IMG/VR virus record: IMGVR_UViG_3300023184_004198 | Location: 1 to 64,000 of that record | Direction: 5' to 3' (one strand) | Length of the DNA stretch: 64,000 nt | In this document: positions 1-64,000 of the stretch, one piece after another | Position numbering within the stretch: the first letter of the stretch is position 1 | Layout of the letters: each line of letters begins with the position of its first letter | The notes under the pieces: model-generated | What the model was told of the DNA's origin: nothing | The model's database searches: none | The model's input: the letters and a program-made list of their open reading frames with translations, nothing else | Position numbers and translations under genes: made by a program

Positions 1-1
1 C

Positions 2-37
2 AACGTGATTGACCTCAAGCGCCTGGCAGGTCTTTAA
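2..37 (+). CDS. 3' end of upstream gene, probably prohead scaffold/core protein (partial)
   Basis: Frame reads ...NVIDLKRLAGL-stop immediately before the SD (AAGGAG) and ATG of the major capsid gene. Scaffold identity is inferred from position only. Confidence 0.55.
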   Translation, partial: NVIDLKRLAGL

Positions 38-56
38 TCTTAACAAGGAGACTTAA

Positions 57-1253
57 ATGTCACAAGAACTATTAGAAAGTCGTTGGGGCGAAACCAAAGA
101 GGCACTGTTAGAAGGTCTTAATGGAACCAAACGCAATAGCATGAATGTTATCCTCGAAAACACTCGTCGCTATTTGAAAGAGAATGCAACAGCAGGTAGT
201 ACTGCTGCTGGCAACATTGCAACACTTAACCGTGTTATTCTGCCAGTGATCCGTCGTGTTATGCCCACCGTTATTGCTAACGAGTTGGTTGGCGTTCAGC
301 CCATGACAGGTCCAGTTGGTCAAATCCACACCCTGCGTGTGCGTTATGCCAACAGCTTGACAGATACTTCCGCAGCCGCTACTTCTGTATCAGCTGGTGA
401 AGAAGCATTGAGCCCATTCAAAATTGCTCAAGCATACTCTACCGTTCCTAGCGGTACAAACACTGCTACCAACTACACTGGCGGCAACACAGCCACCATG
501 GAAGGTACTGGCGGTAAGCAAATCAGCGTTCAAATCCTGAAGCAAGCCGTTGAAGCTCGCACACGTAAGTTGCAAGCACGCTGGACATTTGAATCTGCAC
601 AAGACGCACAAGCCATGCATGGTATTGACGTTGAAGCAGAAATCATGGCAGCATTGGCTCAAGAGATTACCGCTGAGATCGACCAAGAGATTCTCTTGTC
701 ATTGCGCTCATTGGCCGCTACTGAGTTCACATACAACCAAGCTACCGTTTCTGGTACAGCAACATTCGTTGGTGACGAACACGCCGCTTTGGCTGTGTTG
801 GTTAACCGTGTTGCTAACTTGATTGCTCAACGCACACGTCGTGGCGCTGGTAACTACGCTGTGGTTTCTTCTGCTGCTTTGACAGTGTTGCAAAGTGCAA
901 CAACTTCTGCTTTTGCTCGCACCACAGAAGGTACATTTGAAGCACCTACCAACACCAAGTTTGTTGGTACATTGAACGGCTCTATGCGTGTGTTTGTCGA
1001 CAGTTATGCTGCTGACACACAAAGCGTATTGGTCGGTTACAAAGGTTCTTCAGAAGCAGACGCACCAGCATTCTACTGCCCATACATCCCATTGATGTCT
1101 TCAGGCGTTGTGTTGGATCCAAGCACATTCGAACCAGTGGTGTCATTCATGACACGTTATGGTTACATCGAATTGACCAACACTGCATCTAGCTTCGGCA
1201 ACGCTGGTGACTACGTTGGTGAGATCGCTGTGTCTAACCTTTCATTCTCCTAA
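57..1253 (+). CDS. gp23: Major capsid protein, T4 gp23-like
   Basis: 398 aa with gp23 motifs VGVQPMTGPVGQIHTLR, RKLQARWTFE, AEITAEIDQEIL, FYCPYIPL and FMTRYG. Possible prohead protease site YLKE/NATAG. Confidence 0.95.
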   Translation: MSQELLESRWGETKEALLEGLNGTKRNSMNVILENTRRYLKENATAGSTAAGNIATLNRVILPVIRRVMPTVIANELVGVQPMTGPVGQIHTLRVRYANSLTDTSAAATSVSAGEEALSPFKIAQAYSTVPSGTNTATNYTGGNTATMEGTGGKQISVQILKQAVEARTRKLQARWTFESAQDAQAMHGIDVEAEIMAALAQEITAEIDQEILLSLRSLAATEFTYNQATVSGTATFVGDEHAALAVLVNRVANLIAQRTRRGAGNYAVVSSAALTVLQSATTSAFARTTEGTFEAPTNTKFVGTLNGSMRVFVDSYAADTQSVLVGYKGSSEADAPAFYCPYIPLMSSGVVLDPSTFEPVVSFMTRYGYIELTNTASSFGNAGDYVGEIAVSNLSFS

Positions 1254-1285
1254 TCAGAGAATCCAACCCAGGGATGGGAAGGAAC

Positions 1286-1311
1286 AAAAAAGCACCCTCG
1301 GGTGCTTTTTT
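1286..1311. terminator. Bidirectional intrinsic terminator
   Basis: AAAAAAGCACC-CTCG-GGTGCTTTTTT lies between the convergent capsid and TPR-GT genes. Confidence 0.9.
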
Positions 1312-1316
1312 GTTGG

Positions 1317-2465
1317 CTATACTTTGAACCAAGTTAGATATTGTTCTATTTTTTTGGTAACACTGGACCAATCTCCCATTGAAGGTTGACGGAATATCCT
1401 TGTGCTAGGATACCAAGGACTTGAGTCTCGGTCTAACATCCAACGCCAATCTGTGGCAAACCACTGTAACATCAACCAGGTAGGTCTTCCCAGTGCACCT
1501 GCTAGATGTGTAATAGCAGTGTCTACGCTAATCACAACATCCAAACAAGTTATCAATGCCGCAGTGTCAGCAAAACTAGCAATGGCTCCTGGGTACATTG
1601 TGACTCCAGCCGCTGCTAGTGCCTGCGATTCTTCATCAGTGGCATCCACCTGCAGGTTGATCCACTCGTATTGCGGATTGTTTTTGACTAACTCCAGCAT
1701 GGTTTCAAATGGCACGCTTTTGTGTTGATTAAGCCAGGCATCTCTACGTCCCGACCATGAAAATCCAACCCGCATGCGTGTTTTAGGACCCATGCGTTGT
1801 AACCAGGCTTTGACATCAGTTTCTTGTGCATTGATATAACTGATAGGACGCGGCAAATTATCTAAAGTAATTCCCAATACTCCAGGAATACTCATGATAG
1901 GAACCCAATAATCAAACTCGGGCGGTTCATCAGTGTATCTGCCAACCCAGTTAATAATACTAGCATTGGCTAACAAAGGAATCATGCCATCCGTGACTTG
2001 AAACAAAATCTTTGCTCCTGCGGCATGCAAGTTAAACAAAAATCTGCAGAACTGTATATTGTCTCCATGTCCCTGTTCACCTATGACCAATATGGTTTTG
2101 TCTTTTAAATCTTGTCCAGTCCAACGAGGTTGAGCATGTTGTGGCAGCGATCCCGCTAGATGTTCATACTGCCAACGTGCTTCGTAGGCCGGCCATCCAC
2201 GAGCATAATCGCCCATGATCAAATAACTCACAGCCAAGTTAAAACGTGCTGTGACATTGTTGGGATCAAGTATGGCAGCATGTTCTAAAAATGGTATGCC
2301 ACGTCTTGGTTGGCCCATTTCTCTCATGACGTTGCCATAGTTGTTGAATGCTGCCGCAGAATCAGGATCTTGACACATGGCCAAAGTATAACACTGCAAT
2401 GCCTGTGCAGGTTGATTGTTGGCACGATATTGGTTGCCTTCTTCAATGAGTTGTGATGAGTCCAT
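1317..2465 (-). CDS. TPR-repeat protein with C-terminal GT-B (GT9-like) glycosyltransferase domain
   Basis: N-terminal TPRs (AAAFNNYGNVMREMG, ARFNLAVSYL), then ILVIGEQGHGDNIQFCRF, VGFSWSG and LDVVISVDTAITHLAGALGRPTW. Confidence 0.85.
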   Translation of the reverse strand: MDSSQLIEEGNQYRANNQPAQALQCYTLAMCQDPDSAAAFNNYGNVMREMGQPRRGIPFLEHAAILDPNNVTARFNLAVSYLIMGDYARGWPAYEARWQYEHLAGSLPQHAQPRWTGQDLKDKTILVIGEQGHGDNIQFCRFLFNLHAAGAKILFQVTDGMIPLLANASIINWVGRYTDEPPEFDYWVPIMSIPGVLGITLDNLPRPISYINAQETDVKAWLQRMGPKTRMRVGFSWSGRRDAWLNQHKSVPFETMLELVKNNPQYEWINLQVDATDEESQALAAAGVTMYPGAIASFADTAALITCLDVVISVDTAITHLAGALGRPTWLMLQWFATDWRWMLDRDSSPWYPSTRIFRQPSMGDWSSVTKKIEQYLTWFKV

Positions 2466-2469
2466 GAGA

Positions 2470-2475
2470 TATTTA
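2470..2475 (-). promoter_or_regulatory. T4-type late promoter box TAAATA, 4 nt before ATG
   Basis: Minus strand TAAATA-tctc-ATG (ATG at 2465). Confidence 0.7.
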
Positions 2476-2513
2476 CAGTATATACAGTGCGGTTTATTAT
2501 TTTAACTGATCCA

Positions 2514-2519
2514 TAAATA
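2514..2519 (+). promoter_or_regulatory. T4-type late promoter box TAAATA
   Basis: TAAATA upstream of the structured leader and the gene at 2608. Confidence 0.65.
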
Positions 2520-2525
2520 AAAGTC

Positions 2526-2600
2526 AACGCAATTCTGCGTTTTATGCGGCTTAACCCACCGCGTAGCGGCTAGAACCCGCATTGGGCTTCTATAAGGAGA
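2526..2600 (+). ncRNA. Candidate structured 5' leader RNA
   Basis: Stems AACGCA/TGCGTT (2526-2541), ATGCGG/CCGCAT (2544-2582) and CCGC/GCGG (2559-2569). Possible pseudoknot CCCA(2555-58)/TGGG(2583-86) just before SD AAGGAG. Confidence 0.4.
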
Positions 2601-2607
2601 AATCATA

Positions 2608-3408
2608 ATGGGAAGAGCTCTAAAAATTCAAAAAACAAATCCTGCCGGTGGTAATGGAGGTGCTTCAGTAAATGTGGATCAAGGCTTTCCACCTTTTTCA
2701 GCATTGACCAATCCTGAATATAACACACCAGTTCAAACTCTGGATGCAGCACAGTTTTTGGGCGTGGTTGGTGGCAGTTCAACAGACAGCACAGCAAGCA
2801 CAACTTATCCAGAAATAGCCGCAGTGGTCAACATTGCTTTGGCTGACGGTACCAGTACCACTGCTGGTGCAGGACGCATTGTGCGCCAAAAAGGCTCACA
2901 CAAGTTCTTGGTAGAATACACTGCTAGTTCAACCTCAGCAGGCAGTTTTATTGTGGGACAAGCATACAAGATTCTTTCTGTGGGCACCACAACTGACTGG
3001 AATGCTGTGGGTCACGGCGAAGGTTCGGCAGCAGTAGGCGATGAATTTACCGCTACAGCAGCTGGTTCTGGCAATGGCACAGCATACCCAATAGGCGTTT
3101 GCATTTTGTCAAACACAGGTACACCTGCCGCTGGATACATGAGTATTGCTTACAGTGTAGGCGACAGCTCTGCTGTGTATGCCAGTTATATCAGCAACAA
3201 GTGGGTACGTGACTGGTCTGGAATGACCTATGCCACATACGCTGACACCAACTACGGTGTTAACATTCAAAGCGGTGAAAATCAGTATGTTACCAACTTC
3301 TTCACAGACGAAGGCAACGTTACTGTATCTGGTGGCGAAATGGTGGGAACAACCTACACAACCAACGCTACTATTCAATTGGCTCAAATCGCCAACGTTA
3401 CTTCTTAA
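2608..3408 (+). CDS. Virion structural protein, function unknown
   Basis: 266 aa, rich in Gly/Thr/Ala/Ser, good SD, follows a late box in the morphogenesis region. Confidence 0.6.
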   Translation: MGRALKIQKTNPAGGNGGASVNVDQGFPPFSALTNPEYNTPVQTLDAAQFLGVVGGSSTDSTASTTYPEIAAVVNIALADGTSTTAGAGRIVRQKGSHKFLVEYTASSTSAGSFIVGQAYKILSVGTTTDWNAVGHGEGSAAVGDEFTATAAGSGNGTAYPIGVCILSNTGTPAAGYMSIAYSVGDSSAVYASYISNKWVRDWSGMTYATYADTNYGVNIQSGENQYVTNFFTDEGNVTVSGGEMVGTTYTTNATIQLAQIANVTS

Positions 3409-3424
3409 TTTGTAAAGTGATCGG

Positions 3425-3457
3425 ATCCTCCCTGATACATACAGGGAGGATTTTTTT
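3425..3457 (+). terminator. Terminator-like hairpin that also sequesters the next SD
   Basis: ATCCTCCCTG-atacata-CAGGGAGGAT followed by a T run. GGAGG (3445-3449) is in the 3' arm, 8 nt before ATG 3458. Confidence 0.75.
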
Positions 3458-4045
3458 ATGAGTGCAGCATTTGTATTGGGCAACGGTGTCAGCCGACTGG
3501 CAGTGAATTTAAATCAACTAAAGCAACGTGGAAAAATCTACGGATGTAATGCCTTGTACAGAGAATTTGCACCAGATGTGTTGGTCAGCACAGATCGAGG
3601 TATTGCACAAACTATTCAAAATTCTGGATATGCACAAAACAACACAATGTATACCAGAAAACCCTTGCCGGGACTGGGTGCTCGTACAGTGCCACAAAGT
3701 TATTTTGGTTACAGTTCAGGACCTATTGCAGTGGGGTTGGCTGCATTGGACAAACATCTAGCAGTATACCTCATTGGATTTGACATGGGCCCAATCGGCA
3801 ACAACAAGTTCAACAATGTGTATGCAGACACAGAATTTTATAGAAAAAGCATAAGTTTGCCCACATTTACTGGCAACTGGATCAGACAAATTGCAACCAT
3901 TTGTCGAGACTTCTCGGACACCAGTTTTCATCGCGTCATGGGCGATACCACTGCCAGTATTCCTGAACTAAACAATATTCCTAATTTAAAAAACATGCCC
4001 ATGTCAGACTTGCTTGACCGTATAAATAACACAAAGGACCTTTAA
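3458..4045 (+). CDS. GT42/GT29/Maf-like (sialyltransferase-fold) glycosyltransferase-like protein
   Basis: Motifs FVLGNGVSR...IYGCNALY and YSSGPIAVGLA...VYLIGFDM parallel, from memory, the CstII-type GNGPS...RCNQFY and TSG...IYLSGIDF motifs. Confidence 0.55.
   Translation: MSAAFVLGNGVSRLAVNLNQLKQRGKIYGCNALYREFAPDVLVSTDRGIAQTIQNSGYAQNNTMYTRKPLPGLGARTVPQSYFGYSSGPIAVGLAALDKHLAVYLIGFDMGPIGNNKFNNVYADTEFYRKSISLPTFTGNWIRQIATICRDFSDTSFHRVMGDTTASIPELNNIPNLKNMPMSDLLDRINNTKDL
4021..4028 (+). promoter_or_regulatory. Late promoter TATAAATA
   Basis: Exact T4 late consensus, 17 nt before ATG 4046. Confidence 0.7.
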
Positions 4046-5554
4046 ATGTCAACAGTCAAACGAGTCAGTGGCGACTACACACTAGAAACCATAAATGCAG
4101 GTGATTTAGTCACTCTACAAAGTACCAATGTAAACATTGTGGGCAATCTCACAGTGACAGGCAATGCTGTGTTGACTGGAAATATCAATGCCGACAAAAT
4201 TTTTAACGGCACCAGTAGTGTAGAAATTCCCACAATCAATGGCAATATCACATTCAATCCTGGTGGCGTCAGCAATATCATGGTGGTATCCCCTTCTGGT
4301 ACTACCTTTAGTGGTGTGGTAGCATTTACAGGCAATGTAGACGCAGGTAATCTCAACACCACCGGCGGTGTTTATACTGCCAGTGGTACTGGTGCTGGCA
4401 ATGTTTCAATTGTCAACGGCAACATGTTGATTGCCTACAGTTCTAATACTACCAGCAATCAAAACATTAGATTTCAAGATTCGAACATAGCAGTAACTTC
4501 AGTAGGTGCAAACATTGGTGGCATAGAATGGTTTACATCTGACGCCACAGGCGCTGGCGCTAGAATCACAGCAAGAATTCGTGCAGTGTACGAAGACAGT
4601 GATGGCAACGCTAACATTCAAATTCAAACTGGCAGTACCTCAACTCCCACGACAAGAATCACTGTGATTGGTAGTTCAGGCAATGTAGGTATAGCCAATG
4701 TGGCACCGTTGCATGCGTTAGCGGTAACTGGCACAGTGTATGGCTCTAGCACACTTACCGCAGTGGGTAATATCACCGGCGGCAACATTGTCACAGCAGG
4801 ACTTGTGACTGTGACTGGTAATGTAAATGGTGGAAACTTACAAACTGCAGGATTGATCACAGCCACTGGCAACGTCACTGGTGGTAATGTAATCAGTTTG
4901 GGTGCGTTGAGTGCAGGTGCTGCTGGTATAACTGCAACTGGTAATATTCGCGGCGGTAACATTGTCAGTGATGACCAAATTTCAGCCACTGGTAACGTAA
5001 ACGCTGCCAACTTTAATGCTACACAAAACTTCAGTACCACAGGCAATGTACGCAGTGGCACAGTAACAGCATCTGGAAATATTGTTGGATCCAATATTCA
5101 AATAACCGGCAACAGTTACGGCACGGGTATTGGAGTAGAAAACATTGTATGGCAACCAACCACTGTGGCATTTAACAGTGCTGTACAGGCCAACGTTGGT
5201 ACATTAGGCTTCTTTATGCTGGGTGGTTACACTTACAAATTTGAAGCATACTTGCCTATATTACCTGCTGGTGCTACCACAACTGGTTTCAGTACATATT
5301 TTGATGCAGGAACTTGTTATTACACTGTTGAAGCACAAACCACACAAACTTCGGCATTTAGCACATCGACCTCCAACGTTTCGGGCACAGCCGCAGCCAC
5401 TCAAGGCATGACTGGTACCACACCTAGAACAGCAAGAATCACAGGCACTATTTACAGCGCCGGCAATGCCAATGTTGCTATACAAGCACAAACCAGTGCT
5501 GCAAATATCAACATACAAAGTGGCGCATTCCTGACCTACACTAGATTATCCTAA
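4046..5554 (+). CDS. Tail fibre-like protein with GN(I/V)TGGN repeats
   Basis: 502 aa with a central TAxGN(I/V)TGGN(I/V) repeat block and a globular C-terminus. Confidence 0.7.
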   Translation: MSTVKRVSGDYTLETINAGDLVTLQSTNVNIVGNLTVTGNAVLTGNINADKIFNGTSSVEIPTINGNITFNPGGVSNIMVVSPSGTTFSGVVAFTGNVDAGNLNTTGGVYTASGTGAGNVSIVNGNMLIAYSSNTTSNQNIRFQDSNIAVTSVGANIGGIEWFTSDATGAGARITARIRAVYEDSDGNANIQIQTGSTSTPTTRITVIGSSGNVGIANVAPLHALAVTGTVYGSSTLTAVGNITGGNIVTAGLVTVTGNVNGGNLQTAGLITATGNVTGGNVISLGALSAGAAGITATGNIRGGNIVSDDQISATGNVNAANFNATQNFSTTGNVRSGTVTASGNIVGSNIQITGNSYGTGIGVENIVWQPTTVAFNSAVQANVGTLGFFMLGGYTYKFEAYLPILPAGATTTGFSTYFDAGTCYYTVEAQTTQTSAFSTSTSNVSGTAAATQGMTGTTPRTARITGTIYSAGNANVAIQAQTSAANINIQSGAFLTYTRLS

Positions 5555-5576
5555 AATAGCAAACAAGTCCTTTTGG

Positions 5577-5582
5577 TAAATA
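5577..5582 (+). promoter_or_regulatory. Late promoter box TAAATA
   Basis: Upstream of SD GAGGA and ATG 5605. Confidence 0.6.
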
Positions 5583-5604
5583 CATCAGAGGACATTGTAG
5601 ATCT

Positions 5605-8600
5605 ATGGCACAACAGATTATTGACATTGGTGCTGCTGCGAATGACGGCACTGGTGAACCATTACGCGATGCATTTAACGCTGTAAATGAAAACTTTACT
5701 GAGATTTATACTGCTGGCCCAGTAGGCAGCAATGTCGTCATCTCCGGTAATACCATCACCGTCACTGGTGTCAACAACAACCTAGTGCTCAAAGCCAATG
5801 GCATTGGCAATATTCAAGCAAATAGTTCAATCATGCCCAGTATTGATGCTGTGTATGACATCGGGGCTCCTACTGCAAGAATTGACACTGTTTATGCTGC
5901 ATATTTTGTAGGCAACGGACAAGGCATTACTGGAATTACCACAGCAGGTACCAGCATAAATTCTGGTACATCCAATGTAAAAATTGTCAGTGCAAACGGC
6001 AATGTAACTGTCAGTGTAAATGGCACATCAAATGTGGCTGTGTTTGGCAGCACTGACTCAAATATCAAAGGAAATCTAGCAGTTGGGAATCTTTCAACTG
6101 CAGGACAAATAACTGCCGCCAGCAATATCACTGGTGGTAATATTAGAACTGTTGGCTCAGTCAGCGCAACAGGCAATATCACAGGCAACTATATTTTAGG
6201 TAATGGTGCATTGTTGTCGGGCATTATTACTTCTGTATCTAACATCAACAACGGCAACAGCAACGTAAACATTCAAAATGCAGGCGCCAATGTTACTGTC
6301 AGTGTAAATGGCATAGCAAACACTGTGGTATTTGGTTCTGCGGCTACTACATTCACTGGTAATATTGTTCCTGGTGCCAACAATGTATACACTTTGGGTA
6401 CTGCTACTCAAAGATTTAAAAACATTTATCTGAGTGGTAACACAATCACTCTTGGTGATTCAACATTTACCGCCAACGCTGATTCTGTTATTTTAACCAA
6501 CCCTGTTGGTGGAACTTTTACCATACAAGGAACCAGTCAACTCAGTGGATCGTCTATTGTAAATGGTCTCAGTCAAATGGCCATTCCTGTGGCCAATGGC
6601 AATGTACAGGTAAGTGTGGGAACCACTGCCAATGCATTGGTGATCAGTGCCACCAACATGCAAAGCATTGGTAACATATTGGCCAACAATCAAATCAGTG
6701 CTGCTGGTAACATTGTGACCAGCGGTTTCTTTGTGGGTAACTTTGTGGGCAATGTCACTGGCAACCTTGTTGTGCCTGGCGTTAACACACAGATTCTTTA
6801 CAACAACTTTGGCAATGCTGGAGCCAGTGCTGCCTTTAGATTTGACAGCACCTCCAATGTGTTAACACTCACAGGTAACGCACAAGTTGGTAACGTTCGT
6901 ACTGTGGGACAAGTCAGTGCCACTGGCAATGTAACTGGCAACTACTTTATTGGTAACGGTTCCTTGTTGACTGGCATTGCTGCCACTTACAGCAATGCCA
7001 ATGTGGCAACATATTTGGCCAGTGGAACCAACACATCAAATATCATTACCACTGCCAATATTGCTGGTGGAAACTTATCTTTAACTGGTGCATTCTCTCC
7101 CAGTTCGTTTAGTTCTGCAGGCAATGTAACTGGTGGCAACCTAAGAACAGCAGGAGTAGTAAGTTCAGCAGGCAACATCATAACTGACGGATACTTTGTT
7201 GGTACGTTTGCTGGCAACATCACAGGCAATTTGACAGTACCTGGATCAAATACACAAGTTATTTTTAACAACGCTGGCAATGCTGGCGCTAGTGCTGGAT
7301 TTAGATTTGACACAGCAGGGCCTAACTTGCTCACAGTCAATGGCAACGTACAGACCATTGGCCTGTTGGCATCTAGCAATGTGTCAGCAGCCGGCAATAT
7401 ATTGGCAAACAATGTTGTCATAACTGGCCTGGTCAGTGCGGTAGGAAGCATATCAACCACAGGCAATATCACTGGCGGAAATATCAACACTGCTGGTCAA
7501 GTCACAGCCACCGCCAATGTAACAGGTGGCAATTTGATCACTGCTGGCACATTGTCTGTGGGCAGTACTGTTAGCGCAACAGGCAATATCACTGGCAGTA
7601 ATATTATTACTACAGGGTCAGTAAGTGCTGGCGGCGATGTCAGTTTACTAGGCAATGTGGATGGCGGCAATATTCGCACTGTTGGGCAAGTCACTGCCAC
7701 AGGTAATATCACCGGCGGCAACATTCTGTTTGGCATATTCAAATTACTTAATAATGGTGATGCACAAGTTGGTAATTTAACTGTCAGCAATGGTCCAGGT
7801 ATTGGCAACCTTCTTGTTGGTAATATTATAAGTGCAACTGGCAACATACTGACCGGCGGTAACGTCAGCGCAACTGCCAACGTTGTTGGCGGTAACTTGC
7901 TGGCTGGATCAGGCGTTATCACCACAACTGGCAACATCACAGGCGGCAATATATTGGCTGGTTCAGGCGTTATTAGTACTGGTGGCAACGTCAATGGAGC
8001 AATATTCAACGGCAATGTGGCATTTGGTACCGGCACAGTGTCGGGCACTGGCAACATCACTGGTGGTAACGTATTAGTTTCAGGTGTGTTGCTATCTACC
8101 AACACAGTTTCAGCAGCCGGTAATGTAATTGGCGGCAACATCAACACAGGTGGAAATATTTCTACTTCAGGCAATGTGATTGCCCAAGACATCAGAGTTG
8201 GTCCAGGCATAACTGGCGGTACCATAAGTGCATTGGGCAATATCACCAGTGCCAACTCATTGAATGCGGTTAGTTTGAGTTTGAGTGGTAATGTTGTATC
8301 ACCACTCAATATCACAGGCAATGTAACTAGTGGCAATATTGTTGCTGTGGCAGCAGTCAATGCTGTTTCAATTAGTGCAAGTGGCAACATCACCGGTGGT
8401 AACATACTTGGCGGAGCCAACGTTAATGCCACAACTCACACAGGTACCACCGTTTCAGTAACTGCTAATATCACAGGCGGTAACTTGAATGCTGCGGGAT
8501 TGAGTCTGAGTGGCAATGTTGTGTCACCACTCAATGTCACAGGTACCGTAACTGGCGGAAATATCATTAGCGTGGCAGCAATGTCAGCAGCCACAATGAC

Positions 8601-10872
8601 CACCACAGGAAATGCCGTAGTCGGCGGGGACTTGATTGTCAATGGTAATTTGACATATCTCAACATATCATCGTTCAATGTTGAAGATCCCATAATTGGT
8701 CTTGGGCGTGGACCCAACAACGCACCACTGATCTCTGATGACAACAAAGATCGCGGTACTGATTTATTTTATTTTGACACAACAGAAAAACAAGCCTTTG
8801 TTGGATTCAAAGACTCAACTGGTAAAATGTTTGCTGCAACTGATGTCAGCATCGCCAACGAAGTGGTCACAGTCAACAGTTATGGAAGTTTTGTAGTTGG
8901 GCAGTTAGAAGGTGCCACAGTAAGCACCACAGGCAATATAACAGGCAGTTACTTCATTGGCAACGGATCTACGTTAACTGGTGTAGTGGCCACAGCAATT
9001 GGTGTGTTGCCAAGTTTGAGTGTGACTGGCAATATCATCACAGGCAACTTGAATTCGTTAGGACAAGTAAGTGCAGTGGCCAATGTTGTTGGCGGTAATA
9101 TCAGTACCGCAGGATTGATCACAGCCACAGGTAATATCACAGGTGGCAACATTGCCACAGGTGGACAGATCACCGCAACCGGCAATATCACAGGTGGTAA
9201 CATCATGGGTGGTGCCAACGTCAATGCCACAACCCACACAGGTACCACAGTTTCAGTAACTGGTAATATAACTGGTGGTAATATTTTAGGTGGTGCTAAC
9301 GTTAATGCCACAACCCACACAGGTACCACAGTTTCAGTAACTGCTAATATCACTGGTGGAAATTTAAATTCTGCTGGATTGAGTTTGAGTGGCAATGTTG
9401 TATCACCATTCAATGTCACTGGTAATATCACCGGCGGCAATGTTATAACTCCAGGACTAATTACTTCAACTGGAAATATCACCGGCGGCAATATTATTTC
9501 TATTGCGGTAGTCAGTACAGTATCTATTGTTGCTACAGCAAACGTCTCTGGAGGCAACATTACCACAGCAGGACAAGTAAGTGCCACTGGCAACATAACT
9601 GGTGGCAATGTCATTACAACAGGTTTGGCCACGGTAACAGGTAATGTCATTGGTGGCAATGTTACCACTGTAGGACAAGTAAGCGCGACGGCTAATATCA
9701 CCGGTGGCAATTTAATCACTGGTGGCTTGGCCACAGTAACTGGTAATATCACAGGTGGCAACATCGCCACAGCCGGTTTAGTAACAGCAACTGGTAATAT
9801 TGTGTCTGGTGCACTGATTTCGGCCGCAGGCAATGTGTCAGCCGCAGGCAATGTATTTGCTCAATACATTTTTGGTAACTTGGTTGGCAGCATTTCTCTG
9901 TCTAGTTCTTCTAACAGTCAAATATTGTTCAACAGTGCAGGAATTATTACAGGCGATACAGGACTGACATTTGATTATGCAGCCAACGCACTCACTGTAG
10001 GCGGCGCCATAACAACTACCAATGGTGGAAGTTTAACAGTTGGTGGTGGTGCTACAATTACTGGAAACATTTCTACCACAATTGGCAACATTGGTGGCGG
10101 CAATATTTTGGCCACAACATTGGTCAGTGCTGGTGGCAATGTCACTGGTGGAAACATTACCACAGCAGGTTTAATAACTGCTACTGGAAATGTCACTGGT
10201 GGCAATGTTAATTCTGGCGGTTTAGCAAGCATAACTGGAAATGTCATTGGTGGTAACATATCCACAGCAGGTTTAATAACTGCCACTGGAAATGTCATCG
10301 GTGGCAATATCATCACATCTGCATTGGTACAAGGACTCACTGTAAGTGCTACTGCAAACGTGGTTGGTGGTAATGTCAGCACAGCCGGATTGATTACGGC
10401 CACTGGTAACATCACCGGTGGTAATTTAAACACTGGCGCACAAGTTGTAGCAACTGGTAATATCACTGGCGGCAACATCAATGCAATAGGACTGATTTCA
10501 GCAGTTGGCAACATTGTTGGTGGTAACTTGTCGGGTACCAGCATTGTTGGTACGTTGACCACAGCCGCACAAAACAACATCACCAGTGTGGGCACACTAA
10601 GCAGTCTTAATGTTACGGCTAATATTGTTGGCGGCAACATTAACACAGCAGGACTAGTATCGGCCACAGGCAACATCGTTAGCGGAAACTTAAACGCAGT
10701 GGGATTGAGTCTAAGTGGCAATGTAATCAGCGCAATCAATTTGACCGCAAACATAACAACAACTGCCAATGTCAACGCCAATAATATCAACGCTACAAGC
10801 ACGATAAATATCAACAACGCTAGGGTAGCAACCATAGATGACGCGGCTGCACTGGCAATAGCATTAGGATAA
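5605..10872 (+). CDS. Long fibre protein with gp9/gp10-like baseplate-attachment N-terminus and extensive GNITGGN repeats
   Basis: N-terminal IDIGAAANDGTGEPLRDAFNAVNENF resembles the T4 gp9/gp10 N-terminal motif. More than 20 NITG units in 1755 aa. Confidence 0.8.
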   Translation: MAQQIIDIGAAANDGTGEPLRDAFNAVNENFTEIYTAGPVGSNVVISGNTITVTGVNNNLVLKANGIGNIQANSSIMPSIDAVYDIGAPTARIDTVYAAYFVGNGQGITGITTAGTSINSGTSNVKIVSANGNVTVSVNGTSNVAVFGSTDSNIKGNLAVGNLSTAGQITAASNITGGNIRTVGSVSATGNITGNYILGNGALLSGIITSVSNINNGNSNVNIQNAGANVTVSVNGIANTVVFGSAATTFTGNIVPGANNVYTLGTATQRFKNIYLSGNTITLGDSTFTANADSVILTNPVGGTFTIQGTSQLSGSSIVNGLSQMAIPVANGNVQVSVGTTANALVISATNMQSIGNILANNQISAAGNIVTSGFFVGNFVGNVTGNLVVPGVNTQILYNNFGNAGASAAFRFDSTSNVLTLTGNAQVGNVRTVGQVSATGNVTGNYFIGNGSLLTGIAATYSNANVATYLASGTNTSNIITTANIAGGNLSLTGAFSPSSFSSAGNVTGGNLRTAGVVSSAGNIITDGYFVGTFAGNITGNLTVPGSNTQVIFNNAGNAGASAGFRFDTAGPNLLTVNGNVQTIGLLASSNVSAAGNILANNVVITGLVSAVGSISTTGNITGGNINTAGQVTATANVTGGNLITAGTLSVGSTVSATGNITGSNIITTGSVSAGGDVSLLGNVDGGNIRTVGQVTATGNITGGNILFGIFKLLNNGDAQVGNLTVSNGPGIGNLLVGNIISATGNILTGGNVSATANVVGGNLLAGSGVITTTGNITGGNILAGSGVISTGGNVNGAIFNGNVAFGTGTVSGTGNITGGNVLVSGVLLSTNTVSAAGNVIGGNINTGGNISTSGNVIAQDIRVGPGITGGTISALGNITSANSLNAVSLSLSGNVVSPLNITGNVTSGNIVAVAAVNAVSISASGNITGGNILGGANVNATTHTGTTVSVTANITGGNLNAAGLSLSGNVVSPLNVTGTVTGGNIISVAAMSAATMTTTGNAVVGGDLIVNGNLTYLNISSFNVEDPIIGLGRGPNNAPLISDDNKDRGTDLFYFDTTEKQAFVGFKDSTGKMFAATDVSIANEVVTVNSYGSFVVGQLEGATVSTTGNITGSYFIGNGSTLTGVVATAIGVLPSLSVTGNIITGNLNSLGQVSAVANVVGGNISTAGLITATGNITGGNIATGGQITATGNITGGNIMGGANVNATTHTGTTVSVTGNITGGNILGGANVNATTHTGTTVSVTANITGGNLNSAGLSLSGNVVSPFNVTGNITGGNVITPGLITSTGNITGGNIISIAVVSTVSIVATANVSGGNITTAGQVSATGNITGGNVITTGLATVTGNVIGGNVTTVGQVSATANITGGNLITGGLATVTGNITGGNIATAGLVTATGNIVSGALISAAGNVSAAGNVFAQYIFGNLVGSISLSSSSNSQILFNSAGIITGDTGLTFDYAANALTVGGAITTTNGGSLTVGGGATITGNISTTIGNIGGGNILATTLVSAGGNVTGGNITTAGLITATGNVTGGNVNSGGLASITGNVIGGNISTAGLITATGNVIGGNIITSALVQGLTVSATANVVGGNVSTAGLITATGNITGGNLNTGAQVVATGNITGGNINAIGLISAVGNIVGGNLSGTSIVGTLTTAAQNNITSVGTLSSLNVTANIVGGNINTAGLVSATGNIVSGNLNAVGLSLSGNVISAINLTANITTTANVNANNINATSTININNARVATIDDAAALAIALG
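9223..9343 (+). repeat. Exact 40-bp direct repeat with 81-nt period inside the fibre gene
   Basis: AATGCCACAACCCACACAGGTACCACAGTTTCAGTAACTG at 9223-9262 and 9304-9343. Confidence 0.9.
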
Positions 10873-10875
10873 CAA

Positions 10876-11208
10876 ATGGCAAATACTTTCACACGAAAAA
10901 CTTCACAAAATGTTGGTGCAAGCCCTGGCATAATTGGCAATTACACAGTTCCGGCAAGCACAACCACTATTGTGATTGGCCTGACTTGTACCAACACCAC
11001 AGGCAGTGCAATCACAGCCAATGTGTTCTTGGCCAATGCCAGTGCCAACACCTACATTGTGGCCAATGCGCCTATCAGTTCAGGCGCTTCGTTGATTCCC
11101 ATTGGTGGAGATCAAAAGATTGTGATGATCACCGGGGACAAAATATACGTGCAAAGCAGTGCTGCCACCAGTATTGATGCAATTTTGAGCATAATGGAAA
11201 TCACCTAA
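10876..11208 (+). CDS. Small fibre-associated structural protein
   Basis: 110 aa beta-rich ORF tightly packed between two fibre genes. Confidence 0.6.
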   Translation: MANTFTRKTSQNVGASPGIIGNYTVPASTTTIVIGLTCTNTTGSAITANVFLANASANTYIVANAPISSGASLIPIGGDQKIVMITGDKIYVQSSAATSIDAILSIMEIT

Positions 11209-14200
11209 TGAGTTATCTTGGTCTTCAACCCAACACACCACTGCTGAATACCAGTACTCAAACATTCAGTGGTAATTCAGTGGCCACACAGTTTACTCTG
11301 GCTAGATCAGTAGCATCAGCGTCAGACTTGGATGTGATGATTGGCAGCACACTACAAAGACCATTTACAGATTACATTGCTGGCAACGTAGTTTTACAGT
11401 TTATTAGTGCTCCTACTACTGGCACAAACAATATTACAGTTACCTATCGTGGTGGTGCGTTGAACAGTCTTGATCTCACAGCATCCACATTCAACGCTGG
11501 TACTGTGGCTGCACCTAGTGTGGTAAGTCTGGCTGCCAACAACACAGGCATCTACTGGGCCAATGCGTCATCAATGAGTGTGACAGTAAGTGGTACCAAT
11601 CGTGCCACGTTTATGGCTAATGCTACTAGTATCAGTACAGATACTGGAGCAATGATTGTAGATGGTGGACTGGGGGTTGATGGCAATGTCAATATTGGTG
11701 GCAGAGTTGCTATTGTTGACTCTACAGAAAGCACCAGTGTAAGCACAGGCAGTTTAAAAACAGCTGGCGGTGCAGGCATCACCGGCAACTTGAATGTGGG
11801 CGGTGACATCACTTGTGTGGGTGATTTTACAGTCAACGGCACATTCACTACCACAGGCACAGACAGTTTGGCGGTGACAGACCCATTTATCTTTTTGGCT
11901 AACAACAATCCTGGCGACACATATGACTCAGGTGTGATAACACAGTTTTATGACGGTGCTAATATTCGTTACAGTGGTTATTTCCGCGACATAACCGATG
12001 CCAAATACAAGTTGTTCACAAATTTGTTGACACAGCCTACTACCACGGTTGACACAACTGATCCCAGTTTTCGGTACACTGATTTAATCTTAGCCAATTT
12101 GAGTGCCACGGGCAATGTGTCAGGCACATATTTTGTTGGCAACGGCGCAGCACTTACCGGTATCTCAACCAGCACCAGTAACATTTTTAACGCTAACACC
12201 TCAGTGGCCATTGCCGCAGTCAACGCCAATGTGAACATAGTGGTCAACAGTGCTCAAATTGCCAATGTGTGGTCAGGCGGTATCAGTGTAGTAGGTGCAG
12301 TGGCTGCCAGTAGCACAGTCAGTGCTACTGGAAATGTCATTGCTGGCAATGTTACTACATCAGGAGTGGTTACAGCCACTGGCAATATTACATCTGCGGG
12401 AAACATATCAGCAGGCAATGTGTTGGTTGGTGGTGCAGTAAGTTCTGTGGGCAACGTCACAGGCGGCAACATAATTGGCACCACTGCTGTCAGCACAGGC
12501 GGCAATGTACAAGGCGGCAATTTACGCACCAATGGCATTGTATCAGCCGCTGGTGATGTATACGGCAATAATTTCAGTGCTACCACTGACGTTACTGCTG
12601 GAGGATTAATTTCTGCTGTTGGAGATATAACCGGTGCCAATTTGTTCACCGGTGGCGTGGTAAGCGCAACGGGCAATGTGTCAGGCAGTTATTTCATTGG
12701 CAATGGCGCTGCACTCACAGGTATTGATGCTACAAGTATTCAATTTGGTACCAGCAATGTTCGAGTTGTGAGTTCAGGCGGCAATGTGTCAGTTGGTGTT
12801 GGCGGTACTGCAAACGTGGCAGTGTTCAGCACTTTAGGCGCCAATGTCACTGGTTGGATTGGTGCAACTGGAAACTTGGGCGTGGCTGGTAATGTGGCAT
12901 TTACTGGAACTGTGCAAAACATCAACATGGGTACCAGTCAAACCACAGGCAACGTTACAATTGGTGGAGCCACTCAAACTGGCACAATTTTAATTGGCCA
13001 AAGCACAGCCAGTCAAACTGTAAACATTGGTCATGGTGTCACTGGCACAGGCAACACAAAAACAATTCAAATTGGCGAAAACGGTGCTGCTGGATCAACA
13101 ACACTCATTGATATTGGTCCTGCTACAGCAACCACAGCCGCAGGTACAGTGACATTCAACACTGCCACAGTGGTAGCAGTGGCCAACACTTCAGGTTCTG
13201 CACTCAGCGTGGCTGGTAATATCACTGGTGGTAACTTAAATACGTCTGGTTCAGGTGGCAACATCACTGGCGCCAACGTTATATCATCTACCAGTTTCAC
13301 AGCCACAGCCAACGTGGTTGGCGGCAATATTATCACAGCAGGTGCTGTATCAGCAGCCTCAGTCAGTGCCAGTGGCACAGTGATTGGTGCTGGTAATATT
13401 ACCGGTGCCAACTTCAATACTGGTGGTTTAGTCACAGCCACAGGCAACGTCACGGGCGGTAATATCAATACCGCTGGTTTGATTACTGCAACTGGCAATA
13501 TAACATCTGCTGCCAACGTAGCAGGCGGCAATATATTGGCAACCAGTTTGATACAAGGTGCCAACGTCAGCGCCACAGCAAATATTGTGGCCACAGCCAA
13601 TGTCAGTGGCGCATATTTCTTGGGCACCGGCATCAGTTTATCAGGTAACGTGATTTCTGGCATCAGCACCACTGCTAATATCACTGGATCTAATATCATT
13701 GCCACAGCCGCAATGAGTGCTGTGTCAGTATCGGCTAGCGGTAACATCACAGGTGGCAACGTTTTGGGCGGAGCCAATGTCAATGCCACAATACATACTG
13801 GCACCACCGTCTCAGTAACAGGTAATGTCACTGGTGGAAACATTATAACCGCAGGGGCTATGTCAGCAGCATCAGTCAGCGCCAGTGGCACAGTAACTGG
13901 AACAACTATCACTGGTACCAGTTTGAACATCAGCACCGGCACAGCCAATGTAGGCAGCATTACAAATGCCAATGCCAATGGTGTCGGCAACATTGGTAAC
14001 AGTACAATTTACTTTAACACAGTATTTGCCAAAGCAACATCGGCACAATACGCTGACTTGGCAGAATGGTACACAGCAGATGCTGACTACCCTCCAGGTA
14101 CAGTGCTGATATTTGGTGGTGACAAAGAAGTTACTCAAGCAATCGGTATTGGTGATGTGCGGGTGGCTGGCGTAGTAAGTACAAATCCAGCACACATCAT

Positions 14201-14423
14201 GAATGCCGGGCTTGAAGCTGAACATACAGCAGCCGTGGCACTGACAGGTCGTGTACCTACCTTGGTGGTTGGCCGAGTAACCAAAGGCGACATGATGGTC
14301 ACCGCTGGGGGTGGTAGAGCGCAAGCCTGTGCAGAACCTAGACTGGGATCAGTGATTGGTAAAGCTGTACAAGATCATCCTGGCGGTCAGGGTGTGATTG
14401 AAATTGTTGTAGGAAGAATGTAA
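11208..14423 (+). CDS. Long fibre protein with repeats and a C-terminal peptidase G2-like intramolecular chaperone domain
   Basis: GNITGGN repeats, then YADLAEWY...PGTVL...VAGVVSTNPAHIMN...VALTGRVP...KGDMMVT. Confidence 0.75.
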   Translation: MSYLGLQPNTPLLNTSTQTFSGNSVATQFTLARSVASASDLDVMIGSTLQRPFTDYIAGNVVLQFISAPTTGTNNITVTYRGGALNSLDLTASTFNAGTVAAPSVVSLAANNTGIYWANASSMSVTVSGTNRATFMANATSISTDTGAMIVDGGLGVDGNVNIGGRVAIVDSTESTSVSTGSLKTAGGAGITGNLNVGGDITCVGDFTVNGTFTTTGTDSLAVTDPFIFLANNNPGDTYDSGVITQFYDGANIRYSGYFRDITDAKYKLFTNLLTQPTTTVDTTDPSFRYTDLILANLSATGNVSGTYFVGNGAALTGISTSTSNIFNANTSVAIAAVNANVNIVVNSAQIANVWSGGISVVGAVAASSTVSATGNVIAGNVTTSGVVTATGNITSAGNISAGNVLVGGAVSSVGNVTGGNIIGTTAVSTGGNVQGGNLRTNGIVSAAGDVYGNNFSATTDVTAGGLISAVGDITGANLFTGGVVSATGNVSGSYFIGNGAALTGIDATSIQFGTSNVRVVSSGGNVSVGVGGTANVAVFSTLGANVTGWIGATGNLGVAGNVAFTGTVQNINMGTSQTTGNVTIGGATQTGTILIGQSTASQTVNIGHGVTGTGNTKTIQIGENGAAGSTTLIDIGPATATTAAGTVTFNTATVVAVANTSGSALSVAGNITGGNLNTSGSGGNITGANVISSTSFTATANVVGGNIITAGAVSAASVSASGTVIGAGNITGANFNTGGLVTATGNVTGGNINTAGLITATGNITSAANVAGGNILATSLIQGANVSATANIVATANVSGAYFLGTGISLSGNVISGISTTANITGSNIIATAAMSAVSVSASGNITGGNVLGGANVNATIHTGTTVSVTGNVTGGNIITAGAMSAASVSASGTVTGTTITGTSLNISTGTANVGSITNANANGVGNIGNSTIYFNTVFAKATSAQYADLAEWYTADADYPPGTVLIFGGDKEVTQAIGIGDVRVAGVVSTNPAHIMNAGLEAEHTAAVALTGRVPTLVVGRVTKGDMMVTAGGGRAQACAEPRLGSVIGKAVQDHPGGQGVIEIVVGRM

Positions 14424-14815
14424 TGAGTTATTTAGGTAATACACCACAGATTGGCCAGTATCGCAAAATGGATAACCTAGTGTTTGATGGAGTACAACAA
14501 ACATTTGACATCAACATTGGTGGAGTTCCGTTCAACCCGCCCACTGCGTATGCCATGATGGTGAGTTTGAATGGTGTAGTATTGAATCCTGGTGTTAGTT
14601 TTTCAATATCAGGATCACAGATTAGTTTTGCAACGCCTCCGGCAGCATTGACACCGTTCTTTGGTCTCATCTTTGGAGACACACTATATACAGGTACGCC
14701 CAGCGATGCCACTGTCACAAACAGCAAAATTGCAGCAGGTACAATCAATTACGACCGGTTCAGTGTCAACACTCAAGCAACGTTGACAGCAAATCAAATT
14801 ATATTTGGAGTTTAA
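14423..14815 (+). CDS. Small fibre-associated protein
   Basis: 130 aa. Its N-terminus (MSYLGNTP...FDGVQQTF...ISFATPP) is paralogous to the start of the 11208 protein (MSYLGLQP...FSGNSVATQF...LQFISAP). Confidence 0.6.
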   Translation: MSYLGNTPQIGQYRKMDNLVFDGVQQTFDINIGGVPFNPPTAYAMMVSLNGVVLNPGVSFSISGSQISFATPPAALTPFFGLIFGDTLYTGTPSDATVTNSKIAAGTINYDRFSVNTQATLTANQIIFGV

Positions 14816-14818
14816 GAA

Positions 14819-17800
14819 ATGGCAAGAAAAAGAATATACGAGTACGTATTCACACCAGGCACAGCAGGTCTAGGCACTGTACAAGTCCAGGATCGTATCA
14901 ACCTGGAGGACTTTTTGGCCATATACGATACCACAACCAACACGTCAATCTACAACTTTGGAGCACCCACACAGGGAGGCACAGTGAGTTTTAGCACAGG
15001 CACCATTGCTGGCCTGCCCAACGCTTATGCAGGTGTGACCACACTGAATCTGGACTTGGACACATCAACATTGAGTGCCAATGACAAACTGGCCATCTAT
15101 GTGGAAGATCGCAACATCAGCACACAACCCTGGGAATTTGGACTGGATGCCATTGGACGCAGTCGTGTGTCCAATCCTGAAAGTTTAATTGATGCTGACT
15201 TTGAATATGGCTTGCAAAATACCAAATGGCAGAACGTTTCAACCATCAACAATATTCCCAGTTTCTACGAAGATGTTGGTGCTGACTTGGTGTACAACAC
15301 CAACGGCTATGCTACATTGTTGAGCAGTACCAACTTGCTGACCAGCAACGTTGACACATCAGTTAACACTGCAGACGCTGGAACCCCACCATTTATTACC
15401 AATGATTACGCACTGCTGATCAGCCAAACACAAGGCAACGTCACACCATTTGTCACAAGTTACCTCACTGCCAACGTCAACAGTTCAGCAGAACGCACAT
15501 TCACTGTGGCATCAACCACAGGTCTATCTGCGCTGGACAACATTATGTTGATTGGTTTGCCTACTTCGGGCGGAACCACTATCGCCGTGGCGAATATTAC
15601 CAGTAATGCCACAACCACAGTCAATGTGACATCAGCAGCAGGTGCTGGTATTGTGGCTGGTACTTATGTTATTGCTCAAACTGCCACTGCCAACGTTTAT
15701 GAAGTCATGGCAGTGACTTCGGTATCAACCAATGCACTCACTGTGGTGCGTCAAAGCAATGGTACCAATCCCAGTGCCGCAAACATCAATATTGGTGCCA
15801 ATATATTTGTTGCCAGCACTATTGAAGTTGCACAAGTGCAAGAAGTCACTGACGGCACAACACTACAACTCAATCGTGGTTGGTACAACATTCCAGCAGC
15901 CAACACATTCCCCACAGGTACAGTGTTCCAGAAACTGAGTTCTAACGTGGAACTGGTCAAAATGACCACAGCCAGTACCGCAGTCAACGGCACACAAACC
16001 ATCAGCCGCACACAGTTCAATACCACAGCACTCACAACTGCAGGCATTGGATCACCCTTAATTCGCATGACTGGCATATTTTATGGTGGTTCAAACACAG
16101 TGCCCACGGTCACAGTCAACGTTACGGATACTCCACTGGATGCCAATGAATATGTCAGTTTACAAAATACTTCAGCAACCAATGCTGAAGGTATCAACAT
16201 TGTGTATCTGGGCGAAACCAACAACTTTGCATACTATCCACGAAGATCAATTGCAGTGGCACCTGGATATCCGCTGAATCAAACCGATACCGCAGTTCGT
16301 CAGGCTTTTCCTTATACTGGGGCTGACCTTGATATTGTTAGCATAGCCAGCGATGGCGGCAACCCCAGTATCATCACAGTGACCACACTGTATGCCCATG
16401 GATTGTTTCCAGGTTGCCCCATCACTGTGGACATGACTGCAGGCACAAACACTGCCTATGCCGAAGGTTCGTTTATTATCAATGCCATTCCCAGCACAAC
16501 AACATTCCAGTTTCAAGCCAAAACAGGTGCTGTAGTAAGTGGCAGTTTGTCTGGTGTAATCAATGTGCGAAGCAATGCTATATTCTTAGCCAGACCGTTT
16601 GATGGCGGTGTGCTCATGGGACCAGGCACGCCCACACGTGGAGCAAGTGCAACTCGTGTGACCAAAAAATACTTCCGCTACCAATCTGGTAAAGGCATCT
16701 TATTCAGCACAGGTACTGTGTTGGCACCCACATTAGATGTGTCCTCAGTCACATCCAGTGGCACTGCTATCAACAGCAATATCACAATCACAACAGATGC
16801 CGAGCATGGACTCAATGCTGGCGCGACCATTGCGCTAAGTGGTATTACCACGTCAGGCTATGATGACACTGGATATGTGGTCACAAGTATCACCAGCGAT
16901 ACTGCATTTGTGGTACAGGCGCAAAATGTACTAGGCAGTGCTACTCCTGTATTAGGGCAACAACCTCGTATCAACGTCACTGGCTGGAGCGGGTCATGTA
17001 TTCGTGCAGGCCTGTTCGACGATCAAAATGGCTTGTTCTGGGAAAACAATGGAGTTAGTGTAAATGCAGTACAACGTACCAGCACATTCCAAACAGCAGG
17101 CTTGGTCAACGTCAGCGTTGGCTCCAACCTGGTCACTGGCGACGGCAACTGCCGCTTCCAAGACCAATTGAATGTGGGTGACGTTGTGGTGATCCGAGGT
17201 ATGACACACAGTGTGGCGTCAATCACCAACAACAACAGAATGACCGTGGTGCCCACATTCCGTGGTGTCTCAAATCAAACTCGGGTCAAAATGGCCTTGC
17301 GCAATGAAATTCGTGTGCGCCAAGCAGACTTCAACATTGATCCGCTTGACGGCACAGGCGCATCAGGCTTTAATCTTGACGCCAGCAAAATGCAGATGTA
17401 TGCGTTGGAATATTCCTGGTATGGTGCTGGTACAGTTATCTGGATGTTGCGTGGACAAGATGGCAAGTTCAATTGGGCACACAGACGTCCCAACAACAAC
17501 TTGAACAATGAAGCATACATGCGTTCAGGTAACTTGCCTGCACGTTATGAAGCCATTAACGAAACTCCCGTGAACTCATTGAACGGTGCTATCACAGACA
17601 GTCAAACCACAATCACCCTGAGAGATGCCACAGACTATCCTCCGGCCAGTGTGACATATCCTTCGTATGTGATGATTGACAGTGAGGTCATCAAGTATTC
17701 AGGCAAGAATGGTAACGACTTAACTGGTTGCACACGTGGTGCAACATTTACACAGTGGGCTGAAGGTCAAAGTCGTAGTTATACCAGTAGTGCAGCCACC

Positions 17801-18775
17801 AGTCACTTGGACAATTCAGGTGTTATTTTGATCAGCAACACTTGTGTGCCCTTGGTAAGTCACTGGGGTTCAGCAGTTATCATGGACGGTAACTTCAACG
17901 GTGACGAAGGCTTCTCATTCACATACAATCGCAGCAACTACGGCTTGCCGGCCACAACAGGTGCCAGCCAGACTGCGTTCTTGATGCGCTTGGCACCCAG
18001 TGTTTCAAACAGTGTTATTGGTGACTTGGGTGTGCGTGATCTTATCAATCGTGCGCAGTTGACCCTGCAAACGCTGACAGTGAATGTGAGTGCGGGACGA
18101 TACATTGTGACAGGTATTTTGAATCCCAACAACATTGACTCGGCCAACACTGTGTGGGCTGGCCTGAACAATGCTGGCGGTGGTTTCCAGCCCAGTTTTA
18201 CACAGTTTGCTGTGGCTCCTCGATACAACAACGAAACCACAGGTGGTGTGCAGGCTGCACCACTCAATACCACAGGTGGTTTCTCGCGATCAGGCACCAT
18301 GGTCAGTTCAAGCAGTGTTAAAACATTCTCTGGGCTGAGTCTGACCAATGTATCCAGTTCAGGTTCAACAGCCAACGTCACAGTGACATTGCAGGCATTG
18401 AAAACTGCATATAGTGATACCACAACTGCACTCTCCATTCAAAATCCTGGCACAGGATATGCTGTGGGCGATACTGTGAAGATTCTTGGTAGTGCATTGG
18501 GCGGAACAAGTCCTGCCAACGACTTGTTCTTGACCGTGGCTGCGGTATCAGCAGACGTCACAGGCGGTGAACGACTGTTTGCCATACCAATTCAGGCCAC
18601 AGGTGTCAACAATTTGGATCTAACACAGATCAAGCAAATTGGACAAAGTTCAATTCCAGGTACAGGTACCTATCCCAACGGACCAGAAGTGCTGGCTGTG
18701 GTGATCACAGCACTGAGCACACAGTCCAGCCCGGTTGGTGAGATTCAGTTGAGTTTCCAAGAAAGCCAGGCCTAA
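14819..18775 (+). CDS. Large virion structural protein (1318 aa)
   Basis: Thr/Ser/Gly/Asn-rich multi-beta-domain ORF at the end of the fibre operon, with motifs DAIGRSRVSNPESLIDADFEYG and TKKYFRYQSGKG. Confidence 0.65.
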   Translation: MARKRIYEYVFTPGTAGLGTVQVQDRINLEDFLAIYDTTTNTSIYNFGAPTQGGTVSFSTGTIAGLPNAYAGVTTLNLDLDTSTLSANDKLAIYVEDRNISTQPWEFGLDAIGRSRVSNPESLIDADFEYGLQNTKWQNVSTINNIPSFYEDVGADLVYNTNGYATLLSSTNLLTSNVDTSVNTADAGTPPFITNDYALLISQTQGNVTPFVTSYLTANVNSSAERTFTVASTTGLSALDNIMLIGLPTSGGTTIAVANITSNATTTVNVTSAAGAGIVAGTYVIAQTATANVYEVMAVTSVSTNALTVVRQSNGTNPSAANINIGANIFVASTIEVAQVQEVTDGTTLQLNRGWYNIPAANTFPTGTVFQKLSSNVELVKMTTASTAVNGTQTISRTQFNTTALTTAGIGSPLIRMTGIFYGGSNTVPTVTVNVTDTPLDANEYVSLQNTSATNAEGINIVYLGETNNFAYYPRRSIAVAPGYPLNQTDTAVRQAFPYTGADLDIVSIASDGGNPSIITVTTLYAHGLFPGCPITVDMTAGTNTAYAEGSFIINAIPSTTTFQFQAKTGAVVSGSLSGVINVRSNAIFLARPFDGGVLMGPGTPTRGASATRVTKKYFRYQSGKGILFSTGTVLAPTLDVSSVTSSGTAINSNITITTDAEHGLNAGATIALSGITTSGYDDTGYVVTSITSDTAFVVQAQNVLGSATPVLGQQPRINVTGWSGSCIRAGLFDDQNGLFWENNGVSVNAVQRTSTFQTAGLVNVSVGSNLVTGDGNCRFQDQLNVGDVVVIRGMTHSVASITNNNRMTVVPTFRGVSNQTRVKMALRNEIRVRQADFNIDPLDGTGASGFNLDASKMQMYALEYSWYGAGTVIWMLRGQDGKFNWAHRRPNNNLNNEAYMRSGNLPARYEAINETPVNSLNGAITDSQTTITLRDATDYPPASVTYPSYVMIDSEVIKYSGKNGNDLTGCTRGATFTQWAEGQSRSYTSSAATSHLDNSGVILISNTCVPLVSHWGSAVIMDGNFNGDEGFSFTYNRSNYGLPATTGASQTAFLMRLAPSVSNSVIGDLGVRDLINRAQLTLQTLTVNVSAGRYIVTGILNPNNIDSANTVWAGLNNAGGGFQPSFTQFAVAPRYNNETTGGVQAAPLNTTGGFSRSGTMVSSSSVKTFSGLSLTNVSSSGSTANVTVTLQALKTAYSDTTTALSIQNPGTGYAVGDTVKILGSALGGTSPANDLFLTVAAVSADVTGGERLFAIPIQATGVNNLDLTQIKQIGQSSIPGTGTYPNGPEVLAVVITALSTQSSPVGEIQLSFQESQA

Positions 18776-19197
18776 GAACCAGCAGCAAGATAACGCTCTA
18801 CAGTGTCTATCTTGCTCTGCACTGCTTCTATGTTCACTGTTGACCACAGGCCAGGATGCATGGGTCTAGGCCATTGACCTCGATCAATCCAGGCATAGCC
18901 CATGTGTTCTTCATTGAGCACAGGCACAAACTCATCTGTGACAACACATACCCAGGTGTTGTATTCAAACTGACCATCTGCTGATGTGAATTTTTCCAGT
19001 GGAACCAAACGTTGATATTCAGGCATTGCACCCAGTTCTTCAATGCATTCACGTTCCATGGCACCCAACAATGTTTCGCCTGACTCTACTTTGCCGCCAG
19101 GCAGTCCCCATGAGCCAGGATGACGTGTGTCATTGCGCAACAGATACAAATACCGTCCAGTGGCGCTGCTACGGAACCAAACTCCCACTGCCTTCAA
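18772..19197 (-). CDS. NUDIX hydrolase
   Basis: Nudix box GGKVESGETLLGAMERECIEELG. Start placed at the TTG overlapping the upstream TGA (MKAVGVWF). Confidence 0.9.
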   Translation of the reverse strand: MKAVGVWFRSSATGRYLYLLRNDTRHPGSWGLPGGKVESGETLLGAMERECIEELGAMPEYQRLVPLEKFTSADGQFEYNTWVCVVTDEFVPVLNEEHMGYAWIDRGQWPRPMHPGLWSTVNIEAVQSKIDTVERYLAAGS

Positions 19198-20597
19198 AGC
19201 ACAATTCTCCAGGTGCCTCCTGGATATGCACCTTGGTAACTTTTGACCCAAGCATCACCCATCCAGCGATATTGAATGCCTGTGGTAAGGTTTGTGACAT
19301 ACTGTGTAGTATTGGTTTCTGTGGCGGCACGGAATACCACACGCCAGTAGTTGTTTGAGTATTGAATGATGTCATTGGCCTGCGCCACTAGCCCACGTCC
19401 ATTAGCACCAACCCATGCACTGGCAGGATTGGGATTGTCCAATGACCCTGTGTCTTCTGTGAGCAAATAGCGTTGGCCATCAATGGCACTGTCTAGCCCA
19501 TCTTGTGGACCAGAAGTCAATGGATTGATCACAGCATCAATAGGATCCAGTGTATTTTGTGGTGTGGTGTCAATGTCCACATCAAACAATAAAAATCTAT
19601 CGTCGTTGGGGTCTAATGCAATGGTACCCACAACTTCTGTCTCGTCAGGTTGTATCAATCGTATTTGACTGATGCCAGGACGCAATGATCCATACAAGTC
19701 AATCACTGCTGGCCACAACAAATTTGAATCAGGCACAATTTCAGTTGGAGCCAATGAATCATTACTGGGTTCTTCGGCAAGATACTTTTGTTGCAAACAC
19801 TGTAGTTTGTTGCCAATTAGCACAGCGGCATAGTTGAACGGAGTAATAACTTGTCTGGTGCCCATCAGCAGGTCTTCGTTGTCAATGGCGTTGTTCAAGT
19901 CACCTTGTGCATCGTACATTGACGCAATCACACGCTCAATCACACCCAGTTTCAACACTTTGGCAGGAGGTGATATCCAGATAGGCATGCTGAATTGCAG
20001 TGTGGCAATGTCAATGGGATTTTCTGTGCTAATGGGCACCGTGCGACTGCTCCAAGTGGTGCGATCCAGGTACATCACACTCAAACTGGTCCAGTCAATG
20101 TAGTTGTCAGTGCTTTGAATTTCCAAACTGGGATTGAACAGCGTTAGTATTTGTTCTAAAATTTGCAATTTTTGATTGGTATTTGATGTCCATATGTCCA
20201 AATTGATAGTGAGCTTGAATGGCACAGGCATCAATCGTTCAATAGTAAACGCATTGCCTTGTGTGGTTTCATAAGTTTCAGTGGCAGGGTCGTAAGTTTG
20301 TTGACGCACGTTGATTCTGCTGACAAAGTAAGGGTCTTGCATGCGACTTTGTTCATAGTCCAGGCCAGTGATATAAAAAGTCATCAATGGAGTAGAGGGC
20401 AAACTGTTACGACTGTTTTCTTGTATGATAGTTTGAGCATTACGTGTAGCATCGCCATATCGCACAGGCACACGAATCAAGGCGGCAGCATTTACTCCGT
20501 CGTTTTCGTTGGCATACTCTACTTGAAATCCTGAAAAGATTCTGGTGAATTGCAGTAAGAATCTGCGTATTTGTTCATCGTAAAAAAATTGCTGAAT
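19194..20597 (-). CDS. gp15: Tail sheath stabiliser/terminator, gp15-like, with C-terminal extension; probable ATT start
   Basis: gp15-like core VPVRYGD...PLMTFYITGLDYEQSR...PVPFKLTINLDIWT...LEQILTLFNP. The frame is open 39 codons upstream of the track start, to ATT-CAG-CAA-TTT-TTT-TAC behind SD GGAG. Confidence 0.7.
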   Translation of the reverse strand: MQQFFYDEQIRRFLLQFTRIFSGFQVEYANENDGVNAAALIRVPVRYGDATRNAQTIIQENSRNSLPSTPLMTFYITGLDYEQSRMQDPYFVSRINVRQQTYDPATETYETTQGNAFTIERLMPVPFKLTINLDIWTSNTNQKLQILEQILTLFNPSLEIQSTDNYIDWTSLSVMYLDRTTWSSRTVPISTENPIDIATLQFSMPIWISPPAKVLKLGVIERVIASMYDAQGDLNNAIDNEDLLMGTRQVITPFNYAAVLIGNKLQCLQQKYLAEEPSNDSLAPTEIVPDSNLLWPAVIDLYGSLRPGISQIRLIQPDETEVVGTIALDPNDDRFLLFDVDIDTTPQNTLDPIDAVINPLTSGPQDGLDSAIDGQRYLLTEDTGSLDNPNPASAWVGANGRGLVAQANDIIQYSNNYWRVVFRAATETNTTQYVTNLTTGIQYRWMGDAWVKSYQGAYPGGTWRIVL

Positions 20598-20611
20598 TTT
20601 AATTCTCCTGG

Positions 20612-21952
20612 TTAGGTGCCAGGCGGTAAGAAGCCACCTTGATCACCATTGTCTGCTCGGGGGCGAAGAATTTCGCTCAAACTCTGACGACTTGGAATGT
20701 TACCCAGGTCTTTGGTGCTGACAGTAGCAGTGTTATTTACGAAGCCACTACGCAGTGTTTTATTTGTTGGACCATTGTTGAGATTGGTGCGAACTTTGTC
20801 ATCGACTTTGACCCAACGTGCGCCATCATAACGGAATAACCGATTGGGTTTGTAATCTAGGCGTAGCACATAAGCACCTGCCACAGGATTGGGTGGGAAG
20901 TTCACCGCAGGAGTAACTGGCAAACCATTGGGTGCCGCACCGCCACCAGTGAGGTAACCGGCAGCATATCCTTCTCCTGTGGGAGTAACACTGCCACCAC
21001 CTTGTGTACCGTCTACTGTGGTAGTTTCATCAGCGGTCAAACTGGTAGGATTGGCTGGTGTACCTGTCAACGTAGTAGGCTCAATGTAGAATGTGGTATT
21101 GTCGTAACCTGACAGCGGCACTTCTGCGTCTGCTTGTGCCAAGATGGCGTCATTGATTTCGGTGTCTTTGTTGCGTGTGCCTTGAACATCGCTGATGGTA
21201 CTTGGTGTGTACTCTTGCCAAAACGTAGTATTTGTAATATCGGTATCAGCAGGCACATTGCTTTGTGCTTGGTAATAAGTGTTACCATAGTTTACAATGG
21301 TACCAGTGGGATAAAAATTGCCCGGATCCCATATATTTTCTGCCACAAAAGGCTTGTTGGTAATTTGGTTGAACTCTTGTTGATCCTTCATGGGTGTGCA
21401 TTTCACACGCCACAAGTGCGGCAACCAAGTTACTGAAAAGCCTTCTGAAGCATAGTCAGCATCTTGAATCACGTAGTATCTGGGCAAGGCTCGTGGTATG
21501 TTTTGATTCAGTGGATGATAGTCTTTGAGATTGGGAATCTCTATCACATCACCGTTCATGAGTTTGCGACCAAATGTGTCAATCATGTCGTTGTAGTGAA
21601 ACGTCATGAATATGGTGTCATTGTTTAAAAACAAACCAAATTGAGTCAAATCAAAGTCCACGTCCTGGGTGTTGTACACACCGCGCATGACATACACATC
21701 AGGGTCATACACTCGGTCGCGGTTTTCCAGCAACAGCAGGTCTTGAATGTTTAGCACATCCACAGTTTCATATGTGGGCTGTGTGGCGTCAAAGTTGCCA
21801 CTCAATGCTGAATCATTGCCTCCGGCCTGCGGTCCTTTGTACTTGTGAACATAAATGTCCAAGCCGCCCACAGTGTACATTTCACTGATGGTGCGGTCCA
21901 GGAATTGATAATCTCTGGTGCGATTTGGGCGGTATAGGGATAAGCGTGGCAT
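20612..21952 (-). CDS. gp14: Neck/head-closure protein, gp14-like, with accessory domains
   Basis: LLLLENRDRVYD...DLTQFGLF...IFMTFHYNDM...GDVIEIPNL...HLWRVKCTP pattern, adjacent to gp15- and gp13-like genes. Confidence 0.65.
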   Translation of the reverse strand: MPRLSLYRPNRTRDYQFLDRTISEMYTVGGLDIYVHKYKGPQAGGNDSALSGNFDATQPTYETVDVLNIQDLLLLENRDRVYDPDVYVMRGVYNTQDVDFDLTQFGLFLNNDTIFMTFHYNDMIDTFGRKLMNGDVIEIPNLKDYHPLNQNIPRALPRYYVIQDADYASEGFSVTWLPHLWRVKCTPMKDQQEFNQITNKPFVAENIWDPGNFYPTGTIVNYGNTYYQAQSNVPADTDITNTTFWQEYTPSTISDVQGTRNKDTEINDAILAQADAEVPLSGYDNTTFYIEPTTLTGTPANPTSLTADETTTVDGTQGGGSVTPTGEGYAAGYLTGGGAAPNGLPVTPAVNFPPNPVAGAYVLRLDYKPNRLFRYDGARWVKVDDKVRTNLNNGPTNKTLRSGFVNNTATVSTKDLGNIPSRQSLSEILRPRADNGDQGGFLPPGT

Positions 21953-21956
21953 GGTA

Positions 21957-21964
21957 TATTTATA
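21957..21964 (-). promoter_or_regulatory. Late promoter TATAAATA, 4 nt before ATG
   Basis: Minus strand TATAAATA-tacc-ATG (ATG at 21952). Confidence 0.8.
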
Positions 21965-21990
21965 GTACTTTGGGTTTACCTTTTCAGTGC

Positions 21991-22019
21991 TTGACCAATA
22001 ATGCCGTTTCTGCTATAAT
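21991..22019 (+). promoter_or_regulatory. Sigma70-type early promoter
   Basis: TTGACC-N17-TATAAT with an extended -10 TG, upstream of SD AAGGAG and ATG 22047. Confidence 0.8.
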
Positions 22020-22046
22020 TACGTATAAATTCACTAAGGAGCCCTG

Positions 22047-23180
22047 ATGAACGCAACACGAGCCGCTGTCAAGCCAATGAATCCTCGCAGTCCTGATACC
22101 AAATACACAGGACTGGAACCCACATGGCGTGTGCAACCCACAGACGATCGCACCAGCCAACTCAGTGCTGCCTTTTCGTGGTATAACTATTTTTATGGCA
22201 AGAAAGATGCTCGCGAAATGCTGGTGGCATACCTGGAACATCACGGACGCAAAGCAGATGTCCGCGCCCTCAAAGGCGTGCCAGACTCAGCAGTTCGACT
22301 GACCACTGCATGGTTGTGCCGCATGAGCATGGTGGGACTGGAACTCACTGATTCAGAGCAAGTTAGATTAGAAGGCTATATTCAAGAAATTCTAAAAGCC
22401 CGTGAGCCTGAAGTAGTAGTGGAGGCCGCACCCGTAGTAGCCAAGCCCAACATTCAAGATCGCCTGCGTGAAAAGGTATCAGAGTGTGCAGGTGAACTGG
22501 ATGGCATGTTTGATGAGTTTGTGATCAACGGTGCCAAGATGAGTGCGGACTACAAACCCATCACAGTGATCCGTGGCATGAACGTGGCACCACAAATGAT
22601 TTCAGACATTGCCAACTTGTGGAAGCAAAAACTCGCAGAGTTTGAAACTGCTATTGAGGGCAAGGATCCACAAGTTGTAGAGGGCTACAGCAATTTCTCT
22701 AAAATTCAAATGCGCAACATTGTGAAGTTCTGCGAAGCAGTGATCAATGACTGTGGCGCCTATGTACAGATCAAGAAGGTCGAACGCAAACCGCGCAAGG
22801 TCAAGTCAGTGCCACCTGAGAAACGGGCTGCCAAGTTTAAAGTGCTCATGGATTTTCCCGAGCTCAAGCTCAAAGGTTTTCCAGCCGCAAGTTTGGTGGA
22901 CAAAGCCGAAGCATGGTTGTATGACACCAAAAAGCGCAAGTTGATCCATCTTGTGGCTGACAGCCATACACAGGCGTTTACTGTAAAAAGCAACAGCATC
23001 ATTGGTTTCAGCACTGTGGAGACCATGCAAAAAACTGTGCGCAAGCCAGCAGATGTTGTTAAGGCTGTGCAAGCCGCAGGCAAACCGGCAGCACGTAAAA
23101 TCTACAAAGATCTCTCTACAACAGAAACTCCGTTCAACGGACGTGGTACGGAGAACTTGATGATCCTAAAAGCCTGGTAA
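22047..23180 (+). CDS. Hypothetical phage protein (early-expressed)
   Basis: 377 aa ORF with SD and sigma70 promoter. I cannot assign a function. Confidence 0.6.
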   Translation: MNATRAAVKPMNPRSPDTKYTGLEPTWRVQPTDDRTSQLSAAFSWYNYFYGKKDAREMLVAYLEHHGRKADVRALKGVPDSAVRLTTAWLCRMSMVGLELTDSEQVRLEGYIQEILKAREPEVVVEAAPVVAKPNIQDRLREKVSECAGELDGMFDEFVINGAKMSADYKPITVIRGMNVAPQMISDIANLWKQKLAEFETAIEGKDPQVVEGYSNFSKIQMRNIVKFCEAVINDCGAYVQIKKVERKPRKVKSVPPEKRAAKFKVLMDFPELKLKGFPAASLVDKAEAWLYDTKKRKLIHLVADSHTQAFTVKSNSIIGFSTVETMQKTVRKPADVVKAVQAAGKPAARKIYKDLSTTETPFNGRGTENLMILKAW

Positions 23181-23183
23181 ATA
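23178..23183 (+). promoter_or_regulatory. Late promoter box TAAATA
   Basis: Overlaps the stop codon of the 22047 gene, upstream of the gp13-like gene. Confidence 0.6.
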
Positions 23184-23202
23184 CAGGGACTTGGAGTCCC
23201 AC

Positions 23203-23973
23203 ATGCCAGAACAGCAACAACAATCACTGTCCACACTGAAGCAAAACTTAATTGAATATGTCAAACTTCAGTTGGGCGGTGATATCATTGACCTAGAACT
23301 AGATCCTTCACACTACGAAGCGGCTTATCAAAAAACCATTGGCACTTATCGCCAACGAGCCAACAACGCCTATGAAGAGAGTTATAGTTTCATGCAGTTG
23401 GTTTCGGACGTTAACATTTACGAACTGCCCCAAGAAGTTGTAAGTGTGCGTCAAATATTCCGCAGAACATTTGGCGATAGTTCAGGACCGTTTGCATCAA
23501 ACTTTGATCCGTTTGCACAGGCTTCAATCAATGTGTACTTGATGAACTTCAACGTGGCGGGTGGTTTGGCCACTTACGATTTCTATACTCAATACATTGA
23601 ACTGGCTGGGCGCATGTTTGGTGCGTACATGAACTATACTTGGAATCCAGTTACCAAAAAACTGCAACTGATCCGTGATCCCAAAGGTTCAGGAGAAACT
23701 GTGTTGTTGTGGACCTACAACTTGAAGCCTGAATTTAATTTGCTCAGCGACTACCAAATCTCGCAATGGATCCGTGACTACATGGTGGCCAACTGCAAAA
23801 TGATCATTGGCGAAGCACGTGAGAAATTTGGCACTATTGCCGGACCGCAAGGTGGCGGTAGTTTAAATGGTGCAGCCATGAAGTCAGAAGCCAAAGTAGA
23901 AATGGACTTGTTGATCAATCAATTGGTAATGTATGTGGATGGAAGTCAGCCTCTTACATTTGTTATTGGCTAA
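23203..23973 (+). CDS. gp13: Neck/head-tail adaptor, gp13-like
   Basis: LIEYVKLQLGGDIIDLELD...YELPQEVVSVRQIF...WIRDYMVANCKMIIGEAREKF...GGSLNG. Start placed at the ATG behind GGAG. Confidence 0.8.
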   Translation: MPEQQQQSLSTLKQNLIEYVKLQLGGDIIDLELDPSHYEAAYQKTIGTYRQRANNAYEESYSFMQLVSDVNIYELPQEVVSVRQIFRRTFGDSSGPFASNFDPFAQASINVYLMNFNVAGGLATYDFYTQYIELAGRMFGAYMNYTWNPVTKKLQLIRDPKGSGETVLLWTYNLKPEFNLLSDYQISQWIRDYMVANCKMIIGEAREKFGTIAGPQGGGSLNGAAMKSEAKVEMDLLINQLVMYVDGSQPLTFVIG

Positions 23974-23999
23974 ACTGCATACACTTTTTTCTAAAATCC

Positions 24000-24008
24000 T
24001 GCTATAAT
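24000..24008 (+). promoter_or_regulatory. Extended -10 sigma70 promoter
   Basis: TGcTATAAT, 5 nt before ATG 24014. Confidence 0.6.
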
Positions 24009-24013
24009 GTGGC

Positions 24014-24535
24014 ATGGACTTAATGATCGACATCGAAGGTTTGGCAACAGGCCCTGAGACCACAATATTGACCATTGCGGCACAGGCATTTGACCCTCTT
24101 GGCAAGGGCTACTACGAGCACAAGTATTATGCCCGAGTTGATCTCGAAAGCCAAGAAAATCGCACCATTGAACAAGGCACCATAGACTGGTGGGCCACAC
24201 AACCCGCTGCCGCACGTGACGAAGCCTTCAATGAGGTGGGACGTATTCCCTTGGACCAAGCCCTGGATGAGCTTCATAAACTTTGCTGGAAATGCAATCG
24301 TATCTGGATGAATGGTCCCACATACGATGCCAACATCCTGGAGCATGCCTACAAGAGTTATGGTAAACCACTACCTTGGCAATATTATAAGATCTGTGAT
24401 GCAAGGACGGTATATAAGCTGTATCCAGGGTTGCCCAAGCCGCCTACCAGTCATCATGCGCTGGAAGACTGCCGCAGACAAATTGACTTGTTACAAGCAA
24501 CCTTGGCACATTTAAACATCAAAGAACTGGCATGA
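24014..24535 (+). CDS. DEDDh 3'-5' exonuclease (DUF5051/DexA-like)
   Basis: MIDIEGL...WMNGPTYD...HHALEDCRRQ catalytic pattern. Confidence 0.85.
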   Translation: MDLMIDIEGLATGPETTILTIAAQAFDPLGKGYYEHKYYARVDLESQENRTIEQGTIDWWATQPAAARDEAFNEVGRIPLDQALDELHKLCWKCNRIWMNGPTYDANILEHAYKSYGKPLPWQYYKICDARTVYKLYPGLPKPPTSHHALEDCRRQIDLLQATLAHLNIKELA

Positions 24536-25182
24536 TCATTGGAATTTGTGGATTTATTGGCTCGGGCAAAGATACCATTGCAGACTATCTTGTGAATCTA
24601 CATCACTTCCGACGTGAAAGTTTTGCCAACACACTCAAAGATGCTGTAGCACAGGTGTTTGGCTGGGACAGAACCATGCTGGAAGGCCGCACAAAACAGG
24701 CCCGTGAGTGGCGAGAACAAGTGGATCCTTGGTGGGCCCAACGCCTGGGCATACCACACCTAACTCCCCGTTATATTCTACAACAGTGGGGCACAGAAGT
24801 GTGCCGTAAGAACTTTCACGATGATATCTGGATTGCCAGCTTGGAAAACAAACTGCGCAATTCCAAAGACGATGTTGTCATAAGTGATTGCAGATTTCCC
24901 AACGAAATCCGTGCTATCAAACAATCAGGTGGCATAGTGGTGCGTGTTGTTCGTGGTCCTGAGCCTAAGTGGTATGATGCGGCTGTAAGTGTAAACCGTG
25001 GTCCCAACGGCAACAGTACCTGGGCCTTGAGTGGACGAAAATTAGAACAACTAGGTGTGCATGCTAGTGAAACATCATGGGTAGGCACTAATTTTGATGT
25101 AGTACTAGACAACAACGGCACACTAGATGACTTGTATCAGCAGGTCAAGCGTCTGGTTCAAGATCACCCGCCCGCCATGTGA
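24532..25182 (+). CDS. gp1: Deoxynucleoside monophosphate kinase
   Basis: P-loop GICGFIGSGKDT, FANTLKD, LQQWGTEVCR and VISDCRFPNE. Confidence 0.9.
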   Translation: MIIGICGFIGSGKDTIADYLVNLHHFRRESFANTLKDAVAQVFGWDRTMLEGRTKQAREWREQVDPWWAQRLGIPHLTPRYILQQWGTEVCRKNFHDDIWIASLENKLRNSKDDVVISDCRFPNEIRAIKQSGGIVVRVVRGPEPKWYDAAVSVNRGPNGNSTWALSGRKLEQLGVHASETSWVGTNFDVVLDNNGTLDDLYQQVKRLVQDHPPAM

Positions 25183-25489
25183 CTTCTACTCGGGCTATTT
25201 CTTCCACACAGTTACGACAAACTGTGCGTAAGTTTCTTACAGTGGCATTATTGAGATCTCCATCAATGTGATACACCAATAACTGACTAGCAAACCTGGC
25301 TTTAAACCCGCATCTATCACATGCGGGTTTTTTCTTGTACCCTGCGGACTTCCAACGTGGTTCCCTAGGCTTGATTCCTTTGCCCTTGCGCTGACAAGTC
25401 TCACATCTACTGCGATAGTGCGTGACATCTTCTCGAATGTAGTTCACAGCACAAGGACGTTGATTGCAGGCTCGACAAATGGGTCTCAT
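25145..25489 (-). CDS. Small Zn-binding HNH endonuclease-like protein
   Basis: CxxC pairs plus HIDGDLNN...NLRTVCRNC. ATG 25489 lies 4 nt after a TAAATA box. Confidence 0.7.
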   Translation of the reverse strand: MRPICRACNQRPCAVNYIREDVTHYRSRCETCQRKGKGIKPREPRWKSAGYKKKPACDRCGFKARFASQLLVYHIDGDLNNATVRNLRTVCRNCVEEIARVEVTWRAGDLEPDA

Positions 25490-25493
25490 GGAG

Positions 25494-25499
25494 TATTTA
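25494..25499 (-). promoter_or_regulatory. Late promoter box TAAATA, 4 nt before ATG
   Basis: Minus strand TAAATA-ctcc-ATG (ATG at 25489). Confidence 0.7.
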
Positions 25500-25554
25500 G
25501 TACCTGGACCTTTGCCAAAGGGTGCTGTAAACTGGGTTTTTTTGGGTATGCCAA

Positions 25555-25560
25555 TAAATA
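25555..25560 (+). promoter_or_regulatory. Late promoter box TAAATA
   Basis: Upstream of the sheath gene SD AAGGA. Confidence 0.65.
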
Positions 25561-25585
25561 TCAATAACTTGAAAAGGAACCAACC

Positions 25586-28500
25586 ATGGCACTAGTATCA
25601 CCAGGCGTAGAAGTAACAGTAATTGACGAGAGTCAGTATATCCCTTCTGCTGTCAACACAGTACCCTATTTTTTAATCGCCACAGCACAGAACAAAGCTG
25701 ATGCAGCTGGCGTTGGTGTAGCAGCAGGCACAACCGCTGCCAACGCAAATAAAACTTATCTCATTACCAGTCAGCGAGATTTGGCAGCCACATTTGGTGT
25801 GCCATTCTTTTACAATACCACAACTGGTACCCCCATCAATGGTTACGAACTCAATGAGTACGGTTTGCTGGCAGCATACTCGGCACTGGGTGTTACAAAT
25901 CGTGCTTATGTACAGCGTGTAGACATTGACCTAACCGAACTCACAGCCAGTTTGACTCGTCCCACTGGTAATGCCAACAACGGTACATACTGGTTAGACA
26001 CCAGCACCAGTCTCTGGGGCATTTTTGAGTGGGATCAAACAGCCGCGACATTCACCAATCAAGTGCCTATTGTGATCACAGACACAGCAGATGTGGTAGA
26101 CTATGCTGGCGGAGACTACACACCACTCAGTACCATTGGCAGCATTGGCGACTATGCTGTGAGCGCAGTGAGTTTAAACAATGAAAACTGGTACAAAAAT
26201 ACCAGCAATGATTGGGTATTATTGGGCTCTGATGCATGGAAAAATTCTTGGGCCACAGTACAGGGCACAAATTCAGTGACTGGTAGTGGATTGACCATTG
26301 GTTCTAACATGTACATCAATGGTACATTGGCCACAGTTGGTGCTACCAACACTGTGGCAGGTTTTGCCGCAGTTATCAATGCATTGAACATTACAGGTGT
26401 TACTGCTGCTTCTGTCAGCAACAAACTCACTTTGTATGCAGACAGCGCCGCAACCAATGACGGATCCACAGACAATGGTGGTGTGATCAGTATTCAAACA
26501 GGTACCATTGGCGGTGCTGCATTGTTGACTACTTTGGGTATTGCTGCCATTGAATATCGTGCTCCAAGTTATTTCCCAGGCTATAGTTATCAAGCTCCTC
26601 GTTGGAGAATCACAGATGTAGCACCTGCACCCACAGGATCTGTATGGCAAAATGTCAGCACAGCCAGCACTGGTATGAATTTAAAAATGAAAAAATACAG
26701 TGCTGCATTGGACACCTGGGTAGCACAAAGCACTCCTGCATACGTATATGATGGGGCAGCAAATTATGGACTTGACCCCACAGGTGGTGGTAAAAATATT
26801 CCTGTCGGTAGCACTTATGTGCAATACAACAACGAAGCGTATAACACTACCCCTAACCCCAATGCTACTTTTATGATTCTTGAAAGAATAGCACTGGGCG
26901 CCACTGTTGTCACTGGTGATACAACTCCAGGTAGCAATGGAGACAGTTTGTTCACAAGTGGCAATCAATTTAATATCTTTGCAACCTCAGCAGGAACAGA
27001 TGTCACTGCTGGACCTTACAGCGTGACTTTGAGTGGCACAAGTGTTGCATCATTTATCACCGATGTAAGTGCTGCCAATGTTCCTTATGTGAGTGCCAGT
27101 GTTAACAGTGCTGGGAACATTGTGTTTACACACAGCCAAGGTGGTGCAATTTACCTAGACAACATAACCGGTTCACCAGTTACCACTGCTGGATTTACCA
27201 CAGCCACACCAAAAGTTCGTCAAGATCAATCTGCTGGAATTTTGGTATTGAGCAATTGGGTCACAACTGATTTGTTCAACTATACTGCAAGTGATGTTGC
27301 ACCAGATCAAAATCCAGCTGATGGTCGTTTGTGGTATTACAGCAGTATCAGTGATGTAGACATCATGATTCAGGACAATGGAACATGGCAAGGTTATCAA
27401 AATGTCACAAACGACACTCGTGGTTTTGACTTGACACTGACCAATGCATCTGGTCCTATTATTGCTGCCACAGAACCAATGACACAAAACGATGCAGCTG
27501 AAAGCCCACTGCAATATGGTGATTTGTGGATTGACTCAAGTGATCTTGAAAACTATCCCAAGTTGTATCGTTGGGAACAGGTCAGTGGAACAGATCAATG
27601 GGTCTCAGTTGACACCACAGATCAAATCACATCAAACGGTATTTTATTTGCAGACGCACGTTGGGCACCAAACGGCACAACTGATCCAGTGGCAGATCCA
27701 TTCCCCACAATTGAAAGTTTGTTGATCAGCGATTATTTGGATCTGGATGCACCCGATCCCGCATTGTATCCCCAAGGTATGTTGTTGTTCAACACACGCC
27801 GTTCAGGCTACAATGTCAAGAGTTTCCAAAGCAATTACTTTAATTCAACCACGTTCCCTGACGACACACTGCCTGCGGTGACCAATACCTGGCTCACTGC
27901 ATCAGGCAACAAAGATGACGGGGCTATGTACGCTGGACGGCTGGCACAACGCAAGTTGATTGTGGCTGCCATGAAGTCAGGCATAGACACAAGTTTGGCT
28001 GCACGTGAAGAACAAAATCAATTCAACTTGATTGCTGCACCTGCTTATCCTGAACTGTTGACCAATTTGGTTGCACTCAGCAACGAACGTGCTAACACAC
28101 TGTTTGTTGTGGGCGATACTCCAATGCGTTTGTCAAACAGTGGTACTGATCTAGTAACACATGCTACCAACAACAATGGACTTGGCGTACCAACAGAAGA
28201 TGGATTGACTATTGGTTCAGCCTATGCTGCTGTGTTCTATCCTTCATGTCAGACCACTGACTTGTCAGGCAACACAGTTGTTGCACCACCCACACACATG
28301 ATGGTACGCACAATCCTGCGCAGTGATGCGGTGAGTTATCCATGGTTGGCACCTGCTGGCACACGTCGTGGTGTAGTAGATAATGCTAATGCAATTGGTT
28401 ACATCAATGCACAAACTGGCGAATTCGTGCAGTTGGCTGTGGGTCAAGGTGTACGTGATATATTGTATGAAAACAACATCAACCCAATTACCTTTATTCC

Positions 28501-28882
28501 AGGTATTGGTATCACAAACTTTGGTAACAAAACACGTCAAGGTGCTACCACAGCCCTGGATCGTATCAACGTTGCACGACTGATCTGCTTCTTGCGTGGT
28601 CGCTTAGAAGAAATTGGTAAACTGTATTTGTTTGAACCCAATGATCAAATTACACGCAATGAGATCACCAACACTGTGAACAGTTTGATGATTGACCTTG
28701 TGGCCAAACGTGCTATCTATGACTATTTGGTTGTGTGCGACTTGAGTAACAACACTCCTGCACGTATTGACCGTAATGAGTTGTGGGTCGACGTTGCTAT
28801 TGAACCAGTCAAAGCAGTTGAATTTATCTATATTCCATTGCGTATCAAGAACACTGGAGAAATTTCAGGACTCAATGCTTGA
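25586..28882 (+). CDS. gp18: Contractile tail sheath protein
   Basis: MALVSPGVEVTVIDES...; C-terminal YPWLAPAGTRRG, LYENNINPI, GNKT, ALDRINVARL, FEPND and IEPVKAVEFIYI. Confidence 0.95.
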   Translation: MALVSPGVEVTVIDESQYIPSAVNTVPYFLIATAQNKADAAGVGVAAGTTAANANKTYLITSQRDLAATFGVPFFYNTTTGTPINGYELNEYGLLAAYSALGVTNRAYVQRVDIDLTELTASLTRPTGNANNGTYWLDTSTSLWGIFEWDQTAATFTNQVPIVITDTADVVDYAGGDYTPLSTIGSIGDYAVSAVSLNNENWYKNTSNDWVLLGSDAWKNSWATVQGTNSVTGSGLTIGSNMYINGTLATVGATNTVAGFAAVINALNITGVTAASVSNKLTLYADSAATNDGSTDNGGVISIQTGTIGGAALLTTLGIAAIEYRAPSYFPGYSYQAPRWRITDVAPAPTGSVWQNVSTASTGMNLKMKKYSAALDTWVAQSTPAYVYDGAANYGLDPTGGGKNIPVGSTYVQYNNEAYNTTPNPNATFMILERIALGATVVTGDTTPGSNGDSLFTSGNQFNIFATSAGTDVTAGPYSVTLSGTSVASFITDVSAANVPYVSASVNSAGNIVFTHSQGGAIYLDNITGSPVTTAGFTTATPKVRQDQSAGILVLSNWVTTDLFNYTASDVAPDQNPADGRLWYYSSISDVDIMIQDNGTWQGYQNVTNDTRGFDLTLTNASGPIIAATEPMTQNDAAESPLQYGDLWIDSSDLENYPKLYRWEQVSGTDQWVSVDTTDQITSNGILFADARWAPNGTTDPVADPFPTIESLLISDYLDLDAPDPALYPQGMLLFNTRRSGYNVKSFQSNYFNSTTFPDDTLPAVTNTWLTASGNKDDGAMYAGRLAQRKLIVAAMKSGIDTSLAAREEQNQFNLIAAPAYPELLTNLVALSNERANTLFVVGDTPMRLSNSGTDLVTHATNNNGLGVPTEDGLTIGSAYAAVFYPSCQTTDLSGNTVVAPPTHMMVRTILRSDAVSYPWLAPAGTRRGVVDNANAIGYINAQTGEFVQLAVGQGVRDILYENNINPITFIPGIGITNFGNKTRQGATTALDRINVARLICFLRGRLEEIGKLYLFEPNDQITRNEITNTVNSLMIDLVAKRAIYDYLVVCDLSNNTPARIDRNELWVDVAIEPVKAVEFIYIPLRIKNTGEISGLNA

Positions 28883-28887
28883 TCAAA

Positions 28888-28911
28888 AATGACCGGTTTT
28901 GACCGGTCATT
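28888..28911 (+). terminator. Hairpin after the sheath gene
   Basis: AATGACCGGT-tttg-ACCGGTCATT. Confidence 0.6.
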
Positions 28912-28919
28912 GAATTAGG

Positions 28920-28925
28920 TAAATA
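28920..28925 (+). promoter_or_regulatory. Late promoter box TAAATA
   Basis: Upstream of the tube gene SD AGGAG. Confidence 0.65.
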
Positions 28926-28947
28926 AAAACAACAGGAGATATAACAA

Positions 28948-29574
28948 ATGGCAGTTTCATCATTACAGAGAATGACAGTACCCTTGGCAAGTGACCAAAG
29001 CTCACCAACCCAAGGTCTGTTGATGCCCAAGCTCAAATATCGCTTTAGAGTGATGTTTGAAAATTTTGGTGTGAGCACACCAAGAACAGAAATGACCAAG
29101 CAAGTAGTAAGTTTTGCTCGTCCCAATTTGACATTTGACAACATAGAAATTCCAATCTACAATTCAAAATTGAACTTGGCTGGCAAACACACATGGGCAC
29201 CTACTTCATGTGAAATTCGTGACGATGCATCAGGTGCAGTGAGCAAGTTGGTTGGTGAACAACTACAAAAGCAAATGGACTTTTTGGAAATGAGTAGTGC
29301 ATCATCGGGCATTGACTACAAGTTTACAACCAAGGTTGAAATACTTGACGGCGGCAATGGTGCTAACACTCCTGTGGTGCTTGAAACTTGGGAATTGTAC
29401 GGCTGTTACCTTGCTGGCGCTGACTATGGTGCGTTGAACTACAGTGAAAATGCTCCAGTGACAATTACCATGAGCATTGTATACGACAACGCCAACCAGA
29501 CACCAACAGGTACTGGGGTTGGTACTGAAATTGGTAGAACCTTAGGCGATGTGATAACCGGCGCAGGTGTCTAA
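28948..29574 (+). CDS. gp19: Tail tube protein
   Basis: Follows the sheath gene. PKLKYRFRV...ARPNLTF...LAGKHTW...WELYGC...LNYSE...ITMSIVYD gp19 fold pattern. Confidence 0.85.
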   Translation: MAVSSLQRMTVPLASDQSSPTQGLLMPKLKYRFRVMFENFGVSTPRTEMTKQVVSFARPNLTFDNIEIPIYNSKLNLAGKHTWAPTSCEIRDDASGAVSKLVGEQLQKQMDFLEMSSASSGIDYKFTTKVEILDGGNGANTPVVLETWELYGCYLAGADYGALNYSENAPVTITMSIVYDNANQTPTGTGVGTEIGRTLGDVITGAGV

Positions 29575-29576
29575 AC

Positions 29577-30815
29577 ATGTCGTTTTTTGGGCAGGACTTT
29601 CTCAAAGGTATAGACCCAAACTTTGGTGCTAATTTAAAAAATGGTTTCTTAGGCAACAATGTCTTGCGTGACTACCAACACGCAAGTCGCACTTTTACCA
29701 CCAACGCTTACGAACTCAAGCCTCGATACAAGTTTCTCTTCCATGTTAGTTTTACACTTAATCTAGCAGAAGTTCCTTACTTGCGGGGCGCATTTGACAA
29801 TGATGACATAACCAATCTCAGCCTAGCAGTTAAAACCATTGACTTGCCAAAATACAACATTGAAACTGAAACTTTAAATCAGTACAATCGCAAAAGAATC
29901 ATACAGAAAAAACTCAACTATGATCCAATAAGTGTGACTTTTCATGACACCAGTGGTGATTTGATTCGCAAGATGTGGTATTACTACATGAACTATTACT
30001 ACAAAGATTCTTCACAGCGATATCTTGATCCCAACAATACCAATGGAGCCAACGGGTTTGATGCACAACGTCAAGCAGGATTCGGTTACAATGCCAGAGA
30101 CATCTATGCCAAGGAACGTGTGGGCAATGTCAACGACTGGGGATACATTGGCGAAGCATTCAATGACGGAAGCACTGCTGGCGCTGCTGGCGGTAAGCCT
30201 GCATTCTTTAGAGACATAAGAGTCTACGGTATGGACCAACGCAAATTTGCCGAGTATGTGTTGATTAATCCCTTGATTACCAATTGGAGTCACGATCAGT
30301 ACAATTATGCTGAAGGTGGTGGTACCATGCAAAATTCAATGACCATTGCCTACGAAACTGTGAAATACTATTCAGGTGCTGTGGGCAAGGCACAATCGGG
30401 TGGTGATCCCAATGTACAAGGTTTTGCCACAGATGCACACTATGACAAAACACTGAGCCCTATTGCCAGACCAGGCTCAAACGCCACAGTGTTTGGTCAA
30501 GGCGGCTTGTTGGAAACAGGCGCAGGCATCATTGGCGACTTGCAAAGTGGCAGTGTGTTGGGACTCATTGGTGCTGCACAAAAAGCCGGGCGACTCAACC
30601 AAACATTCAAAGGTAAAAATCTTGCTGCCATTGCCAAGAGCGAGGCTGTGGCGCTGGGCACTCAGACTCTGCAACAAGGTTTGCCTGCCGCCACAAGAGC
30701 AGTGGCTAACAAGGCTGATGGTTGGATATTCCCCACACAAACGTTTAATAGAAACAACACAGGTACCAATCAAACACAGGCAGAGACCAATAGATTATTA
30801 AATACAAGACGATGA
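29577..30815 (+). CDS. Tube-fold baseplate protein (gp54/gp48-like)
   Basis: AVKTIDLPKYNIETETLNQYNRKR...YDPISVTFHD...ITNWSHDQYNY...MTIAYE, a second gp19-like fold. Confidence 0.65.
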   Translation: MSFFGQDFLKGIDPNFGANLKNGFLGNNVLRDYQHASRTFTTNAYELKPRYKFLFHVSFTLNLAEVPYLRGAFDNDDITNLSLAVKTIDLPKYNIETETLNQYNRKRIIQKKLNYDPISVTFHDTSGDLIRKMWYYYMNYYYKDSSQRYLDPNNTNGANGFDAQRQAGFGYNARDIYAKERVGNVNDWGYIGEAFNDGSTAGAAGGKPAFFRDIRVYGMDQRKFAEYVLINPLITNWSHDQYNYAEGGGTMQNSMTIAYETVKYYSGAVGKAQSGGDPNVQGFATDAHYDKTLSPIARPGSNATVFGQGGLLETGAGIIGDLQSGSVLGLIGAAQKAGRLNQTFKGKNLAAIAKSEAVALGTQTLQQGLPAATRAVANKADGWIFPTQTFNRNNTGTNQTQAETNRLLNTRR

Positions 30816-31171
30816 GCACTGTAAATTATAATAATCCCAATGTAGATTTGACTGTTAAAGTTTTTGATCGATTCTATGCTTATGAAGCCAATGTGCCTGC
30901 GGCAGAGTATGATATTGTGTACAGTTATTTTTTGAGTGTGATGAGCACTCGTCAGGCTGCCGGCAACTTCACTGTGAGTTTGTTTAGAGTGGCAGAAAAT
31001 ACCGGCATATCACCTCTGACATTGTTGGATGAATTCAAAGGCACAAATGGCATAAATCTCAGCGCCAGTTTGGCTTATTATCTCAATGCTGTGCGCAGTG
31101 CTGCCACACTGTTGGGTGTGGGTGTTGCAGTGGTACCTAACTTTTATCAGGCTAGAAACGTACTGCTATGA
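30812..31171 (+). CDS. Hypothetical structural-module protein
   Basis: 119 aa, with TAAATA at 30799-30804 upstream. Confidence 0.55.
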   Translation: MSTVNYNNPNVDLTVKVFDRFYAYEANVPAAEYDIVYSYFLSVMSTRQAAGNFTVSLFRVAENTGISPLTLLDEFKGTNGINLSASLAYYLNAVRSAATLLGVGVAVVPNFYQARNVLL

Positions 31172-31599
31172 GTCGTTGGGCGCAAGGCAACTATGTCATA
31201 ATAAATCGTGAAAAGTACGCAGGCAACGGCACACCGCGTTACAGATCAGGTTGGGAACTGAGTTTTATGAAATTTTGCGACACCAATGATCATGTGTTGC
31301 AATGGGCAAGCGAAAGTATTGCTATTCCATATCGTCATCCCATTACAGGCAAGGTCACACAGTATATTCCAGATTTTTTGATCACTTATCGCAACAGGGA
31401 CAACACTGTGCGAGCAGAGTTGATTGAGATCAAACCCAAAAGTCAAAGTGTAATTGAGTCAAAGATGAACAGCAGAGATCGTGCTGTGGTAGCCATCAAT
31501 TATGCCAAGTGGGACGCCGCTACCAAATGGGCTAGAAAAAACGGCCTGACTTTTAGAGTGATCACAGAAACCGATATGTTTCACAACGGTCGTGCTTGA
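31168..31599 (+). CDS. gp4: Head completion nuclease, gp4-like (TnsA-N fold)
   Basis: YRSGWELSFMKFCD...WASESIAIPY...YIPDF...LIEIKPKSQ...NYAKWDAA...FRVITE. Confidence 0.9.
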   Translation: MSRWAQGNYVIINREKYAGNGTPRYRSGWELSFMKFCDTNDHVLQWASESIAIPYRHPITGKVTQYIPDFLITYRNRDNTVRAELIEIKPKSQSVIESKMNSRDRAVVAINYAKWDAATKWARKNGLTFRVITETDMFHNGRA

Positions 31600-31603
31600 C
31601 CAC

Positions 31604-31609
31604 TAAATA
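31604..31609 (+). promoter_or_regulatory. Late promoter box TAAATA, 4 nt before ATG
   Basis: TAAATA-gggc-ATG (ATG at 31614). Confidence 0.7.
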
Positions 31610-31613
31610 GGGC

Positions 31614-32135
31614 ATGACCCGTAAACTCGAAGAACTTTTTGAATTACCCCCATCTGAACATGCACCAACAGTAGATGCCGGATCCCCACCCCCAGAAGAT
31701 CTGCGTAGCCAATTGCAGACACTGGACGAAAACATAGACAAAATTGATCAGGCCTTGCCAGGTGTACGTGGGCTAGAAGCCAACGACGAAGAAATGGACG
31801 GCCTAGCCGACTTGGCCAAAAGCAGTTACAATGATCTCATGGACCTGGGCATGCAAGTAGATTCAAGATTTGCCAGTGAAATCTTTTCAGTGGCATCAAA
31901 CATGCTAGGTCACGCCATCACAGCAAAAACTGCCAAAATGGACAAAAAACTCAAAATGATTGATCTACAGTTGAAGAAGATGCGACTGGACCAACAACAA
32001 GCGGCAATGGATGCCAAAGCAGCAGAAGCAGGCGGCGGCGAAGCCATGCAAACTGCACAAGGCATGGTGTTGAGCCGCAATGATCTTTTGGAACGTTTGT
32101 TGGCCAGCAAAGATCAAAAAGATAAAAAAGAATAA
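31614..32135 (+). CDS. Probable terminase small subunit (gp16-like)
   Basis: 173 aa helical protein with an acidic N-terminus, coiled coil and terminal SRNDLL motif. The assignment rests on overall pattern only. Confidence 0.45.
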   Translation: MTRKLEELFELPPSEHAPTVDAGSPPPEDLRSQLQTLDENIDKIDQALPGVRGLEANDEEMDGLADLAKSSYNDLMDLGMQVDSRFASEIFSVASNMLGHAITAKTAKMDKKLKMIDLQLKKMRLDQQQAAMDAKAAEAGGGEAMQTAQGMVLSRNDLLERLLASKDQKDKKE

Positions 32136-32155
32136 ATATGTTACAGGAACCTGAT

Positions 32156-32764
32156 ATGAAAAATTTTGCCCATTACCTCGCCGAAAGCGAACGTACATAC
32201 AACTATCGTATCAAAATACTGGGCAAACCGTCCGGTGATTTGGTATCGCAGTTGAAGAAAAAGTTGGATCAATTTGATCCTGTTAAAATGAGTGATCCTC
32301 GTACCACTCCTATACAGATCATTCCCACTGACTTTCCCAACAACAAAAATGACTCAGTAACAATGTTTGACGTGAGTTTCAAGTATCCAGCCATTGAACC
32401 ACAGATCAAACAACTAGCACAGTTGCTGGGACTTGACCCCAATCACATCATCATGCAGACCACACCACACGTGGATGGCCTGGTAGATGAGTATGAAAAA
32501 ATTGATGCTGAAAACAAAGACTTGTTGGGTGACACAGACTATCCTGCTCCTGACGCAGAACAAAAGGCATTGAAGAAAGACTACTCAACTGGTCCTTATG
32601 ATCATGCTGTGTTGAAAAATGCGTACCGTTCAGATTTCACCGTGGCTGGCGGCAAAACACCCGCAGCCAAAACCACAAATGATATTCCAACGGGCAATAA
32701 AAGCCCAATGAGCAAGATCACTCGTCCACCCAAGCCAGCCACTGGCGCTAACCCAAGAGGATAA
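32156..32764 (+). CDS. Probable head-associated protein with CTS-like N-terminus
   Basis: TAAATA at 32133-38 and SD AGGA put the start at MKNFAHYLAE. Confidence 0.55.
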   Translation: MKNFAHYLAESERTYNYRIKILGKPSGDLVSQLKKKLDQFDPVKMSDPRTTPIQIIPTDFPNNKNDSVTMFDVSFKYPAIEPQIKQLAQLLGLDPNHIIMQTTPHVDGLVDEYEKIDAENKDLLGDTDYPAPDAEQKALKKDYSTGPYDHAVLKNAYRSDFTVAGGKTPAAKTTNDIPTGNKSPMSKITRPPKPATGANPRG

Positions 32765-32769
32765 TACAA

Positions 32770-35700
32770 ATGAGTTTCTTTTACGATTTAAACAAAAAAC
32801 TAGACGCCATCCGCCAAACACCAAGCAAGACACATGGTCAATTGAATGAGCGTGATATGGGCAAACACAACAATGCCACCACAGGGTTCAAAGCATTGGC
32901 TGACAAAGCCGGCAAAGAATACGGCAGCAAGGCTGCTGGTGAGCGTGTGGCTGGTGCTGTCAAAGCCAAGATGGCCAAGGCCGGCAAACTAGAAGAAGAA
33001 GAAGGCATGAGCCGTGCTGCCAAAGGTTATGAAAAGTACGGCAAAAAAGGTATGGAAGCGTTGGCCAAAGCCGGACGTGAAGGCAAAGCACTAGACCCTG
33101 TTAGAAAAAAATACGACAAGTATGACAATAAAGAAGTGTCTGAAGACTTTGGTCCAGGTACTGCAGGTCGTAACAGAAATCAAGCAGGCCCAGAGTATTC
33201 CTTCAGCCCAGATACTAAAAACTATAAGACTCCAAATCTTGATAGAAATACTGAAATAGACCGAAAAGGATATGTGACAGATTGGAACAAAGAGATTGTC
33301 AACACAACAATGGGTCCGGATACTCGCGGTAACCAAGCACACATTGGTGCATATACGTCTGATGGTCAAGGTCAAACCAAATATGTAGACAGAACAACAC
33401 CTGGTGTTATCAACAAAATCAAAGACAAACTGGGTTGGGACATGCCTGATCCAGCATATGGTCCAAGACCAGACGAAACACAACGTTTAGCCAAACGTTA
33501 TCCCAAGCCAACACAAGAAAGTGGTGGGCCTGCTCCTGCAAAATCAATGGTTGACAAGCAAGCATCCACAGCAGGACGTACTCCGCCATATGTGCCTCCC
33601 AAGGCCAGCAAGCCAGCCCCCAAGGACAACGGCATGGGTCGTATTGTGCAAGGTACATGGCAAGCAGACCCCAAAGGAACAGTTAAAGCACCTAGTGGTG
33701 ATCCTGAAGGCGTACCAGAATCTAGTGCTCCAATGACACCCAAACAAAAGTCATTTGCCAAGCTGGCACCACCTGCAGACAAAATCACTTTTGCTGACAA
33801 GATTGCTGGCGCCAAAAAAGAAGTTGACGAAATGCTGGGCGATGTGGCTGCTGAGGCAATGAGAGCCGCGCTGGGCAAAGGCAAGCAAACTGTTCAAGGC
33901 ATGGCCGAAGATCAACCCACACATTTTGAAGTGCATTACAAAGACAATCAAAAAGGCCGTACAGCAAAAACCAAAGTCAAAGGGTCTGATGCCAAACAAG
34001 CAAAAGCAGCTTGGAATGACTGGAACAGCAGCAACACACCAGGCCGTTTTACTTTTGTGGCAGTAAAACCTGTGGCCGCTGAGATGGACGAAGGCAATGC
34101 ATTTGACTACAAGTCACCAAGAGATGCTGCACCCAAGGTTGGTAGTGTTGAACGTGGCCACAAGCACGACATTGAGCACACAGCCACAGGTCGTAAAGTC
34201 ACACGCCGTGTGGATGACCAAGGTCATTCAGTTGGTGCCGACGACGAAACAGATACACAACAAGGACCACGTGGACGTGGACGTCCAAAAGGCACTAAAG
34301 GTGCTATTGGTGCCAAAGGCCCGTCAGGTCGTTCTAAGTTGATGACCAAAGAAGGCGATCAAGACATCACTGACCAAGGTGAATACGATCAAGAAGGCGA
34401 CATGGCCAAAGACGACATCAAGACCATTGTGCGTCATGCACAGGCCTTGAGCCGAGTATTAGGCGACAACGACAACTTGCCAGAATGGGTACAATCAAAA
34501 CTGGCCAAGATTGAAGGCATGATGATCAGCATTGACGAGTACATGCAGAATCAAGCCAGCGATGATAGTGAAGAAGAACCCATTGCTGAAAAAGCAGTGA
34601 GCAAGAAACAACAACGTTTCATGGGCATGGTTCACGCAGCACAAAAAGGTGAAAAGCCTGCCAGCAAAGAAGTTGGCAAAGTGGCCAAAACCATGAAGAA
34701 AAAAGATGCTGAAGATTTTGCCAGCACCAAGCACAAAGGCTTGCCTGAAAAAGTCAAGAGCAAAAAGAAAGAAGAAGTTGATGAAAACTCTGAAGAAGGC
34801 AGATTGATTACTAAACAAACTGGTCCAGGACAGACTTCAACTAGTTCAACCACTGGCCGAGTCAGTGCCACAATGGACAAAGGCCAAGTCACTGTTAAAC
34901 CAGCCAAGTCTGGCGGCGTCAGTTACGGCAAAGGCATTTACGACTCAATGAATCGTGAATTAGAACTGATGATTGCTGAATCAATGAGCGTGAACATGAG
35001 CGACTCAACAGAAGGCAACAAGAGTCTGACTGTTACAGCCACAGATGACGATGCAATGAAACTGGCTATGATACTTAAATCAGCAGGCCTTGGTGGCGGC
35101 GACGCACACTCACACGGCGAAGAAGCATGTGATACCTGCGGCATGACAGATTGTGGTTGCGGTGATGTACAAGAAGCGGTGGATGAAAATGCTCCTGATT
35201 GGCCCACCAACACTGAACAGGCTGACAGCAACTTTGGTTATGCTGGTGGATTGAACAAGCCCAAAGCAGACATTGCTGGCGATGGACAATCAACTGTGCC
35301 TGTTGTGGCTACCCGTCCACACAATGATGATCTACGCAGAATCAGAGAAATGGCTGGGATCAAAAATGAAGAACACATTGATCTAGGACCAACATCTCCT
35401 GAAGTTGCTGCCATGTCAAAAGACGAAGTTGATGCTGCATTGAGATTAGGAATGAGCCCAGATATTTCTGGCATGGATCCCGACGAAGTAAATGCACAAT
35501 TTGGCGATAGCAACGATACCCAGTACGAAGACAGCATTCAACGCATGCGTGAAATGGCCGGTATCAAAGAATGGGAAGTTAAACTAGACTCACCACCAAG
35601 AACTGGTGCTTATCCACACGAACTGTATGGCAAAGATAGAGAGAGATATGATGCTGTACAAACAGGATCTGGCCCAGAAAGTCAGAAAGTGCAACAATAC

Positions 35701-36222
35701 TATCAGAATAAAAACGCAGGCAGTTATGATTCTGGACAAAAATACACCGACGAACGTGATGCAGATTACGCAGATAGATTAAATGCTGCACGTGCAGGAA
35801 GAATAGCCAACAATGAATTAACACCTGGTGAATGGATACAAAAAGGAACAAATGCTGTAAGAAAAGCATTTGGCGGACAAGATAAACCACTACAGCCGGC
35901 TAAGACAGTGGTAGACCTTGATGGCCCATCAAACTATCCAAGCGCGAGATATGTTGGCAGTGATGACGCAAATATAAAACGTTACTTAGATCCAAAGGCT
36001 GATGCAGCGTATAAAGCAAGACAAAAGGCATTGTTCCCAGACGATTTTAAAGAAGGAAAGGGCGACGGCAACTTAGCCAACAACGCTAAACCATATGACA
36101 AAGTCACACAGGGTGATGTTATTGCTGGACGTCTTGGCAAAGACGAAAAAGGCGGCAAAGAAAAACAAGTTGAAGAAAGCATTTTTGCTCTCACCAACCA
36201 ATGGAAAGCATACAAGGGGTAA
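32770..36222 (+). CDS. Modular capsid-internal protein (1150 aa) containing a DUF3008-like module
   Basis: Charged, low-structure modules separated by hydrophobic-x-Glu sites. Includes KAVSKKQQRFMGMVHAAQKG...KHKGLPEK (DUF3008-like) and two REMAGIK motifs. Confidence 0.55.
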   Translation: MSFFYDLNKKLDAIRQTPSKTHGQLNERDMGKHNNATTGFKALADKAGKEYGSKAAGERVAGAVKAKMAKAGKLEEEEGMSRAAKGYEKYGKKGMEALAKAGREGKALDPVRKKYDKYDNKEVSEDFGPGTAGRNRNQAGPEYSFSPDTKNYKTPNLDRNTEIDRKGYVTDWNKEIVNTTMGPDTRGNQAHIGAYTSDGQGQTKYVDRTTPGVINKIKDKLGWDMPDPAYGPRPDETQRLAKRYPKPTQESGGPAPAKSMVDKQASTAGRTPPYVPPKASKPAPKDNGMGRIVQGTWQADPKGTVKAPSGDPEGVPESSAPMTPKQKSFAKLAPPADKITFADKIAGAKKEVDEMLGDVAAEAMRAALGKGKQTVQGMAEDQPTHFEVHYKDNQKGRTAKTKVKGSDAKQAKAAWNDWNSSNTPGRFTFVAVKPVAAEMDEGNAFDYKSPRDAAPKVGSVERGHKHDIEHTATGRKVTRRVDDQGHSVGADDETDTQQGPRGRGRPKGTKGAIGAKGPSGRSKLMTKEGDQDITDQGEYDQEGDMAKDDIKTIVRHAQALSRVLGDNDNLPEWVQSKLAKIEGMMISIDEYMQNQASDDSEEEPIAEKAVSKKQQRFMGMVHAAQKGEKPASKEVGKVAKTMKKKDAEDFASTKHKGLPEKVKSKKKEEVDENSEEGRLITKQTGPGQTSTSSTTGRVSATMDKGQVTVKPAKSGGVSYGKGIYDSMNRELELMIAESMSVNMSDSTEGNKSLTVTATDDDAMKLAMILKSAGLGGGDAHSHGEEACDTCGMTDCGCGDVQEAVDENAPDWPTNTEQADSNFGYAGGLNKPKADIAGDGQSTVPVVATRPHNDDLRRIREMAGIKNEEHIDLGPTSPEVAAMSKDEVDAALRLGMSPDISGMDPDEVNAQFGDSNDTQYEDSIQRMREMAGIKEWEVKLDSPPRTGAYPHELYGKDRERYDAVQTGSGPESQKVQQYYQNKNAGSYDSGQKYTDERDADYADRLNAARAGRIANNELTPGEWIQKGTNAVRKAFGGQDKPLQPAKTVVDLDGPSNYPSARYVGSDDANIKRYLDPKADAAYKARQKALFPDDFKEGKGDGNLANNAKPYDKVTQGDVIAGRLGKDEKGGKEKQVEESIFALTNQWKAYKG

Positions 36223-36225
36223 ACA

Positions 36226-36414
36226 ATGAGTTCAAACAACATGATGAGACCCTACAGTGAAGTAGCAGCAGAAATTGCACAGCGCAACGCCAACAATTAT
36301 GTGCCACCCGCTGTACCAAGCGTGAAACAAACACCTGTGGAAATTCCAGGTGTGATGTATCAAGCACGAGAACTATTTCAACCCATAGTTTCCAAACCTG
36401 AAGGTGACAAATAA
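36226..36414 (+). CDS. Small hypothetical protein
   Basis: 62 aa, tightly packed; its stop overlaps the next ATG. Confidence 0.55.
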   Translation: MSSNNMMRPYSEVAAEIAQRNANNYVPPAVPSVKQTPVEIPGVMYQARELFQPIVSKPEGDK

Positions 36415-36761
36415 TGGCAACCACAGTACAAGTTGTAAACGCAATTGGCAACACTCTTTGGACCACAGACAAAGTGGAATTTGCTACGTCACTGAGTAAT
36501 GTGACGTTTCAAGTCAGTGCAGTGCAGTTGACTTATGCACAGGCCAACGGCACGCCTGCCAACGCTACAATGACCACTCCTGTGGGCAACTTGTATGCCA
36601 ATGCTATCAGTGTTCCAGGCAACACAGTGTCACAGTACTATGTGGGTGCTGGCAATTATTTGAACATTCTCACAGGTACTGGTGGCTTCACCGCCACAGC
36701 ACTGGGCACTGCAACCAGTGCCACAGCAGCCAGCAATGGCATAGCAACTCCAGCATCATAA
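36414..36761 (+). CDS. Hypothetical Thr/Ala-rich protein, possibly virion decoration
   Basis: 115 aa beta-rich ORF in the late operon. Confidence 0.55.
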   Translation: MATTVQVVNAIGNTLWTTDKVEFATSLSNVTFQVSAVQLTYAQANGTPANATMTTPVGNLYANAISVPGNTVSQYYVGAGNYLNILTGTGGFTATALGTATSATAASNGIATPAS

Positions 36762-36762
36762 T

Positions 36763-37134
36763 ATGAGAGCACAAGAGTTCGTCACTGAAGACAAAGTTGG
36801 TAAAATCAGCAGACGACTTGACACGGCCACAGTGGGCCTGCACAAGTTTCGTGACATGCAATTTGCTGACCGCGTGTATGAACTCAATCGTATCATGATG
36901 GCCGTGGCTTCAACTGACGGCACTTTTGTGCCCGACCTAGATGGCGAATCCTGGGCCGGGCGCAACAACATTGCCGCACCGTACACTCCTGAAGAACAAG
37001 ACATGCTGAAAATGGCCTACAAGGCCATTGGCAGCCACCATGAAGATTTGAATCACGGTGACTTGCGCAGTCAAGAACATCCTGCGGTGAACACCACTAG
37101 TCCTGTGTCAGCGTTCAAAGGCTACCCACGATGA
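36763..37134 (+). CDS. Probable internal head protein with CTS-like N-terminus (paralog A)
   Basis: Starts MRAQEFVTE and ends SPVSAFKGYPR. Confidence 0.55.
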   Translation: MRAQEFVTEDKVGKISRRLDTATVGLHKFRDMQFADRVYELNRIMMAVASTDGTFVPDLDGESWAGRNNIAAPYTPEEQDMLKMAYKAIGSHHEDLNHGDLRSQEHPAVNTTSPVSAFKGYPR

Positions 37135-37631
37135 GCATGCATTCTGCAGCCGAAGTTGATGCTCATATCAAATCTTGGATAGAGCATGTCAGCCAGCCAC
37201 AGGAAAAATTAGACAACTTGCCCGTGTGTCCTTTTGCTAAAAAAGTAGAATATAAACTAATTGACACAAACTTAGATCAATTGGGTATGCCAAACCATGA
37301 TTTGAAATTGATAATTTATATTTTACCTGATGAAGTTTCTGAACAGCAAATGGCCGATCGTTGTTTAGCATTGAACAAGCAATACCCAGATTATGTGTTT
37401 TTACCAGACCACAAAAACAAGCGCACTTATATCAATAATATATTGACCAACAACTGCAAATATAATTTGGTCATGTGCCAACCTAAAGAAGAAATTGAAA
37501 AAAGCAGAGAAAGTCTGTTAAAAACAAATTATTACACATTTTTCAATAACAAATATTGGAATCAAGAGTGTGTATATGAATCCATTGTGCCTAACAACCA
37601 CTGGAGCAAAACAGTGGAGCCAGCCACATGA
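37131..37631 (+). CDS. Hypothetical protein, DUF1415-like CPFA motif
   Basis: WIEHVSQP...LPVCPFAKK; visibly more AT-rich than its neighbours. Confidence 0.5.
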   Translation: MSMHSAAEVDAHIKSWIEHVSQPQEKLDNLPVCPFAKKVEYKLIDTNLDQLGMPNHDLKLIIYILPDEVSEQQMADRCLALNKQYPDYVFLPDHKNKRTYINNILTNNCKYNLVMCQPKEEIEKSRESLLKTNYYTFFNNKYWNQECVYESIVPNNHWSKTVEPAT

Positions 37632-38014
37632 GAGCACGAGAGTTTATCACAGAACAAGCAACGCTGCCTCCTGAGCAAGCAGATCCCATGAATCATGTGT
37701 TTGTGTTGCCTGGAGTAAAATCCAGTGATCCATATCAAATCTATCGACTGGGTGTGGCCATGGCCCGTGCCAGAAGTGATGCTGGCTCAGATGGCATTGC
37801 CGACAACTTTCCAGCCTGGTCTCCTCAAGCTGCATTTGGAGAAGAAGCAGTAGTTGGTGGGTTTAACGCCACTATTGAACCCATAATTGATCAGGCATTG
37901 AAAATGGCCGGCTTGCCTGACAAAAAAATACAAATCAGCACACCCAACAGCCTGGAACCTGCGTCTGTTCAGAAACAAAGCCCTGTGCGGCCATTCGCTG
38001 GCTACCCCCGTTAA
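37628..38014 (+). CDS. Probable internal head protein with CTS-like N-terminus (paralog B)
   Basis: Starts MRAREFITE and ends SPVRPFAGYPR. Confidence 0.55.
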   Translation: MRAREFITEQATLPPEQADPMNHVFVLPGVKSSDPYQIYRLGVAMARARSDAGSDGIADNFPAWSPQAAFGEEAVVGGFNATIEPIIDQALKMAGLPDKKIQISTPNSLEPASVQKQSPVRPFAGYPR

Positions 38015-38073
38015 CTAATTCACCTTTTAACAATAGCTCTTATTTCACTAAATAAAGCAACTTAGGAATTCTA

Positions 38074-38679
38074 ATGGCCAACCCGCCTCCACCATACGAC
38101 AACATCACAGGCATTAGCCGTGCTGTGATGAAAGACACCGCACAGATTACTGTGCAAAATTATAATGGCGTTGCTCGTCCTGGCGAACTTGTAGTTGATC
38201 AAATTACTGACAATCTTTATGTGGGCAACATCAATGGTAACTTGACCCTGGTGGGATTTGGGTCAGGATTATCAACTCCCACTGCATTTAATCCACAGTT
38301 TACAGACGCATCAGGTACCACTGCTGGTACCACAGTGACTGGTGCCTACACCTTGATTGGCCCGCTGTGTTATTTTAGAGTTTACGCAGACTTCAGCACC
38401 ACCACCAACTTTGGCACCCTAGGTTATCAAATCACATTGCCATTTGCCAGTGTGCAAACCATGCGCATTGCTGGAGGCACCTTGCATCAGGTGTCTGGAG
38501 CAGGTTCACCGGCCCTGTTTCACATTGCTGGTATCACAGACAACGCAGTCAGCACCACAGTTCACAAGTTGTATTATTCAGGCAGCACCACAGATCTGCC
38601 CTGGAAGTACAATACTCCAACATCCTGGGCACAACCTGACAGCCACTTTGACATCTCAGGCATTTACCAAATAGCCTAA
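38074..38679 (+). CDS. Short fibre/decoration-like protein
   Basis: PGELVVDQITDNLYVGN resembles fibre N-terminal (Mtd-N-like) motifs. TAAATA at 38049-38054. Confidence 0.45.
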   Translation: MANPPPPYDNITGISRAVMKDTAQITVQNYNGVARPGELVVDQITDNLYVGNINGNLTLVGFGSGLSTPTAFNPQFTDASGTTAGTTVTGAYTLIGPLCYFRVYADFSTTTNFGTLGYQITLPFASVQTMRIAGGTLHQVSGAGSPALFHIAGITDNAVSTTVHKLYYSGSTTDLPWKYNTPTSWAQPDSHFDISGIYQIA

Positions 38680-38681
38680 CA

Positions 38682-38687
38682 TAAATA
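38682..38687 (+). promoter_or_regulatory. Late promoter box TAAATA, 5 nt before ATG
   Basis: TAAATA-ttaat-ATG (ATG at 38693). Confidence 0.65.
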
Positions 38688-38692
38688 TTAAT

Positions 38693-39499
38693 ATGAAAAA
38701 ACTTTTATTTGTGCTGTTGCTCACAGCCGTTAATCTAGCACAGGCCTGGGACCAAACAGCCCCACTTGACCCTGCTCGCTGTCAAACACACAATCCTTAT
38801 GGTTGGGCACAAACCTCAAAACCGGTCACAGCCATTTGCCGCAGAGCATACTTTGTGGCCTATGATGCGGCTGCAAAGATTCCCAACTATGTCACATACA
38901 CATTGACCCCACCCAATGCACTAGGATGCTGGCCAAGAACCAATGCGTTTGTGGCAGATGCAAGTGTGCCCAACGGACCAAGACCAGATGACTACGCTGG
39001 CACCGGCTACGACAAAGGCCATGCCGCTCCTGATGGCGACTTATCTTGGGACCAACAAGTGGAATATGAGTCATTCCTAATGACCAACATGTACCCACAA
39101 CTGGGTGGATTGAATCGTGGCATTTGGAAACTGTTGGAAACGTCAGTGCGTGGCTGGACTGTGCAACAAAATCAGGTGTATACAATCTATGTGGGTGCTG
39201 TGTATGACACTGCCACTGACAAAAAGATTGGCAACGGTGTTGTGGTGCCCACAGGTTTCTACAAGATTGTGATCAATCAAGCCACAGGTGCCATGGCTGG
39301 CTGGTATTTCCGACACGAAGGAGGACAAGGCAATGACTTGACCAAGGCTCGTGCTGCCGTCTCTGCTATTGAAAACAAAGCAGGTGTGAAGTTTGCTTAT
39401 CCTGCCAATGCACGCGAACTGCCCATTGGACAAGAATGGCCTGTGGACTTTGGTGCGTTGACCAATGCCAAACGCCAAAAATGCAAGAGCGCCGACTGA
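38693..39499 (+). CDS. DNA/RNA non-specific endonuclease (NucA/Endonuclease_NS) with signal peptide
   Basis: MKKLLFVLLLTAVNLAQA signal; YDKGHAAP...SFLMTNMYPQLGGLNRGIWKLLE...VVVPTGFYKIV. Confidence 0.9.
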   Translation: MKKLLFVLLLTAVNLAQAWDQTAPLDPARCQTHNPYGWAQTSKPVTAICRRAYFVAYDAAAKIPNYVTYTLTPPNALGCWPRTNAFVADASVPNGPRPDDYAGTGYDKGHAAPDGDLSWDQQVEYESFLMTNMYPQLGGLNRGIWKLLETSVRGWTVQQNQVYTIYVGAVYDTATDKKIGNGVVVPTGFYKIVINQATGAMAGWYFRHEGGQGNDLTKARAAVSAIENKAGVKFAYPANARELPIGQEWPVDFGALTNAKRQKCKSAD

Positions 39500-39500
39500 C

Positions 39501-39514
39501 ACCGTAAATACGGT
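39501..39514 (+). promoter_or_regulatory. Late promoter box TAAATA within an inverted repeat, 4 nt before ATG
   Basis: ACCGT-AAAT-ACGGT then ATG 39515; TAAATA at 39505-39510. Confidence 0.7.
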
Positions 39515-40654
39515 ATGAGCAACTTCTATTGTGCAGCCCCCTGGCGTGGTTTGCACATCAATCCCCGCGGTGATGTTAAAACTTGTTGTGCTGGCAACCC
39601 CAACATGTTGGGCAATCTCAATGGTCAAACAATAGAGCAAATACTCAACTCAGACTTGATGGCTGGTATACGCACCAGTTTGGCACAAGGACAAGCACAC
39701 GACTATTGTTCAAACTGTGTACGTGCAGAACGTTTTGGTGCAGACTCAGAACGTGCCTGGCACAACAATGTAAACCCTGATTTTGATTATAGCACAGCAG
39801 GCAAAGAATATCACTATCCTGTGATAGTGGATGTGCGTTGGAACACCACTTGCAATTTCAGTTGTAACTATTGTGATCCCAGTGCCAGTAGCAAATGGGC
39901 ACAACTAAAACAAGTACCATTCAAGTCAGGTACAAGACCATACTATGAACAAGTGTGTAACTTCTTGGAACAGTATCATGATCACATACATGAAGTTGCC
40001 TTGGTAGGTGGCGAACCATTATTGCTGCCTGAGAACGAACGTCTGTTAGATGTCATTCCAGAGTCTGCTATTGTTACACTGATCACAAACTTGAATGTGG
40101 ACTTGCAGAATAATCGAATATTCCGCAAACTGTCTGAACGCAACAGAGTAGGTTGGAGCATGAGCTTTGATAACATTGGTGAACGATTTGAATACGTGCG
40201 CTATGGCGGATCTTGGACCATGTTGCAAGAAAATTTAAAAGTCATAAAAAGTCTACACCGTGATCGAGGACACTGGGGCGGTGTGCATGCAGTGTACAAC
40301 ATCTACAATGCCACACGATTGTGTGAATTCAGACAATTTGTTGAGGACACCAATAACACAGTGCTGTGGCAAAACTTGTTTCAACCGGAATACCTTGATC
40401 CATTTTTGCATGGAGTGGATGTGGCTCAAGCAGCGGCTGCAGAGATACGTGAGTTATACGGCATGAACATTGCCACACCTGCAGAACGTGTTTTCTTTGA
40501 TCAAGCACTCAGCAAGTATGATTCTATAACTACTGTACAGCCCAAGATTACCGCACAGTTTAAAAGACACATACAAGCAATTGAAACACAATACCATCCC
40601 AGCACAGCAGGCGAGTTTGCAAGACTATGGCCGGAGATTGCACAATGCTTGTGA
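39515..40654 (+). CDS. Radical SAM protein with N-terminal twitch domain (#1)
   Basis: CAAPW...KTCC...CSNC at the N-terminus, then CNFSCNYC and GGEP. Confidence 0.9.
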   Translation: MSNFYCAAPWRGLHINPRGDVKTCCAGNPNMLGNLNGQTIEQILNSDLMAGIRTSLAQGQAHDYCSNCVRAERFGADSERAWHNNVNPDFDYSTAGKEYHYPVIVDVRWNTTCNFSCNYCDPSASSKWAQLKQVPFKSGTRPYYEQVCNFLEQYHDHIHEVALVGGEPLLLPENERLLDVIPESAIVTLITNLNVDLQNNRIFRKLSERNRVGWSMSFDNIGERFEYVRYGGSWTMLQENLKVIKSLHRDRGHWGGVHAVYNIYNATRLCEFRQFVEDTNNTVLWQNLFQPEYLDPFLHGVDVAQAAAAEIRELYGMNIATPAERVFFDQALSKYDSITTVQPKITAQFKRHIQAIETQYHPSTAGEFARLWPEIAQCL

Positions 40655-41184
40655 CACCGGTAGACAACGAAAACAATTTATTCCGTGTAGAGCATGCTGT
40701 GAGTGCAGAACTGGCTGCCAAAGTTGTAGCCACGGACTGGTTGTCGTTGCCTTGGCAACGCCAGGAAGGCCAAGAAAACTGGGCACGTAGACGTATAACA
40801 GACAGTGCTATACCTTGGATTGATCAGTGGCATCAAGAAATCAGCAGTCAATGGTCAACAATAGAACAATCAGTGGGTAGACAGTTGCATCCTTACTTTG
40901 GCACAGCCTGGTGGCTGGATGAACCTGGATTTACATGCAGTATGCACACTGATGGTGAGTTACCGGGCAGTATGCACCTAATTTGGCGTGGTACAGGAAC
41001 TGCATTTTATTGGCATAAAGATCCTGCGACCCTGCGCTATCAAACACCCGAACAGCCCAATGCTGGTTATGTCATGATCAATCAAGCAGACAGCATAGGA
41101 TATAGACGACTGTTGTGGCATGCCATGCTCACACCGTCAGACTCTTATAGAGTAACTTCATACACATGGATACACCCACAATGA
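40645..41184 (+). CDS. 2OG-Fe(II) oxygenase-like protein
   Basis: HxD (SMHTDG) plus a distal His (LWHAM) and YRVT in a double-stranded beta-helix pattern. Confidence 0.6.
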   Translation: MLVTPVDNENNLFRVEHAVSAELAAKVVATDWLSLPWQRQEGQENWARRRITDSAIPWIDQWHQEISSQWSTIEQSVGRQLHPYFGTAWWLDEPGFTCSMHTDGELPGSMHLIWRGTGTAFYWHKDPATLRYQTPEQPNAGYVMINQADSIGYRRLLWHAMLTPSDSYRVTSYTWIHPQ

Positions 41185-42317
41185 TTTCTTCAAGCCCTAC
41201 ATTTTGCCCTGCGCCCTGGACCAGTCTTAACATTGATCAAGCTGGTAGAGTAAGTCCTTGTTTTCACTGTGTTGAAGTGATGGGCAACGTCAAAATAAAC
41301 ACCATACAAGAAGTTATCACAGGCCCAGAATTTGTCAAGATGAAACAATCAATGGCAAGTGGAGAATGGTTTTCTGGCTGCTCATGGTGCAAACGACTAG
41401 AAGAAACCACAGGAGTCAGCGGCAGAACTACACGACGTGCAAGCAAAGAAACCATAGATCAAATAGACTCTGACCCTGAATTTTTCAAATTAGAACATCT
41501 TGTGGTCAACTGGAGCAACTTGTGCAACCTTGCTTGTGTGTATTGCAATCCTGAAACCAGCACAGCATGGCAAAGCATAAAAAAAATTCCCATCAATCAT
41601 GTCAAAAACGAACACGCAGATTTAATTGAACTGGCCCGCACACAAGGGCACAACATTCAAGGGCTGAGCTTGGGTGGTGGCGAGCCGTTGTTGCAAAAAG
41701 GACTAGAACAGTTTTTAAACTACATTGATGCCAGCAAAGTCAGTGTCATGGTCACTACCAATTTGAGCATGGACCTTGAACACAATGCCATTTATCAACG
41801 ATTAAAAACTTGGCCCAATGTAAGTTGGATGATCAGTTTTGACAATGCTGACAAAGACAAATTTGAATATGTGCGGCACGGTGCAAGCTGGGCACAATTT
41901 GTTGACAACATACAAGTCATGAAACGCGATCGACAAAAAATTCAAGCACACCCGGCATATTCAATCTATTGTGCGTTAGATTTGATGGAATATTATGATT
42001 TTTGTGTCGAACAACAGTTAGATATTTTTTGGTGCGAGTTAAATCATCCTATGGAACTGGATATGCGTCGCCAATCTAATAGACTGCGACAACTTGCAGT
42101 GGAAGAAATTGATCGCGTTGTAACCAAATACAAAGATTGTCAGCAATTGGCCACGGATGTATTGCAACGATATCGCATGACTCTCATTGACAACAGTTAT
42201 TTAAACAACAAAAATTTTATACCAAACATTTTAAAATGGCATAAAACTACTGAAGCAACTTTGAACAAAAGTACAAAATTCGTCGACTTATGGCCTTTGT
42301 TGGCTCAACAATTATAG
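41181..42317 (+). CDS. Radical SAM protein with N-terminal twitch domain (#2)
   Basis: CPAPW...PCFHC...CSWC, CNLACVYC and GGGEP. Confidence 0.9.
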   Translation: MISSSPTFCPAPWTSLNIDQAGRVSPCFHCVEVMGNVKINTIQEVITGPEFVKMKQSMASGEWFSGCSWCKRLEETTGVSGRTTRRASKETIDQIDSDPEFFKLEHLVVNWSNLCNLACVYCNPETSTAWQSIKKIPINHVKNEHADLIELARTQGHNIQGLSLGGGEPLLQKGLEQFLNYIDASKVSVMVTTNLSMDLEHNAIYQRLKTWPNVSWMISFDNADKDKFEYVRHGASWAQFVDNIQVMKRDRQKIQAHPAYSIYCALDLMEYYDFCVEQQLDIFWCELNHPMELDMRRQSNRLRQLAVEEIDRVVTKYKDCQQLATDVLQRYRMTLIDNSYLNNKNFIPNILKWHKTTEATLNKSTKFVDLWPLLAQQL

Positions 42318-42324
42318 GAATGAT

Positions 42325-43077
42325 ATGAAAAAGAATAAAACACTATGGCATTTTGGTACAAAATCAGCCGGACAAACATTTCGATGGATGCCCACAGACA
42401 CTGAAGAAAGTTTTCAAAGACTGATACAAAACGAAGAATACCTTGAGTATTTTCGTAACAAAGGCTGGTTGGATCCCGATGCTATAACATATCGTATAAA
42501 CAGTGCTGGATTCAGGTCTGAAGAGTTTGATCCGCAAGCAGCCAGCATGGTTTCACTGGGGTGCAGTTATACCATTGGTATCGGTCTGCCTGAGCAAGCC
42601 ACATGGAGTTATCTAGTATCGCAGGCCTTGGGGTTGAAAAACTATAATTTAGCATGGGGTGGCACCAGTGCAGACACTTGTTTTATGATAGCCGATCATT
42701 GGTTACCAATATTAAAACCAAAGTTGGTGGTAATGACCGCACCTCCCAAACACCGATTTGATTTGATAACAGAAAAAAATCATCACAGTCATGACACCTA
42801 TCTGCCTAGCAGTGAAATTGGTGGAGCAGATCAAGATGGTTTTGTCAAAACTTGGTTTTTGAATGATCGCAATGCTGACTTAAATAATGCACGTAATCGA
42901 TTTGCAGTAGAAGGTCTGTGTGCTAGATTGGGCATACGGTGTTTGACCTATAACGCTCATGATTGGTTTGCCAAAAGTCGAGATGAAGTAGAATATGCCA
43001 GGGATCGCATGCATGCTGGACCTCGAGGACATCAGACATTTGCAGAAAGAATATTACATGATTGCACCACCAAGTAA
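42325..43077 (+). CDS. SGNH/GDSL-like hydrolase or acyltransferase
   Basis: SLGCSYTIG block I, NLAWGGTS and a terminal DRMHAGPRGH (DxxH). Confidence 0.6.
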   Translation: MKKNKTLWHFGTKSAGQTFRWMPTDTEESFQRLIQNEEYLEYFRNKGWLDPDAITYRINSAGFRSEEFDPQAASMVSLGCSYTIGIGLPEQATWSYLVSQALGLKNYNLAWGGTSADTCFMIADHWLPILKPKLVVMTAPPKHRFDLITEKNHHSHDTYLPSSEIGGADQDGFVKTWFLNDRNADLNNARNRFAVEGLCARLGIRCLTYNAHDWFAKSRDEVEYARDRMHAGPRGHQTFAERILHDCTTK

Positions 43078-44647
43078 AAATTTAGAAACAGTGCTGGTCA
43101 AGGCACCGCACCGCAAAGAAGTATACACAGAAGATGAACTTGTAGAGTTTGCAAAGTGCGCTGATCCTGTTACTGGCCCGTTGTATTTCATGGATAACTT
43201 TTTCTTTATTCAGCATCCCACACGCGGCAAGATGTTGTATCATCCATTTGAGTATCAAAAGCGACTGATTGCTACATATCACAACTACCGATATTCAATA
43301 TCCTTGATGCCTCGACAAACAGGCAAGTCAACGTCGGCCGCTGGTTACTTGTTGTGGTACGCAATGTTTGTGCCAGATTCAACCATCCTTGTGGCTGCAC
43401 ACAAATACACAGGCGCACAAGAGATCATGCAACGTATTAGATACGCATATGAACTGTGCCCTAATCATATCCGAGCAGGTGCTACCAGTTACAACAAGAA
43501 TTCATTGGAATTTGAAAACGGATCACGTATTGTAGCGCAGACCACAACAGAAACAACAGGACGGGGTATGAGTATTTCACTCTTGTACGCTGATGAGTTT
43601 GCATTTGTGCGACCCACTATTGCTAGAGAGTTTTGGACTTCTATTTCACCTACCTTGGCCACAGGTGGTAAGGCTATTATTACAAGTACTCCCAACTCGG
43701 ACGAAGATCAATTCGCATACCTGTGGAAAGGTGCCAACAAGACCATGGACGAACATGGCAACACCACTGAACTGGGCATCAATGGGTTCCGTGCATTTAG
43801 AAGCAACTGGCGTGAGCACCCTGACAGAGATGAGCAGTGGGGACTAGAGCAACTAGCACAGTTGGGTGAAGATCGATTTCGTAGAGAAATGGAATGTGAA
43901 TTTGTTATCAACGACGAAACACTAATTGCTCCTACCAAACTCTTGGACCTGGAAGGCATAGAGCCTCAGCGCAGAACTGGCCAAGTGCGTTGGTACAAAA
44001 CTCCAGTCAAAGACAAAATATACATCGTGGCGTTGGATCCTAGTTTAGGCACTGGTGGTGATCCTGCTGCCATACAGGTATTTGAAGCAGATACCACAGA
44101 ACAAGTGGCTGAATGGCGGCACAATCGCACAGACATTCCCACACAAGTAAAACTGCTGGCAGACATTGTAAAAGAGTTATACGATATCACAAAAGACGAC
44201 AAAAAGATCTATTACAGTGTGGAAAACAATACCATTGGCGAAGCTGCCTTGATAAGCATAAACGAGTATGGGGAAGAAAACATACGAGGATATTTTTTGA
44301 GCGATAACAGTGTAACAGGCACAACTGGGCGTAGATTCCGCAAAGGATTCAACACCACAAACAAAGCCAAGCTCACTGCCTGCAACAAGTTCAAAATTTT
44401 AGTGGAATCAGGACGCATGAAACTGTATAGCAGACCCTTGATTTCGGAACTCAAAACTTTTGTTGCCCATGCCGGTAGTTATGCTGCTAAACCTGGGGAA
44501 ACGGACGATCTTGTAATGGGTTCACTGTTGGCAGTGCGCATGCTGATGATGTTGCAAACATATCATGCAGAATTGGATTCGCACATGAAAGATCATGGCG
44601 ACAATATCATAGAACCTATGCCTTTTATAGTTAGTATGGCACGCTAA
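43058..44647 (+). CDS. gp17: Terminase large subunit
   Basis: PRQTGKS Walker A, LLYADEFAF Walker B, ITSTPN, ALDPSLG and HDD-type ETDDLVM nuclease motif. Confidence 0.95.
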   Translation: MIAPPSKNLETVLVKAPHRKEVYTEDELVEFAKCADPVTGPLYFMDNFFFIQHPTRGKMLYHPFEYQKRLIATYHNYRYSISLMPRQTGKSTSAAGYLLWYAMFVPDSTILVAAHKYTGAQEIMQRIRYAYELCPNHIRAGATSYNKNSLEFENGSRIVAQTTTETTGRGMSISLLYADEFAFVRPTIAREFWTSISPTLATGGKAIITSTPNSDEDQFAYLWKGANKTMDEHGNTTELGINGFRAFRSNWREHPDRDEQWGLEQLAQLGEDRFRREMECEFVINDETLIAPTKLLDLEGIEPQRRTGQVRWYKTPVKDKIYIVALDPSLGTGGDPAAIQVFEADTTEQVAEWRHNRTDIPTQVKLLADIVKELYDITKDDKKIYYSVENNTIGEAALISINEYGEENIRGYFLSDNSVTGTTGRRFRKGFNTTNKAKLTACNKFKILVESGRMKLYSRPLISELKTFVAHAGSYAAKPGETDDLVMGSLLAVRMLMMLQTYHAELDSHMKDHGDNIIEPMPFIVSMAR

Positions 44648-44650
44648 ATA
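44645..44650 (+). promoter_or_regulatory. Late promoter box TAAATA
   Basis: Overlaps the gp17 stop codon, 7 nt before ATG 44658. Confidence 0.6.
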
Positions 44651-44657
44651 CACAACT

Positions 44658-47297
44658 ATGACAATGGAAGCATTACCTCAAGATCTAGCAGATTTCTTGG
44701 TCACACGCAATTTTGACCCAGAATATTTCAACAAAAAAGGCGATCCCTCAGAAGCCAGCGAAGCCACTACCATGAAATTTGACTATGTTGCTGGTTCGGG
44801 CAAAAACTATGGCACAGCAGTATGTGTGATTGCTGATGATGAGCTCAGTTTGTTCTACGGAGACAATCTGGGCCGTGGCATGGAACCCGAAGACAAACAA
44901 GAGTGGTTTGACTTCTTAGAACAACTCAGCAACACTGCTGCCAGCCATGGTGCAACATGGAGTCCTACAGAAATCAACAAACTCAAACACACCTTGGCTG
45001 GTATTGCTGCTATCAAAGAAGGGTTGTTTGAAGGCTACTACGGCAATCGCAAGGTCAGTTACATGGGCGAACAAACTCAAGCTCGCTTGGTAATCAACCA
45101 CAATCGTGTGCTGGGCGAAAACGACAAGCGTTATCGCTATGTGGAAAGCCTGTATATTGAAACAGCAGATCAAGAACGTTTTCGACTGCCATTCAAAAGT
45201 CTAGCAGCCGGCAGAGCCATGCTGGAACATGTACGTCAAGGCGGACGTCCTTACGACATTCGTGGCAATCACATCACAGAGATAGTGAGCGAAATGGCTG
45301 TGCTCAGTCGTTTCAACCGTGCGCAACACCATCGTGTGTACGAAGGTGTCACACAAGAACTTGTGGAAAGCGCACAGCAATACTATCATAACCTACAAGA
45401 AACCATGAAGCATCTTGGCAGCCCACGCGGCTATCGAGCATACTTTGAAAGCTGGGCTCCTGACCAAGTTGGTGAAGCCGAAGCCCTAGTAGAAAATCTA
45501 CGCGACCTGTTTGTAGAACAAACATTGGATGCTAGAATTGAAGCTGCCTTGCCCACACTGGCCAAGATACAAAAACAAGGAAACAACATGAAAGAAGCGC
45601 AAATATTTGAAAACTGGGTCAACCAGTTGAGCGAAGGAACTTGGGCATTGCCAGAAACTCCTGAGCAAATGGAAAAACTCAACCAACTCATGAGTGGCGA
45701 ACTTATTGTTGGTCCAGATGCCACCAATGCCACAGAGCAGTTGTATGACATTGTGGGCGATGATGAACTGTTTGATATTTTGAACGACTTGGCTGACCGT
45801 AGTGAAGGTCGCGCCAATGTTTGGGACGACTCAGATGTACAACGCAGACTGGCTGAACTGGGCATTCAAACCCCTCAGAGCACACAAGCAGAACCTGCTG
45901 ACGTTGAACAAGACACAGCACCCCCAATGATGGAAACTCGCGAAATCCGTAACAAAAAAGGCAGATTACTAGGAACATGGGATGGTCGCGTGTTCACCAT
46001 GGATCCTGAAACAGAACAAATATGGGCTGAAGAAAATGGTCCAGAATGGGTTGAAGATTTTAAAGCCAAAAAAACAGCAGAACTACAACAGCAATCAGCG
46101 CCATCTGAAGACATGATCAAATACTATGCCAACGAATTGGAAAAATATGATGTCCAGGCTGGCCAACCAAGACAGTCTAGACAACAGTATTATGATCTAG
46201 CGGCACAGATGGTATCAGGTGCCCTGGCGGAAGGCGAAGAAGCAGACAACCCCAAGTACAGCATGTCTAACCCAGGAAAACTCAGCAATGACGAATACAA
46301 AGATAGTTTGAATCGTCGATACGGTCAACCTGATTTGGATACTTCAAAGTTCAACAAGTCACATCAAGATTACTATGATCGGAACCCCAGTTTCAAACAA
46401 AGCGGAAAAGAAATTGTCAGTCCTGGTGACGGACGTCTTGCTTCAAAAGTTGTGCCAGCAGTGACTGATACAAACGTAGGTCGTATCCCAATGAACACAC
46501 CCGGTGGTAGTGCCATGCGCGGAGGTGGAGGTATGGGCGGAGGCACAGGACTCGGTGGTAGAAAACCAGGAGATGACTGGAGACTCAATATGCTGAAATT
46601 AGAGAACGCCGACTTGGCCCGCATGTTACAACATGCTGGCGTACCACTGCAAGAAGGTGTGCTGACTGATTCAACAGGCAGCACACTGGAACACATCAAA
46701 GACACATACAAGCGTGACGTCAAAGACTTCATGCAAACTGGCGAAATGAGTCGTCATTTGGAGCAAGTATTGTATGATTATTACTATGACGATATGCCAT
46801 ATGGCGCGAAAACTGGTGAAGACATAGATACATCTGAATGGATCAGTGATCGTTTTGCCGAAGATCTTGGCATGAATGAAAACCTAATCACCCCAATGAT
46901 CATGCCAGTAAGCGAAGGATCATGCAACATGACCATGGAAGGTTCTTACTGCCCAGAACACGGCCTGGCTGAATGTGGTGGCATGTATGAAGATGAGTAC
47001 ATACCACGTGTTGAAATCCGTGGTTTTGGTCCTGATTTTGAAGACCTTCCAGCAGGAAAAAAACTAATCAATCCAATGCAGCCACGTGTCCATAATGCGC
47101 TGTCTCCACTCACACCTGGAGACAGTAGTCCAATGCCTCCAGTGGCCAATGTTGACTTGACAGTGGATGAAGGCAACGATGATCCAATCAATTCAAACTC
47201 CGCCATTACTGGAAGTTATTATGAGGGCAAGGAATACCAATCTCAAGAAGGCGATGCACTTTTGGCAAGAATAAAATCACTGGCTTTGCTCAAATGA
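44658..47297 (+). CDS. Large acidic late protein, probably head-internal and modular
   Basis: 879 aa with a globular N-terminal third, then modules bounded by hydrophobic-x-Glu sites. Ends LLARIKSLALLK. Confidence 0.5.
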   Translation: MTMEALPQDLADFLVTRNFDPEYFNKKGDPSEASEATTMKFDYVAGSGKNYGTAVCVIADDELSLFYGDNLGRGMEPEDKQEWFDFLEQLSNTAASHGATWSPTEINKLKHTLAGIAAIKEGLFEGYYGNRKVSYMGEQTQARLVINHNRVLGENDKRYRYVESLYIETADQERFRLPFKSLAAGRAMLEHVRQGGRPYDIRGNHITEIVSEMAVLSRFNRAQHHRVYEGVTQELVESAQQYYHNLQETMKHLGSPRGYRAYFESWAPDQVGEAEALVENLRDLFVEQTLDARIEAALPTLAKIQKQGNNMKEAQIFENWVNQLSEGTWALPETPEQMEKLNQLMSGELIVGPDATNATEQLYDIVGDDELFDILNDLADRSEGRANVWDDSDVQRRLAELGIQTPQSTQAEPADVEQDTAPPMMETREIRNKKGRLLGTWDGRVFTMDPETEQIWAEENGPEWVEDFKAKKTAELQQQSAPSEDMIKYYANELEKYDVQAGQPRQSRQQYYDLAAQMVSGALAEGEEADNPKYSMSNPGKLSNDEYKDSLNRRYGQPDLDTSKFNKSHQDYYDRNPSFKQSGKEIVSPGDGRLASKVVPAVTDTNVGRIPMNTPGGSAMRGGGGMGGGTGLGGRKPGDDWRLNMLKLENADLARMLQHAGVPLQEGVLTDSTGSTLEHIKDTYKRDVKDFMQTGEMSRHLEQVLYDYYYDDMPYGAKTGEDIDTSEWISDRFAEDLGMNENLITPMIMPVSEGSCNMTMEGSYCPEHGLAECGGMYEDEYIPRVEIRGFGPDFEDLPAGKKLINPMQPRVHNALSPLTPGDSSPMPPVANVDLTVDEGNDDPINSNSAITGSYYEGKEYQSQEGDALLARIKSLALLK

Positions 47298-47337
47298 TAT
47301 AAATACACTTGACACGTAGACAAGAAGCGCATATACT
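47298..47337 (+). promoter_or_regulatory. Tandem late (TATAAATA) and sigma70 (TTGACA-N17-TATACT) promoters for gp32
   Basis: TATAAATA at 47298-47305, TTGACA at 47309-14 and TATACT at 47332-37. Confidence 0.85.
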
Positions 47338-47370
47338 ACTACAGTGTTTGCGCTTTTTTGTTTGTGTCAC

Positions 47371-47418
47371 AGGCAACTAAGATCTAAACATTTAGATAGG
47401 CAACATAACATAGGCAAC
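47371..47418 (+). repeat. Three AGGCAAC repeats and a small hairpin in the gp32 leader
   Basis: AGGCAAC at 47371, 47398 and 47412; ATCTAA/TTAGAT stem at 47382-47397. Confidence 0.6.
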
Positions 47419-47437
47419 TTATCAAGGAGAAAAAACT

Positions 47438-48433
47438 ATGGCATCATTAGCAGAAATCAGAGCAAGACTACAGGCAGCAGAGGGTAACAAAGGTGGGCAA
47501 TCCACCGGTGGAGACAATTCAATTTATCCACATTGGAACATGGAAGAAGGGCAAAGTGCAACACTGCGATTCCTTCCCGATGCAAATATAAAAAACACAT
47601 TTTTCTGGCAAGAACGAGCAATGATTCGTTTACCATTCGCTGGCATCAAAGGCGAAGGTGATTCTAAACAAGTGTACGTGCAAGTACCTTGTGTGGAAAT
47701 GTGGGGCGAAGCATGTCCTATCTTGGCAGAAGTACGCACCTGGTTCAAGGACAAGAGCCTTGAAGAAATGGGTCGCAAATACTGGAAGAAACGTTCATAC
47801 ATTTTCCAAGGATTTGTGCGTGAGAACCCACTGGCCGACGACAAGACACCAGAGAATCCAATCCGACGTTTCATCATCGGACCACAAATCTTTGCCACCA
47901 TCAAAGGTGCGCTGATGGATCCTGAATTGGAAGAAATGCCCACAGACACACTGCGTGGTTTGGACTTCCGTATCACTAAAACCAGCAAGGGTGGCTATGC
48001 TGATTACAGTACAAGCAAGTGGGCACGTAAAGAATCAGCATTAACTGAAGCCGAACAAGCCGCAGTTGCCGCACATGGTGCGTTTGACTTGAGCACATTC
48101 CTGCCTAAGAAGCCAGGCGATGTCGAACTCAAAGTCATCAAAGAGATGTTCGAAGCAAGTGTGGATGGACAGCCTTACGACACAGAGCGTTGGGGTCAAT
48201 ACTTCCGTCCTGCTGGTGTTCAAGCACCCGGCGGTGCCGGAGCCGCACATGCTGACGAGGATACTCCTGCGCCAGCAGCCAAGCCTGTTGCCAAAGCAGC
48301 GCCTGCTCCAGCAGACAATGGGTTTGATGACGACGACACTCCCACAGCAGCCGCACCAGTGGCCAAGCCTGCAGCCAGTGGACAAAATGCCCAGGACATC
48401 CTGGCCATGATTCGTAGCCGTCAAGCCAAGTAA
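47438..48433 (+). CDS. gp32: Single-stranded DNA-binding protein
   Basis: LRFLP...CVEMWGEACP...YWKKRSYIFQGFV...FIIGPQIF...GLDFRITKT...YADYSTSKW, with an acidic Ala/Pro tail. Confidence 0.9.
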   Translation: MASLAEIRARLQAAEGNKGGQSTGGDNSIYPHWNMEEGQSATLRFLPDANIKNTFFWQERAMIRLPFAGIKGEGDSKQVYVQVPCVEMWGEACPILAEVRTWFKDKSLEEMGRKYWKKRSYIFQGFVRENPLADDKTPENPIRRFIIGPQIFATIKGALMDPELEEMPTDTLRGLDFRITKTSKGGYADYSTSKWARKESALTEAEQAAVAAHGAFDLSTFLPKKPGDVELKVIKEMFEASVDGQPYDTERWGQYFRPAGVQAPGGAGAAHADEDTPAPAAKPVAKAAPAPADNGFDDDDTPTAAAPVAKPAASGQNAQDILAMIRSRQAK

Positions 48434-49053
48434 TGCGAACGGCTCTGGACACAGAGCTGTTTCCAAAACTGTGTGAAGTGGTAGAAATGCCACTTCACAA
48501 TCAATGGGTTTATCTGATTCAGAAGAATGGAAACAGTAGTTTGCGGATTCAGCAGTCAAGAGACAATCTTGCTGTGTTCACCAATGACGAAATAAGTGCT
48601 CTTGATTATGTAGATGTGTATATCCGTAATCCCAGAGCCAGGTATGTCAGTGGCATCAACACTTACTTGCAACATCTTCAACGCGACCACCCTGAGTTAG
48701 ATTACAACACCGCATTTTGGTTTGCCCGACGTTATAAATTTTTAAACACACACTACTTGCCGCAATTTCATTGGTTGGCAAATCTCAGCCAGTATTTGCG
48801 CACAGATACAAAAATACGTTTTAGAGATTTTAAAAATTTCAGTCTGATTGTCAATATAAATCATGACGCATACATAACAAAACCAACACAGGTTTTTGTT
48901 GAAAAATTATTTCAAGATGACAAGTCAATCGAACTTTGGTTGTTCTTGGATCAAATTTTGTTGGATCTAGCAGGCCAAGAAATGACCTGGACACAATTGT
49001 TAGATCATTACCAACGTTACCACCCTGATATTATAAAATATGTATTGCCCTAG
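48433..49053 (+). CDS. Sulfotransferase family 2-like protein
   Basis: IQKNGNSSL (5'-PSB-like loop), YIRNPRARYVSG (3'-PB-like) and HYLPQ. Confidence 0.55.
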   Translation: MRTALDTELFPKLCEVVEMPLHNQWVYLIQKNGNSSLRIQQSRDNLAVFTNDEISALDYVDVYIRNPRARYVSGINTYLQHLQRDHPELDYNTAFWFARRYKFLNTHYLPQFHWLANLSQYLRTDTKIRFRDFKNFSLIVNINHDAYITKPTQVFVEKLFQDDKSIELWLFLDQILLDLAGQEMTWTQLLDHYQRYHPDIIKYVLP

Positions 49054-50017
49054 ACTAGATCATTTTGTTCGTTTTAATTTTGATGGATCAGTTGGTCGTT
49101 GTGGTCATATGACCGCAGCACCGCAGTTTGAAACACTGCAACAAATGGATTCCAGCGATTGGCTTGCAAAGATTCGTACTTCAATGAGCCAAGATGTTTG
49201 GCCGGAAGAATGTGTTCGTTGCAAAGAAGTTGAAATCATTGGTAATAAAAGTGTTAGACAACAATCATTGGATAGACATGCACCGCTGTTGGATGTTAGA
49301 TCCGATTATCTTGTGCTGGGCGGCGTACTAGACAATGTGTGCAACAGTGCATGCCAAACTTGCAATGAAACACTCAGCACCAAGATAGGTAGTTTGCATT
49401 CAAAAGAATACACCAAAATCAACAACACCGCGTTGATTGACACATTGCCAGTGGAACGCATTGTGCAAATGGACATCAACGGTGGTGAGCCTAGTACCAG
49501 TCCTAACTATTTAAAACTGTTGGAAAATTTACCGCCCAACGTCAAACATGTACGAGTCAATACCAATGGCAGCAGATTAATCACAGTGCTGCCTAAATTA
49601 ATTGAACGTGGCATCAAAGTCACTGTGACCGTGAGCCTGGATGGCATTGATCGTAGACACGATTATGTAAGGTGGCCCATCAAATGGCAGGATGTTGAAC
49701 AAAACATTCAAGCATATCAAACCATGGGCTTGCATGAATTAAATACCTGGACCACAGTGAGCGCATTAAACATTGGTGATTTGAAGAACATTTTTTCTTA
49801 TGTACAACAGAACAATTTAAAAAATTCTTGGGCATTGTTAGAAAATCCTTCTGTGCTGAGTGTAAAGTACAGCAATCATTTAACAAGGCAAGCAGATGTG
49901 CCAGACGAACTAAAATCCGTTGTAGCACAAGGACCAGACAACACTGTGGAATTACAGTTGTGGACCACAGCACAAGATCAGTTGCGTGGCATCAAACTCT
50001 GGGATTATTTTCAATGA
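49040..50017 (+). CDS. Radical SAM protein with N-terminal twitch domain (#3)
   Basis: CPRL...GRCGH...CVRC, CNSACQTC, NGGEP and RVNTNGS. Confidence 0.9.
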   Translation: MYCPRLDHFVRFNFDGSVGRCGHMTAAPQFETLQQMDSSDWLAKIRTSMSQDVWPEECVRCKEVEIIGNKSVRQQSLDRHAPLLDVRSDYLVLGGVLDNVCNSACQTCNETLSTKIGSLHSKEYTKINNTALIDTLPVERIVQMDINGGEPSTSPNYLKLLENLPPNVKHVRVNTNGSRLITVLPKLIERGIKVTVTVSLDGIDRRHDYVRWPIKWQDVEQNIQAYQTMGLHELNTWTTVSALNIGDLKNIFSYVQQNNLKNSWALLENPSVLSVKYSNHLTRQADVPDELKSVVAQGPDNTVELQLWTTAQDQLRGIKLWDYFQ

Positions 50018-50589
50018 AAATAGCCATCACAGGTCATACCGCAGGTATAGGTCAGGCATTTGCAAAAATTCTTTCAGGCCGTGGACATGAAATCATAGGC
50101 CTAAGCAAACGACATGGCGACAACATTAGAAACACTGTTAAAATTTTAGAAAAAATAACACCCTGTGACATGTTCATAAACAATGCACAGGCCGGATATG
50201 CTCAGACTGAATTGTTGTATGCTGTGTGGCAAGCCTGGCAAGATCAACCAGGCAAATACATATGGTGCATTGGCACAATGATGACACAGTCACCAGTGGA
50301 TCAGGCCGTACCAGGATACAGCGACCTAGTAATGAGTCAATATCGAAATCAAAAAATTGCATTGGATGATGCAATAACCCAACTGCGCAACAAAAAACAC
50401 ATGCCAGTTATTACCATGATCAGACCAGGTGCAATAGCCACACAACCTGACCAACTGTCTGAATGGCCTTATTGTGATGTTGATACATGGGCCGATACAG
50501 TGGTGTCAACCATGGTGCTGGCCAACAAACAAGGCATGCGATACAATGAACTGGCATTGTGTGCTGCCAAGAACTCAATGCCTTTGTAA
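50014..50589 (+). CDS. Short-chain dehydrogenase/reductase-like protein
   Basis: MKIAITGHTAGIGQAF Rossmann motif, FINNA, YxxxK (YRNQK) and MIRPG. Confidence 0.8.
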   Translation: MKIAITGHTAGIGQAFAKILSGRGHEIIGLSKRHGDNIRNTVKILEKITPCDMFINNAQAGYAQTELLYAVWQAWQDQPGKYIWCIGTMMTQSPVDQAVPGYSDLVMSQYRNQKIALDDAITQLRNKKHMPVITMIRPGAIATQPDQLSEWPYCDVDTWADTVVSTMVLANKQGMRYNELALCAAKNSMPL

Positions 50590-51746
50590 TGGATGCCAAA
50601 CAAATATTAACCAACCGTGCATTTTGTCCTGTGCCGTGGACTGGCATCATGTACAACTTTGACGGCACAGTTAAAAACTGTATTCGCAGTGCTGAACCCA
50701 TTGGCAACATCAACAACAATACCATTGAAGAAATTCTAAGAGATGATTATCTAATCAAATCAGACATGCATGCTGGGATAAAATTTGGTCGCTGTGATCC
50801 TTGCTACAATTTAGAACAAGATAAAAACAATTTCAATATCATAAGTGACAGAGTGTTTTATCTCAAAGAATTGCGCGATGTAGACAATACTTTGTATGAT
50901 ACCGCCAACCATGCTTTGCACACTGTGGACATACGCTGGAGCAATCTATGTAATTTTGCCTGTGTGTACTGCAATCCAGAATTCAGTAGCAAATGGGCCA
51001 GCGAGCGCAACATAGTCATACACACTCCAGAGGACCAAAAACGTGAAGCATTCAAACAATACATTTTTGATCGTGCTGGGCAACTCAAACATGTGTATCT
51101 AGCCGGTGGTGAACCGCTGTTGATGAAAGAGAATTTGGAATTTTTAGAACTGTTAAAAAAGGTCAATCCAAAGATCAATCTCAGAGTCAACACCAATCTC
51201 AGCAAAGTAGACACACGCATATTTGATTTGATCTGCGAATTTAAAAATGTGCATTGGATTGTGAGCATAGAGGCTTTGGAAGCAGAATACGAATACATAC
51301 GGCATGGCGGGGCATGGCAAGATTTTGTGGATAACTTGCAAGTTATCAAACACCTGAATCACAAAATATCATTCAACATGTTACACTTTTTGTTAAACCA
51401 TTTCAGTATTTTTGATTGTGTGGATTACCTATCTGGACAAGGATTTCACAACAACAGTTTTATAATTGGGCCAGTGACCGGACCGGCATACCTAAATATT
51501 AGACATCTGCCGGACAATGTGTTAAACTCAGTGAAGAAGATGCTGTCAGATCGTGTTGCTCAACAACCAGGTTATTTGTTGGAAAACGGTTACAAAAACA
51601 TGTTGACACATCTAGATCAGCCGTTTGAAAAAGATCTAGCAGGGTCCTTTGAAAAAATAGCCGACATGGATCAACGGCGTAAATTAGACAGCAGAGCAAT
51701 TTTTAAAGATTTATACAAGGAAGAAAATCATGGGAAAACCATTTGA
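50589..51746 (+). CDS. Radical SAM protein with N-terminal twitch domain (#4)
   Basis: CPVPW...KNC...CDPC, CNFACVYC and AGGEP. Confidence 0.9.
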   Translation: MDAKQILTNRAFCPVPWTGIMYNFDGTVKNCIRSAEPIGNINNNTIEEILRDDYLIKSDMHAGIKFGRCDPCYNLEQDKNNFNIISDRVFYLKELRDVDNTLYDTANHALHTVDIRWSNLCNFACVYCNPEFSSKWASERNIVIHTPEDQKREAFKQYIFDRAGQLKHVYLAGGEPLLMKENLEFLELLKKVNPKINLRVNTNLSKVDTRIFDLICEFKNVHWIVSIEALEAEYEYIRHGGAWQDFVDNLQVIKHLNHKISFNMLHFLLNHFSIFDCVDYLSGQGFHNNSFIIGPVTGPAYLNIRHLPDNVLNSVKKMLSDRVAQQPGYLLENGYKNMLTHLDQPFEKDLAGSFEKIADMDQRRKLDSRAIFKDLYKEENHGKTI

Positions 51747-52785
51747 CGTAAGCAAGTTCCGTAAGGAAATTACCAAAAGCATTGACGGACTGTCAATTGG
51801 CTTTAACGATCCCACAGACTGGATCTCAACAGGCAATTATGCACTAAACTATTTGATCTCAGGCGATTTCAATCGCGGCATTCCCCTAGGCAAGGTCACG
51901 GTGTTTGCTGGCGATTCTGGCGCAGGCAAATCATACATTTGTTCAGGCAATATCATCAAGAATGCACAAGAGCAAGGTATTTTTGTTGTGCTGATTGATA
52001 GTGAGAACGCCTTGGACGAAGATTGGCTCAAAGCTTTGGGTGTGGACACAAGCGAAAGCAAACTGTTGAAACTTTCAATGGCCATGATTGATGACGTGGC
52101 CAAGACCATATCAACATTCATGAGCGACTACAAAGCATTACCCGAAGGCGAACGTCCCAAGGTCATGTTTGTGATTGACAGCTTGGGCATGTTGTTGACT
52201 CCCACAGACGTAAACCAGTTTGATGCAGGCGAAATGAAGGGTGACCTTGGTCGTAAACCCAAAGCTCTCACTGCCTTGGTGCGTAACTGTGTGAACATGT
52301 TTGGTTCATACAATGTAGGTTTGGTTTGTACCAATCACACATACGCAAGTCAGGACATGTTTGACCCCGATGATAAAATCAGTGGTGGACAAGGCTTTAT
52401 CTACGCCAGTTCAATTGTTGTGGCCATGAAGAAGATGAAGCTCAAAGAGGACGAAGACGGCAACAAAGTGTCAGATGTCAACGGTATTCGTGCAGGCTGT
52501 AAGGTTATGAAAACACGCTATGCCAAGCCTTTTGAAGGTGTGCAGGTCAAGATTCCTTACACCACAGGTATGAGTCCTTACTCAGGCTTGGTGGACTTGA
52601 TTGAAAAGAAAGAATTGCTCAAGCGTGAAGGCAACAGCCTGGTGTTTACCACGTCAGATGGCGAGATCATCAAGAAGTTCCGCAAAGCCTGGGAAAAGAA
52701 CGATGATGGTTGCTTGGACAAAGTCATGGCAGACTTCAAGAACATCAAGTCAGAGGTAAGTACGTCTGACGCTGTTGAAGAATAA
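51730..52785 (+). CDS. uvsX: RecA/UvsX-like recombinase
   Basis: WISTGNYALNYLISG, GDSGAGKS Walker A, IDSENALD, VIDSLG and SGGQGFIYASS. Confidence 0.95.
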   Translation: MGKPFDVSKFRKEITKSIDGLSIGFNDPTDWISTGNYALNYLISGDFNRGIPLGKVTVFAGDSGAGKSYICSGNIIKNAQEQGIFVVLIDSENALDEDWLKALGVDTSESKLLKLSMAMIDDVAKTISTFMSDYKALPEGERPKVMFVIDSLGMLLTPTDVNQFDAGEMKGDLGRKPKALTALVRNCVNMFGSYNVGLVCTNHTYASQDMFDPDDKISGGQGFIYASSIVVAMKKMKLKEDEDGNKVSDVNGIRAGCKVMKTRYAKPFEGVQVKIPYTTGMSPYSGLVDLIEKKELLKREGNSLVFTTSDGEIIKKFRKAWEKNDDGCLDKVMADFKNIKSEVSTSDAVEE

Positions 52786-52792
52786 ACACAAA

Positions 52793-53491
52793 ATGAATAA
52801 AACCGTACAAGTAACTGATGCCAATCCTGTGGTTGAAATACGTTCAAAATATCCCAAACTTTATGTCATGTGGGTAATTGGTATACGGTGTAATTTTGCT
52901 TGTAGTTATTGCCCCGATGTTTGGCATGATAAACACAGCCCACATAAAACGTTGGATGAATTAAAAGATGCTTGGCGCAAACTTGTACAACAGGCACAAA
53001 ATAATTCTAAGAGATTGTCTGTGAGTATTCTTGGTGGTGAACCCACACTGAATCCAAATTTGTTATCTTTTTTGCAATGGGTAAAAGTATACTATCGTCA
53101 ACATAATGTTGAAGTAGCAGTTTATTCCAATGGCACTGCTTCACTTGATGATTACAAAAAATTAAGCAAATATTGTAATTTTAATTTTTCCACTCATAGT
53201 GAATTTATGAACGAATCTAAGTTTTTTTCCACTGTAACAAGTTTGTCTCAATATGTTAAAGAACAGAATATAAATTGTCATGTAAATGTGTTGGTCATGG
53301 ATGAAGAGTGGAACAAAGACCGAACAGTAGAATACATTGCATATCTCAAAGAAAATAATATAAATTATCAAGTATCTCCAGTTGAGCCAGTGTGGCAACC
53401 GGGAACAAATTGGCCCGAACAAAATATAAAGTCCAGTGCCGGGACAAAAAAAACAAACAAGGTAAATTTTTATGACCGTATTTCTAACTGA
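52793..53491 (+). CDS. Radical SAM protein (#5), core domain only
   Basis: CNFACSYC, LGGEPTLNP, YSNG and FSTHSE. No auxiliary cluster domain in this ORF. Confidence 0.85.
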   Translation: MNKTVQVTDANPVVEIRSKYPKLYVMWVIGIRCNFACSYCPDVWHDKHSPHKTLDELKDAWRKLVQQAQNNSKRLSVSILGGEPTLNPNLLSFLQWVKVYYRQHNVEVAVYSNGTASLDDYKKLSKYCNFNFSTHSEFMNESKFFSTVTSLSQYVKEQNINCHVNVLVMDEEWNKDRTVEYIAYLKENNINYQVSPVEPVWQPGTNWPEQNIKSSAGTKKTNKVNFYDRISN

Positions 53492-53792
53492 ATCACCAAA
53501 CAGTGATTGTACAGCGATTCTAGCAGATGGCACTGAAATTGATATCGAATCTTGGGACTTATGGCGCAATAATATTGCTTATTTTCAAGGTTGGAATTGT
53601 GCAGCCGGCATGGATAGTATAGTAGTTGAAAGTGATTTTCAAGTTTGGTCAGGAGTTTGTAGAAATAATAATCTAGGAAATTTAATGGATGAAAATTTTT
53701 CATTACTAAAGGAACCAACTGTATGTGTAAAAAATCAGTGTACTACTTGTATTGCTGATTTAATCAACGATAAAAAAATGTCAAAGGAATAA
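53472..53792 (+). CDS. Cys-rich SPASM/twitch-like stand-alone protein
   Basis: FQGWNCAAG...SGVCRNNNLGNL...VCVKNQCTTCIAD; overlaps the 3' end of radical SAM #5. Confidence 0.6.
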   Translation: MTVFLTESPNSDCTAILADGTEIDIESWDLWRNNIAYFQGWNCAAGMDSIVVESDFQVWSGVCRNNNLGNLMDENFSLLKEPTVCVKNQCTTCIADLINDKKMSKE

Positions 53793-53793
53793 A

Positions 53794-54057
53794 ATGTCAA
53801 CAGAAGTAGCAAGCGAAATTTGGGGCGAATTAAAACGATACGTTAATGTAGTAGATCGTATAGATGCTGCTGAGAGCATAGTGTCTATCTTGATTGATCA
53901 TGACTACGACGTAGAAGAAATTCGTGATGCCTTTAAAGGAGATTCAGACATTAAAAAAGCCTTGACTGCGTACTTAGACCATGACAAAGATTACGCAGAA
54001 GAAGAGGAAGAAGAGTTTGATGATGAAGACAACTACAATCAAGAAGATGATTACTGA
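53794..54057 (+). CDS. Small acidic hypothetical protein
   Basis: 87 aa with a Glu/Asp-rich C-terminus and SD AAGGA. Confidence 0.65.
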   Translation: MSTEVASEIWGELKRYVNVVDRIDAAESIVSILIDHDYDVEEIRDAFKGDSDIKKALTAYLDHDKDYAEEEEEEFDDEDNYNQEDDY

Positions 54058-55235
54058 TGTCTGCAGACAGAGATTACTATTGCTCTTATAAATTTAAATA
54101 TTTAAAGATTGATTTGGTATCCAATGCCACATATAACTGTCATGCGGCAAAGCAGCATAACATTGACTTCCAATGGTTATCTAAGAACAAAGGAAATTTA
54201 TTCAATACTGATATTAATGTTTCAGAAAGAAACATGATGTTGGTTAATCAACGAAATCGTAGTTGTGAAGAAATTTGTTGGCCACTAGAAGATCAAGGAG
54301 CCATAAGTCCTCGATTGTGGCAAAATGGACAGATCAAAACACATACCAAAGTCCACACACAACCCGAAATATTAGAAATAAAACTAAATGACAATTGCAA
54401 CTTGTCTTGCTCTTATTGTTGTAAAGAATACAGCAGTGCTTGGCGAAGAGACTTGTTTAACAATGGTCAATACAATGTTGACGTCAATGAAAGATACAAA
54501 CTCACGGACCGTGACAAATTGATGTTTAAAATAAGTCAGAATGAAGTTAAAAACACTGATCGTTTTCAACAGTTGTTGTATGAAATAAAAAACTTCAGCA
54601 AAAAACTTGAAGAAATAGTTATAACAGGTGGTGAGCCATTGCTTGACAATCAACTGTTTGACATAATAGAAGCAGTGTCAGACGGTTCAGCAAAAATTAA
54701 CATATACACCGGCATGGGAGTGGATTATAAAAGATTTACAAGAATGTTAGATCGAATTAAACAAGTACCCAATGCCATGATATCGGTCAGTGCAGAATGT
54801 ACAGATAAATTTTATGAGTTCAATAGGTTTGGTAGTCAGTGGCATGATTTTTTAGAAAAAATAAAAGTATTGATTGATTCGCAGATTGAATTTAGATTCA
54901 GCACATGCATTACCAATTTAACAGTGATTGATTTGGCATCTTTTATAAGACAATTTGCCAATTGCCGTATAGGTTTGGTTTTTGCACATCAGCCCGGCAT
55001 GATGGCTCCATATGTATTGGACCCAAGTACCAAACAACAGATCATACAAGACATTCAATCGTTGCCTGATCATTATCGGACTCAGATTACACAGTCCATA
55101 CAGGCCGATCCCAGTGAAACACAACGGCAACAAATGTCAGAATTTTTAAAAGAATATGCTGCTCGTAGACATCTTGACCTGAGCATTTACCCATCAAGTT
55201 TTTTAGAATGGTTGGATATCCATGTGGTACAGTAA
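54057..55235 (+). CDS. Radical SAM protein with N-terminal twitch-like domain (#6)
   Basis: YCSYKF...NCHAA...CEEIC, CNLSCSYC and TGGEP. Confidence 0.9.
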   Translation: MSADRDYYCSYKFKYLKIDLVSNATYNCHAAKQHNIDFQWLSKNKGNLFNTDINVSERNMMLVNQRNRSCEEICWPLEDQGAISPRLWQNGQIKTHTKVHTQPEILEIKLNDNCNLSCSYCCKEYSSAWRRDLFNNGQYNVDVNERYKLTDRDKLMFKISQNEVKNTDRFQQLLYEIKNFSKKLEEIVITGGEPLLDNQLFDIIEAVSDGSAKINIYTGMGVDYKRFTRMLDRIKQVPNAMISVSAECTDKFYEFNRFGSQWHDFLEKIKVLIDSQIEFRFSTCITNLTVIDLASFIRQFANCRIGLVFAHQPGMMAPYVLDPSTKQQIIQDIQSLPDHYRTQITQSIQADPSETQRQQMSEFLKEYAARRHLDLSIYPSSFLEWLDIHVVQ

Positions 55236-55674
55236 AGTAGTAGCAGATCTTGGCAACATACCTGACTTCATTGCACACTTTGAGTCAGAGTTAACGGATG
55301 CCAAGCGTGACTGCAAGATTGGTGGCCTGGTAGAGAAGAACATCACTGCACTACCGGGCATTACCGAGCACAGGTTCAATCAATTACAAGAGATCGAAGC
55401 GGTGTTGAACTTTCTCAACATTCAACTGCGCAAAATACGCACCAAACATTTCAAAAAGTACTTGGAAGGTTATGCTCGTGCGCTGACAGCACGTGATGCT
55501 GAAAAGTACGTGGACGGTGAAGAAGAAGTTGTGGACTTTGAAACCATCATCAACGAAGTAGCACTGTTACGTAATCGTTGGCTGGGTATCATGAAGGGTT
55601 TGGATACCAAGCAATGGCAAATGGGTCACGTGGTGCGACTGCGCACAGCAGGTATGGAAGATATTACAGTCTAA
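55222..55674 (+). CDS. uvsY: Recombination mediator UvsY-like
   Basis: Helical ~150 aa with FKKYLEGYARAL...AEKYVDGEEEV...LGIMKGLDTKQWQM, located near uvsX. Confidence 0.75.
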   Translation: MWYSKVVADLGNIPDFIAHFESELTDAKRDCKIGGLVEKNITALPGITEHRFNQLQEIEAVLNFLNIQLRKIRTKHFKKYLEGYARALTARDAEKYVDGEEEVVDFETIINEVALLRNRWLGIMKGLDTKQWQMGHVVRLRTAGMEDITV

Positions 55675-55675
55675 C

Positions 55676-55789
55676 ATGACCAATCAAGAACGCTGGCAAA
55701 GAGATTTGGAAGAAATAGAATTCTTTTTGCTAATATTCTTCATTGAAGCCTGGACAGCTTTTTGGTGGTGCATGAGTCATGTCAGTTAA
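55676..55789 (+). CDS. 37-aa putative single-pass membrane protein (not in the ORF track)
   Basis: MTNQERWQRDLEEIEFFLLIFFIEAWTAFWWCMSHVS exactly fills the gap between uvsY and the next late box. Confidence 0.45.
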   Translation: MTNQERWQRDLEEIEFFLLIFFIEAWTAFWWCMSHVS

Positions 55790-55792
55790 ATA
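55787..55792 (+). promoter_or_regulatory. Late promoter box TAAATA, 5 nt before ATG
   Basis: TAAATA-ttcac-ATG (ATG at 55798). Confidence 0.7.
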
Positions 55793-55797
55793 TTCAC

Positions 55798-56562
55798 ATG
55801 AAAATTGTAATAGTCACAGGTGGATTTGATCCACTACATTCTGGGCACATTGCTTATTTTGAAGCAGCCCGAGCCCTGGGCGATAGACTAGTGGTTGGTA
55901 TCAACTCCGATGCGTGGCTCACACGCAAAAAAGGTCGCCCATTCATGCCCATGGCAGAACGGCGTGCCATCATTGAAAATCTACGCATGGTAGACAAAGT
56001 AATTGAGTTTGATGACGCTGATAACACAGCCATAGATGCTATACGTGTTGCTCGTACATATTATACCATGCCCAGATCCCAATTTATATTTGCCAATGGC
56101 GGTGATCGCACAGCAGACAACATACCAGAAATGGTGTTTGATGATGTAGACTTCCAATTTGGTGTAGGTGGCGAAAACAAAATGAATTCAAGTTCATGGA
56201 TACTTATAGAATGGAAGACACCGCGAACTGATCGAGCCTGGGGATATTATCGTGTGCTACACGAAGTAGGCGCCAATACCAAACTCAAAGAACTCACTGT
56301 GATGCCCAAACAATGTTTGAGCATGCAACGCCATGACAGTCGTGCAGAATTTTGGTTTGTGGCTGAGGGAGAAGCCACTGTGTATACTTTGGATCAAGCC
56401 AGCACCGACCAGGAAGTCAAATGCAGTCTTGTCATGCACGAACACACTTTTATCAACATCAATGAATGGCATCAACTGTGTAATGAAACTGATCAACCAC
56501 TAAAGTTGATTGAAATACAATACGGCGACCGTTGTGTTGAGGAAGATATCGAACGCAGATGA
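55798..56562 (+). CDS. HIGH-family cytidylyltransferase fused to a mannose-6-phosphate isomerase type II-like cupin
   Basis: TGGFDPLHSGH...VVGINSD...FANGGDR, followed by RAWGYYRVL...LSMQRHDSRAEFWFV...HQLCN...LIEIQYG. Confidence 0.85.
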   Translation: MKIVIVTGGFDPLHSGHIAYFEAARALGDRLVVGINSDAWLTRKKGRPFMPMAERRAIIENLRMVDKVIEFDDADNTAIDAIRVARTYYTMPRSQFIFANGGDRTADNIPEMVFDDVDFQFGVGGENKMNSSSWILIEWKTPRTDRAWGYYRVLHEVGANTKLKELTVMPKQCLSMQRHDSRAEFWFVAEGEATVYTLDQASTDQEVKCSLVMHEHTFININEWHQLCNETDQPLKLIEIQYGDRCVEEDIERR

Positions 56563-57242
56563 AACCTATTCCTGTATTTGTAGGATATGATCCTAGAGAA
56601 GCCATAGCATATCACACATGCGTGAACAGCATTATTAGGCATGCCAGCCAACCTGTTGCTATCATACCTGTGGCATTGAACCTGTTTCAAGACTACGATG
56701 AAACACACACTGATGGTTCAAATCAATTTATCTACAGCCGCTTTCTTGTACCACACTTGATGGATTATCATGGATGGGCAATATTCATTGACGGTGATAT
56801 GATCTTGCGTGGGGATATTGTGGAGTTATGGGAGTGTAAAAATCTTGCCAAGGATGTCATGGTGGTCAAACATGACTACAAAACACGCATGACTGAAAAG
56901 TATCTTGGCAGTAAGAACGAAGATTATCCACGCAAGAACTGGTCAAGTGTGATCTTGTGGAACTGCAACAGTTTCCCAAATCGCAAGCTCACACCTGAGT
57001 TTATACAAAATTCAACAGGCGCAGAACTGCATAGATTTACCTGGATTGATGATGAACGCATTGGAGAACTACCTCCAGAATGGAACTGGCTGGATGTTGA
57101 ATACGACTGGAACCCCAATGCCAAACTAGTACACTATACCTTGGGCACACCTTGCTTTCATGAATTTGCTGCTCGTGGAAGTTTTTGCAACGAATGGCAC
57201 GGTGAACGAATGTTAACTACCTACTGTGAACAAAGAAAATAA
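56559..57242 (+). CDS. GT-A glycosyltransferase, GT8-like
   Basis: FVGYDPRE...FIYSRFLVP...FIDGDM...KNWSSVILWN...EWNWL...VHYTLGTP. Confidence 0.85.
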   Translation: MKPIPVFVGYDPREAIAYHTCVNSIIRHASQPVAIIPVALNLFQDYDETHTDGSNQFIYSRFLVPHLMDYHGWAIFIDGDMILRGDIVELWECKNLAKDVMVVKHDYKTRMTEKYLGSKNEDYPRKNWSSVILWNCNSFPNRKLTPEFIQNSTGAELHRFTWIDDERIGELPPEWNWLDVEYDWNPNAKLVHYTLGTPCFHEFAARGSFCNEWHGERMLTTYCEQRK

Positions 57243-57243
57243 T

Positions 57244-58206
57244 ATGGATGATGAAGAACTAGTACAACCAGAACAACACGAATTTGACCTACTGCTACCT
57301 GAAATAAAAGAAATATTTTATAATATAATAAGATACAGAGCAGATCCGGCTGGCGAATACTATGGTATAACCCTTGATACTATTGTGTCAAAGATTCGTG
57401 CTTTGGATACCAATGCCATACATGCTATTGACAGTGAATACAGATATGAAAGAAAAGGATATATGTACGATCCTATATTAGAAAGTTTTGTGCGTGGCTG
57501 CGGAGGCCAAATAACCACATGGAGTAAAACTGAAACAACTCCTACTCCTGTGGTACTACGTGGCATTACCAAACGCAAACAAATGGATGCTTGTCGTGCC
57601 ACAGGCAAAGACTTTTATTACATTGACACTGGCTATTTTGGCAATGGCAAGAAAAAATTATATCATAGAATCACAAAAAACAATGTGCAAAATTTTGGTC
57701 CTATTGTAGAACGTCCCAGTGACAGACTCGATTGCACCGGAGTCAAAATAAAAAAGGTACGTGCCGACGGCAGTCGAATACTCTTGGCACCACCCAGTCA
57801 AAAACTGTTGAATCTTTACAATATAGATCTTGAAACATGGTTAGAACAAACTCTAAGCGAAATTGGTGCCCACACCGACAGAGAAGTGGTTATACGCCGC
57901 AAGCAAGGACGCAGTACCAGAGTCAACGATGACACCATAGAAATGGCCCTGGACCAAGACATATATTGTTTGATAACTTATTCCAGTATTGCAGCCGGCG
58001 AAGCCATACTGCACGGCAAACCTGCTATTACCCTTGGACCCAATGCTGCTTCGGCAATTTGTAGCACTGCTATTTCGGAAATAGAAAATGTCAAAACACC
58101 AAGTCTTGACGAAATCTCAGCATGGGCTAGACACATAGCATATTGTCAATTCACCGAAGCAGAAATGCGTGATGGCACAGCATGGAGAATATTACAGGGT
58201 GGTTGA
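57244..58206 (+). CDS. Capsule_synth/KpsS-like GT-B protein (paralog 1)
   Basis: YYIDTGYF...ILLAPPS...VVIRRK...ITYSSIAAGEAILHGKPAI...IAYCQFT. Confidence 0.55.
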   Translation: MDDEELVQPEQHEFDLLLPEIKEIFYNIIRYRADPAGEYYGITLDTIVSKIRALDTNAIHAIDSEYRYERKGYMYDPILESFVRGCGGQITTWSKTETTPTPVVLRGITKRKQMDACRATGKDFYYIDTGYFGNGKKKLYHRITKNNVQNFGPIVERPSDRLDCTGVKIKKVRADGSRILLAPPSQKLLNLYNIDLETWLEQTLSEIGAHTDREVVIRRKQGRSTRVNDDTIEMALDQDIYCLITYSSIAAGEAILHGKPAITLGPNAASAICSTAISEIENVKTPSLDEISAWARHIAYCQFTEAEMRDGTAWRILQGG

Positions 58207-59125
58207 CGTAGTAGTTTACATCAGCAGTGTGGCCAATCCACAAAAACATTCTAGAAAAATCCAATGCTTGGAGAGTTTTGCTGAAGGTGTGCGAGCAACT
58301 GGGCACACAGTCACGGTGGAATGGGAACACAGATATACACCCAGTCGATTGGCTGTGATTTTAGGTTGGGCTACCACCAACACAGGCGGTCGTAATATCA
58401 CATTACGAAAACAAATCATACCAGAACAGCGTAGACTGGGATTCCACACCATGTGCATAGATGCCAGTTGTTGGAAATATCTTGACGATGCCAGCGGCTA
58501 TCTGCGATACAGCCTCGGTGGACCATTTTACGATCGTGCTGAGTATGCAAACAAAAACAGTGATGCTACCAAATGGATGGAGATAAGTCGTAGGTTAGGA
58601 GTGCAATTAAAACCGCCCAAGGATAATTCTTCAGGACACATCTTGATCTGCATGCAACGAGATGGCGGCTTTGCAATGAAAACCTTGGATCCCATGTCAT
58701 GGTTGCAACAAAAGGTACAACAGATTAGATCTGTCAGTTCTAGGCAAATTTATGTGCGGCCGCACCCAGGACAATACAACATGACAGACTTTGCTGCATA
58801 TACCAATAAAATGGGCAAGAGACAGAATATAGTCATACTTGAGCCTACTCACAGCAGATTAATTGACAACTTACAAGGCGCACATTCAGCGGTATTTTTC
58901 AACAGTTCGGCTAGTGTGGCAGCGGCATGCGAAGGCATACCTGTGTTTGCAGACGACGCCAGCTGTGTGGCCTGGGCAGTGGCCAACAAGGATGTCAGTA
59001 AAATTGAAACGCCTGATGTATTTGCCAGGGAACAGTGGATGTATGATCTAGCAGCCGCACATTGGAGTGACGATGATGCTAGAGCTGGCCGTATCTATCA
59101 AAAGTTTTTGCCGTATCTTACTTAA
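58199..59125 (+). CDS. Capsule_synth/KpsS-like GT-B protein (paralog 2)
   Basis: ILICMQ...YVRPHPG...VFFNSSASVAAACEGIPVF...LAAAHWS; GTG start. Confidence 0.55.
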   Translation: MVDVVVYISSVANPQKHSRKIQCLESFAEGVRATGHTVTVEWEHRYTPSRLAVILGWATTNTGGRNITLRKQIIPEQRRLGFHTMCIDASCWKYLDDASGYLRYSLGGPFYDRAEYANKNSDATKWMEISRRLGVQLKPPKDNSSGHILICMQRDGGFAMKTLDPMSWLQQKVQQIRSVSSRQIYVRPHPGQYNMTDFAAYTNKMGKRQNIVILEPTHSRLIDNLQGAHSAVFFNSSASVAAACEGIPVFADDASCVAWAVANKDVSKIETPDVFAREQWMYDLAAAHWSDDDARAGRIYQKFLPYLT

Positions 59126-59131
59126 TAGTAA

Positions 59132-59812
59132 TTATCTATGATTTACTTCCACAAATTCATACTTACCAGTAAATGATTCCGGAATGTCTTGCCAAGTGCC
59201 AGACAATTGGTCACTTATCCACTGCTCGTAGTAAGGACGGTCTTTGAACCACCAGAACAAATCACTGCCGGACCAGTCTGAGTAAAAACTACGAAAGAAC
59301 GCTCTATCTCGAGGCACACAAAAATATGCAGGATCGTATATGGTCTTTTTGCCTTTGGCCACACGTTGAAAGTTTAGCCCAATAAAACAAAACTTTTCAG
59401 CATGCCCTTGCAAAGTTTCACGCACCCAGGTCATGTCATCGTCGGGTATGCTGTTTAGCACCTGTGTGCATATCACCCCGTCAAATTTTGCATCTGGCGG
59501 TGGTGGTGTTTCAAATTCTGGCACACAAGGATCATAACAATAGACACTGACACCTAGATATTGATCAAACGTCTGCCATTGATCGGGAGCCAGTTCCATT
59601 CCTTGATTGCCTCCATATGGCAATCGTTCTTTGTATTGCAGTCCTTTGCCGCATCCGTAGTCTAAAATATTTTTTGCTCCATAACGATCTACCAGATCCT
59701 TGATACACTTTTGGTATTTTACAACATCATAACCAGCCCAACTTTTGTTGCTGGCTTGAAACTCACGACCCAGTCGCACTGATTCTTCATAATATTGGCT
59801 AGGGCTTGTAAT
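59132..59812 (-). CDS. Class I SAM-dependent methyltransferase; probable ATT start
   Basis: ILDYGCGKG, YDPCVPEF and FDGVICTQVL. The frame extends 11 codons upstream of GTG 59779 to an ATT behind SD GGAG. Confidence 0.75.
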   Translation of the reverse strand: MTSPSQYYEESVRLGREFQASNKSWAGYDVVKYQKCIKDLVDRYGAKNILDYGCGKGLQYKERLPYGGNQGMELAPDQWQTFDQYLGVSVYCYDPCVPEFETPPPPDAKFDGVICTQVLNSIPDDDMTWVRETLQGHAEKFCFIGLNFQRVAKGKKTIYDPAYFCVPRDRAFFRSFYSDWSGSDLFWWFKDRPYYEQWISDQLSGTWQDIPESFTGKYEFVEVNHR

Positions 59813-59813
59813 T

Positions 59814-60500
59814 TTATTTCTCCAAATTTATTGTGGTAGATAATTTTTTGATATTATCATCTTTCGTATACAGCGGATGCAATCTTGCAATAGTAGGACG
59901 GCAATGGCTCACGGACATAATATTTGTGCCTAGCAACCAGTCAGTTGGAAGAAAACCATTGGCTTTGACCCAATCAATCAATCTTGCCGCGGCATGTGGT
60001 TTGATGATGTAAGCGTAGGCCCCAAACGTGTTCCAGCCAGCGGCAGTTTCATGATTGCCACCACCGTGTTCACCATTTTGAATGGTCCAGATTGATGATG
60101 CATCAGTTGAGTGTGTGTCCAACCAGTGTTCATACGAATCGCTGTAAGGATTTCCAGAATCTAATTTAATGACATCATCAAACAAGTCTAAAATGTTGTC
60201 TGGCAGTGGCTTGATAAAATATCCATCATGTTCTAGCACAAGATATGGGATATTGTGTTTGACACAATCCAGCCACAAGTAATAATGACTTAAAAAACAA
60301 CCAATTATTCCCACTCGCCCTTTTTTGAATTTTCCCAAGGGTCGTAGACCCAACAAATCCAAATGACCGTCTGCATCAAACCCGTTTATAGCATCAAATA
60401 CTTCAACAGATATCCCAAACTTTGCGGCCTGTTCTATGCAATCCTGTGCTACTGTTTGAGACAGCTGATGATTTTGTAACACTATTATTTTTGTTCGCAT
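59814..60500 (-). CDS. Glycosyltransferase family 25-like
   Basis: VEVFDAING...IGCFLSHYYLW...YLVLEHDG...GAYAYIIKP...PTDW. Confidence 0.85.
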   Translation of the reverse strand: MRTKIIVLQNHQLSQTVAQDCIEQAAKFGISVEVFDAINGFDADGHLDLLGLRPLGKFKKGRVGIIGCFLSHYYLWLDCVKHNIPYLVLEHDGYFIKPLPDNILDLFDDVIKLDSGNPYSDSYEHWLDTHSTDASSIWTIQNGEHGGGNHETAAGWNTFGAYAYIIKPHAAARLIDWVKANGFLPTDWLLGTNIMSVSHCRPTIARLHPLYTKDDNIKKLSTTINLEK

Positions 60501-61141
60501 GTGTATATCCAATCAGATTCGTTCAGTGTATCAACATGTGTGTAACCCAAGGATGCCAGTAAGTCTTTGGTTTTTTGATTGATGTTGTCTCCAAATCTAT
60601 TCAGATATTTACTTGGAGGTGGATCCCACATTTCAATGGCTATAACTGGTTTGAATTTTTTGATAGTAGACACAGCGCCGCTGAGAGCAAAATATTCATA
60701 GCCTTCTATATCCAAGTGTATCAAATCACATGCTGTCAATCCCAAATTATCTATCAAATAGATTGGATAAATCCCATCACCGTTGATAAAACTTTTTCCT
60801 CTACTTTTGGATTTGATATGAAGATCGACCAATCCAGGATCACTACCAAGACATCCTTGAGATTTAACTATATTTCCTTCAGGGCAATTCATTGCTAAAC
60901 AATAGAAATTTAGCCAGTCTGGTTCAAAAGTATAAACAGCATTAAAAATTTTTGAATATTGTTTTGGATACATACCGCAGTTGCCGCCAGCTTGCACCAC
61001 AACTTTTTTGTCATCAACGTAACTGGATATTCGGCCAGGCAAATCAAAATTTTCTAATAAAAATTTCCAAGTATTGGTATCATCTTTTGGCCAATACCAT
61101 CCTTCTTTAATTTCTACTAGATCAAGTGCAGTTATGGCCAC
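60485..61141 (-). CDS. FkbM-family methyltransferase
   Basis: VVQAGGNCG...VYTFEPD...LIHLDIEGYE...KPVIAIE. Confidence 0.85.
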   Translation of the reverse strand: MAITALDLVEIKEGWYWPKDDTNTWKFLLENFDLPGRISSYVDDKKVVVQAGGNCGMYPKQYSKIFNAVYTFEPDWLNFYCLAMNCPEGNIVKSQGCLGSDPGLVDLHIKSKSRGKSFINGDGIYPIYLIDNLGLTACDLIHLDIEGYEYFALSGAVSTIKKFKPVIAIEMWDPPPSKYLNRFGDNINQKTKDLLASLGYTHVDTLNESDWIYTCEQK

Positions 61142-61782
61142 CCCATGATCCAGTCGTCACGTATTTGCTCCAGTTTGATCATGCCCCAGGCTTGCAATAA
61201 TTCTACTGCTGCAAACTGACCGTATTGCTTGCTGTAAGCATCATGTGGTTTTTGTTCTATCACTATCACAGGTCTACAACGGCGAATGGTTTGTTCAGCG
61301 CCTTGCAAGATACGATACTCGTATCCCTCGCAGTCAATTTTGATATAACTGACATCATGAAAATTCAATGTATCCAGTCGAACAACTTGCACATCGCCAG
61401 TGCCCATGGTAGCAGGATCTAGATGGCTGTGCCCAGAATTTTTCTCCGTGATGATCATGGTTCCTTGTGTGTCTTGATCACCTAAGGCAATTGGCTGAAC
61501 TTCAAAGTTCGTGCCTCGCACATTTTGTTCCAGGCATTCTCTAAACAAGGCCACTGGTTCAAATGCTATCACACGAGCAAAACTGCCAACAAAGTCACGA
61601 CTCCACAAGCCCACATTGGCACCAATGTCTAGGGCCAGGTCTCGTTTTTTGCACAGTTCAATGCTTCGACGTCGCACAGCAACTTGATATTCAGCCGGGA
61701 GACCTTTGTCTACACTTTTCCTTAACATCTTTGGAAGATGTGTTTCAAAGTCCGGGAATTTCCATCCATAATGCTCAACCAT
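61132..61782 (-). CDS. FkbM-family methyltransferase
   Basis: LDIGANVG...VIAFEP...IKIDCEGYE...RPVIVIE. Confidence 0.9.
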   Translation of the reverse strand: MVEHYGWKFPDFETHLPKMLRKSVDKGLPAEYQVAVRRRSIELCKKRDLALDIGANVGLWSRDFVGSFARVIAFEPVALFRECLEQNVRGTNFEVQPIALGDQDTQGTMIITEKNSGHSHLDPATMGTGDVQVVRLDTLNFHDVSYIKIDCEGYEYRILQGAEQTIRRCRPVIVIEQKPHDAYSKQYGQFAAVELLQAWGMIKLEQIRDDWIMGWP

Positions 61783-62578
61783 TTAATATCTCCTCAGTTT
61801 GTTTAATTATACGTTCTGCTGAACCGTTCTTGAATTCGTCTATGTGAAACTGCGCATAGGCCAAATGATACGCCCAGGCCAACACTTGATCTCGATCTGG
61901 AAACCATGGATTGTCTATGTGAGTCAAGTCTGTGTTGCTGACAGGTTTGGCAGCATTTGACGGTGCTAATGCAAACACAGGCACACCTGCTAAGATGGCT
62001 TCTGTGCCTGCTATTGAGTTGAATGTTACTACAGCATGTACATCATCCAAGGCTTTTTCCACACGATTGGTTTTTCTGTCTGTTCGACTTCGATTGCGTT
62101 CACGGATCACAATGGGCCTATCAGTGTGTTGTTTGATAGTGGCAACGGTTTCTGCCAACCAAGTATCCAGCTCTATGTCGTAAAACTTACAAGGCTTTTC
62201 ATCTGGAGCAACAATCAGTATTGTGCTGCCGCGTCGACGATTGGCTGCTTCTAATCCCAGTTGGTTCCAACGATCACTGGGCCGCGGTATGACTTGATCA
62301 TGTTGCAAATTGTTGGGCACTATTCTATGCCAGTGTTTCCATCCATGCGGATTTTTGAAACTGGGACGATTGCCCAAGTAACCTGAGTCCATGTATCTAA
62401 ATGGTCTGTTATCTGCCCAGCACTGTTTGATGATTTTGTGCTTCATTATGCCACGTAGCATGAGTGGCTCTGTGCTGTCCTCGTAACGCCATGACTCCAA
62501 TGGAGTAGACTCAACACCAAGTCCATGTGCATACATGTCGATGTATTCGTCATCACCATTCTTGCTCAAAAATATCAT
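61775..62578 (-). CDS. Capsule_synth/KpsS-like GT-B protein (paralog 3)
   Basis: RYMDSGYL...ILIVAP...IVIRER...VVTFNSIAGTEAILAGVPVF...LAYAQFH. Confidence 0.55.
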   Translation of the reverse strand: MIFLSKNGDDEYIDMYAHGLGVESTPLESWRYEDSTEPLMLRGIMKHKIIKQCWADNRPFRYMDSGYLGNRPSFKNPHGWKHWHRIVPNNLQHDQVIPRPSDRWNQLGLEAANRRRGSTILIVAPDEKPCKFYDIELDTWLAETVATIKQHTDRPIVIRERNRSRTDRKTNRVEKALDDVHAVVTFNSIAGTEAILAGVPVFALAPSNAAKPVSNTDLTHIDNPWFPDRDQVLAWAYHLAYAQFHIDEFKNGSAERIIKQTEEILNG

Positions 62579-63357
62579 CGCCAGTATGTTTCTTTTCTTG
62601 GTGCCACTAGATCTGACAAGTTGCTGCGGCCACTGCCTTTGCGTTTGCCTTTAAGATGATCAATATATCCTCCCCAATCACAGTTGATCAAGGGGTGACC
62701 CTCGCCCATTTGCAAGTGTGCTGTCCAATTGAGTTCTGCCAGTCCACTGCGAGCTTTTACCGCATCAAACACAAAACTGTCGTGCCATTCTTTCAGAGTA
62801 AAGATGCCATTCTCAGCGTCATCATACATGCGTTGAAACTCTGCCAAGAACTTTTGCACAGGTTCTCTGGTTAGATTCATACCGTATAGGCCACATTCAC
62901 TGAATTTGTTACTGCGACCTGCATAACACAGTTCACGATCTGCAGGAAAGAACTGATCCAATCGTTGCACAGTGATTGGTGAGTGGCATACCATGTCAGC
63001 GTCCATCCAAATCAACCAGTCTGTTTGGGCATGTTTGGCAGCATGAAATATAGCATACACTTTGTGACTGAATCTCACTGCTTGCCATTTGAATGATTTA
63101 CGTTCGCTACCAGGGCCATTATCGCCATTGGCCTTGGGCACGTTGCGCCATTTGTTTTTGAATGCCACAAGATCAGCACTTGCCCCTTCCAAGTCCAACA
63201 CTTGTAAATTGGGCGCTGATGTTTTAACACGACACCCTTCGGCGTATACTCGGAGCATGACATCCCGGGGCCATGTTTGTAAAAAAGTGTCAATCATGCG
63301 CCGACCGTAGGTATTGTAACCGTCGGCATTAAAAGTGGTAACTACAGTGTATTTCAT
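62575..63357 (-). CDS. GT-A glycosyltransferase-like protein
   Basis: VVTTFN...RFSHKVYAI...LIWMDAD...SECGLYGMN...WHDSFVFD...DHLKG. ATG 63357 lies 5 nt after TAAATA. Confidence 0.75.
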   Translation of the reverse strand: MKYTVVTTFNADGYNTYGRRMIDTFLQTWPRDVMLRVYAEGCRVKTSAPNLQVLDLEGASADLVAFKNKWRNVPKANGDNGPGSERKSFKWQAVRFSHKVYAIFHAAKHAQTDWLIWMDADMVCHSPITVQRLDQFFPADRELCYAGRSNKFSECGLYGMNLTREPVQKFLAEFQRMYDDAENGIFTLKEWHDSFVFDAVKARSGLAELNWTAHLQMGEGHPLINCDWGGYIDHLKGKRKGSGRSNLSDLVAPRKETYWR

Positions 63358-63362
63358 AAGCG

Positions 63363-63368
63363 TATTTA
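63363..63368 (-). promoter_or_regulatory. Late promoter box TAAATA, 5 nt before ATG
   Basis: Minus strand TAAATA-cgctt-ATG (ATG at 63357). Confidence 0.7.
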
Positions 63369-63370
63369 CA

Positions 63371-64000
63371 GTGATCAAATCCATAGCCTATTTTCCTGCC
63401 CAGTGTGCGCTAAATTCCAAACCTGTAATGGCAGCGTTTTTGGATTGTTGTCAAGCCGCAGGTATACAAACACAAGAGAATTCCCGGACTGCTGATGCCG
63501 CAGTGATTTGGTCAGTGTTGTGGCACGGTAGGATGCGGCCTAATCAACAGGTGTACGAACACTATCGCAGCCAAAACAAGCCTGTGATTGTGATAGATGT
63601 TGGTGCGCTGTATCGTGGGCAGACTTGGAAATTGGCAGTTAATCATATCACTCGGGATGGGTATTATGGACATTATGACAATTTGGATTGGGGTCGACCC
63701 AGACAATTGCAAATCAGTTTGGCCACACAAGTCAATCCAGGACCAGAAATCATCATTGCCGCACAACATCAAAAAAGTCTACAGGTTGCTGGAATTGGTA
63801 ACATGGAATCATGGGTGTTGATGCAAATTCAACAACTACGTAACTCTACTGATCGTCCCATACGCATACGTGCGCACCCACGTAGTCCACTACGCATGCC
63901 ATACATACCCGACAACGTCACAATAGAAGTTGCACAGCCTGTGGCCAACACTTACGACAACTTTGACATGCACTTCAACTGTCATGCTGTGGTAAATCAC
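63371..64000 (+). CDS. Capsule_synth/KpsS-like GT-B protein (paralog 4), 3'-truncated by the window; not in the ORF track
   Basis: Open frame from GTG: MIKSIAYFPAQCALNSK...IVIDVGAL...IIIAAQH...IRIRAHPRS...HAVVNH, with no stop before the window end. Confidence 0.65.
   Translation, partial: MIKSIAYFPAQCALNSKPVMAAFLDCCQAAGIQTQENSRTADAAVIWSVLWHGRMRPNQQVYEHYRSQNKPVIVIDVGALYRGQTWKLAVNHITRDGYYGHYDNLDWGRPRQLQISLATQVNPGPEIIIAAQHQKSLQVAGIGNMESWVLMQIQQLRNSTDRPIRIRAHPRSPLRMPYIPDNVTIEVAQPVANTYDNFDMHFNCHAVVNH

What the first reader, a model, noticed from the sequence alone, without database searches (positions are those of the whole stretch)
20480..20614. gp15-like gene appears to start at AUU
Seen: the track starts at TTG 20480, but the frame is open upstream through IQQFFYDEQIRRFLLQFTRIFSGFQVEY, which reads like a real gp15 N-terminus. 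There is no in-frame ATG/GTG/TTG before the stop at 20645-20643. An SD GGAG (20608-20605) lies 7 nt before ATT at 20597, right after the gp14 stop. Established: AUU initiation is rare and sensitive to IF3 (infC autoregulation). Inference: a deliberate weak or IF3-responsive start sets low stoichiometry of the tail terminator.
Basis: partly seen in the sequence, partly recalled or inferred. Interest (0 to 1): 0.65.

Follow-up and report, generated by a model that had tools for sequence, protein, structure and literature searches.

The report
Phage tail-terminator gene starting at AUU
The tail-terminator (gp15-like) gene of this uncultured freshwater jumbo phage almost certainly starts at the rare codon AUU behind a strong ribosome-binding site. 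Dozens of related phages keep exactly this pairing, while their other relatives use AUG with no ribosome-binding site.

Summary
On the minus strand the gp15-like frame is open from 20642. The first ATG/GTG/TTG is TTG 20480. ATT 20597 lies 7 nt after AGGAG (20609-20605) and 14 nt after the upstream gene's TAA.

The 39 codons before the TTG are the most conserved part of the protein, and Pfam T4-gp15_tss matches from residue 5. Contigs from three independent lake studies carry the same ATT.

Across 205 distinct IMG/VR junctions of this gene:
- 75 have ATT, all with GGAG or GGGG 6-9 nt upstream.
- 130 have ATG, and only one of these has GGAG at 7 nt.
- When the third base is left free behind the SD cassette, it is T in 53 of 53 cases.
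- A conserved internal Ile prefers ATA, so the ATT does not behave like an Ile codon.

The ATT state needs at least 8 switches on the protein tree, and the window's closest kin (92-97% aa) use an overlapping TAATG start. ATT initiation occurs only at this gene in the 212-kb contig.

Best reading: this is real AUU initiation, translationally coupled and compensated by a strong SD. It is an alternative to the AUG/no-SD arrangement and keeps terminator output moderate. IF3 responsiveness is plausible but untested. It is a new member of a known kind.

The parts
19194..20597 (-). gp15-like tail terminator / sheath stabiliser CDS, 467 codons plus stop (19196-19194), read from ATT 20597
   Evidence: The translation is open. 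PF16724 scores 94.9 bits against a cut-off of 25, and phrog_11196 gives E 5e-82. The best fold matches are T4 gp15 (9mkb, 4huh, 4hud). Homologues of 459-481 aa match end to end.
20595..20597 (-). Proposed initiation codon ATT (AUU)
   Evidence: It aligns with the Met of ATG-type homologues. It is ATT in 53 of 53 relatives with the SD cassette when the third base is left free. Three independent assemblies read it identically.
20604..20609 (-). Shine-Dalgarno AGGAGA, with the GGAG core ending 7 nt before ATT
   Evidence: Seen directly in the sequence. G at -10 is present in 75 of 76 ATT-type junctions and G at -11 in 65 of 76. The spacing is 7 nt in 64 of the 75 true ATT junctions.
20598..20603 (-). 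A-rich spacer ending in AAA directly before ATT; it contains a second in-frame ATT (20603-20601) that is not conserved
   Evidence: In ATT-type junctions A at -1 is 76/76, at -2 is 73/76 and at -3 is 59/76, while -4 and -5 vary freely. The ATT at -6 is absent from spacers such as GAAACAAA and GAACCAAA in relatives.
20481..20594 (-). Codons 2-39, the conserved N-terminal segment lost if TTG 20480 is taken as the start
   Evidence: Invariant F5 Y6 D7 Q9 R11 R12 F13 L15 Q16 R19 S22 F24. The Pfam profile matches from position 2.
20478..20480 (-). TTG, the first canonical start codon (the called start); an internal Leu codon
   Evidence: In other ATT-type loci the first canonical codon is a different one (codon 14-26), so this TTG is not conserved as a start.
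20643..20645 (-). In-frame TGA that closes the gp15 frame upstream
20612..21952 (-). Upstream co-oriented gene (446 aa virion structural protein) with stop TAA 20614-20612, 14 nt before ATT
   Evidence: phrog_11591, E 1e-80, with no Pfam hit. The same order (structural protein, gp15-like, NUDIX) is found in Pseudomonas phage PA5oct, whose annotation marks both structural products ESI-MS/MS.
18772..19251 (-). Downstream NUDIX hydrolase ORF; the start is uncertain because the TTG 19251 version overlaps the gp15 end
   Evidence: phrog_1198, E 4e-22.

Best explanation
The gp15-like tail-terminator gene is translated from AUU at 20597. Initiator tRNA reads the near-cognate codon because a strong SD (AGGAGA) at the optimal 7-nt spacing and an A-rich spacer hold the 30S subunit there. 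Ribosomes finishing the upstream structural gene 14 nt away supply local subunits (translational coupling).

This SD-AUU module is one of two interchangeable designs used by this phage clade for the same junction. The other is AUG with no SD, placed on or within 3 nt of the upstream stop (TAATG). Both designs avoid the high output of SD+AUG, so the hexameric terminator is made at a moderate, fixed ratio to its neighbour.

Shown here: the coordinates, conservation of the N-terminus, reproducibility of the ATT, the ATT/SD covariation, and the repeated switches.
Inferred: that AUU is the codon actually used, that translation is coupled, and that output is equalised between the two designs. IF3 discrimination probably applies as a general rule but was not tested.
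For: - No canonical start lies between TGA 20645 and the conserved N-terminus.
- Pfam, PHROG and homologue alignments all start at residues 1-5.
- ATT is read in assemblies from three studies with 0 differences.
- Of 205 distinct junctions in IMG/VR, 75 are ATT, all with GGAG/GGGG at 6-9 nt. The other 130 are ATG, and only L328 among them has GGAG at 7 nt. L189 was reclassified as ATG.
- The third base is T in 53 of 53 gp15 matches when left free. A conserved internal Ile in the same genes uses ATA 58, ATC 13 and ATT 3.
- The ATT state needs 9 changes on the gp15 tree, at least 8 of them forced by well-supported branches. The nearest kin, at 92-97% aa, are ATG-type.
- In 9 independent contrasts the SD goes with ATT about 8.8 times and against it 0 times, p about 0.004.
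- Within one close clade the homologous spacer reads GGAG...ATT, GGTAA...ATG or AAAGAA...GTG, or is deleted to give TAATG.
- E. coli reporters: a coupled SD+AUU junction gives about 4-fold less than SD+AUG, and no-SD overlaps give 3-8-fold less than SD overlaps (PMC3592434).
- S. aureus AUU/AUA starts are likewise paired with conserved, extended SDs and give about 10% of the AUG level (PMC13009471).
Against: - There is no protein or ribosome-profiling evidence for this phage, and the host is unknown, so SD use and AUU tolerance of its ribosomes are assumed.
- SD and ATT are 7 nt apart and would move together by recombination. The 8-9 'switches' may therefore be transfers of one old cassette, not independent inventions. 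L077 carries a footprint of such an insertion.
- The output equivalence of the two designs rests on E. coli reporter data.
In the similarity-ranked sample, 12 of 79 scored loci are ATT.
- The structure model is poor over residues 1-70 (pLDDT 28-53). It does not show that the N-terminus is structurally indispensable.
Confidence: 0.8

Rival explanations
1. Sequencing or assembly error: the true codon is ATG.
For: The contig is a metagenome assembly, and a single base separates ATT from ATG.
Against: Contigs from three studies are identical across 20595-20597. The same ATT is found in 75 distinct junctions from many samples, always with an SD.
Confidence: 0.01
2. Translation starts at the called TTG 20480, giving a protein without the first 39 residues; the upstream open frame is a remnant.
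For: It is the first canonical start codon.
Against: The 39 codons hold 12 invariant residues and are the best-conserved block. Pfam and PHROG profiles match from their first positions. The TTG is not at a conserved position in other ATT-type loci, and no GGAG lies before it.
Confidence: 0.03
3. Another near-cognate codon is used, for example the ATT at 20603 only 1 nt after the SD core, giving a protein two residues longer (the same length as Atu_ph07's MALDY...).
For: ATT 20603 is in frame, and the N-terminus would then align without a gap to Atu_ph07 and Phosso.
Against: One nucleotide of SD spacing is non-functional by established rules. This ATT is absent from most ATT-type relatives, whereas the ATT corresponding to 20597 is invariant.
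Confidence: 0.04
4. gp15 is made as a fusion with, or a frameshift product of, the upstream protein (-1 shift within the 28-nt overlap 20642-20615).
For: The gp15 frame is open for 15 codons upstream and overlaps the end of the upstream gene in the -1 frame.
Against: There is no slippery heptamer in 20642-20615. ATT-type loci have unrelated upstream C-termini, and upstream open stretches are as short as 4-8 codons. Homologues are separate genes, and the PA5oct record annotates both products as separate CDSs marked ESI-MS/MS.
Confidence: 0.01
5. The AUU start is a regulatory sensor, not just an attenuator. Terminator synthesis rises when IF3 proofreading weakens (late infection, a shifted ribosome/IF3 ratio, or a phage factor), which times tail completion.
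For: IF3 discriminates against AUU in E. coli (infC, pcnB), as cited in the Hecht preprint 10.1101/063800 and in PMC3592434. ATT is held invariant although a single change to ATG is possible.
Against: Close relatives manage with AUG/no-SD junctions that would not sense IF3. No IF3 gene and no tRNA is found in the contig. There are no expression data.
Confidence: 0.15

Closest known systems
E. coli infC and pcnB (AUU-initiated genes)
   Same: An AUU start codon with an SD and no alternative canonical start. The inefficient codon limits output, and infC is also translationally coupled to the preceding gene (a 3-nt gap).
   Different: The product here is a virion structural protein, not IF3, so there can be no autoregulatory loop. 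Here the AUU design alternates with an AUG/no-SD design among close relatives. IF3 dependence is untested.
S. aureus cvfC1 (AUU), ccpN and citZ (AUA) with extended SD motifs (PMC13009471)
   Same: A conserved non-canonical start codon paired with a conserved, unusually strong SD, with output reduced to roughly a tenth of AUG.
   Different: Those are cellular regulatory or metabolic genes shown by Ribo-Ret and reporters. The phage case rests on comparative genomics only.
T4 gp15 tail terminator / sheath stabiliser (PF16724; PDB 4HUD, 4HUH, 9MKB)
   Same: The N-terminal 238 residues match the family profile, and the best fold hits are T4 gp15. The gene sits in a neck/tail module near a sheath gene.
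   Different: The protein is about 200 residues longer, with a beta-rich C-terminal extension. At 36% identity its nearest cultured kin are PA5oct, Atu_ph07 and Phosso, which use ATG.
Stop-start overlap coupling (UAAUG, AUGA) in operons
   Same: ATG-type relatives of this gene use exactly this arrangement, with a gap of -1 to 3 nt in 89 of 122 junctions. The window's gene also lies within coupling distance.
   Different: The window has a 14-nt spacer carrying its own SD, and a non-AUG codon.

Membership tests
T4 gp15-type tail terminator (PF16724) | Sequence match to the family profile above the curated cut-off | tested here: met
   94.9 bits against a cut-off of 25, residues 5-238 to profile positions 2-216. 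phrog_227 'tail sheath stabilizer' gives E 8e-24.
T4 gp15-type tail terminator (PF16724) | gp15 fold | tested here: inconclusive
   The top Foldseek hits are T4 gp15 chains (9mkb_AB E 1e-5; 4huh, 4hud; probability 1.00). However, the model is poor in this domain (pLDDT 28-68, TMt about 0.5).
T4 gp15-type tail terminator (PF16724) | Position in a neck/tail gene module of a myovirus | tested here: met
   A tail sheath gene lies at 25586-28882, a head-tail adaptor at 23191-23973, and virion structural genes on both sides.
T4 gp15-type tail terminator (PF16724) | Hexameric ring capping the tube and sheath | not testable with these tools
   Needs a virion structure.
AUU-initiated bacterial-type genes (infC/pcnB kind) | No in-frame ATG/GTG/TTG between the upstream stop and the conserved N-terminus | tested here: met
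   for the window. The same holds in 10 of 12 ATT-type loci checked.
AUU-initiated bacterial-type genes (infC/pcnB kind) | AUU conserved among orthologues, not drifting like an Ile codon | tested here: met
   53 of 53 ATT with the third base free, against ATA 58, ATC 13 and ATT 3 at an internal Ile. Conservation applies to one class of junction, not to the whole family.
AUU-initiated bacterial-type genes (infC/pcnB kind) | SD at functional spacing | tested here: met
   AGGAG 7 nt upstream in the window, and all 75 true ATT junctions have GGAG/GGGG at 6-9 nt (L189 excluded).
AUU-initiated bacterial-type genes (infC/pcnB kind) | Protein N-terminus (fMet/Met) mapped to the AUU | not testable with these tools
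   No proteomic data exist for this uncultured phage.
AUU-initiated bacterial-type genes (infC/pcnB kind) | Expression repressed by IF3 | not testable with these tools
   Needs reporters with varied IF3 levels.
infC-type autoregulation | The gene product is the factor that discriminates against its own start codon | tested here: not met
   The product is a tail terminator, and no IF3_C domain is found anywhere in the 212-kb contig.

The most novel reading that the evidence does not exclude
The SD-AUU module may be a mobile, selectively maintained translational 'governor' for the tail terminator. It would spread among uncultured freshwater jumbo phages by recombination at the gene junction. It would also make terminator synthesis depend on the fidelity state of host initiation (IF3 level, ribosome quality, infection stage), so that tail capping is timed or matched to host physiology. 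That would be the first conserved AUU-start regulatory device in a phage structural gene.
Probability: 0.15. Interest if true: 0.75.

Novelty: new member of a known kind. Interest (0 to 1): 0.5.

Why it matters
- Annotation: gene callers cut 39 conserved residues from this protein, and probably from every ATT-type homologue in public viral catalogues. At least 75 distinct junctions are affected.
- Biology: only two AUU starts are confirmed in E. coli (Hecht et al., bioRxiv 10.1101/063800). Here a whole clade offers about 200 natural variants of one junction in which start-codon strength and SD strength trade off almost perfectly. SD+AUG is nearly absent (1 of 205). This is a ready-made natural experiment on how translation-initiation strength is tuned and kept constant. 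It also suggests that over-production of the tail terminator is selected against.

Tried and rejected
- Megablast of the region against cultured phages found no match; the nearest cultured kin are 36% identical.
- A PDB sequence search with the protein found no hit.
- The RNA fold of -50..+50 around the start shows no significant structure (z = -1.1), so an occluding hairpin or riboswitch-like element is rejected.
- ATT is not used as a start genome-wide: only 20597 qualifies. The other long open leaders are non-coding overlaps with low-complexity translations.
- Neither a phage tRNA (aragorn) nor an IF3_C domain is present in the 212-kb contig. The contig is only about 61% complete.
- The AlphaFold model built from 37 homologues has mean pLDDT 62.6, and the N-terminal domain is too poor to judge the role of residues 1-39.
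- Literature searches for ATT/AUU starts in phage tail genes or jumbo phages found no report.
- L189, counted at first as 'ATT without SD', has ATG as its next codon and is an ATG-type junction.
- The metagenome-contig scan, the large protein searches and complex prediction were not used, because the viral-contig data were sufficient.
Full report
**Setting.**
The window is the first 64 kb of a 212,614-bp IMG/VR viral contig. CheckV estimates it at 61% complete, and GC is 44.6%. It belongs to an uncultured freshwater jumbo myovirus. The best cultured matches of the protein in question are Pseudomonas phage PA5oct, Agrobacterium phage Atu_ph07 and Sinorhizobium phage Phosso, at about 36% amino-acid identity. 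There is no nucleotide-level match among cultured phages.

**Check of the observation.**
All positions below are on the minus strand.
- The gp15-like frame is closed by TGA at 20645-20643.
- It then runs open to the stop at 19196-19194.
- The first ATG/GTG/TTG is TTG at 20480, which is the called start.
- The upstream co-oriented gene (20612-21952) ends with TAA at 20614-20612.
- AGGAGA lies at 20609-20604, followed by the spacer AATTAAA and then ATT at 20597-20595.
- A second in-frame ATT sits at 20603-20601.

**The upstream 39 codons are coding.**
- Read from ATT 20597, the protein has 467 residues.
- Pfam T4-gp15_tss (PF16724) matches residues 5-238 to profile positions 2-216, at 94.9 bits against a cut-off of 25.
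- phrog_11196 matches residues 3-467 to positions 4-438 of 441.
- PA5oct, Atu_ph07 and Phosso homologues start with Met one to two residues from the position aligned with the ATT.
- In an alignment of 37 homologues, 12 of the first 24 residues are invariant.
- Foldseek places T4 gp15 (9mkb, 4huh, 4hud) at the top, although the model is weak in that domain.

**The ATT is not an error.**
Logan contigs from three runs of three different lake or freshwater studies cross 20595-20597 with no difference from the window. These are X1 record 7, X6 record 22 and X2 record 9. One of the three may be the source sample. The same samples also contain strains whose sequence diverges exactly at the junction into ATG-type starts, seen as loose ends at 20591.

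**Relatives.**
A protein-guided scan of IMG/VR returned at least 598 relatives, and the best 80 (62-97% identity) were kept.
- At the aligned first codon most have ATG with no SD, often as a TAATG overlap with the upstream stop.
- Twelve have ATT preceded by AGGAG or GGGG at 7 nt and AAA at -3..-1.
- Two have GTG, and one (L066) has ATC behind GGGAG.
- In 10 of 12 ATT-type loci checked (the window included), no canonical codon lies between the upstream in-frame stop and the ATT.

Pattern scans extended this picture.
- With the SD cassette fixed and the third base of the codon left free, all 53 distinct gp15 matches read ATT. None read ATG, ATC or ATA.
- With only the codon and the conserved N-terminal coding pattern fixed, there are 205 distinct junctions. 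L189 was corrected to ATG.
- Of these, 75 are ATT with GGAG or GGGG at 6-9 nt, 0 are ATT without an SD, and 130 are ATG. Five of the ATG junctions have an incidental SD-like word, and only one (L328) has GGAG at 7 nt.

A conserved internal isoleucine in the same ATT-type genes uses ATA 58, ATC 13 and ATT 3. The first codon therefore does not evolve like an Ile codon. Positions -4 and -5 vary freely, whereas -1, -2, -10 and the ATT are essentially fixed. One ATT-type locus (L142) lies on a 349-kb contig.

**Phylogenetic pattern.**
- On a maximum-likelihood tree of 76 gp15 proteins, with the start columns excluded, the ATT state needs 9 changes. At least 8 of them are forced by well-supported branches.
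- The window's nearest relatives (L005-L010, 92-97% identity) are ATG-type.
- In 9 independent contrasts the SD changes together with the codon in about 8.8 and never in the opposite direction, p about 0.004.
- The same upstream C-termini (for example FLPPGT, PGQKSS, PRPPGR, RADNGG) occur with both designs.

Within the window's own clade the homologous spacer appears in four forms:
- strong SD + ATT (window, L013);
- decayed SD + ATG (L014);
- decayed SD + GTG (L016);
- spacer deleted, giving TAATG (L005, L010).

Because SD and codon are adjacent, some of the switches are probably recombinational transfers of a cassette. L077 keeps an out-of-frame remnant of an older ATG start 28 nt upstream of its SD-ATT.

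**Specificity within the genome.**
- In the whole contig only this site combines AGGAG, 5-8 nt, ATT, a long ORF and no upstream canonical start. By comparison, 23 ATG genes carry AGGAG.
- Among 263 crude gene calls this gene has the longest open leader (54 codons).
- About 60% of genes have no SD-like word, and only about 25 have AGGAG or GGAGG.
- The other long leaders are non-coding overlaps.
- No tRNA and no IF3 domain is encoded in the contig.
- No significant RNA structure surrounds the start.

**Mechanism.**
The best-supported reading is genuine AUU initiation at 20597.
- The strong SD at optimal spacing and the A-rich spacer compensate for the near-cognate codon.
- The upstream stop lies 14 nt away. 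In relatives it lies 11-15 nt away or inside the spacer, which allows translational coupling.
- In E. coli reporters a coupled SD+AUU junction gives about one quarter of SD+AUG. No-SD stop-start overlaps give one third to one eighth of their SD-containing versions (PMC3592434). The two natural designs should therefore give similar, moderate outputs.
- The near absence of SD+ATG (1 of 205) then reads as selection against over-producing the terminator.
- From established knowledge, T4 gp15 forms a single hexamer per virion (PDB 4HUD/4HUH entries).
- S. aureus offers a parallel: conserved AUU/AUA starts with extended SDs at about 10% of AUG output (PMC13009471).
- IF3 sensitivity follows from general knowledge of infC and pcnB, as cited in the Hecht preprint 10.1101/063800, but nothing here tests it.

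**Rivals.**
- Assembly error is excluded.
- A start at TTG 20480 conflicts with the conservation of residues 2-39.
- A start at ATT 20603 has 1-nt SD spacing and is not conserved.
- A frameshift fusion lacks a slippery site and any conserved overlap.
- A regulatory, IF3-sensing role remains possible but unsupported.

**Comparison and novelty.**
The protein is a member of the T4 gp15 tail-terminator family by profile and best fold hits. It carries an extra C-terminal domain of about 230 residues. The initiation device works like infC/pcnB and the S. aureus AUU genes, but it cannot be infC-type autoregulation. I found no report of AUU starts in phage tail genes or jumbo phages in the searchable literature. 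I class it as a new member of a known kind. Its added value is a large natural series showing SD and start-codon compensation.

**Limits.**
- There is no proteomic, transcript or ribosome-profiling evidence.
- The host is unknown.
- The laid data were assembled contigs, not raw reads.
- The N-terminal domain of the structure model is unreliable.

Noticed in passing
L077:2795-2825: An out-of-frame remnant 'ATG CAA CAA TTT' lies 28 nt upstream of the SD-ATT start, right after the upstream gene's TAA. It looks like the old ATG-type start left behind when an SD-ATT cassette was inserted or recombined in, with CAATTT duplicated.
   Followed up: partly
L066:1340-1360: ATC sits at the aligned start codon, with GGGAG 6 nt upstream and no in-frame canonical start in the 17 open codons before it. 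All its close kin use ATG. This may be an AUC start or an error in that contig.
   Followed up: partly
L328 (minus strand, start about 6848): This is the only junction of 205 that combines GGAG at 7 nt with ATG, the combination otherwise avoided. The gene runs off the locus end after 421 codons.
   Followed up: partly
window 19194-19251: As listed from TTG 19251, the downstream NUDIX hydrolase ORF (18772-19251, minus strand) would overlap the gp15 3' end by 58 nt. Its real start is probably further downstream. PA5oct has the same gp15-NUDIX order.
   Followed up: no
window 19197-19850 (residues about 250-467 of the protein): The gp15-like protein has a beta-rich C-terminal extension of about 230 residues that is absent from T4 gp15. 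It is the best-predicted part of the model (pLDDT 76-91) and has no Pfam family.
   Followed up: no
window 20612-21952: The upstream '14-like' gene has no Pfam match and hits only phrog_11591 (virion structural protein). A head-tail adaptor homologue (phrog_211) is encoded separately at 23191-23973 on the + strand, so the gp14 label is doubtful.
   Followed up: partly
window 20585-20600, in runs X1, X2, X6 and X7: The same lake metagenomes hold strains whose contigs diverge from the window exactly at the junction into ATG-type starts. Both designs therefore co-occur in one habitat.
   Followed up: partly
whole contig G000 (212,614 bp): There are no tRNA genes, which is unusual for a jumbo phage although the contig is incomplete. 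About 60% of 263 crude gene calls lack any SD-like motif, which suggests a host or phage with weak SD dependence.
   Followed up: partly

What the first reader, a model, noticed from the sequence alone, without database searches (positions are those of the whole stretch)
32770..36222. 1150-aa 'cassette' protein that looks like a protease-processed polyprotein of injected capsid cargo
Seen: unrelated charged modules of roughly 30-130 aa are joined at recurring hydrophobic-x-(D/x)-Glu junctions (QLNE/, EVSE/, PTQE/, GVPE/, GMAE/, EMDE/, MTKE/, PIAE/, EVDE/, MIAE/, AVDE/, GIKE/, DFKE/, QVEE/). One module is DUF3008-like, and parts (about 33100-33480 and 35570-36050) look more AT-rich. Established: the T4 prohead protease gp21 cleaves after (L/I)-x-E, and T4 internal proteins such as IPI* are injected anti-defence factors. 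Inference: one gene may deliver a swappable set of small peptides into the host with the DNA.
Basis: partly seen in the sequence, partly recalled or inferred. Interest (0 to 1): 0.75.

Follow-up and report, generated by a model that had tools for sequence, protein, structure and literature searches.

The report
Mosaic, probably protease-cut, jumbo-phage head protein
A 1150-residue, mostly disordered protein of an uncultivated freshwater jumbo T4-like phage is built from small interchangeable modules separated by motifs that fit the cutting site of the phage's head-maturation protease, so it is probably chopped into small pieces inside the capsid; neither the cutting nor any injection into the host has been shown.

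Summary
The ORF (32770..36222, +, 1150 aa) is real. It lies in the late structural operon of a roughly 350-kb T4-like jumbo phage from lake water, whose nearest cultured relative is Pseudomonas phage PA5oct.

- There are 20 hydrophobic-x-Glu motifs against 12.8 expected.
- One module is DUF3008-like.
- The two AT-richer stretches are the two rarest accessory modules.

New evidence:
- The family has more than 5000 metagenomic cluster representatives. It has a fixed N-terminal leader ending in (L/I)-x-E, a fixed 14-19-residue C-terminal tail preceded by hydrophobic-x-E, a conserved core, and optional modules.
- Optional modules are gained, lost, moved, and shared with unrelated proteins at up to 83% identity. 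Each moved copy carries its own V/L/M/I-x-E followed by S/G/A.
- Near-complete relatives encode a T4 gp21-type (Peptidase S77) prohead protease.
- The protein carries two copies of the motif that ends the clade's scaffold protein.
- The gene at the same position in PA5oct encodes a virion protein. Two module types are virion proteins in cyanophage S-SCSM1.

Cleavage, packaging, injection and anti-defence function are all inferred. No module resembles a known effector. Verdict: a plausible prohead-protease-processed mosaic internal head protein, and a new variant of a known kind.

The parts
32770..36222 (+). Gene for the 1150-aa mosaic protein
   Evidence: ORF. RBS. More than 1751 homologues. 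5227 cluster representatives at E<=1e-3, of which 270 are at E<=1e-30.
32770..32850 (+). Conserved N-terminal leader (aa 1-27), predicted helix 2-16, ending in L-N-E. Candidate targeting propeptide with a cleavage site.
   Evidence: Leu-x-Glu kept in 111-112 of 112 close homologues. A hydrophobic-x-E follows the leader in 103 of 103 diverse representatives, and 54 different tripeptides follow it. Helix.
32851..33144 (+). Two helical-hairpin modules, M01 (aa 28-81) and M02 (aa 82-125). Both are optional and mobile.
   Evidence: pLDDT above 90. Present in 92 and 158 of 269 homologues. Found at other positions in P0175, P0198, P0249, P0027 and P0223, each copy flanked by hydrophobic-x-E.
33145..33519 (+). 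Accessory disordered module M03 (aa 126-250).
   Evidence: GC3 0.288. Present in 38 of 269 homologues. 83% identical copy at aa 1335-1459 of the otherwise unrelated 1589-aa P0223. Low depth in lake metagenomes compared with the flanks.
33910..34092 (+). Rare insert M06 (aa 381-441), a small beta-alpha-beta, bounded by G-M-A-E and E-M-D-E
   Evidence: Absent from nearly all aligned homologues. Present in 10 of 269. Strands and helix. Depth falls to 0 in three of four runs.
34093..35349 (+). Conserved collinear core (aa 442-860, modules M07-M12), which includes the DUF3008-like module
   Evidence: Present in 198-262 of 269 homologues. Single copy in three near-complete relatives. P1 Glu at 528, 607, 672, 737 and 806 is a local conservation peak (0.72-1.0, against 0.40 for other Glu columns).
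34594..34755 (+). DUF3008-like module (aa 609-662)
   Evidence: The stand-alone cyanophage S-SCSM1 homologue (69 aa) is annotated as a virion protein from mass spectrometry.
35128..35160 (+). Four-cysteine knuckle C-x2-C-x4-C-x-C (aa 787-797)
   Evidence: Read from the sequence. The Cys columns are conserved in about 80% of close homologues. Similar Cys clusters occur in P0223 and PA5oct EST35_0203.
35332..35364 (+). First copy of the scaffold-tail-like motif, L-R-R-I-R-E-M-A-G-I-K (aa 855-865)
   Evidence: Motif scan: 4 hits in the genome against 0.36 expected. The scaffold proteins of relative G001 and of PA5oct end in K-R-L-A-G-L and L-R-R-L-A-G-I-K.
35536..35571 (+). Second copy of the motif, I-Q-R-M-R-E-M-A-G-I-K-E (aa 923-934), ending at an insertion hot spot
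   Evidence: Contig joints in a lake metagenome skip from 35565 to 36170.
35572..36054 (+). Rare accessory module M14 (aa 935-1095), helical.
   Evidence: GC3 0.242. Present in 11 of 269 homologues. No stand-alone homologue found. Covered by a 698-nt contig in an RNA library.
36178..36219 (+). Conserved 14-aa C-terminal tail after Q-V-E-E
   Evidence: V/I-x-E kept in 120 of 120 close homologues. A hydrophobic-x-E lies within the last 32 residues in 130 of 150 representatives, and the tail is 14-19 aa long.
32138..32764 (+). Upstream neighbour (208 aa), homologue of PA5oct virion protein EST35_0202. It anchors the synteny.
   Evidence: BLASTP E 1e-9. Hits in cultured phages are PA5oct-like phages only. 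Gene order.
36763..37134 (+). 123-aa ORF starting M-R-A-Q-E-F-V-T-E, which resembles the T4 capsid targeting sequence
   Evidence: The T4 CTS M-K-T-Y-Q-E-F-I-A-E is given in PMC8442874. The family is highly conserved.
37628..38014 (+). 128-aa paralogue starting M-R-A-R-E-F-I-T-E
57..1253 (+). Major capsid protein (gp23 family), with conserved L-x-E motifs just before the conserved core. The contig begins here, so the portal, protease and scaffold genes are cut off.
   Evidence: Pfam Gp23 at E 2e-97. N-terminus and alignment with T4 and PA5oct.

Best explanation
The gene encodes an internal head (prohead-core) protein of a jumbo T4-like phage, built as a mosaic polyprotein. Its parts are a conserved 27-residue N-terminal leader, a conserved core, optional mini-modules and a conserved 14-residue C-terminal tail. 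They are strung together by linkers that carry (V/L/M/I)-x-Glu followed by Ser/Gly/Ala.

Inferred mechanism:
1. The protein is made late, together with the other structural proteins.
2. It is recruited into the assembling prohead. Recruitment would go through its terminal peptides and its two internal copies of the R-x-x-A-G-I motif, which also ends the clade's scaffolding protein.
3. The gp21-type serine protease (Peptidase S77) then cuts it after Glu at roughly 10-16 sites.
4. This yields peptides and mini-proteins of about 15-190 residues.

Modules with their own cut site behave as evolutionary cassettes.

Shown: the architecture, the module turnover, the motif conservation, the protease in relatives, and the structural gene context.
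Inferred: recruitment, cleavage, and the fate of the pieces. I lean towards at least some pieces staying in the virion.
For: Context:
- The operon runs sheath, tube, tube-like, gp4-like head completion, then this gene, with terminase downstream.
- Synteny with PA5oct places the gene at the position of EST35_0203, a virion protein by ESI-MS/MS. The upstream neighbours are homologous.

Protease:
- Peptidase_S77 scores above the Pfam cut-off in all three near-complete relatives.
- It is 35% identical to T4 gp21, E 6e-24.
- T4 gp21 cuts after Glu, and Asp at P1 blocks processing (PMC9026906).

Motif:
- Hydrophobic residues are enriched specifically at P3 before Glu, and not before Asp.
- P1 Glu is never replaced by Asp at 11 sites, while P2 varies.
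- The logo is P3 V>L>M>I, P1' S/G/A.
- Glu at 528, 607, 672, 737 and 806 are local conservation peaks in diverse relatives.

Cassettes:
- Moved modules always bring a flanking hydrophobic-x-E.
- Homology-block ends lie within 3 residues of such a site in 23.0% of cases against a 16.0% baseline. The Asp control is 10.3% against 9.6%.
- In the lake population, core modules have 4-10 times the depth of accessory ones, and contig joints skip accessory parts.

Targeting:
- The scaffold C-terminal motif is shared.

Virion links:
- In cyanophage S-SCSM1, the DUF3008 protein and a protein carrying the K-P-D-F-L-D-L-D-K-D-G module are both mass-spectrometry-supported virion proteins.
Against: - There is no direct evidence of cleavage, encapsidation or injection for any family member, and no cultured phage carries the family.
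- Homology to PA5oct EST35_0203 is not detectable (BLASTP, hhalign). The virion link is therefore positional only.
- Enrichment of the motif in the single sequence is modest (p about 0.02). In PA5oct EST35_0203 and the 503-aa protein it is not significant (p 0.055 and 0.07).
- Val is the commonest P3 residue, whereas T4 gp21 prefers Leu/Ile.
- Some motif copies lie inside predicted helices and are poorly conserved (572, 590, 660, 860).
- The window's own contig lacks the protease gene. That is expected, because the contig starts at the capsid gene.
- Many indel hot spots are plain low-complexity linkers without the motif.
Confidence: 0.5

Rival explanations
1. It is an auxiliary scaffold or core filler. 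The protein enters the prohead and is cut at the same motifs, but the peptides are expelled before or during DNA packaging, as with T4 gp22. The modules are then spacers or binding peptides that help build a very large capsid, not cargo.
For: - It shares the scaffold C-terminal motif.
- It is highly disordered and charged, with near-zero net charge.
- In T4 most scaffold fragments leave the head (PMC8442874), and propeptides of giant phages are cut many times and mostly cleared (PMC10052503).
- No effector-like domain is present.
Against: - A separate gp22-like scaffold already exists next to the protease in relatives.
- The nearly invariant ~190-residue core (aa 673-860) and the mobile accessory modules are hard to explain as filler.
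- The positional equivalent in PA5oct, and two module types in S-SCSM1, are found in mature virions.
Confidence: 0.25
2. It is an uncleaved, intrinsically disordered structural or assembly protein of the tail, neck or head completion region, for example a ruler, tether or chaperone. The hydrophobic-x-Glu motifs are then only a habit of acidic linkers.
For: - The gene sits right after tail tube and head-completion genes, not beside the protease.
- Single-sequence motif enrichment is modest.
- Several motif copies are poorly conserved or lie in helices.
Against: - Length varies from about 550 to 1310 residues among close relatives through insertion of disordered segments. That is unlike a tape measure, and the model is not a long helix.
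- Glu is never exchanged for Asp at 11 sites while P2 varies.
- The enrichment is specific to P3 and absent for Asp.
- Moved modules carry the motif with them.
Confidence: 0.15
3. It is a non-virion late protein, for example a disordered hub acting in the infected cell, and its structural neighbourhood is incidental.
For: There is no direct virion evidence for this family, and no recognisable structural fold.
Against: - It lies in a tightly packed late structural operon with conserved synteny across relatives and PA5oct.
- Module relatives are virion proteins.
Confidence: 0.05

Closest known systems
T4 internal proteins IPI, IPII, IPIII, and Alt (substrates of the gp21 prohead protease that carry capsid targeting sequences)
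   Same: - It has a short N-terminal leader ending in (L/I)-x-Glu. As in Alt, a C-terminal piece is also preceded by such a site.
- The phage lineage has a gp21-type protease.
- Content is variable between related phages.
- Neighbouring small ORFs start M-R-A-(Q/R)-E-F-(I/V)-x-E, close to the T4 CTS.
   Different: - There is no sequence homology.
- It is one 1150-residue chain with many internal sites, instead of small basic proteins cut once.
- Net charge is near zero.
- The leader is 27 residues long and unlike the T4 CTS.
- Packaging and injection are not shown.
Multiply cleaved head and ejection proteins of giant phages phiKZ, 201phi2-1 and SPN3US (PMC10052503, PMC5694885)
   Same: These are jumbo-phage head proteins cut after Glu by a gp21-related protease at several x-x-E sites. 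Some fragments are retained and some are cleared.
   Different: - Those proteases prefer small residues (A/S/G) at P3, and they cut long propeptides off a folded mature domain.
- Here P3 is hydrophobic, there is no large folded mature domain, and the modules are shuffled between proteins.
Polyvalent proteins of phages and conjugative elements (Iyer et al. 2017, PMC5512222)
   Same: These are large multi-module proteins encoded among virion genes. They are proposed to be packaged, delivered with the DNA and processed into units, and their module composition is combinatorial.
   Different: - Polyvalent proteins are defined by enzymatic or effector domains and often an embedded MPTase peptidase.
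- This family has neither. Its modules are 15-160-residue mini-domains or disordered segments, and processing would be in trans by the prohead protease.
Pseudomonas phage PA5oct EST35_0203 (499 aa, virion protein by ESI-MS/MS)
   Same: - It occupies the same position in a syntenic block.
- It is acidic and low in complexity.
- It has three L-A-G-(I/V/L) motifs, a Cys cluster, and an N-terminus followed by V-K-E.
- Its C-terminal peptide ends K-F-K-G, against K-A-Y-K-G here.
   Different: No detectable sequence or profile homology. It is less than half the length.

Membership tests
Substrates of T4 gp21-type (Peptidase S77) prohead protease | The phage encodes an S77 protease | tested here: met
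   Not on the window's truncated contig. Present above the Pfam cut-off in three near-complete relatives that carry the orthologue, and 35% identical to T4 gp21.
Substrates of T4 gp21-type (Peptidase S77) prohead protease | Conserved (L/I or other hydrophobic)-x-Glu sites in exposed regions | tested here: met
   By my reading of the low-pLDDT ranges, about 15-16 of the 20 sites lie in such linkers. That is not significantly above the 62% background.
Substrates of T4 gp21-type (Peptidase S77) prohead protease | Observed cleavage after Glu during head maturation | not testable with these tools
   Needs proteomics or an in vitro assay.
T4 internal proteins (IPI/IPII/IPIII) | A roughly 10-residue N-terminal CTS resembling M-K-T-Y-Q-E-F-I-A-E | tested here: not met
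   The leader here is 27 residues long and of different sequence. CTS-like starts occur instead in the neighbouring ORFs at 36763 and 37628.
T4 internal proteins (IPI/IPII/IPIII) | Small basic protein, packaged in hundreds of copies and injected | tested here: not met
   1150 aa with 177 basic and 180 acidic residues. Copy number and injection are not testable.
Polyvalent proteins (Iyer et al. 2017) | Several enzymatic or effector domains and frequently an embedded MPTase peptidase | tested here: not met
   Pfam finds only DUF3008 in the query and in nine diverse relatives. No structural matches.
Polyvalent proteins (Iyer et al. 2017) | Encoded among virion genes, with combinatorial module architecture | tested here: met
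DUF3008 (PF11450) | Match to the Pfam model above the gathering score | tested here: inconclusive
   Query scores 22.4 bits against a cut-off of 24. Orthologue P0130 scores 25.6 bits. PHROG matches at E 1e-22. 70-76% identity to cyanophage DUF3008 proteins.
Tail tape measure protein | Length conserved within a lineage, long helical chain | tested here: not met
   Lengths range from 549 to 1310 aa among relatives. 62% of residues are predicted disordered.
gp22-type scaffolding protein | Coiled-coil protein encoded between the protease and the major capsid protein | tested here: not met
   A separate 361-aa scaffold holds that position in relative G001, and a 368-aa one in PA5oct. Only the C-terminal motif is shared.

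The most novel reading that the evidence does not exclude
One late gene serves as a combinatorial delivery vehicle. Each mini-module is a cassette with its own prohead-protease site. Cassettes are exchanged between phages and between different capsid-internal proteins. After cleavage, the resulting micro-proteins stay with the DNA and are injected, where some act on the host, for instance against defence systems.
Probability: 0.15. Interest if true: 0.85.

Novelty: new variant of a known kind. Interest (0 to 1): 0.6.

Why it matters
Protease-processed internal head proteins are known from T4 and from phiKZ-like giant phages. Injected multi-domain "polyvalent" proteins have been predicted.

This family would join the two ideas. 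It would be a polyprotein of mini-modules that is processed in trans by the head-maturation protease, in which the cut site is part of the mobile unit.

The family is very abundant in lakes (thousands of sequence clusters) and wholly uncharacterised. If cleavage is confirmed, three things follow:
- It would give a rule for predicting capsid-internal peptides in uncultivated jumbo phages.
- It would give a natural targeting and cleavage toolkit analogous to the T4 CTS.
- It would give a set of candidate injected micro-proteins to test.

Tried and rejected
- Near-identical or protein-level relatives in cultured phages: none apart from the DUF3008 module.
- Homology to PA5oct EST35_0203: BLASTP and hhalign are both negative.
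- Pfam on nine diverse relatives: only DUF3008 and sub-threshold noise.
- Foldseek of the AlphaFold2 model against the PDB: nothing at E<=0.001. The model is mostly low confidence.
- ESM Atlas: only unnamed viral clusters, with scores below 0.8.
- Stand-alone homologues of module M14: none.
- Paralogous modules elsewhere in the 212-kb contig: none.
- Protease on the window's own contig: none. This is explained by the contig starting at the capsid gene.
- T4 late promoter TATAAATA: 3 copies against 1.3 expected, none near the gene.
- PA5oct supplementary proteomics tables are not held.
- Tape-measure reading: rejected on length variability and predicted disorder.
- The MAFFT alignment of the capsid protein with T4 gp23 does not place the T4 cleavage site exactly on the candidate L-K-E site. 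I treat that site only as a candidate.
Full report
**The gene and its genome**

Window 32770..36222 (+) is one uninterrupted 1150-codon ORF. It has an AGAGGA ribosome-binding site and starts 6 nt after the preceding gene.

The window is the first 64 kb of a 212,614-bp IMG/VR virus contig, estimated 61% complete, so the genome is about 350 kb.

The contig begins at a gp23-family major capsid gene (57..1253, Pfam E 2e-97). Its closest cultured relatives, at about 65% identity, are these jumbo myoviruses:
- Vibrio phage 2.275.O
- Pseudomonas phage PA5oct and its kin
- Erwinia and Sinorhizobium phages

The genes around the finding are structural:
- gp13-like adaptor
- tail sheath
- tail tube
- a second tube-like protein
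- gp4-like head completion protein
- two small proteins
- the 1150-aa ORF
- large terminase, further downstream

Runs that hold the sequence are lake-water and freshwater metagenomes.

**Checking the observation**

Two of them have Thr at P3.

[LIVMF]-x-E occurs 20 times, against 12.8 +/- 3.2 in shuffles (p about 0.02).

The DUF3008 resemblance is real:
- Pfam E 1.4e-4, just below the cut-off
- PHROGs E 1e-22
- 70-76% identity to small cyanophage proteins

The two AT-richer stretches are real, and they coincide exactly with two accessory modules. Residues 126-250 have GC3 0.29, and residues 935-1095 have GC3 0.24, against 0.375 for the gene.

AlphaFold2, run with a 116-sequence alignment, gives mean pLDDT 50, with 62% of residues below 50. 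Only short elements are confident. This fits a chain of mini-modules joined by disordered linkers.

**The family**

The protein has more than 1751 homologues in the 90% clusters. There are 5227 representatives of 50% clusters at E<=1e-3, of which 270 are at E<=1e-30. All are metagenomic and none is named. Lengths run from about 550 to 1310 residues.

Alignments show the following regions:
- a nearly invariant 27-residue N-terminus
- a conserved core, roughly residues 318-380 and 442-860
- a conserved 14-residue C-terminus
- variable regions at residues 32-81, 126-300, 377-437 and 934-1095

I cut the query into 17 modules and located each in 269 homologues:
- Core modules are present in 198-262 of them.
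- M01 is in 92, M03 in 38, M06 in 10 and M14 in 11.

Order is mostly collinear, but clear exceptions exist:
- M01 lies after M05 in P0175.
- M02 lies between M08 and the DUF3008 module in P0249.
- M15 lies before M07 in P0198, at 77% identity.
- M03 is 83% identical to residues 1335-1459 of P0223. That protein is 1589 residues long with different termini, and also carries M02-like and M11-like modules.

Two near-complete relatives have a second protein that shares only the M08 helices.

In lake metagenomes, summed contig depth over core modules is 4-10 times that over M03, M04, M06 and M14. Contig joints skip accessory parts, for example 35565 to 36170.

Module gain, loss and transfer are therefore established. 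Free shuffling of the whole chain is not.

**The junction motif**

At the N-terminus, all 103 diverse representatives with a recognisable leader have a hydrophobic-x-E shortly after it. The commonest forms are LNE, LTE, LAE, LDE, LSE, ISE and IAE. After it the sequences diverge completely: 54 different following tripeptides.

At the C-terminus, 130 of 150 representatives have a hydrophobic-x-E followed by a 14-19-residue amphipathic tail.

In close homologues, Glu at P1 is kept in 100% of sequences at 11 sites, while P2 varies and Asp never substitutes. In a more diverse core alignment, Glu 528, 607, 672, 737 and 806 stand out as local conservation peaks (0.72-1.0, against 0.40 for other Glu columns). 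The copies at 572, 590, 660 and 860 do not stand out, and they are probably not functional sites.

Family-wide, a hydrophobic residue is enriched specifically two places before Glu:
- 27.1% at that position
- 18.4% background
- 13-14% at the neighbouring positions
- 15.1% at the same position before Asp

The logo is P3 V>L>M>I, P2 D/E, P1 E, P1' S/G/A.

Every transposed module copy I examined is bounded by such a motif in its new context.

Ends of homology blocks lie within 3 residues of a motif in 23.0% of cases, against a 16.0% baseline. Control motifs give ratios of 0.9-1.2.

**The protease and targeting**

The window's contig lacks a Peptidase_S77 gene, but it starts exactly where that gene would end. 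Three near-complete relatives that carry the orthologue all encode an S77 protease above the Pfam cut-off:
- 352,754 bp with terminal repeats
- 331,654 bp
- 320,175 bp

The first of these proteases is 35% identical to T4 gp21 (E 6e-24), with the His and Ser motifs aligned.

T4 gp21 cuts after Glu in (L/I)-x-E, and an Asp at P1 blocks processing. A 10-residue capsid targeting sequence brings the internal proteins into the prohead, and Alt is trimmed at both ends (PMC9026906; PMC8442874).

The capsid protein here, and that of PA5oct, has conserved L-x-E motifs just ahead of the conserved core. The automatic alignment does not place them exactly on the T4 site.

Next to the protease, the relative G001 has a 361-aa scaffold-like protein that ends K-R-L-A-G-L. 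The PA5oct counterpart ends L-R-R-L-A-G-I-K. The query contains L-R-R-I-R-E-M-A-G-I-K at 855-865 and I-Q-R-M-R-E-M-A-G-I-K-E at 923-934, plus a weaker I-L-K-S-A-G-L-G at 768-775. A regular expression for the motif finds 4 copies in the 212-kb contig against 0.36 expected. From this I infer that the protein borrows the scaffold's capsid-binding tail to enter the prohead. This is inference only.

**Links to virions**

PA5oct has the same gene order. Its EST35_0202 is homologous to the upstream neighbour here (E 1e-9). The next gene, EST35_0203 (499 aa), is annotated as a structural protein found by ESI-MS/MS (93 virion proteins in PMC7318152).

EST35_0203 shows no detectable homology to the query, but it shares the design:
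- acidic, low-complexity sequence
- three L-A-G-(I/V/L) motifs
- a Cys cluster
- an early V-K-E
- a similar C-terminal peptide

In cyanophage S-SCSM1, virion proteins were determined by mass spectrometry of CsCl-purified particles (PMC9602691). Its stand-alone DUF3008 protein (69 aa) is labelled a virion protein. So is the adjacent 520-aa protein, whose N-terminal region carries the K-P-D-F-L-D-L-D-K-D-G-N-K-K-E-P module. That module is 85% identical over 26 residues to the one that many family members place right after their leader.

**What remains unknown**

Nothing here shows that the protein is cut, packaged or injected.

No module resembles a known anti-defence or effector domain. The anti-defence reading is therefore speculation.

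The fragments could be expelled like T4 scaffold peptides. I give that rival 0.25.

The reading as an uncleaved disordered tail or neck protein gets 0.15. It fits the gene's position, but it does not explain three things:
- the selectivity for Glu over Asp
- the motif travelling with modules
- the length variability

**Verdict**

The best account is a mosaic internal head polyprotein processed by the gp21-type prohead protease, with cassettes that carry their own cut site (confidence 0.5). It works like T4 internal proteins and like the multiply cleaved head proteins of phiKZ-like phages, and it recalls the predicted polyvalent proteins (PMC5512222). It is not a member of any of those families.

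I rate it a new variant of a known kind, with interest 0.6.

Noticed in passing
window 36763-37134 and 37628-38014; genome 204075-204899 and 204905-205546 (outside the window): Four ORFs start M-R-A-(Q/R)-E-F-(I/V)-x-E, close to the T4 capsid targeting sequence M-K-T-Y-Q-E-F-I-A-E. The two in the window are distant paralogues that both end G-Y-P-R. The 123-aa one is very conserved (80-99% identity, fixed length) across more than 1400 metagenomic proteins.
   Followed up: partly
genome 202567-204078 (outside the window): A 503-aa protein with 11 hydrophobic-x-E motifs (7.0 expected, p 0.07), a C-P-E-C-G-G motif and a V-K-K-L-A-G-L motif lies directly upstream of two of the CTS-like ORFs. It may be a second protein of the same design.
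   Followed up: partly
L072 2077-3162 (relative G001) and L004 4725-5831 (PA5oct): The scaffold-like proteins next to the prohead protease end in K-R-L-A-G-L and L-R-R-L-A-G-I-K. The same motif recurs inside the 1150-aa protein, at the C-termini of several family members and in P0223. It may be a clade-wide capsid-binding peptide.
   Followed up: partly
genome 111101-111259 (outside the window): The phage encodes a ribosomal protein bS21 (Pfam E 2.3e-20). Freshwater bS21-encoding huge phages have been described (PMC9723584). I did not test whether this genome belongs to those clades, and the gene context described there differs.
   Followed up: partly
window 37131-37631: A 166-aa ORF with very low GC (0.33-0.35) sits between the two CTS-like genes. 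It is absent from the syntenic relative L002, where the 123-aa and 128-aa genes abut. It is probably a recent insertion (PHROG 10325, unknown function).
   Followed up: partly
window 38693-39499: A 268-aa nuclease (PHROG 14168) has what looks like an N-terminal secretion signal (M-K-K-L-L-F-V-L-L-L-T-A-V-N-L-A-Q-A). It is followed by a radical SAM/SPASM protein at 39515-40654.
   Followed up: no
window 29577-30815: A second, longer tail-tube-like protein (412 aa) directly follows the 208-aa tube protein. PA5oct has the same pair.
   Followed up: no
window 5605-10872: A 1755-aa ORF in the structural region has no PHROG match at E<=1e-5.
   Followed up: no
window 31168-31599: The gp4-like head completion protein also matches endonuclease PHROGs. 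Its orthologue in L002 carries a Tn7 TnsA-like N-terminal Pfam hit.
   Followed up: no

What the first reader, a model, noticed from the sequence alone, without database searches (positions are those of the whole stretch)
36763..38014. Paralogous pair with T4-like capsid-targeting sequences flanking a foreign-looking gene
Seen: MRAQEFVTE... and MRAREFITE... share internal similarity (RVYELNRIMMA vs QIYRLGVAMA) and C-termini (SPVSAFKGYPR vs SPVRPFAGYPR). MKNFAHYLAE at 32156 is similar. An AT-rich DUF1415-like gene lies between the pair. Established: T4 internal proteins use the CTS MKTYQEFIAE, cleaved after Glu. Inference: these are packaged and injected proteins, candidates for anti-defence factors.
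Basis: partly seen in the sequence, partly recalled or inferred. Interest (0 to 1): 0.6.

Follow-up and report, generated by a model that had tools for sequence, protein, structure and literature searches.

The report
T4-like capsid address tag, jumbo phage
Two neighbouring small genes of an uncultured giant phage start with the same nine-residue tag (MRAxEF[I/V]xE), which closely resembles the signal phage T4 uses to load proteins into its head, so it probably marks proteins that are packed into the capsid and trimmed there.

Summary
ORFs A (36763-37134) and B (37628-38014) are full-length paralogues (BLASTP E 5e-6). Both start with MRA[QR]EF[VI]TE and end with SPVxxFxGYPR. A low-GC gene X (37131-37631) lies between them.

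The window is the start of a 212.6-kb fragment of an uncultured jumbo myovirus of the Rak2/PA5oct kind, with a T4 gp23-type capsid protein.

The tag is a conserved peptide, not a DNA element. It heads four genes in this genome and at least 16 unrelated protein families in IMG/VR: at least 120 loci, against 0 for the reversed pattern. Its codons vary synonymously.

Three results indicate that its last residues, [I/V]-x-E, are a T4 gp21-type protease site:
- Five of five complete relatives encode that protease.
- One tagged peptide family aligns with the capsid protein exactly at its predicted maturation site.
- Modules found free behind the tag recur inside long multidomain proteins, preceded by [LIVMF]-x-E in 35 of 47 cases (background 1.7%).

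Packaging, cleavage and injection were not shown. A and B are conserved, syntenic and under purifying selection, unlike T4's variable internal proteins, so an anti-defence role has no support. X is a lineage-specific insertion. A DUF1415 link has only a weak lead.

Verdict: a new member of a known kind.

The parts
36763..37134 (+). Gene A, 123 aa. It is the first member of the conserved tandem pair and probably an internal head protein. Function of the mature part is unknown.
   Evidence: ORF. Paralogue of B. 30-sequence family alignment A3. dN/dS 0.05-0.12. AF2 pLDDT 83.6 with no fold match.
36763..36789 (+). Tag of A: MRAQEFVTE. Predicted capsid-targeting propeptide, with predicted cleavage after Glu-9.
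37069..37131 (+). Invariant S103-x-E105 followed by the basic 18-residue tail of A, ...SPVSAFKGYPR. Role unknown.
37131..37631 (+). Gene X, 166 aa, 33-35% GC, without the tag. It is inserted exactly between A and B. Family phrog_10325 / 'T4-LIKE GC 824'; function unknown.
37131..37135 (+). ATGAG at the left edge of the insertion; the same five bases recur at the right edge.
   Evidence: Alignment of the junctions.
37628..37632 (+). ATGAG at the right edge of the insertion (start of B).
37628..38014 (+). Gene B, 128 aa. Second member of the pair.
   Evidence: 1817 relatives, none named. Alignment A4. dN/dS 0.08-0.16.
37628..37654 (+). Tag of B: MRAREFITE.
37949..38011 (+). Invariant S108-x-E110 and the basic tail of B, ...SPVRPFAGYPR.
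32156..32764 (+). 202-aa virion protein starting MKNFAHYLAE, a ten-residue N-terminus with T4 CTS spacing. Homologue of PA5oct structural protein gp202.
57..1253 (+). T4 gp23-type major capsid protein. Its N-terminal 42 residues carry LLE, LLE, ILE and LKE. The predicted maturation cut is after L40-K41-E42 (bases 174-182).

Best explanation
MRAxEF[I/V]xE is the capsid-targeting propeptide of an uncultured clade of T4-headed jumbo phages.

How it most likely works (inferred by analogy with T4): the tag is made as the first nine residues of a cargo protein and carries the protein into the scaffolding core of the assembling prohead. The gp21-type prohead protease then cuts after Glu-9 at its [I/V]-x-E motif and leaves the mature protein inside the head.

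A and B are a conserved, translationally coupled paralogous pair of such cargo proteins. They are most likely permanent internal head components. X is an unrelated accessory gene without the tag that was inserted between them in one sub-lineage.

Shown here:
- The tag is a peptide under selection.
- It is shared by unrelated proteins.
- It is confined to this phage clade.
- It ends in a motif that marks module boundaries in polyproteins and aligns with the predicted capsid-protein maturation site.

Inferred: targeting, cleavage, and what happens to A and B after infection.
For: 1. T4-type head. The capsid protein matches Pfam Gp23 at E = 2e-97 and is 65% identical to the PA5oct capsid protein. 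All five complete relatives that carry the tag encode Peptidase_S77. In cultured relatives the gene order is portal, small core proteins, protease, scaffold, capsid protein.

2. The tag resembles T4's CTS. T4 ipII and ipIII start MKTYQEFIAE, which shares QEFIxE with the tag. In T4, gp21 cuts after L/I-x-E; residues 8 and 10 of the CTS govern processing and residues 4 and 7 govern targeting (PMC9026906).

3. Peptide-level conservation on many bodies.
- Four genes in this genome carry the tag, and two to five in each relative, with 0 in reversed controls.
- IMG/VR holds at least 120 loci, against 0 for the reversed pattern. Their proteins fall into 16 unrelated clusters.
- Codons vary synonymously, for example GAG/GAA 64/62.
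- 38 of 39 A/B genes found by body similarity alone, with starts outside the scan pattern, still read [MV]RAxEF[IVLF]xE.

4. Evidence for cleavage.
- The tag end FIKE|NASVGATSSGSVAT of a small basic peptide aligns with YLKE|NATAGSTAAGNIAT of the capsid protein (E = 1e-5). T4 gp23 carries LTE a few residues upstream of the homologous stretch.
- Modules found free behind the tag recur inside long ORFs, preceded at the equivalent position by [LIVMF]-x-E in 35 of 47 cases, against a background of 1.7%.
- These internal boundaries keep only the x-E motif. The tag keeps R2, A3, E5 and F6 as well, which implies a second function such as targeting.

5. All tagged proteins under 100 aa are strongly basic, pI 9.6-12.

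6. A and B are real conserved genes. dN/dS is 0.05-0.16. They abut in 29 loci. In complete genomes they lie about 38 kb from the protease, as they lie 37 kb from the capsid gene in the window.
Against: - There is no experimental evidence. No cultured phage with the tag or with an A/B homologue was found, so no virion proteome or N-terminal sequence applies.
- The protease gene itself is missing from the held contig, which starts at the capsid gene.
- The tag is one residue shorter than T4's CTS and has no equivalent of T4's Tyr-4.
- A and B are mildly acidic, not basic. They lie among tail and fibre genes, not head genes.
- The invariant S-x-E near their C-termini does not fit a T4-type site.
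- A generic [LIVMF]-x-E near N-termini is not enriched genome-wide (16.1% against 15.8%). Only the specific tag carries information.
- The module-boundary cases are not all independent, because many are homologous.
Confidence: 0.7

Rival explanations
1. The tag is a capsid-targeting propeptide as above, but A and B are transient prohead-core or scaffold accessories like T4 gp67 and gp68. On this view they are degraded or expelled during maturation. They are neither kept in the head nor injected.
For: A and B are conserved and syntenic like core assembly genes. In T4 all core proteins carry short N-terminal [LI]-x-E propeptides. The A model is largely extended, as expected of a protein that lines another structure.
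Against: A and B have few internal [LIV]-x-E sites, whereas scaffolds are full of them. Relatives already have gp67/68-like genes next to the protease. PA5oct-type relatives assemble heads without A or B.
Confidence: 0.2
2. A and B are injected anti-defence factors. They would be packed with the DNA and released into the host to block a defence system.
For: Analogy with T4 IPI* (PMC3012670). The same tag sits on a variable gene array next to a polyvalent protein with Amidoligase_2 and GNAT domains. Such polyvalent proteins are thought to be injected (PMC7824862).
Against: Strong purifying selection and wide conservation of A and B, unlike hypervariable internal proteins. No similarity to any known inhibitor or enzyme by Pfam, PHROGs, PDB, BFVD or ESM Atlas.
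Confidence: 0.15
3. The tag is an address for something other than the prohead, for example a chaperone, a tail or baseplate assembly step, or a secretion route. On this view it is not cut by the head protease.
For: A and B lie between tail-associated genes and fibre-like genes. Cleavage was not observed.
Against: The tag end aligns with the capsid-protein maturation site and with [LIVMF]-x-E module boundaries. It resembles the T4 CTS closely. It is charged, not hydrophobic like a secretion signal.
Confidence: 0.08
4. The conserved 27 bases are a nucleic-acid element, such as a translation start region or a recombination site for shuffling cassettes, and the peptide is incidental.
For: Arg-2 is AGA in 95 of 126 cases. 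X was inserted exactly at the ATGAG of the tag. T4 CTS cassettes have been proposed to aid exchange of internal-protein genes (own knowledge).
Against: All four-fold and two-fold sites in the tag vary freely while the residues stay fixed. Nothing upstream is conserved beyond a ribosome-binding-like purine run.
Confidence: 0.03

Closest known systems
Capsid targeting sequence (CTS) of phage T4 internal proteins IPII/IPIII, MKTYQEFIAE
   Same: - An N-terminal peptide directly after Met that ends in an aliphatic-x-Glu protease motif.
- Shares QEFIxE with the tag.
- Sits on unrelated cargo proteins of one phage.
- The phage has a gp23-type shell and, in relatives, a gp21-type protease.
   Different: - Nine residues, not ten, starting MRA instead of MKT, with no Tyr-4 equivalent.
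- The cargo families are unrelated to IPI-III.
- The commonest cargo, A/B, is conserved rather than hypervariable.
- Function is inferred, not tested.
N-terminal propeptides of T4 prohead core proteins (gp22 MLKEQLIAE, gp67 MEGLIE, gp68 MLLIPE, gp21 MNEPQLLIE)
   Same: Short N-terminal stretches ending in [LI]-x-E and removed by gp21 (PMC9026906). The gp22 propeptide is also nine residues long.
   Different: In T4 each core protein has its own sequence. Here one nearly invariant nonapeptide is reused on at least 16 families.
Processed head and ejection proteins of phiKZ-like giant phages (phiKZ, 201phi2-1, SPN3US)
   Same: Many head-internal proteins with propeptides cut after Glu by a distant gp21 homologue. 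These are giant phages with a large packaged proteome (PMC9026906).
   Different: Their motif is S/A-x-E, and no single shared N-terminal address peptide is known. It is a different phage lineage. The invariant S-x-E in the A/B tails is the only phiKZ-like feature here.
Polyvalent proteins of phages (Iyer et al. 2017, PMC5512222)
   Same: The neighbouring 1638-aa protein (Amidoligase_2, GNAT) is of this kind. It shares small basic modules with tagged stand-alone proteins.
   Different: A and B are small single-domain proteins. The observation that module boundaries carry prohead-protease-type sites was made here and was not taken from that work.

Membership tests
T4-type capsid targeting sequence / gp21-processed propeptide | Located at the extreme N-terminus, about 10 residues, directly after the start Met | tested here: met
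   In 134 IMG/VR matches the median distance to the upstream in-frame stop is 8 codons, and 132 open an ORF of at least 50 aa. A, B, C and D of this genome behave the same way.
T4-type capsid targeting sequence / gp21-processed propeptide | Ends in the protease motif aliphatic-x-Glu (T4: L/I-x-E) | tested here: met
   With that position left open, residue 7 is I or V in 18 of 18 starts. It is I, V, L or F in the 39 unselected A/B genes, and Glu-9 is kept in 38 of 39.
T4-type capsid targeting sequence / gp21-processed propeptide | Aromatic residues at the targeting positions (T4 residues 4 and 7) | tested here: inconclusive
   Phe-6 is invariant and aligns with T4 Phe-7. There is no counterpart of Tyr-4 in the nine-residue tag. 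The ten-residue MK.F..[YH]L.E of the 32156 protein has both.
T4-type capsid targeting sequence / gp21-processed propeptide | The same signal on several unrelated cargo proteins | tested here: met
   Four genes in this genome and 16 clusters of bodies in IMG/VR.
T4-type capsid targeting sequence / gp21-processed propeptide | The phage has the gp21-type prohead protease and a gp23-type shell | tested here: inconclusive
   The shell protein is present. The protease is absent from the held 61%-complete contig, which begins at the capsid gene. It is present in 5 of 5 complete relatives that carry the tag.
T4-type capsid targeting sequence / gp21-processed propeptide | The protein is found in the head and is cut after the Glu | not testable with these tools
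   No cultured member. Only indirect evidence exists: alignment with the capsid-protein cut site and module boundaries.
T4 internal proteins IPI/IPII/IPIII (sequence family) | Sequence similarity of the mature part | tested here: not met
   A profile of A/B finds nothing in the T4 genome. No Pfam or PHROG hit.
DUF1415 (PF07209), for gene X | Match to the Pfam model | tested here: not met
   No hit at E <= 10. The only lead is a DUF1415-bearing viral cluster at rank 28, score 0.89. The AF2 model is poor (pLDDT 66.6) and has no fold match.

The most novel reading that the evidence does not exclude
MRAxEF[I/V]xE may be a clade-wide, portable address label. If so, the whole packaged and probably ejected proteome of an uncultured jumbo-phage clade could be read from sequence alone. 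The polyvalent proteins of these phages would then be polyproteins that the prohead protease cuts at [LIVMF]-x-E into the same small basic modules that also exist as free tagged genes. A and B would be a new, conserved internal head component with no counterpart in T4.
Probability: 0.45. Interest if true: 0.7.

Novelty: new member of a known kind. Interest (0 to 1): 0.6.

Why it matters
- Which proteins giant phages carry into the cell with their DNA is mostly unknown, and unknown altogether for uncultured clades. A short sequence tag that marks such cargo would allow it to be listed directly from metagenomes.
- The tag shows that the T4 head-loading signal is much older and more widespread than the T-even phages.
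- It suggests that large multidomain 'polyvalent' proteins are cut into modules inside the head.
- Because the core QEFIxE is shared with T4, the tag can be tested at once in the T4 packaging system.

Tried and rejected
- Nucleotide and protein searches of A, B, D and a 65-aa tagged protein against 50,697 cultured phage records found nothing.
- A pattern search for CTS-like starts in PA5oct, Vibrio phage 2.275.O, Phosso and Serratia phage BF gave chance level only. A profile of A/B found nothing in those phages or in T4.
- Pfam and PHROGs gave nothing for A or B.
- The AF2 model of A was searched in PDB by Foldseek and by VIA-align wide, in BFVD and in the ESM Atlas. There was no match above noise.
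- The AF2 model of X was of low confidence and had no match.
- The A-B complex prediction gave no verdict, and so gives no evidence either way.
- Promoter, terminator and T4 late-promoter scans around the genes were at chance level.
- The scan of bacterial and archaeal genomes gave 109 matches. By my own estimate about 70 are expected by chance. Only 6 are real tagged genes, all in MAG contigs that look like mis-binned phage, so this gives no host information.
- A generic [LIVMF]-x-E near N-termini is not enriched in the genome.
- The large profile search of protein representatives was not run. Its list of the 150 best hits would be filled by the roughly 1800 close relatives and it carries no names.
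- The read and sequencing-run tools were not used.

Full report
WHAT IS THERE. The window is the first 64 kb of a 212,614-base IMG/VR virus contig that is estimated to be 61% complete. It belongs to a jumbo myovirus.
- The first gene (57-1253) is a T4 gp23-type major capsid protein: Pfam Gp23, E = 2e-97.
- Its closest cultured matches, at 62-66% identity, are Vibrio phage 2.275.O, Pseudomonas phage PA5oct and other phages of 285-470 kb.
- Sheath, tube and head-closure genes follow.
- In cultured relatives the portal, small core proteins, prohead protease and scaffold lie directly upstream of the capsid gene. That part is cut off here, and accordingly no Peptidase_S77 is found in the contig.

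THE OBSERVATION. ORF A (36763-37134, 123 aa) and ORF B (37628-38014, 128 aa) exist as described. They are full-length paralogues: BLASTP E = 5e-6, 25% identity.
- Both begin with MRA[QR]EF[VI]TE and end with SPVxxFxGYPR.
- Gene X (37131-37631, 166 aa) lies between them and overlaps both by ATGA. Its GC is 33-35%, against 45-53% for the flanks.
- Two more genes of the same genome begin with the tag: one at 204075 (274 aa, MRAQEFINE) and one at 204905 (213 aa, MRAREFIRE).
- On a similarity score against RAREFITE these four score 30-39. The next N-terminus scores 18, and 1059 internal control positions reach at most 12.

THE TAG IS A PEPTIDE SIGNAL SHARED BY UNRELATED PROTEINS. The same pattern read backwards found none.
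- Nearly all matches open an ORF: the median distance to the upstream stop is 8 codons, and 132 of 134 ORFs have at least 50 aa.
- After the tag is removed, the 124 proteins fall into 16 clusters with no mutual similarity. Eighty-three belong to the A/B superfamily. The others range from 53 to 544 aa.
- Synonymous sites in the tag vary freely: GCA/GCC/GCT/GCG, GAG/GAA 64/62, TTT/TTC, ATC/ATT/ATA. Nothing upstream is conserved except a ribosome-binding-like purine run.
- As a check not biased by the pattern, I located 112 A/B genes by body similarity alone. Seventy-three match the scan pattern. Of the other 39, 38 still read [MV]RAxEF[IVLF]xE, with positions 4 and 8 free.
- In 596 Gb of bacterial and archaeal genomes the pattern occurs 109 times, against about 70 expected by chance on my own estimate. 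Only six of these are real tagged genes, and all six lie in MAG contigs that look like mis-binned phage.

LINK TO THE T4 HEAD SYSTEM. I took the T4 facts from the T4 record and from a review.
- ipII and ipIII both start ATGAAAACATATCAAGAATTTATTGCCGAA, which reads MKTYQEFIAE.
- gp21 cuts after L/I-x-E. The first ten residues of IPIII suffice for packaging. Residues 4 and 7 matter for targeting, and residues 8 and 10 for processing (PMC9026906).
- The tag here shares QEFIxE with T4, including the Phe, the aliphatic residue and the Glu.
- T4's own core proteins all carry short N-terminal [LI]-x-E stretches: gp22 MLKEQLIAE, gp67 MEGLIE, gp68 MLLIPE, gp21 MNEPQLLIE.
- Five complete genomes of 340-372 kb that carry the tag all encode Peptidase_S77. 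Each has two to five tagged genes, with none in the reversed control.
- In each of them the A-B pair lies about 38 kb from the protease. In the window it lies 37 kb from the capsid gene. The pair is therefore syntenic.

EVIDENCE THAT THE TAG ENDS IN A PROTEASE SITE.
(a) The capsid protein has LLE, LLE, ILE and LKE within its first 42 residues, and then no [LIV]-x-E until residue 387. LKE-42 sits just before NATAGSTAAGNIA. T4 gp23 carries LTE-65 a few residues upstream of its NATNIAAGQTSGA stretch.
(b) A family of small basic tagged peptides aligns with the capsid protein across exactly this point: FIKE|NASVGATSSGSVAT against YLKE|NATAGSTAAGNIAT, E = 1e-5. This genome's own 72-aa version, MQVREIVES..., does the same.
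(c) Modules that occur free behind the tag also occur inside long ORFs.
- NFADGK... stands behind MRAREFVIE in one contig and behind RVWE near the C-terminus of this genome's 1638-aa polyvalent protein (Amidoligase_2, GNAT).
- KWSxKYKSSINC... stands behind MRAREFITE in one contig and behind ELDE in this genome's 503-aa protein.
- Taken systematically, the long ORF has [LIVMF]-x-E at the position equivalent to tag residues 7-9 in 39 of 51 cases. That is 35 of 47 after removing four cases that are tagged genes with GTG starts. The background is 1.7%.
- Several of the failures have the motif shifted by one or two residues.
- At least eight different module families contribute, although many individual cases are homologous.
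(d) Internal boundaries keep only the x-E motif. The N-terminal tag also keeps R2, A3, E5 and F6. This extra constraint argues for a second function that free proteins need and polyprotein modules do not. Targeting is the obvious candidate. This step is inference.

WHAT A AND B ARE. They belong to a large uncharacterised family. B alone has 1817 relatives at E <= 1e-3 in the 5.8-billion-protein collection. All are unnamed and none has a Pfam domain.
- dN/dS against close relatives is 0.05-0.16.
- In 29 IMG/VR loci the two genes abut, with 365-383 bases from start to start.
- In 74 sequences S103, E105 and S113 are invariant, and Y39, R43, A47, A49, A85 and P114 nearly so.
- The mature parts are mildly acidic (pI 6.2 and 5.2) with a basic 18-residue tail.
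- AF2 gives a confident but mostly extended model: pLDDT 83.6, pTM 0.53, three short helices and a floppy first ten residues. It matches nothing in PDB, BFVD or the ESM Atlas.
- Cultured relatives and T4 have no homologue.
- This conservation is unlike the hypervariable T4 internal proteins. I therefore consider a conserved internal head component more likely than an anti-defence factor.
- The better analogue of the T4 internal-protein locus is the array at 201-205.5 kb of this genome. There, genes starting MRNYINLIE, MQQHEFTAE, MKYREILE, MIIDELFE, MRAQEFINE and MRAREFIRE follow the polyvalent protein.
- The equivalent array of a complete relative has a different set of bodies, starting MKIKDLILKE, MRSQEFIRE, MRAQEFITE, MRAQEFVTE, MKAQEFITR and MRWREIMEN.
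- All tagged proteins shorter than 100 aa have pI 9.6-12. Strongly basic proteins would suit packing alongside DNA; this is my own reading and was not tested.

THE GENE IN BETWEEN. X is absent from 29 loci in which A's stop overlaps B's start. It is present in L106, L280 and L281, all close relatives of the window. It is therefore an insertion inherited within one sub-lineage.
- The insert is bounded by ATGAG on both sides.
- X has no tag.
- It belongs to phrog_10325.
- Its cultured homologues, at 31-35% identity, are hypothetical proteins of T4-like cyanophages ('T4-LIKE GC 824').
- Distant paralogues at 22-27% identity lie near the head module of relatives.
- Pfam gives no DUF1415 hit even at E <= 10. 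A feature search lists a DUF1415-bearing cluster only at rank 28. The fold model is poor and unmatched.
- X is under purifying selection, dN/dS 0.11. Its function is unknown.

MKNFAHYLAE. The 202-aa protein at 32156 is the homologue of PA5oct gp202, which was found in virions by mass spectrometry.
- Its N-terminus is conserved in six genomes of the clade as MK.F..[YH]L.E. This has the T4 spacing: aromatic at 4, aromatic at 7, aliphatic at 8 and Glu at 10.
- The PA5oct protein starts MKSFRDYYDA and lacks the motif.
- It is the only such decapeptide in the genome.

COMPARISON AND NOVELTY. The closest known system is the T4 capsid targeting sequence, with gp21 processing. The tag meets the features that could be tested: position, terminal protease motif, reuse on unrelated cargo, and T4-type shell. 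The protease is present in the relatives. Packaging and cleavage could not be tested. The mature proteins are not members of any known family. I found no paper containing the strings MRAREF, MRAQEF or MRAHEF as a phage motif, and no mention of capsid targeting in a comparative review of jumbo phages. I file it as a new member of a known kind. Two points go beyond T4: one nearly invariant tag serves a very wide cargo set, and the same modules sit in polyvalent proteins behind protease-type sites.

LIMITS. Everything about function is comparative inference. The pattern fixes most tag positions, so only speak to natural variation. The module-boundary statistic counts homologous cases. The A-B complex prediction gave no verdict and is not used.

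Noticed in passing
T4 record NC_000866, 18966-19130 (locus L159): T4 gp61.1, a 54-aa hypothetical protein next to the primase gene, starts MKTFKEFIKE. This is a decapeptide very like the T4 capsid targeting sequence.
   Followed up: no
Genome G000 201203-205546 (locus L161 6204-10547); relative G002, locus L165 4298-8600: An array of consecutive genes follows a polyvalent protein (1638 aa, Amidoligase_2 and GNAT). Their N-termini are the MRA tag or degenerate versions of it (MRNYINLIE, MQQHEFTAE, MKYREILE, MIIDELFE). The bodies differ between genomes, as in the T4 internal-protein locus.
   Followed up: partly
Genome G000 211651-211869 (L004 15652-15870); L031 11641-11838: Small basic peptides of 54-78 aa imitate, right after the tag, the first residues of the mature capsid protein: E|NASxGxTSSGxxAT. 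They may compete with or accompany the capsid protein N-arm.
   Followed up: partly
window 37069-37131 and 37949-38011: In 74 A/B sequences S-x-E and the following S-P are invariant, about 18 residues from the C-terminus. A basic tail SPVxxFKGYPR follows. S-x-E is the phiKZ-type cleavage motif, not the T4 type.
   Followed up: no
window 38074-38679: This 201-aa ORF just after B is variable. It is absent in L106, L280, L281 and L072, and a 527-aa ORF takes its place in relative G002. The A-B neighbourhood is therefore a mosaic spot.
   Followed up: partly
window 38693-39499 and 39515-40654: A DNA/RNA non-specific endonuclease (Pfam Endonuclease_NS, E = 1e-37) with a signal-peptide-like N-terminus is followed by a protein with a CxxxCxxC radical-SAM-like motif. 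Both are conserved in relatives.
   Followed up: no
window 32770-36222: A 1150-aa low-complexity protein, homologue of a 499-aa PA5oct structural protein. It has a DUF3008-like segment at residues 609-662 directly preceded by I-A-E, and a repeated R[MI]REMAGIK motif. Its length varies strongly between relatives (588 aa in G002).
   Followed up: no
loci L177 and L208 (MAG labelled Haliscomenobacter sp., contigs of 183 and 148 kb): Contigs binned as a bacterial MAG carry the A-B pair. They are probably a jumbo phage of this clade binned with a bacterium, so this is a possible but unreliable hint to the host.
   Followed up: no
tag codon 2, all loci: Arg-2 of the tag is AGA in 95 of 126 cases, although the other codons vary synonymously.
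   Followed up: no
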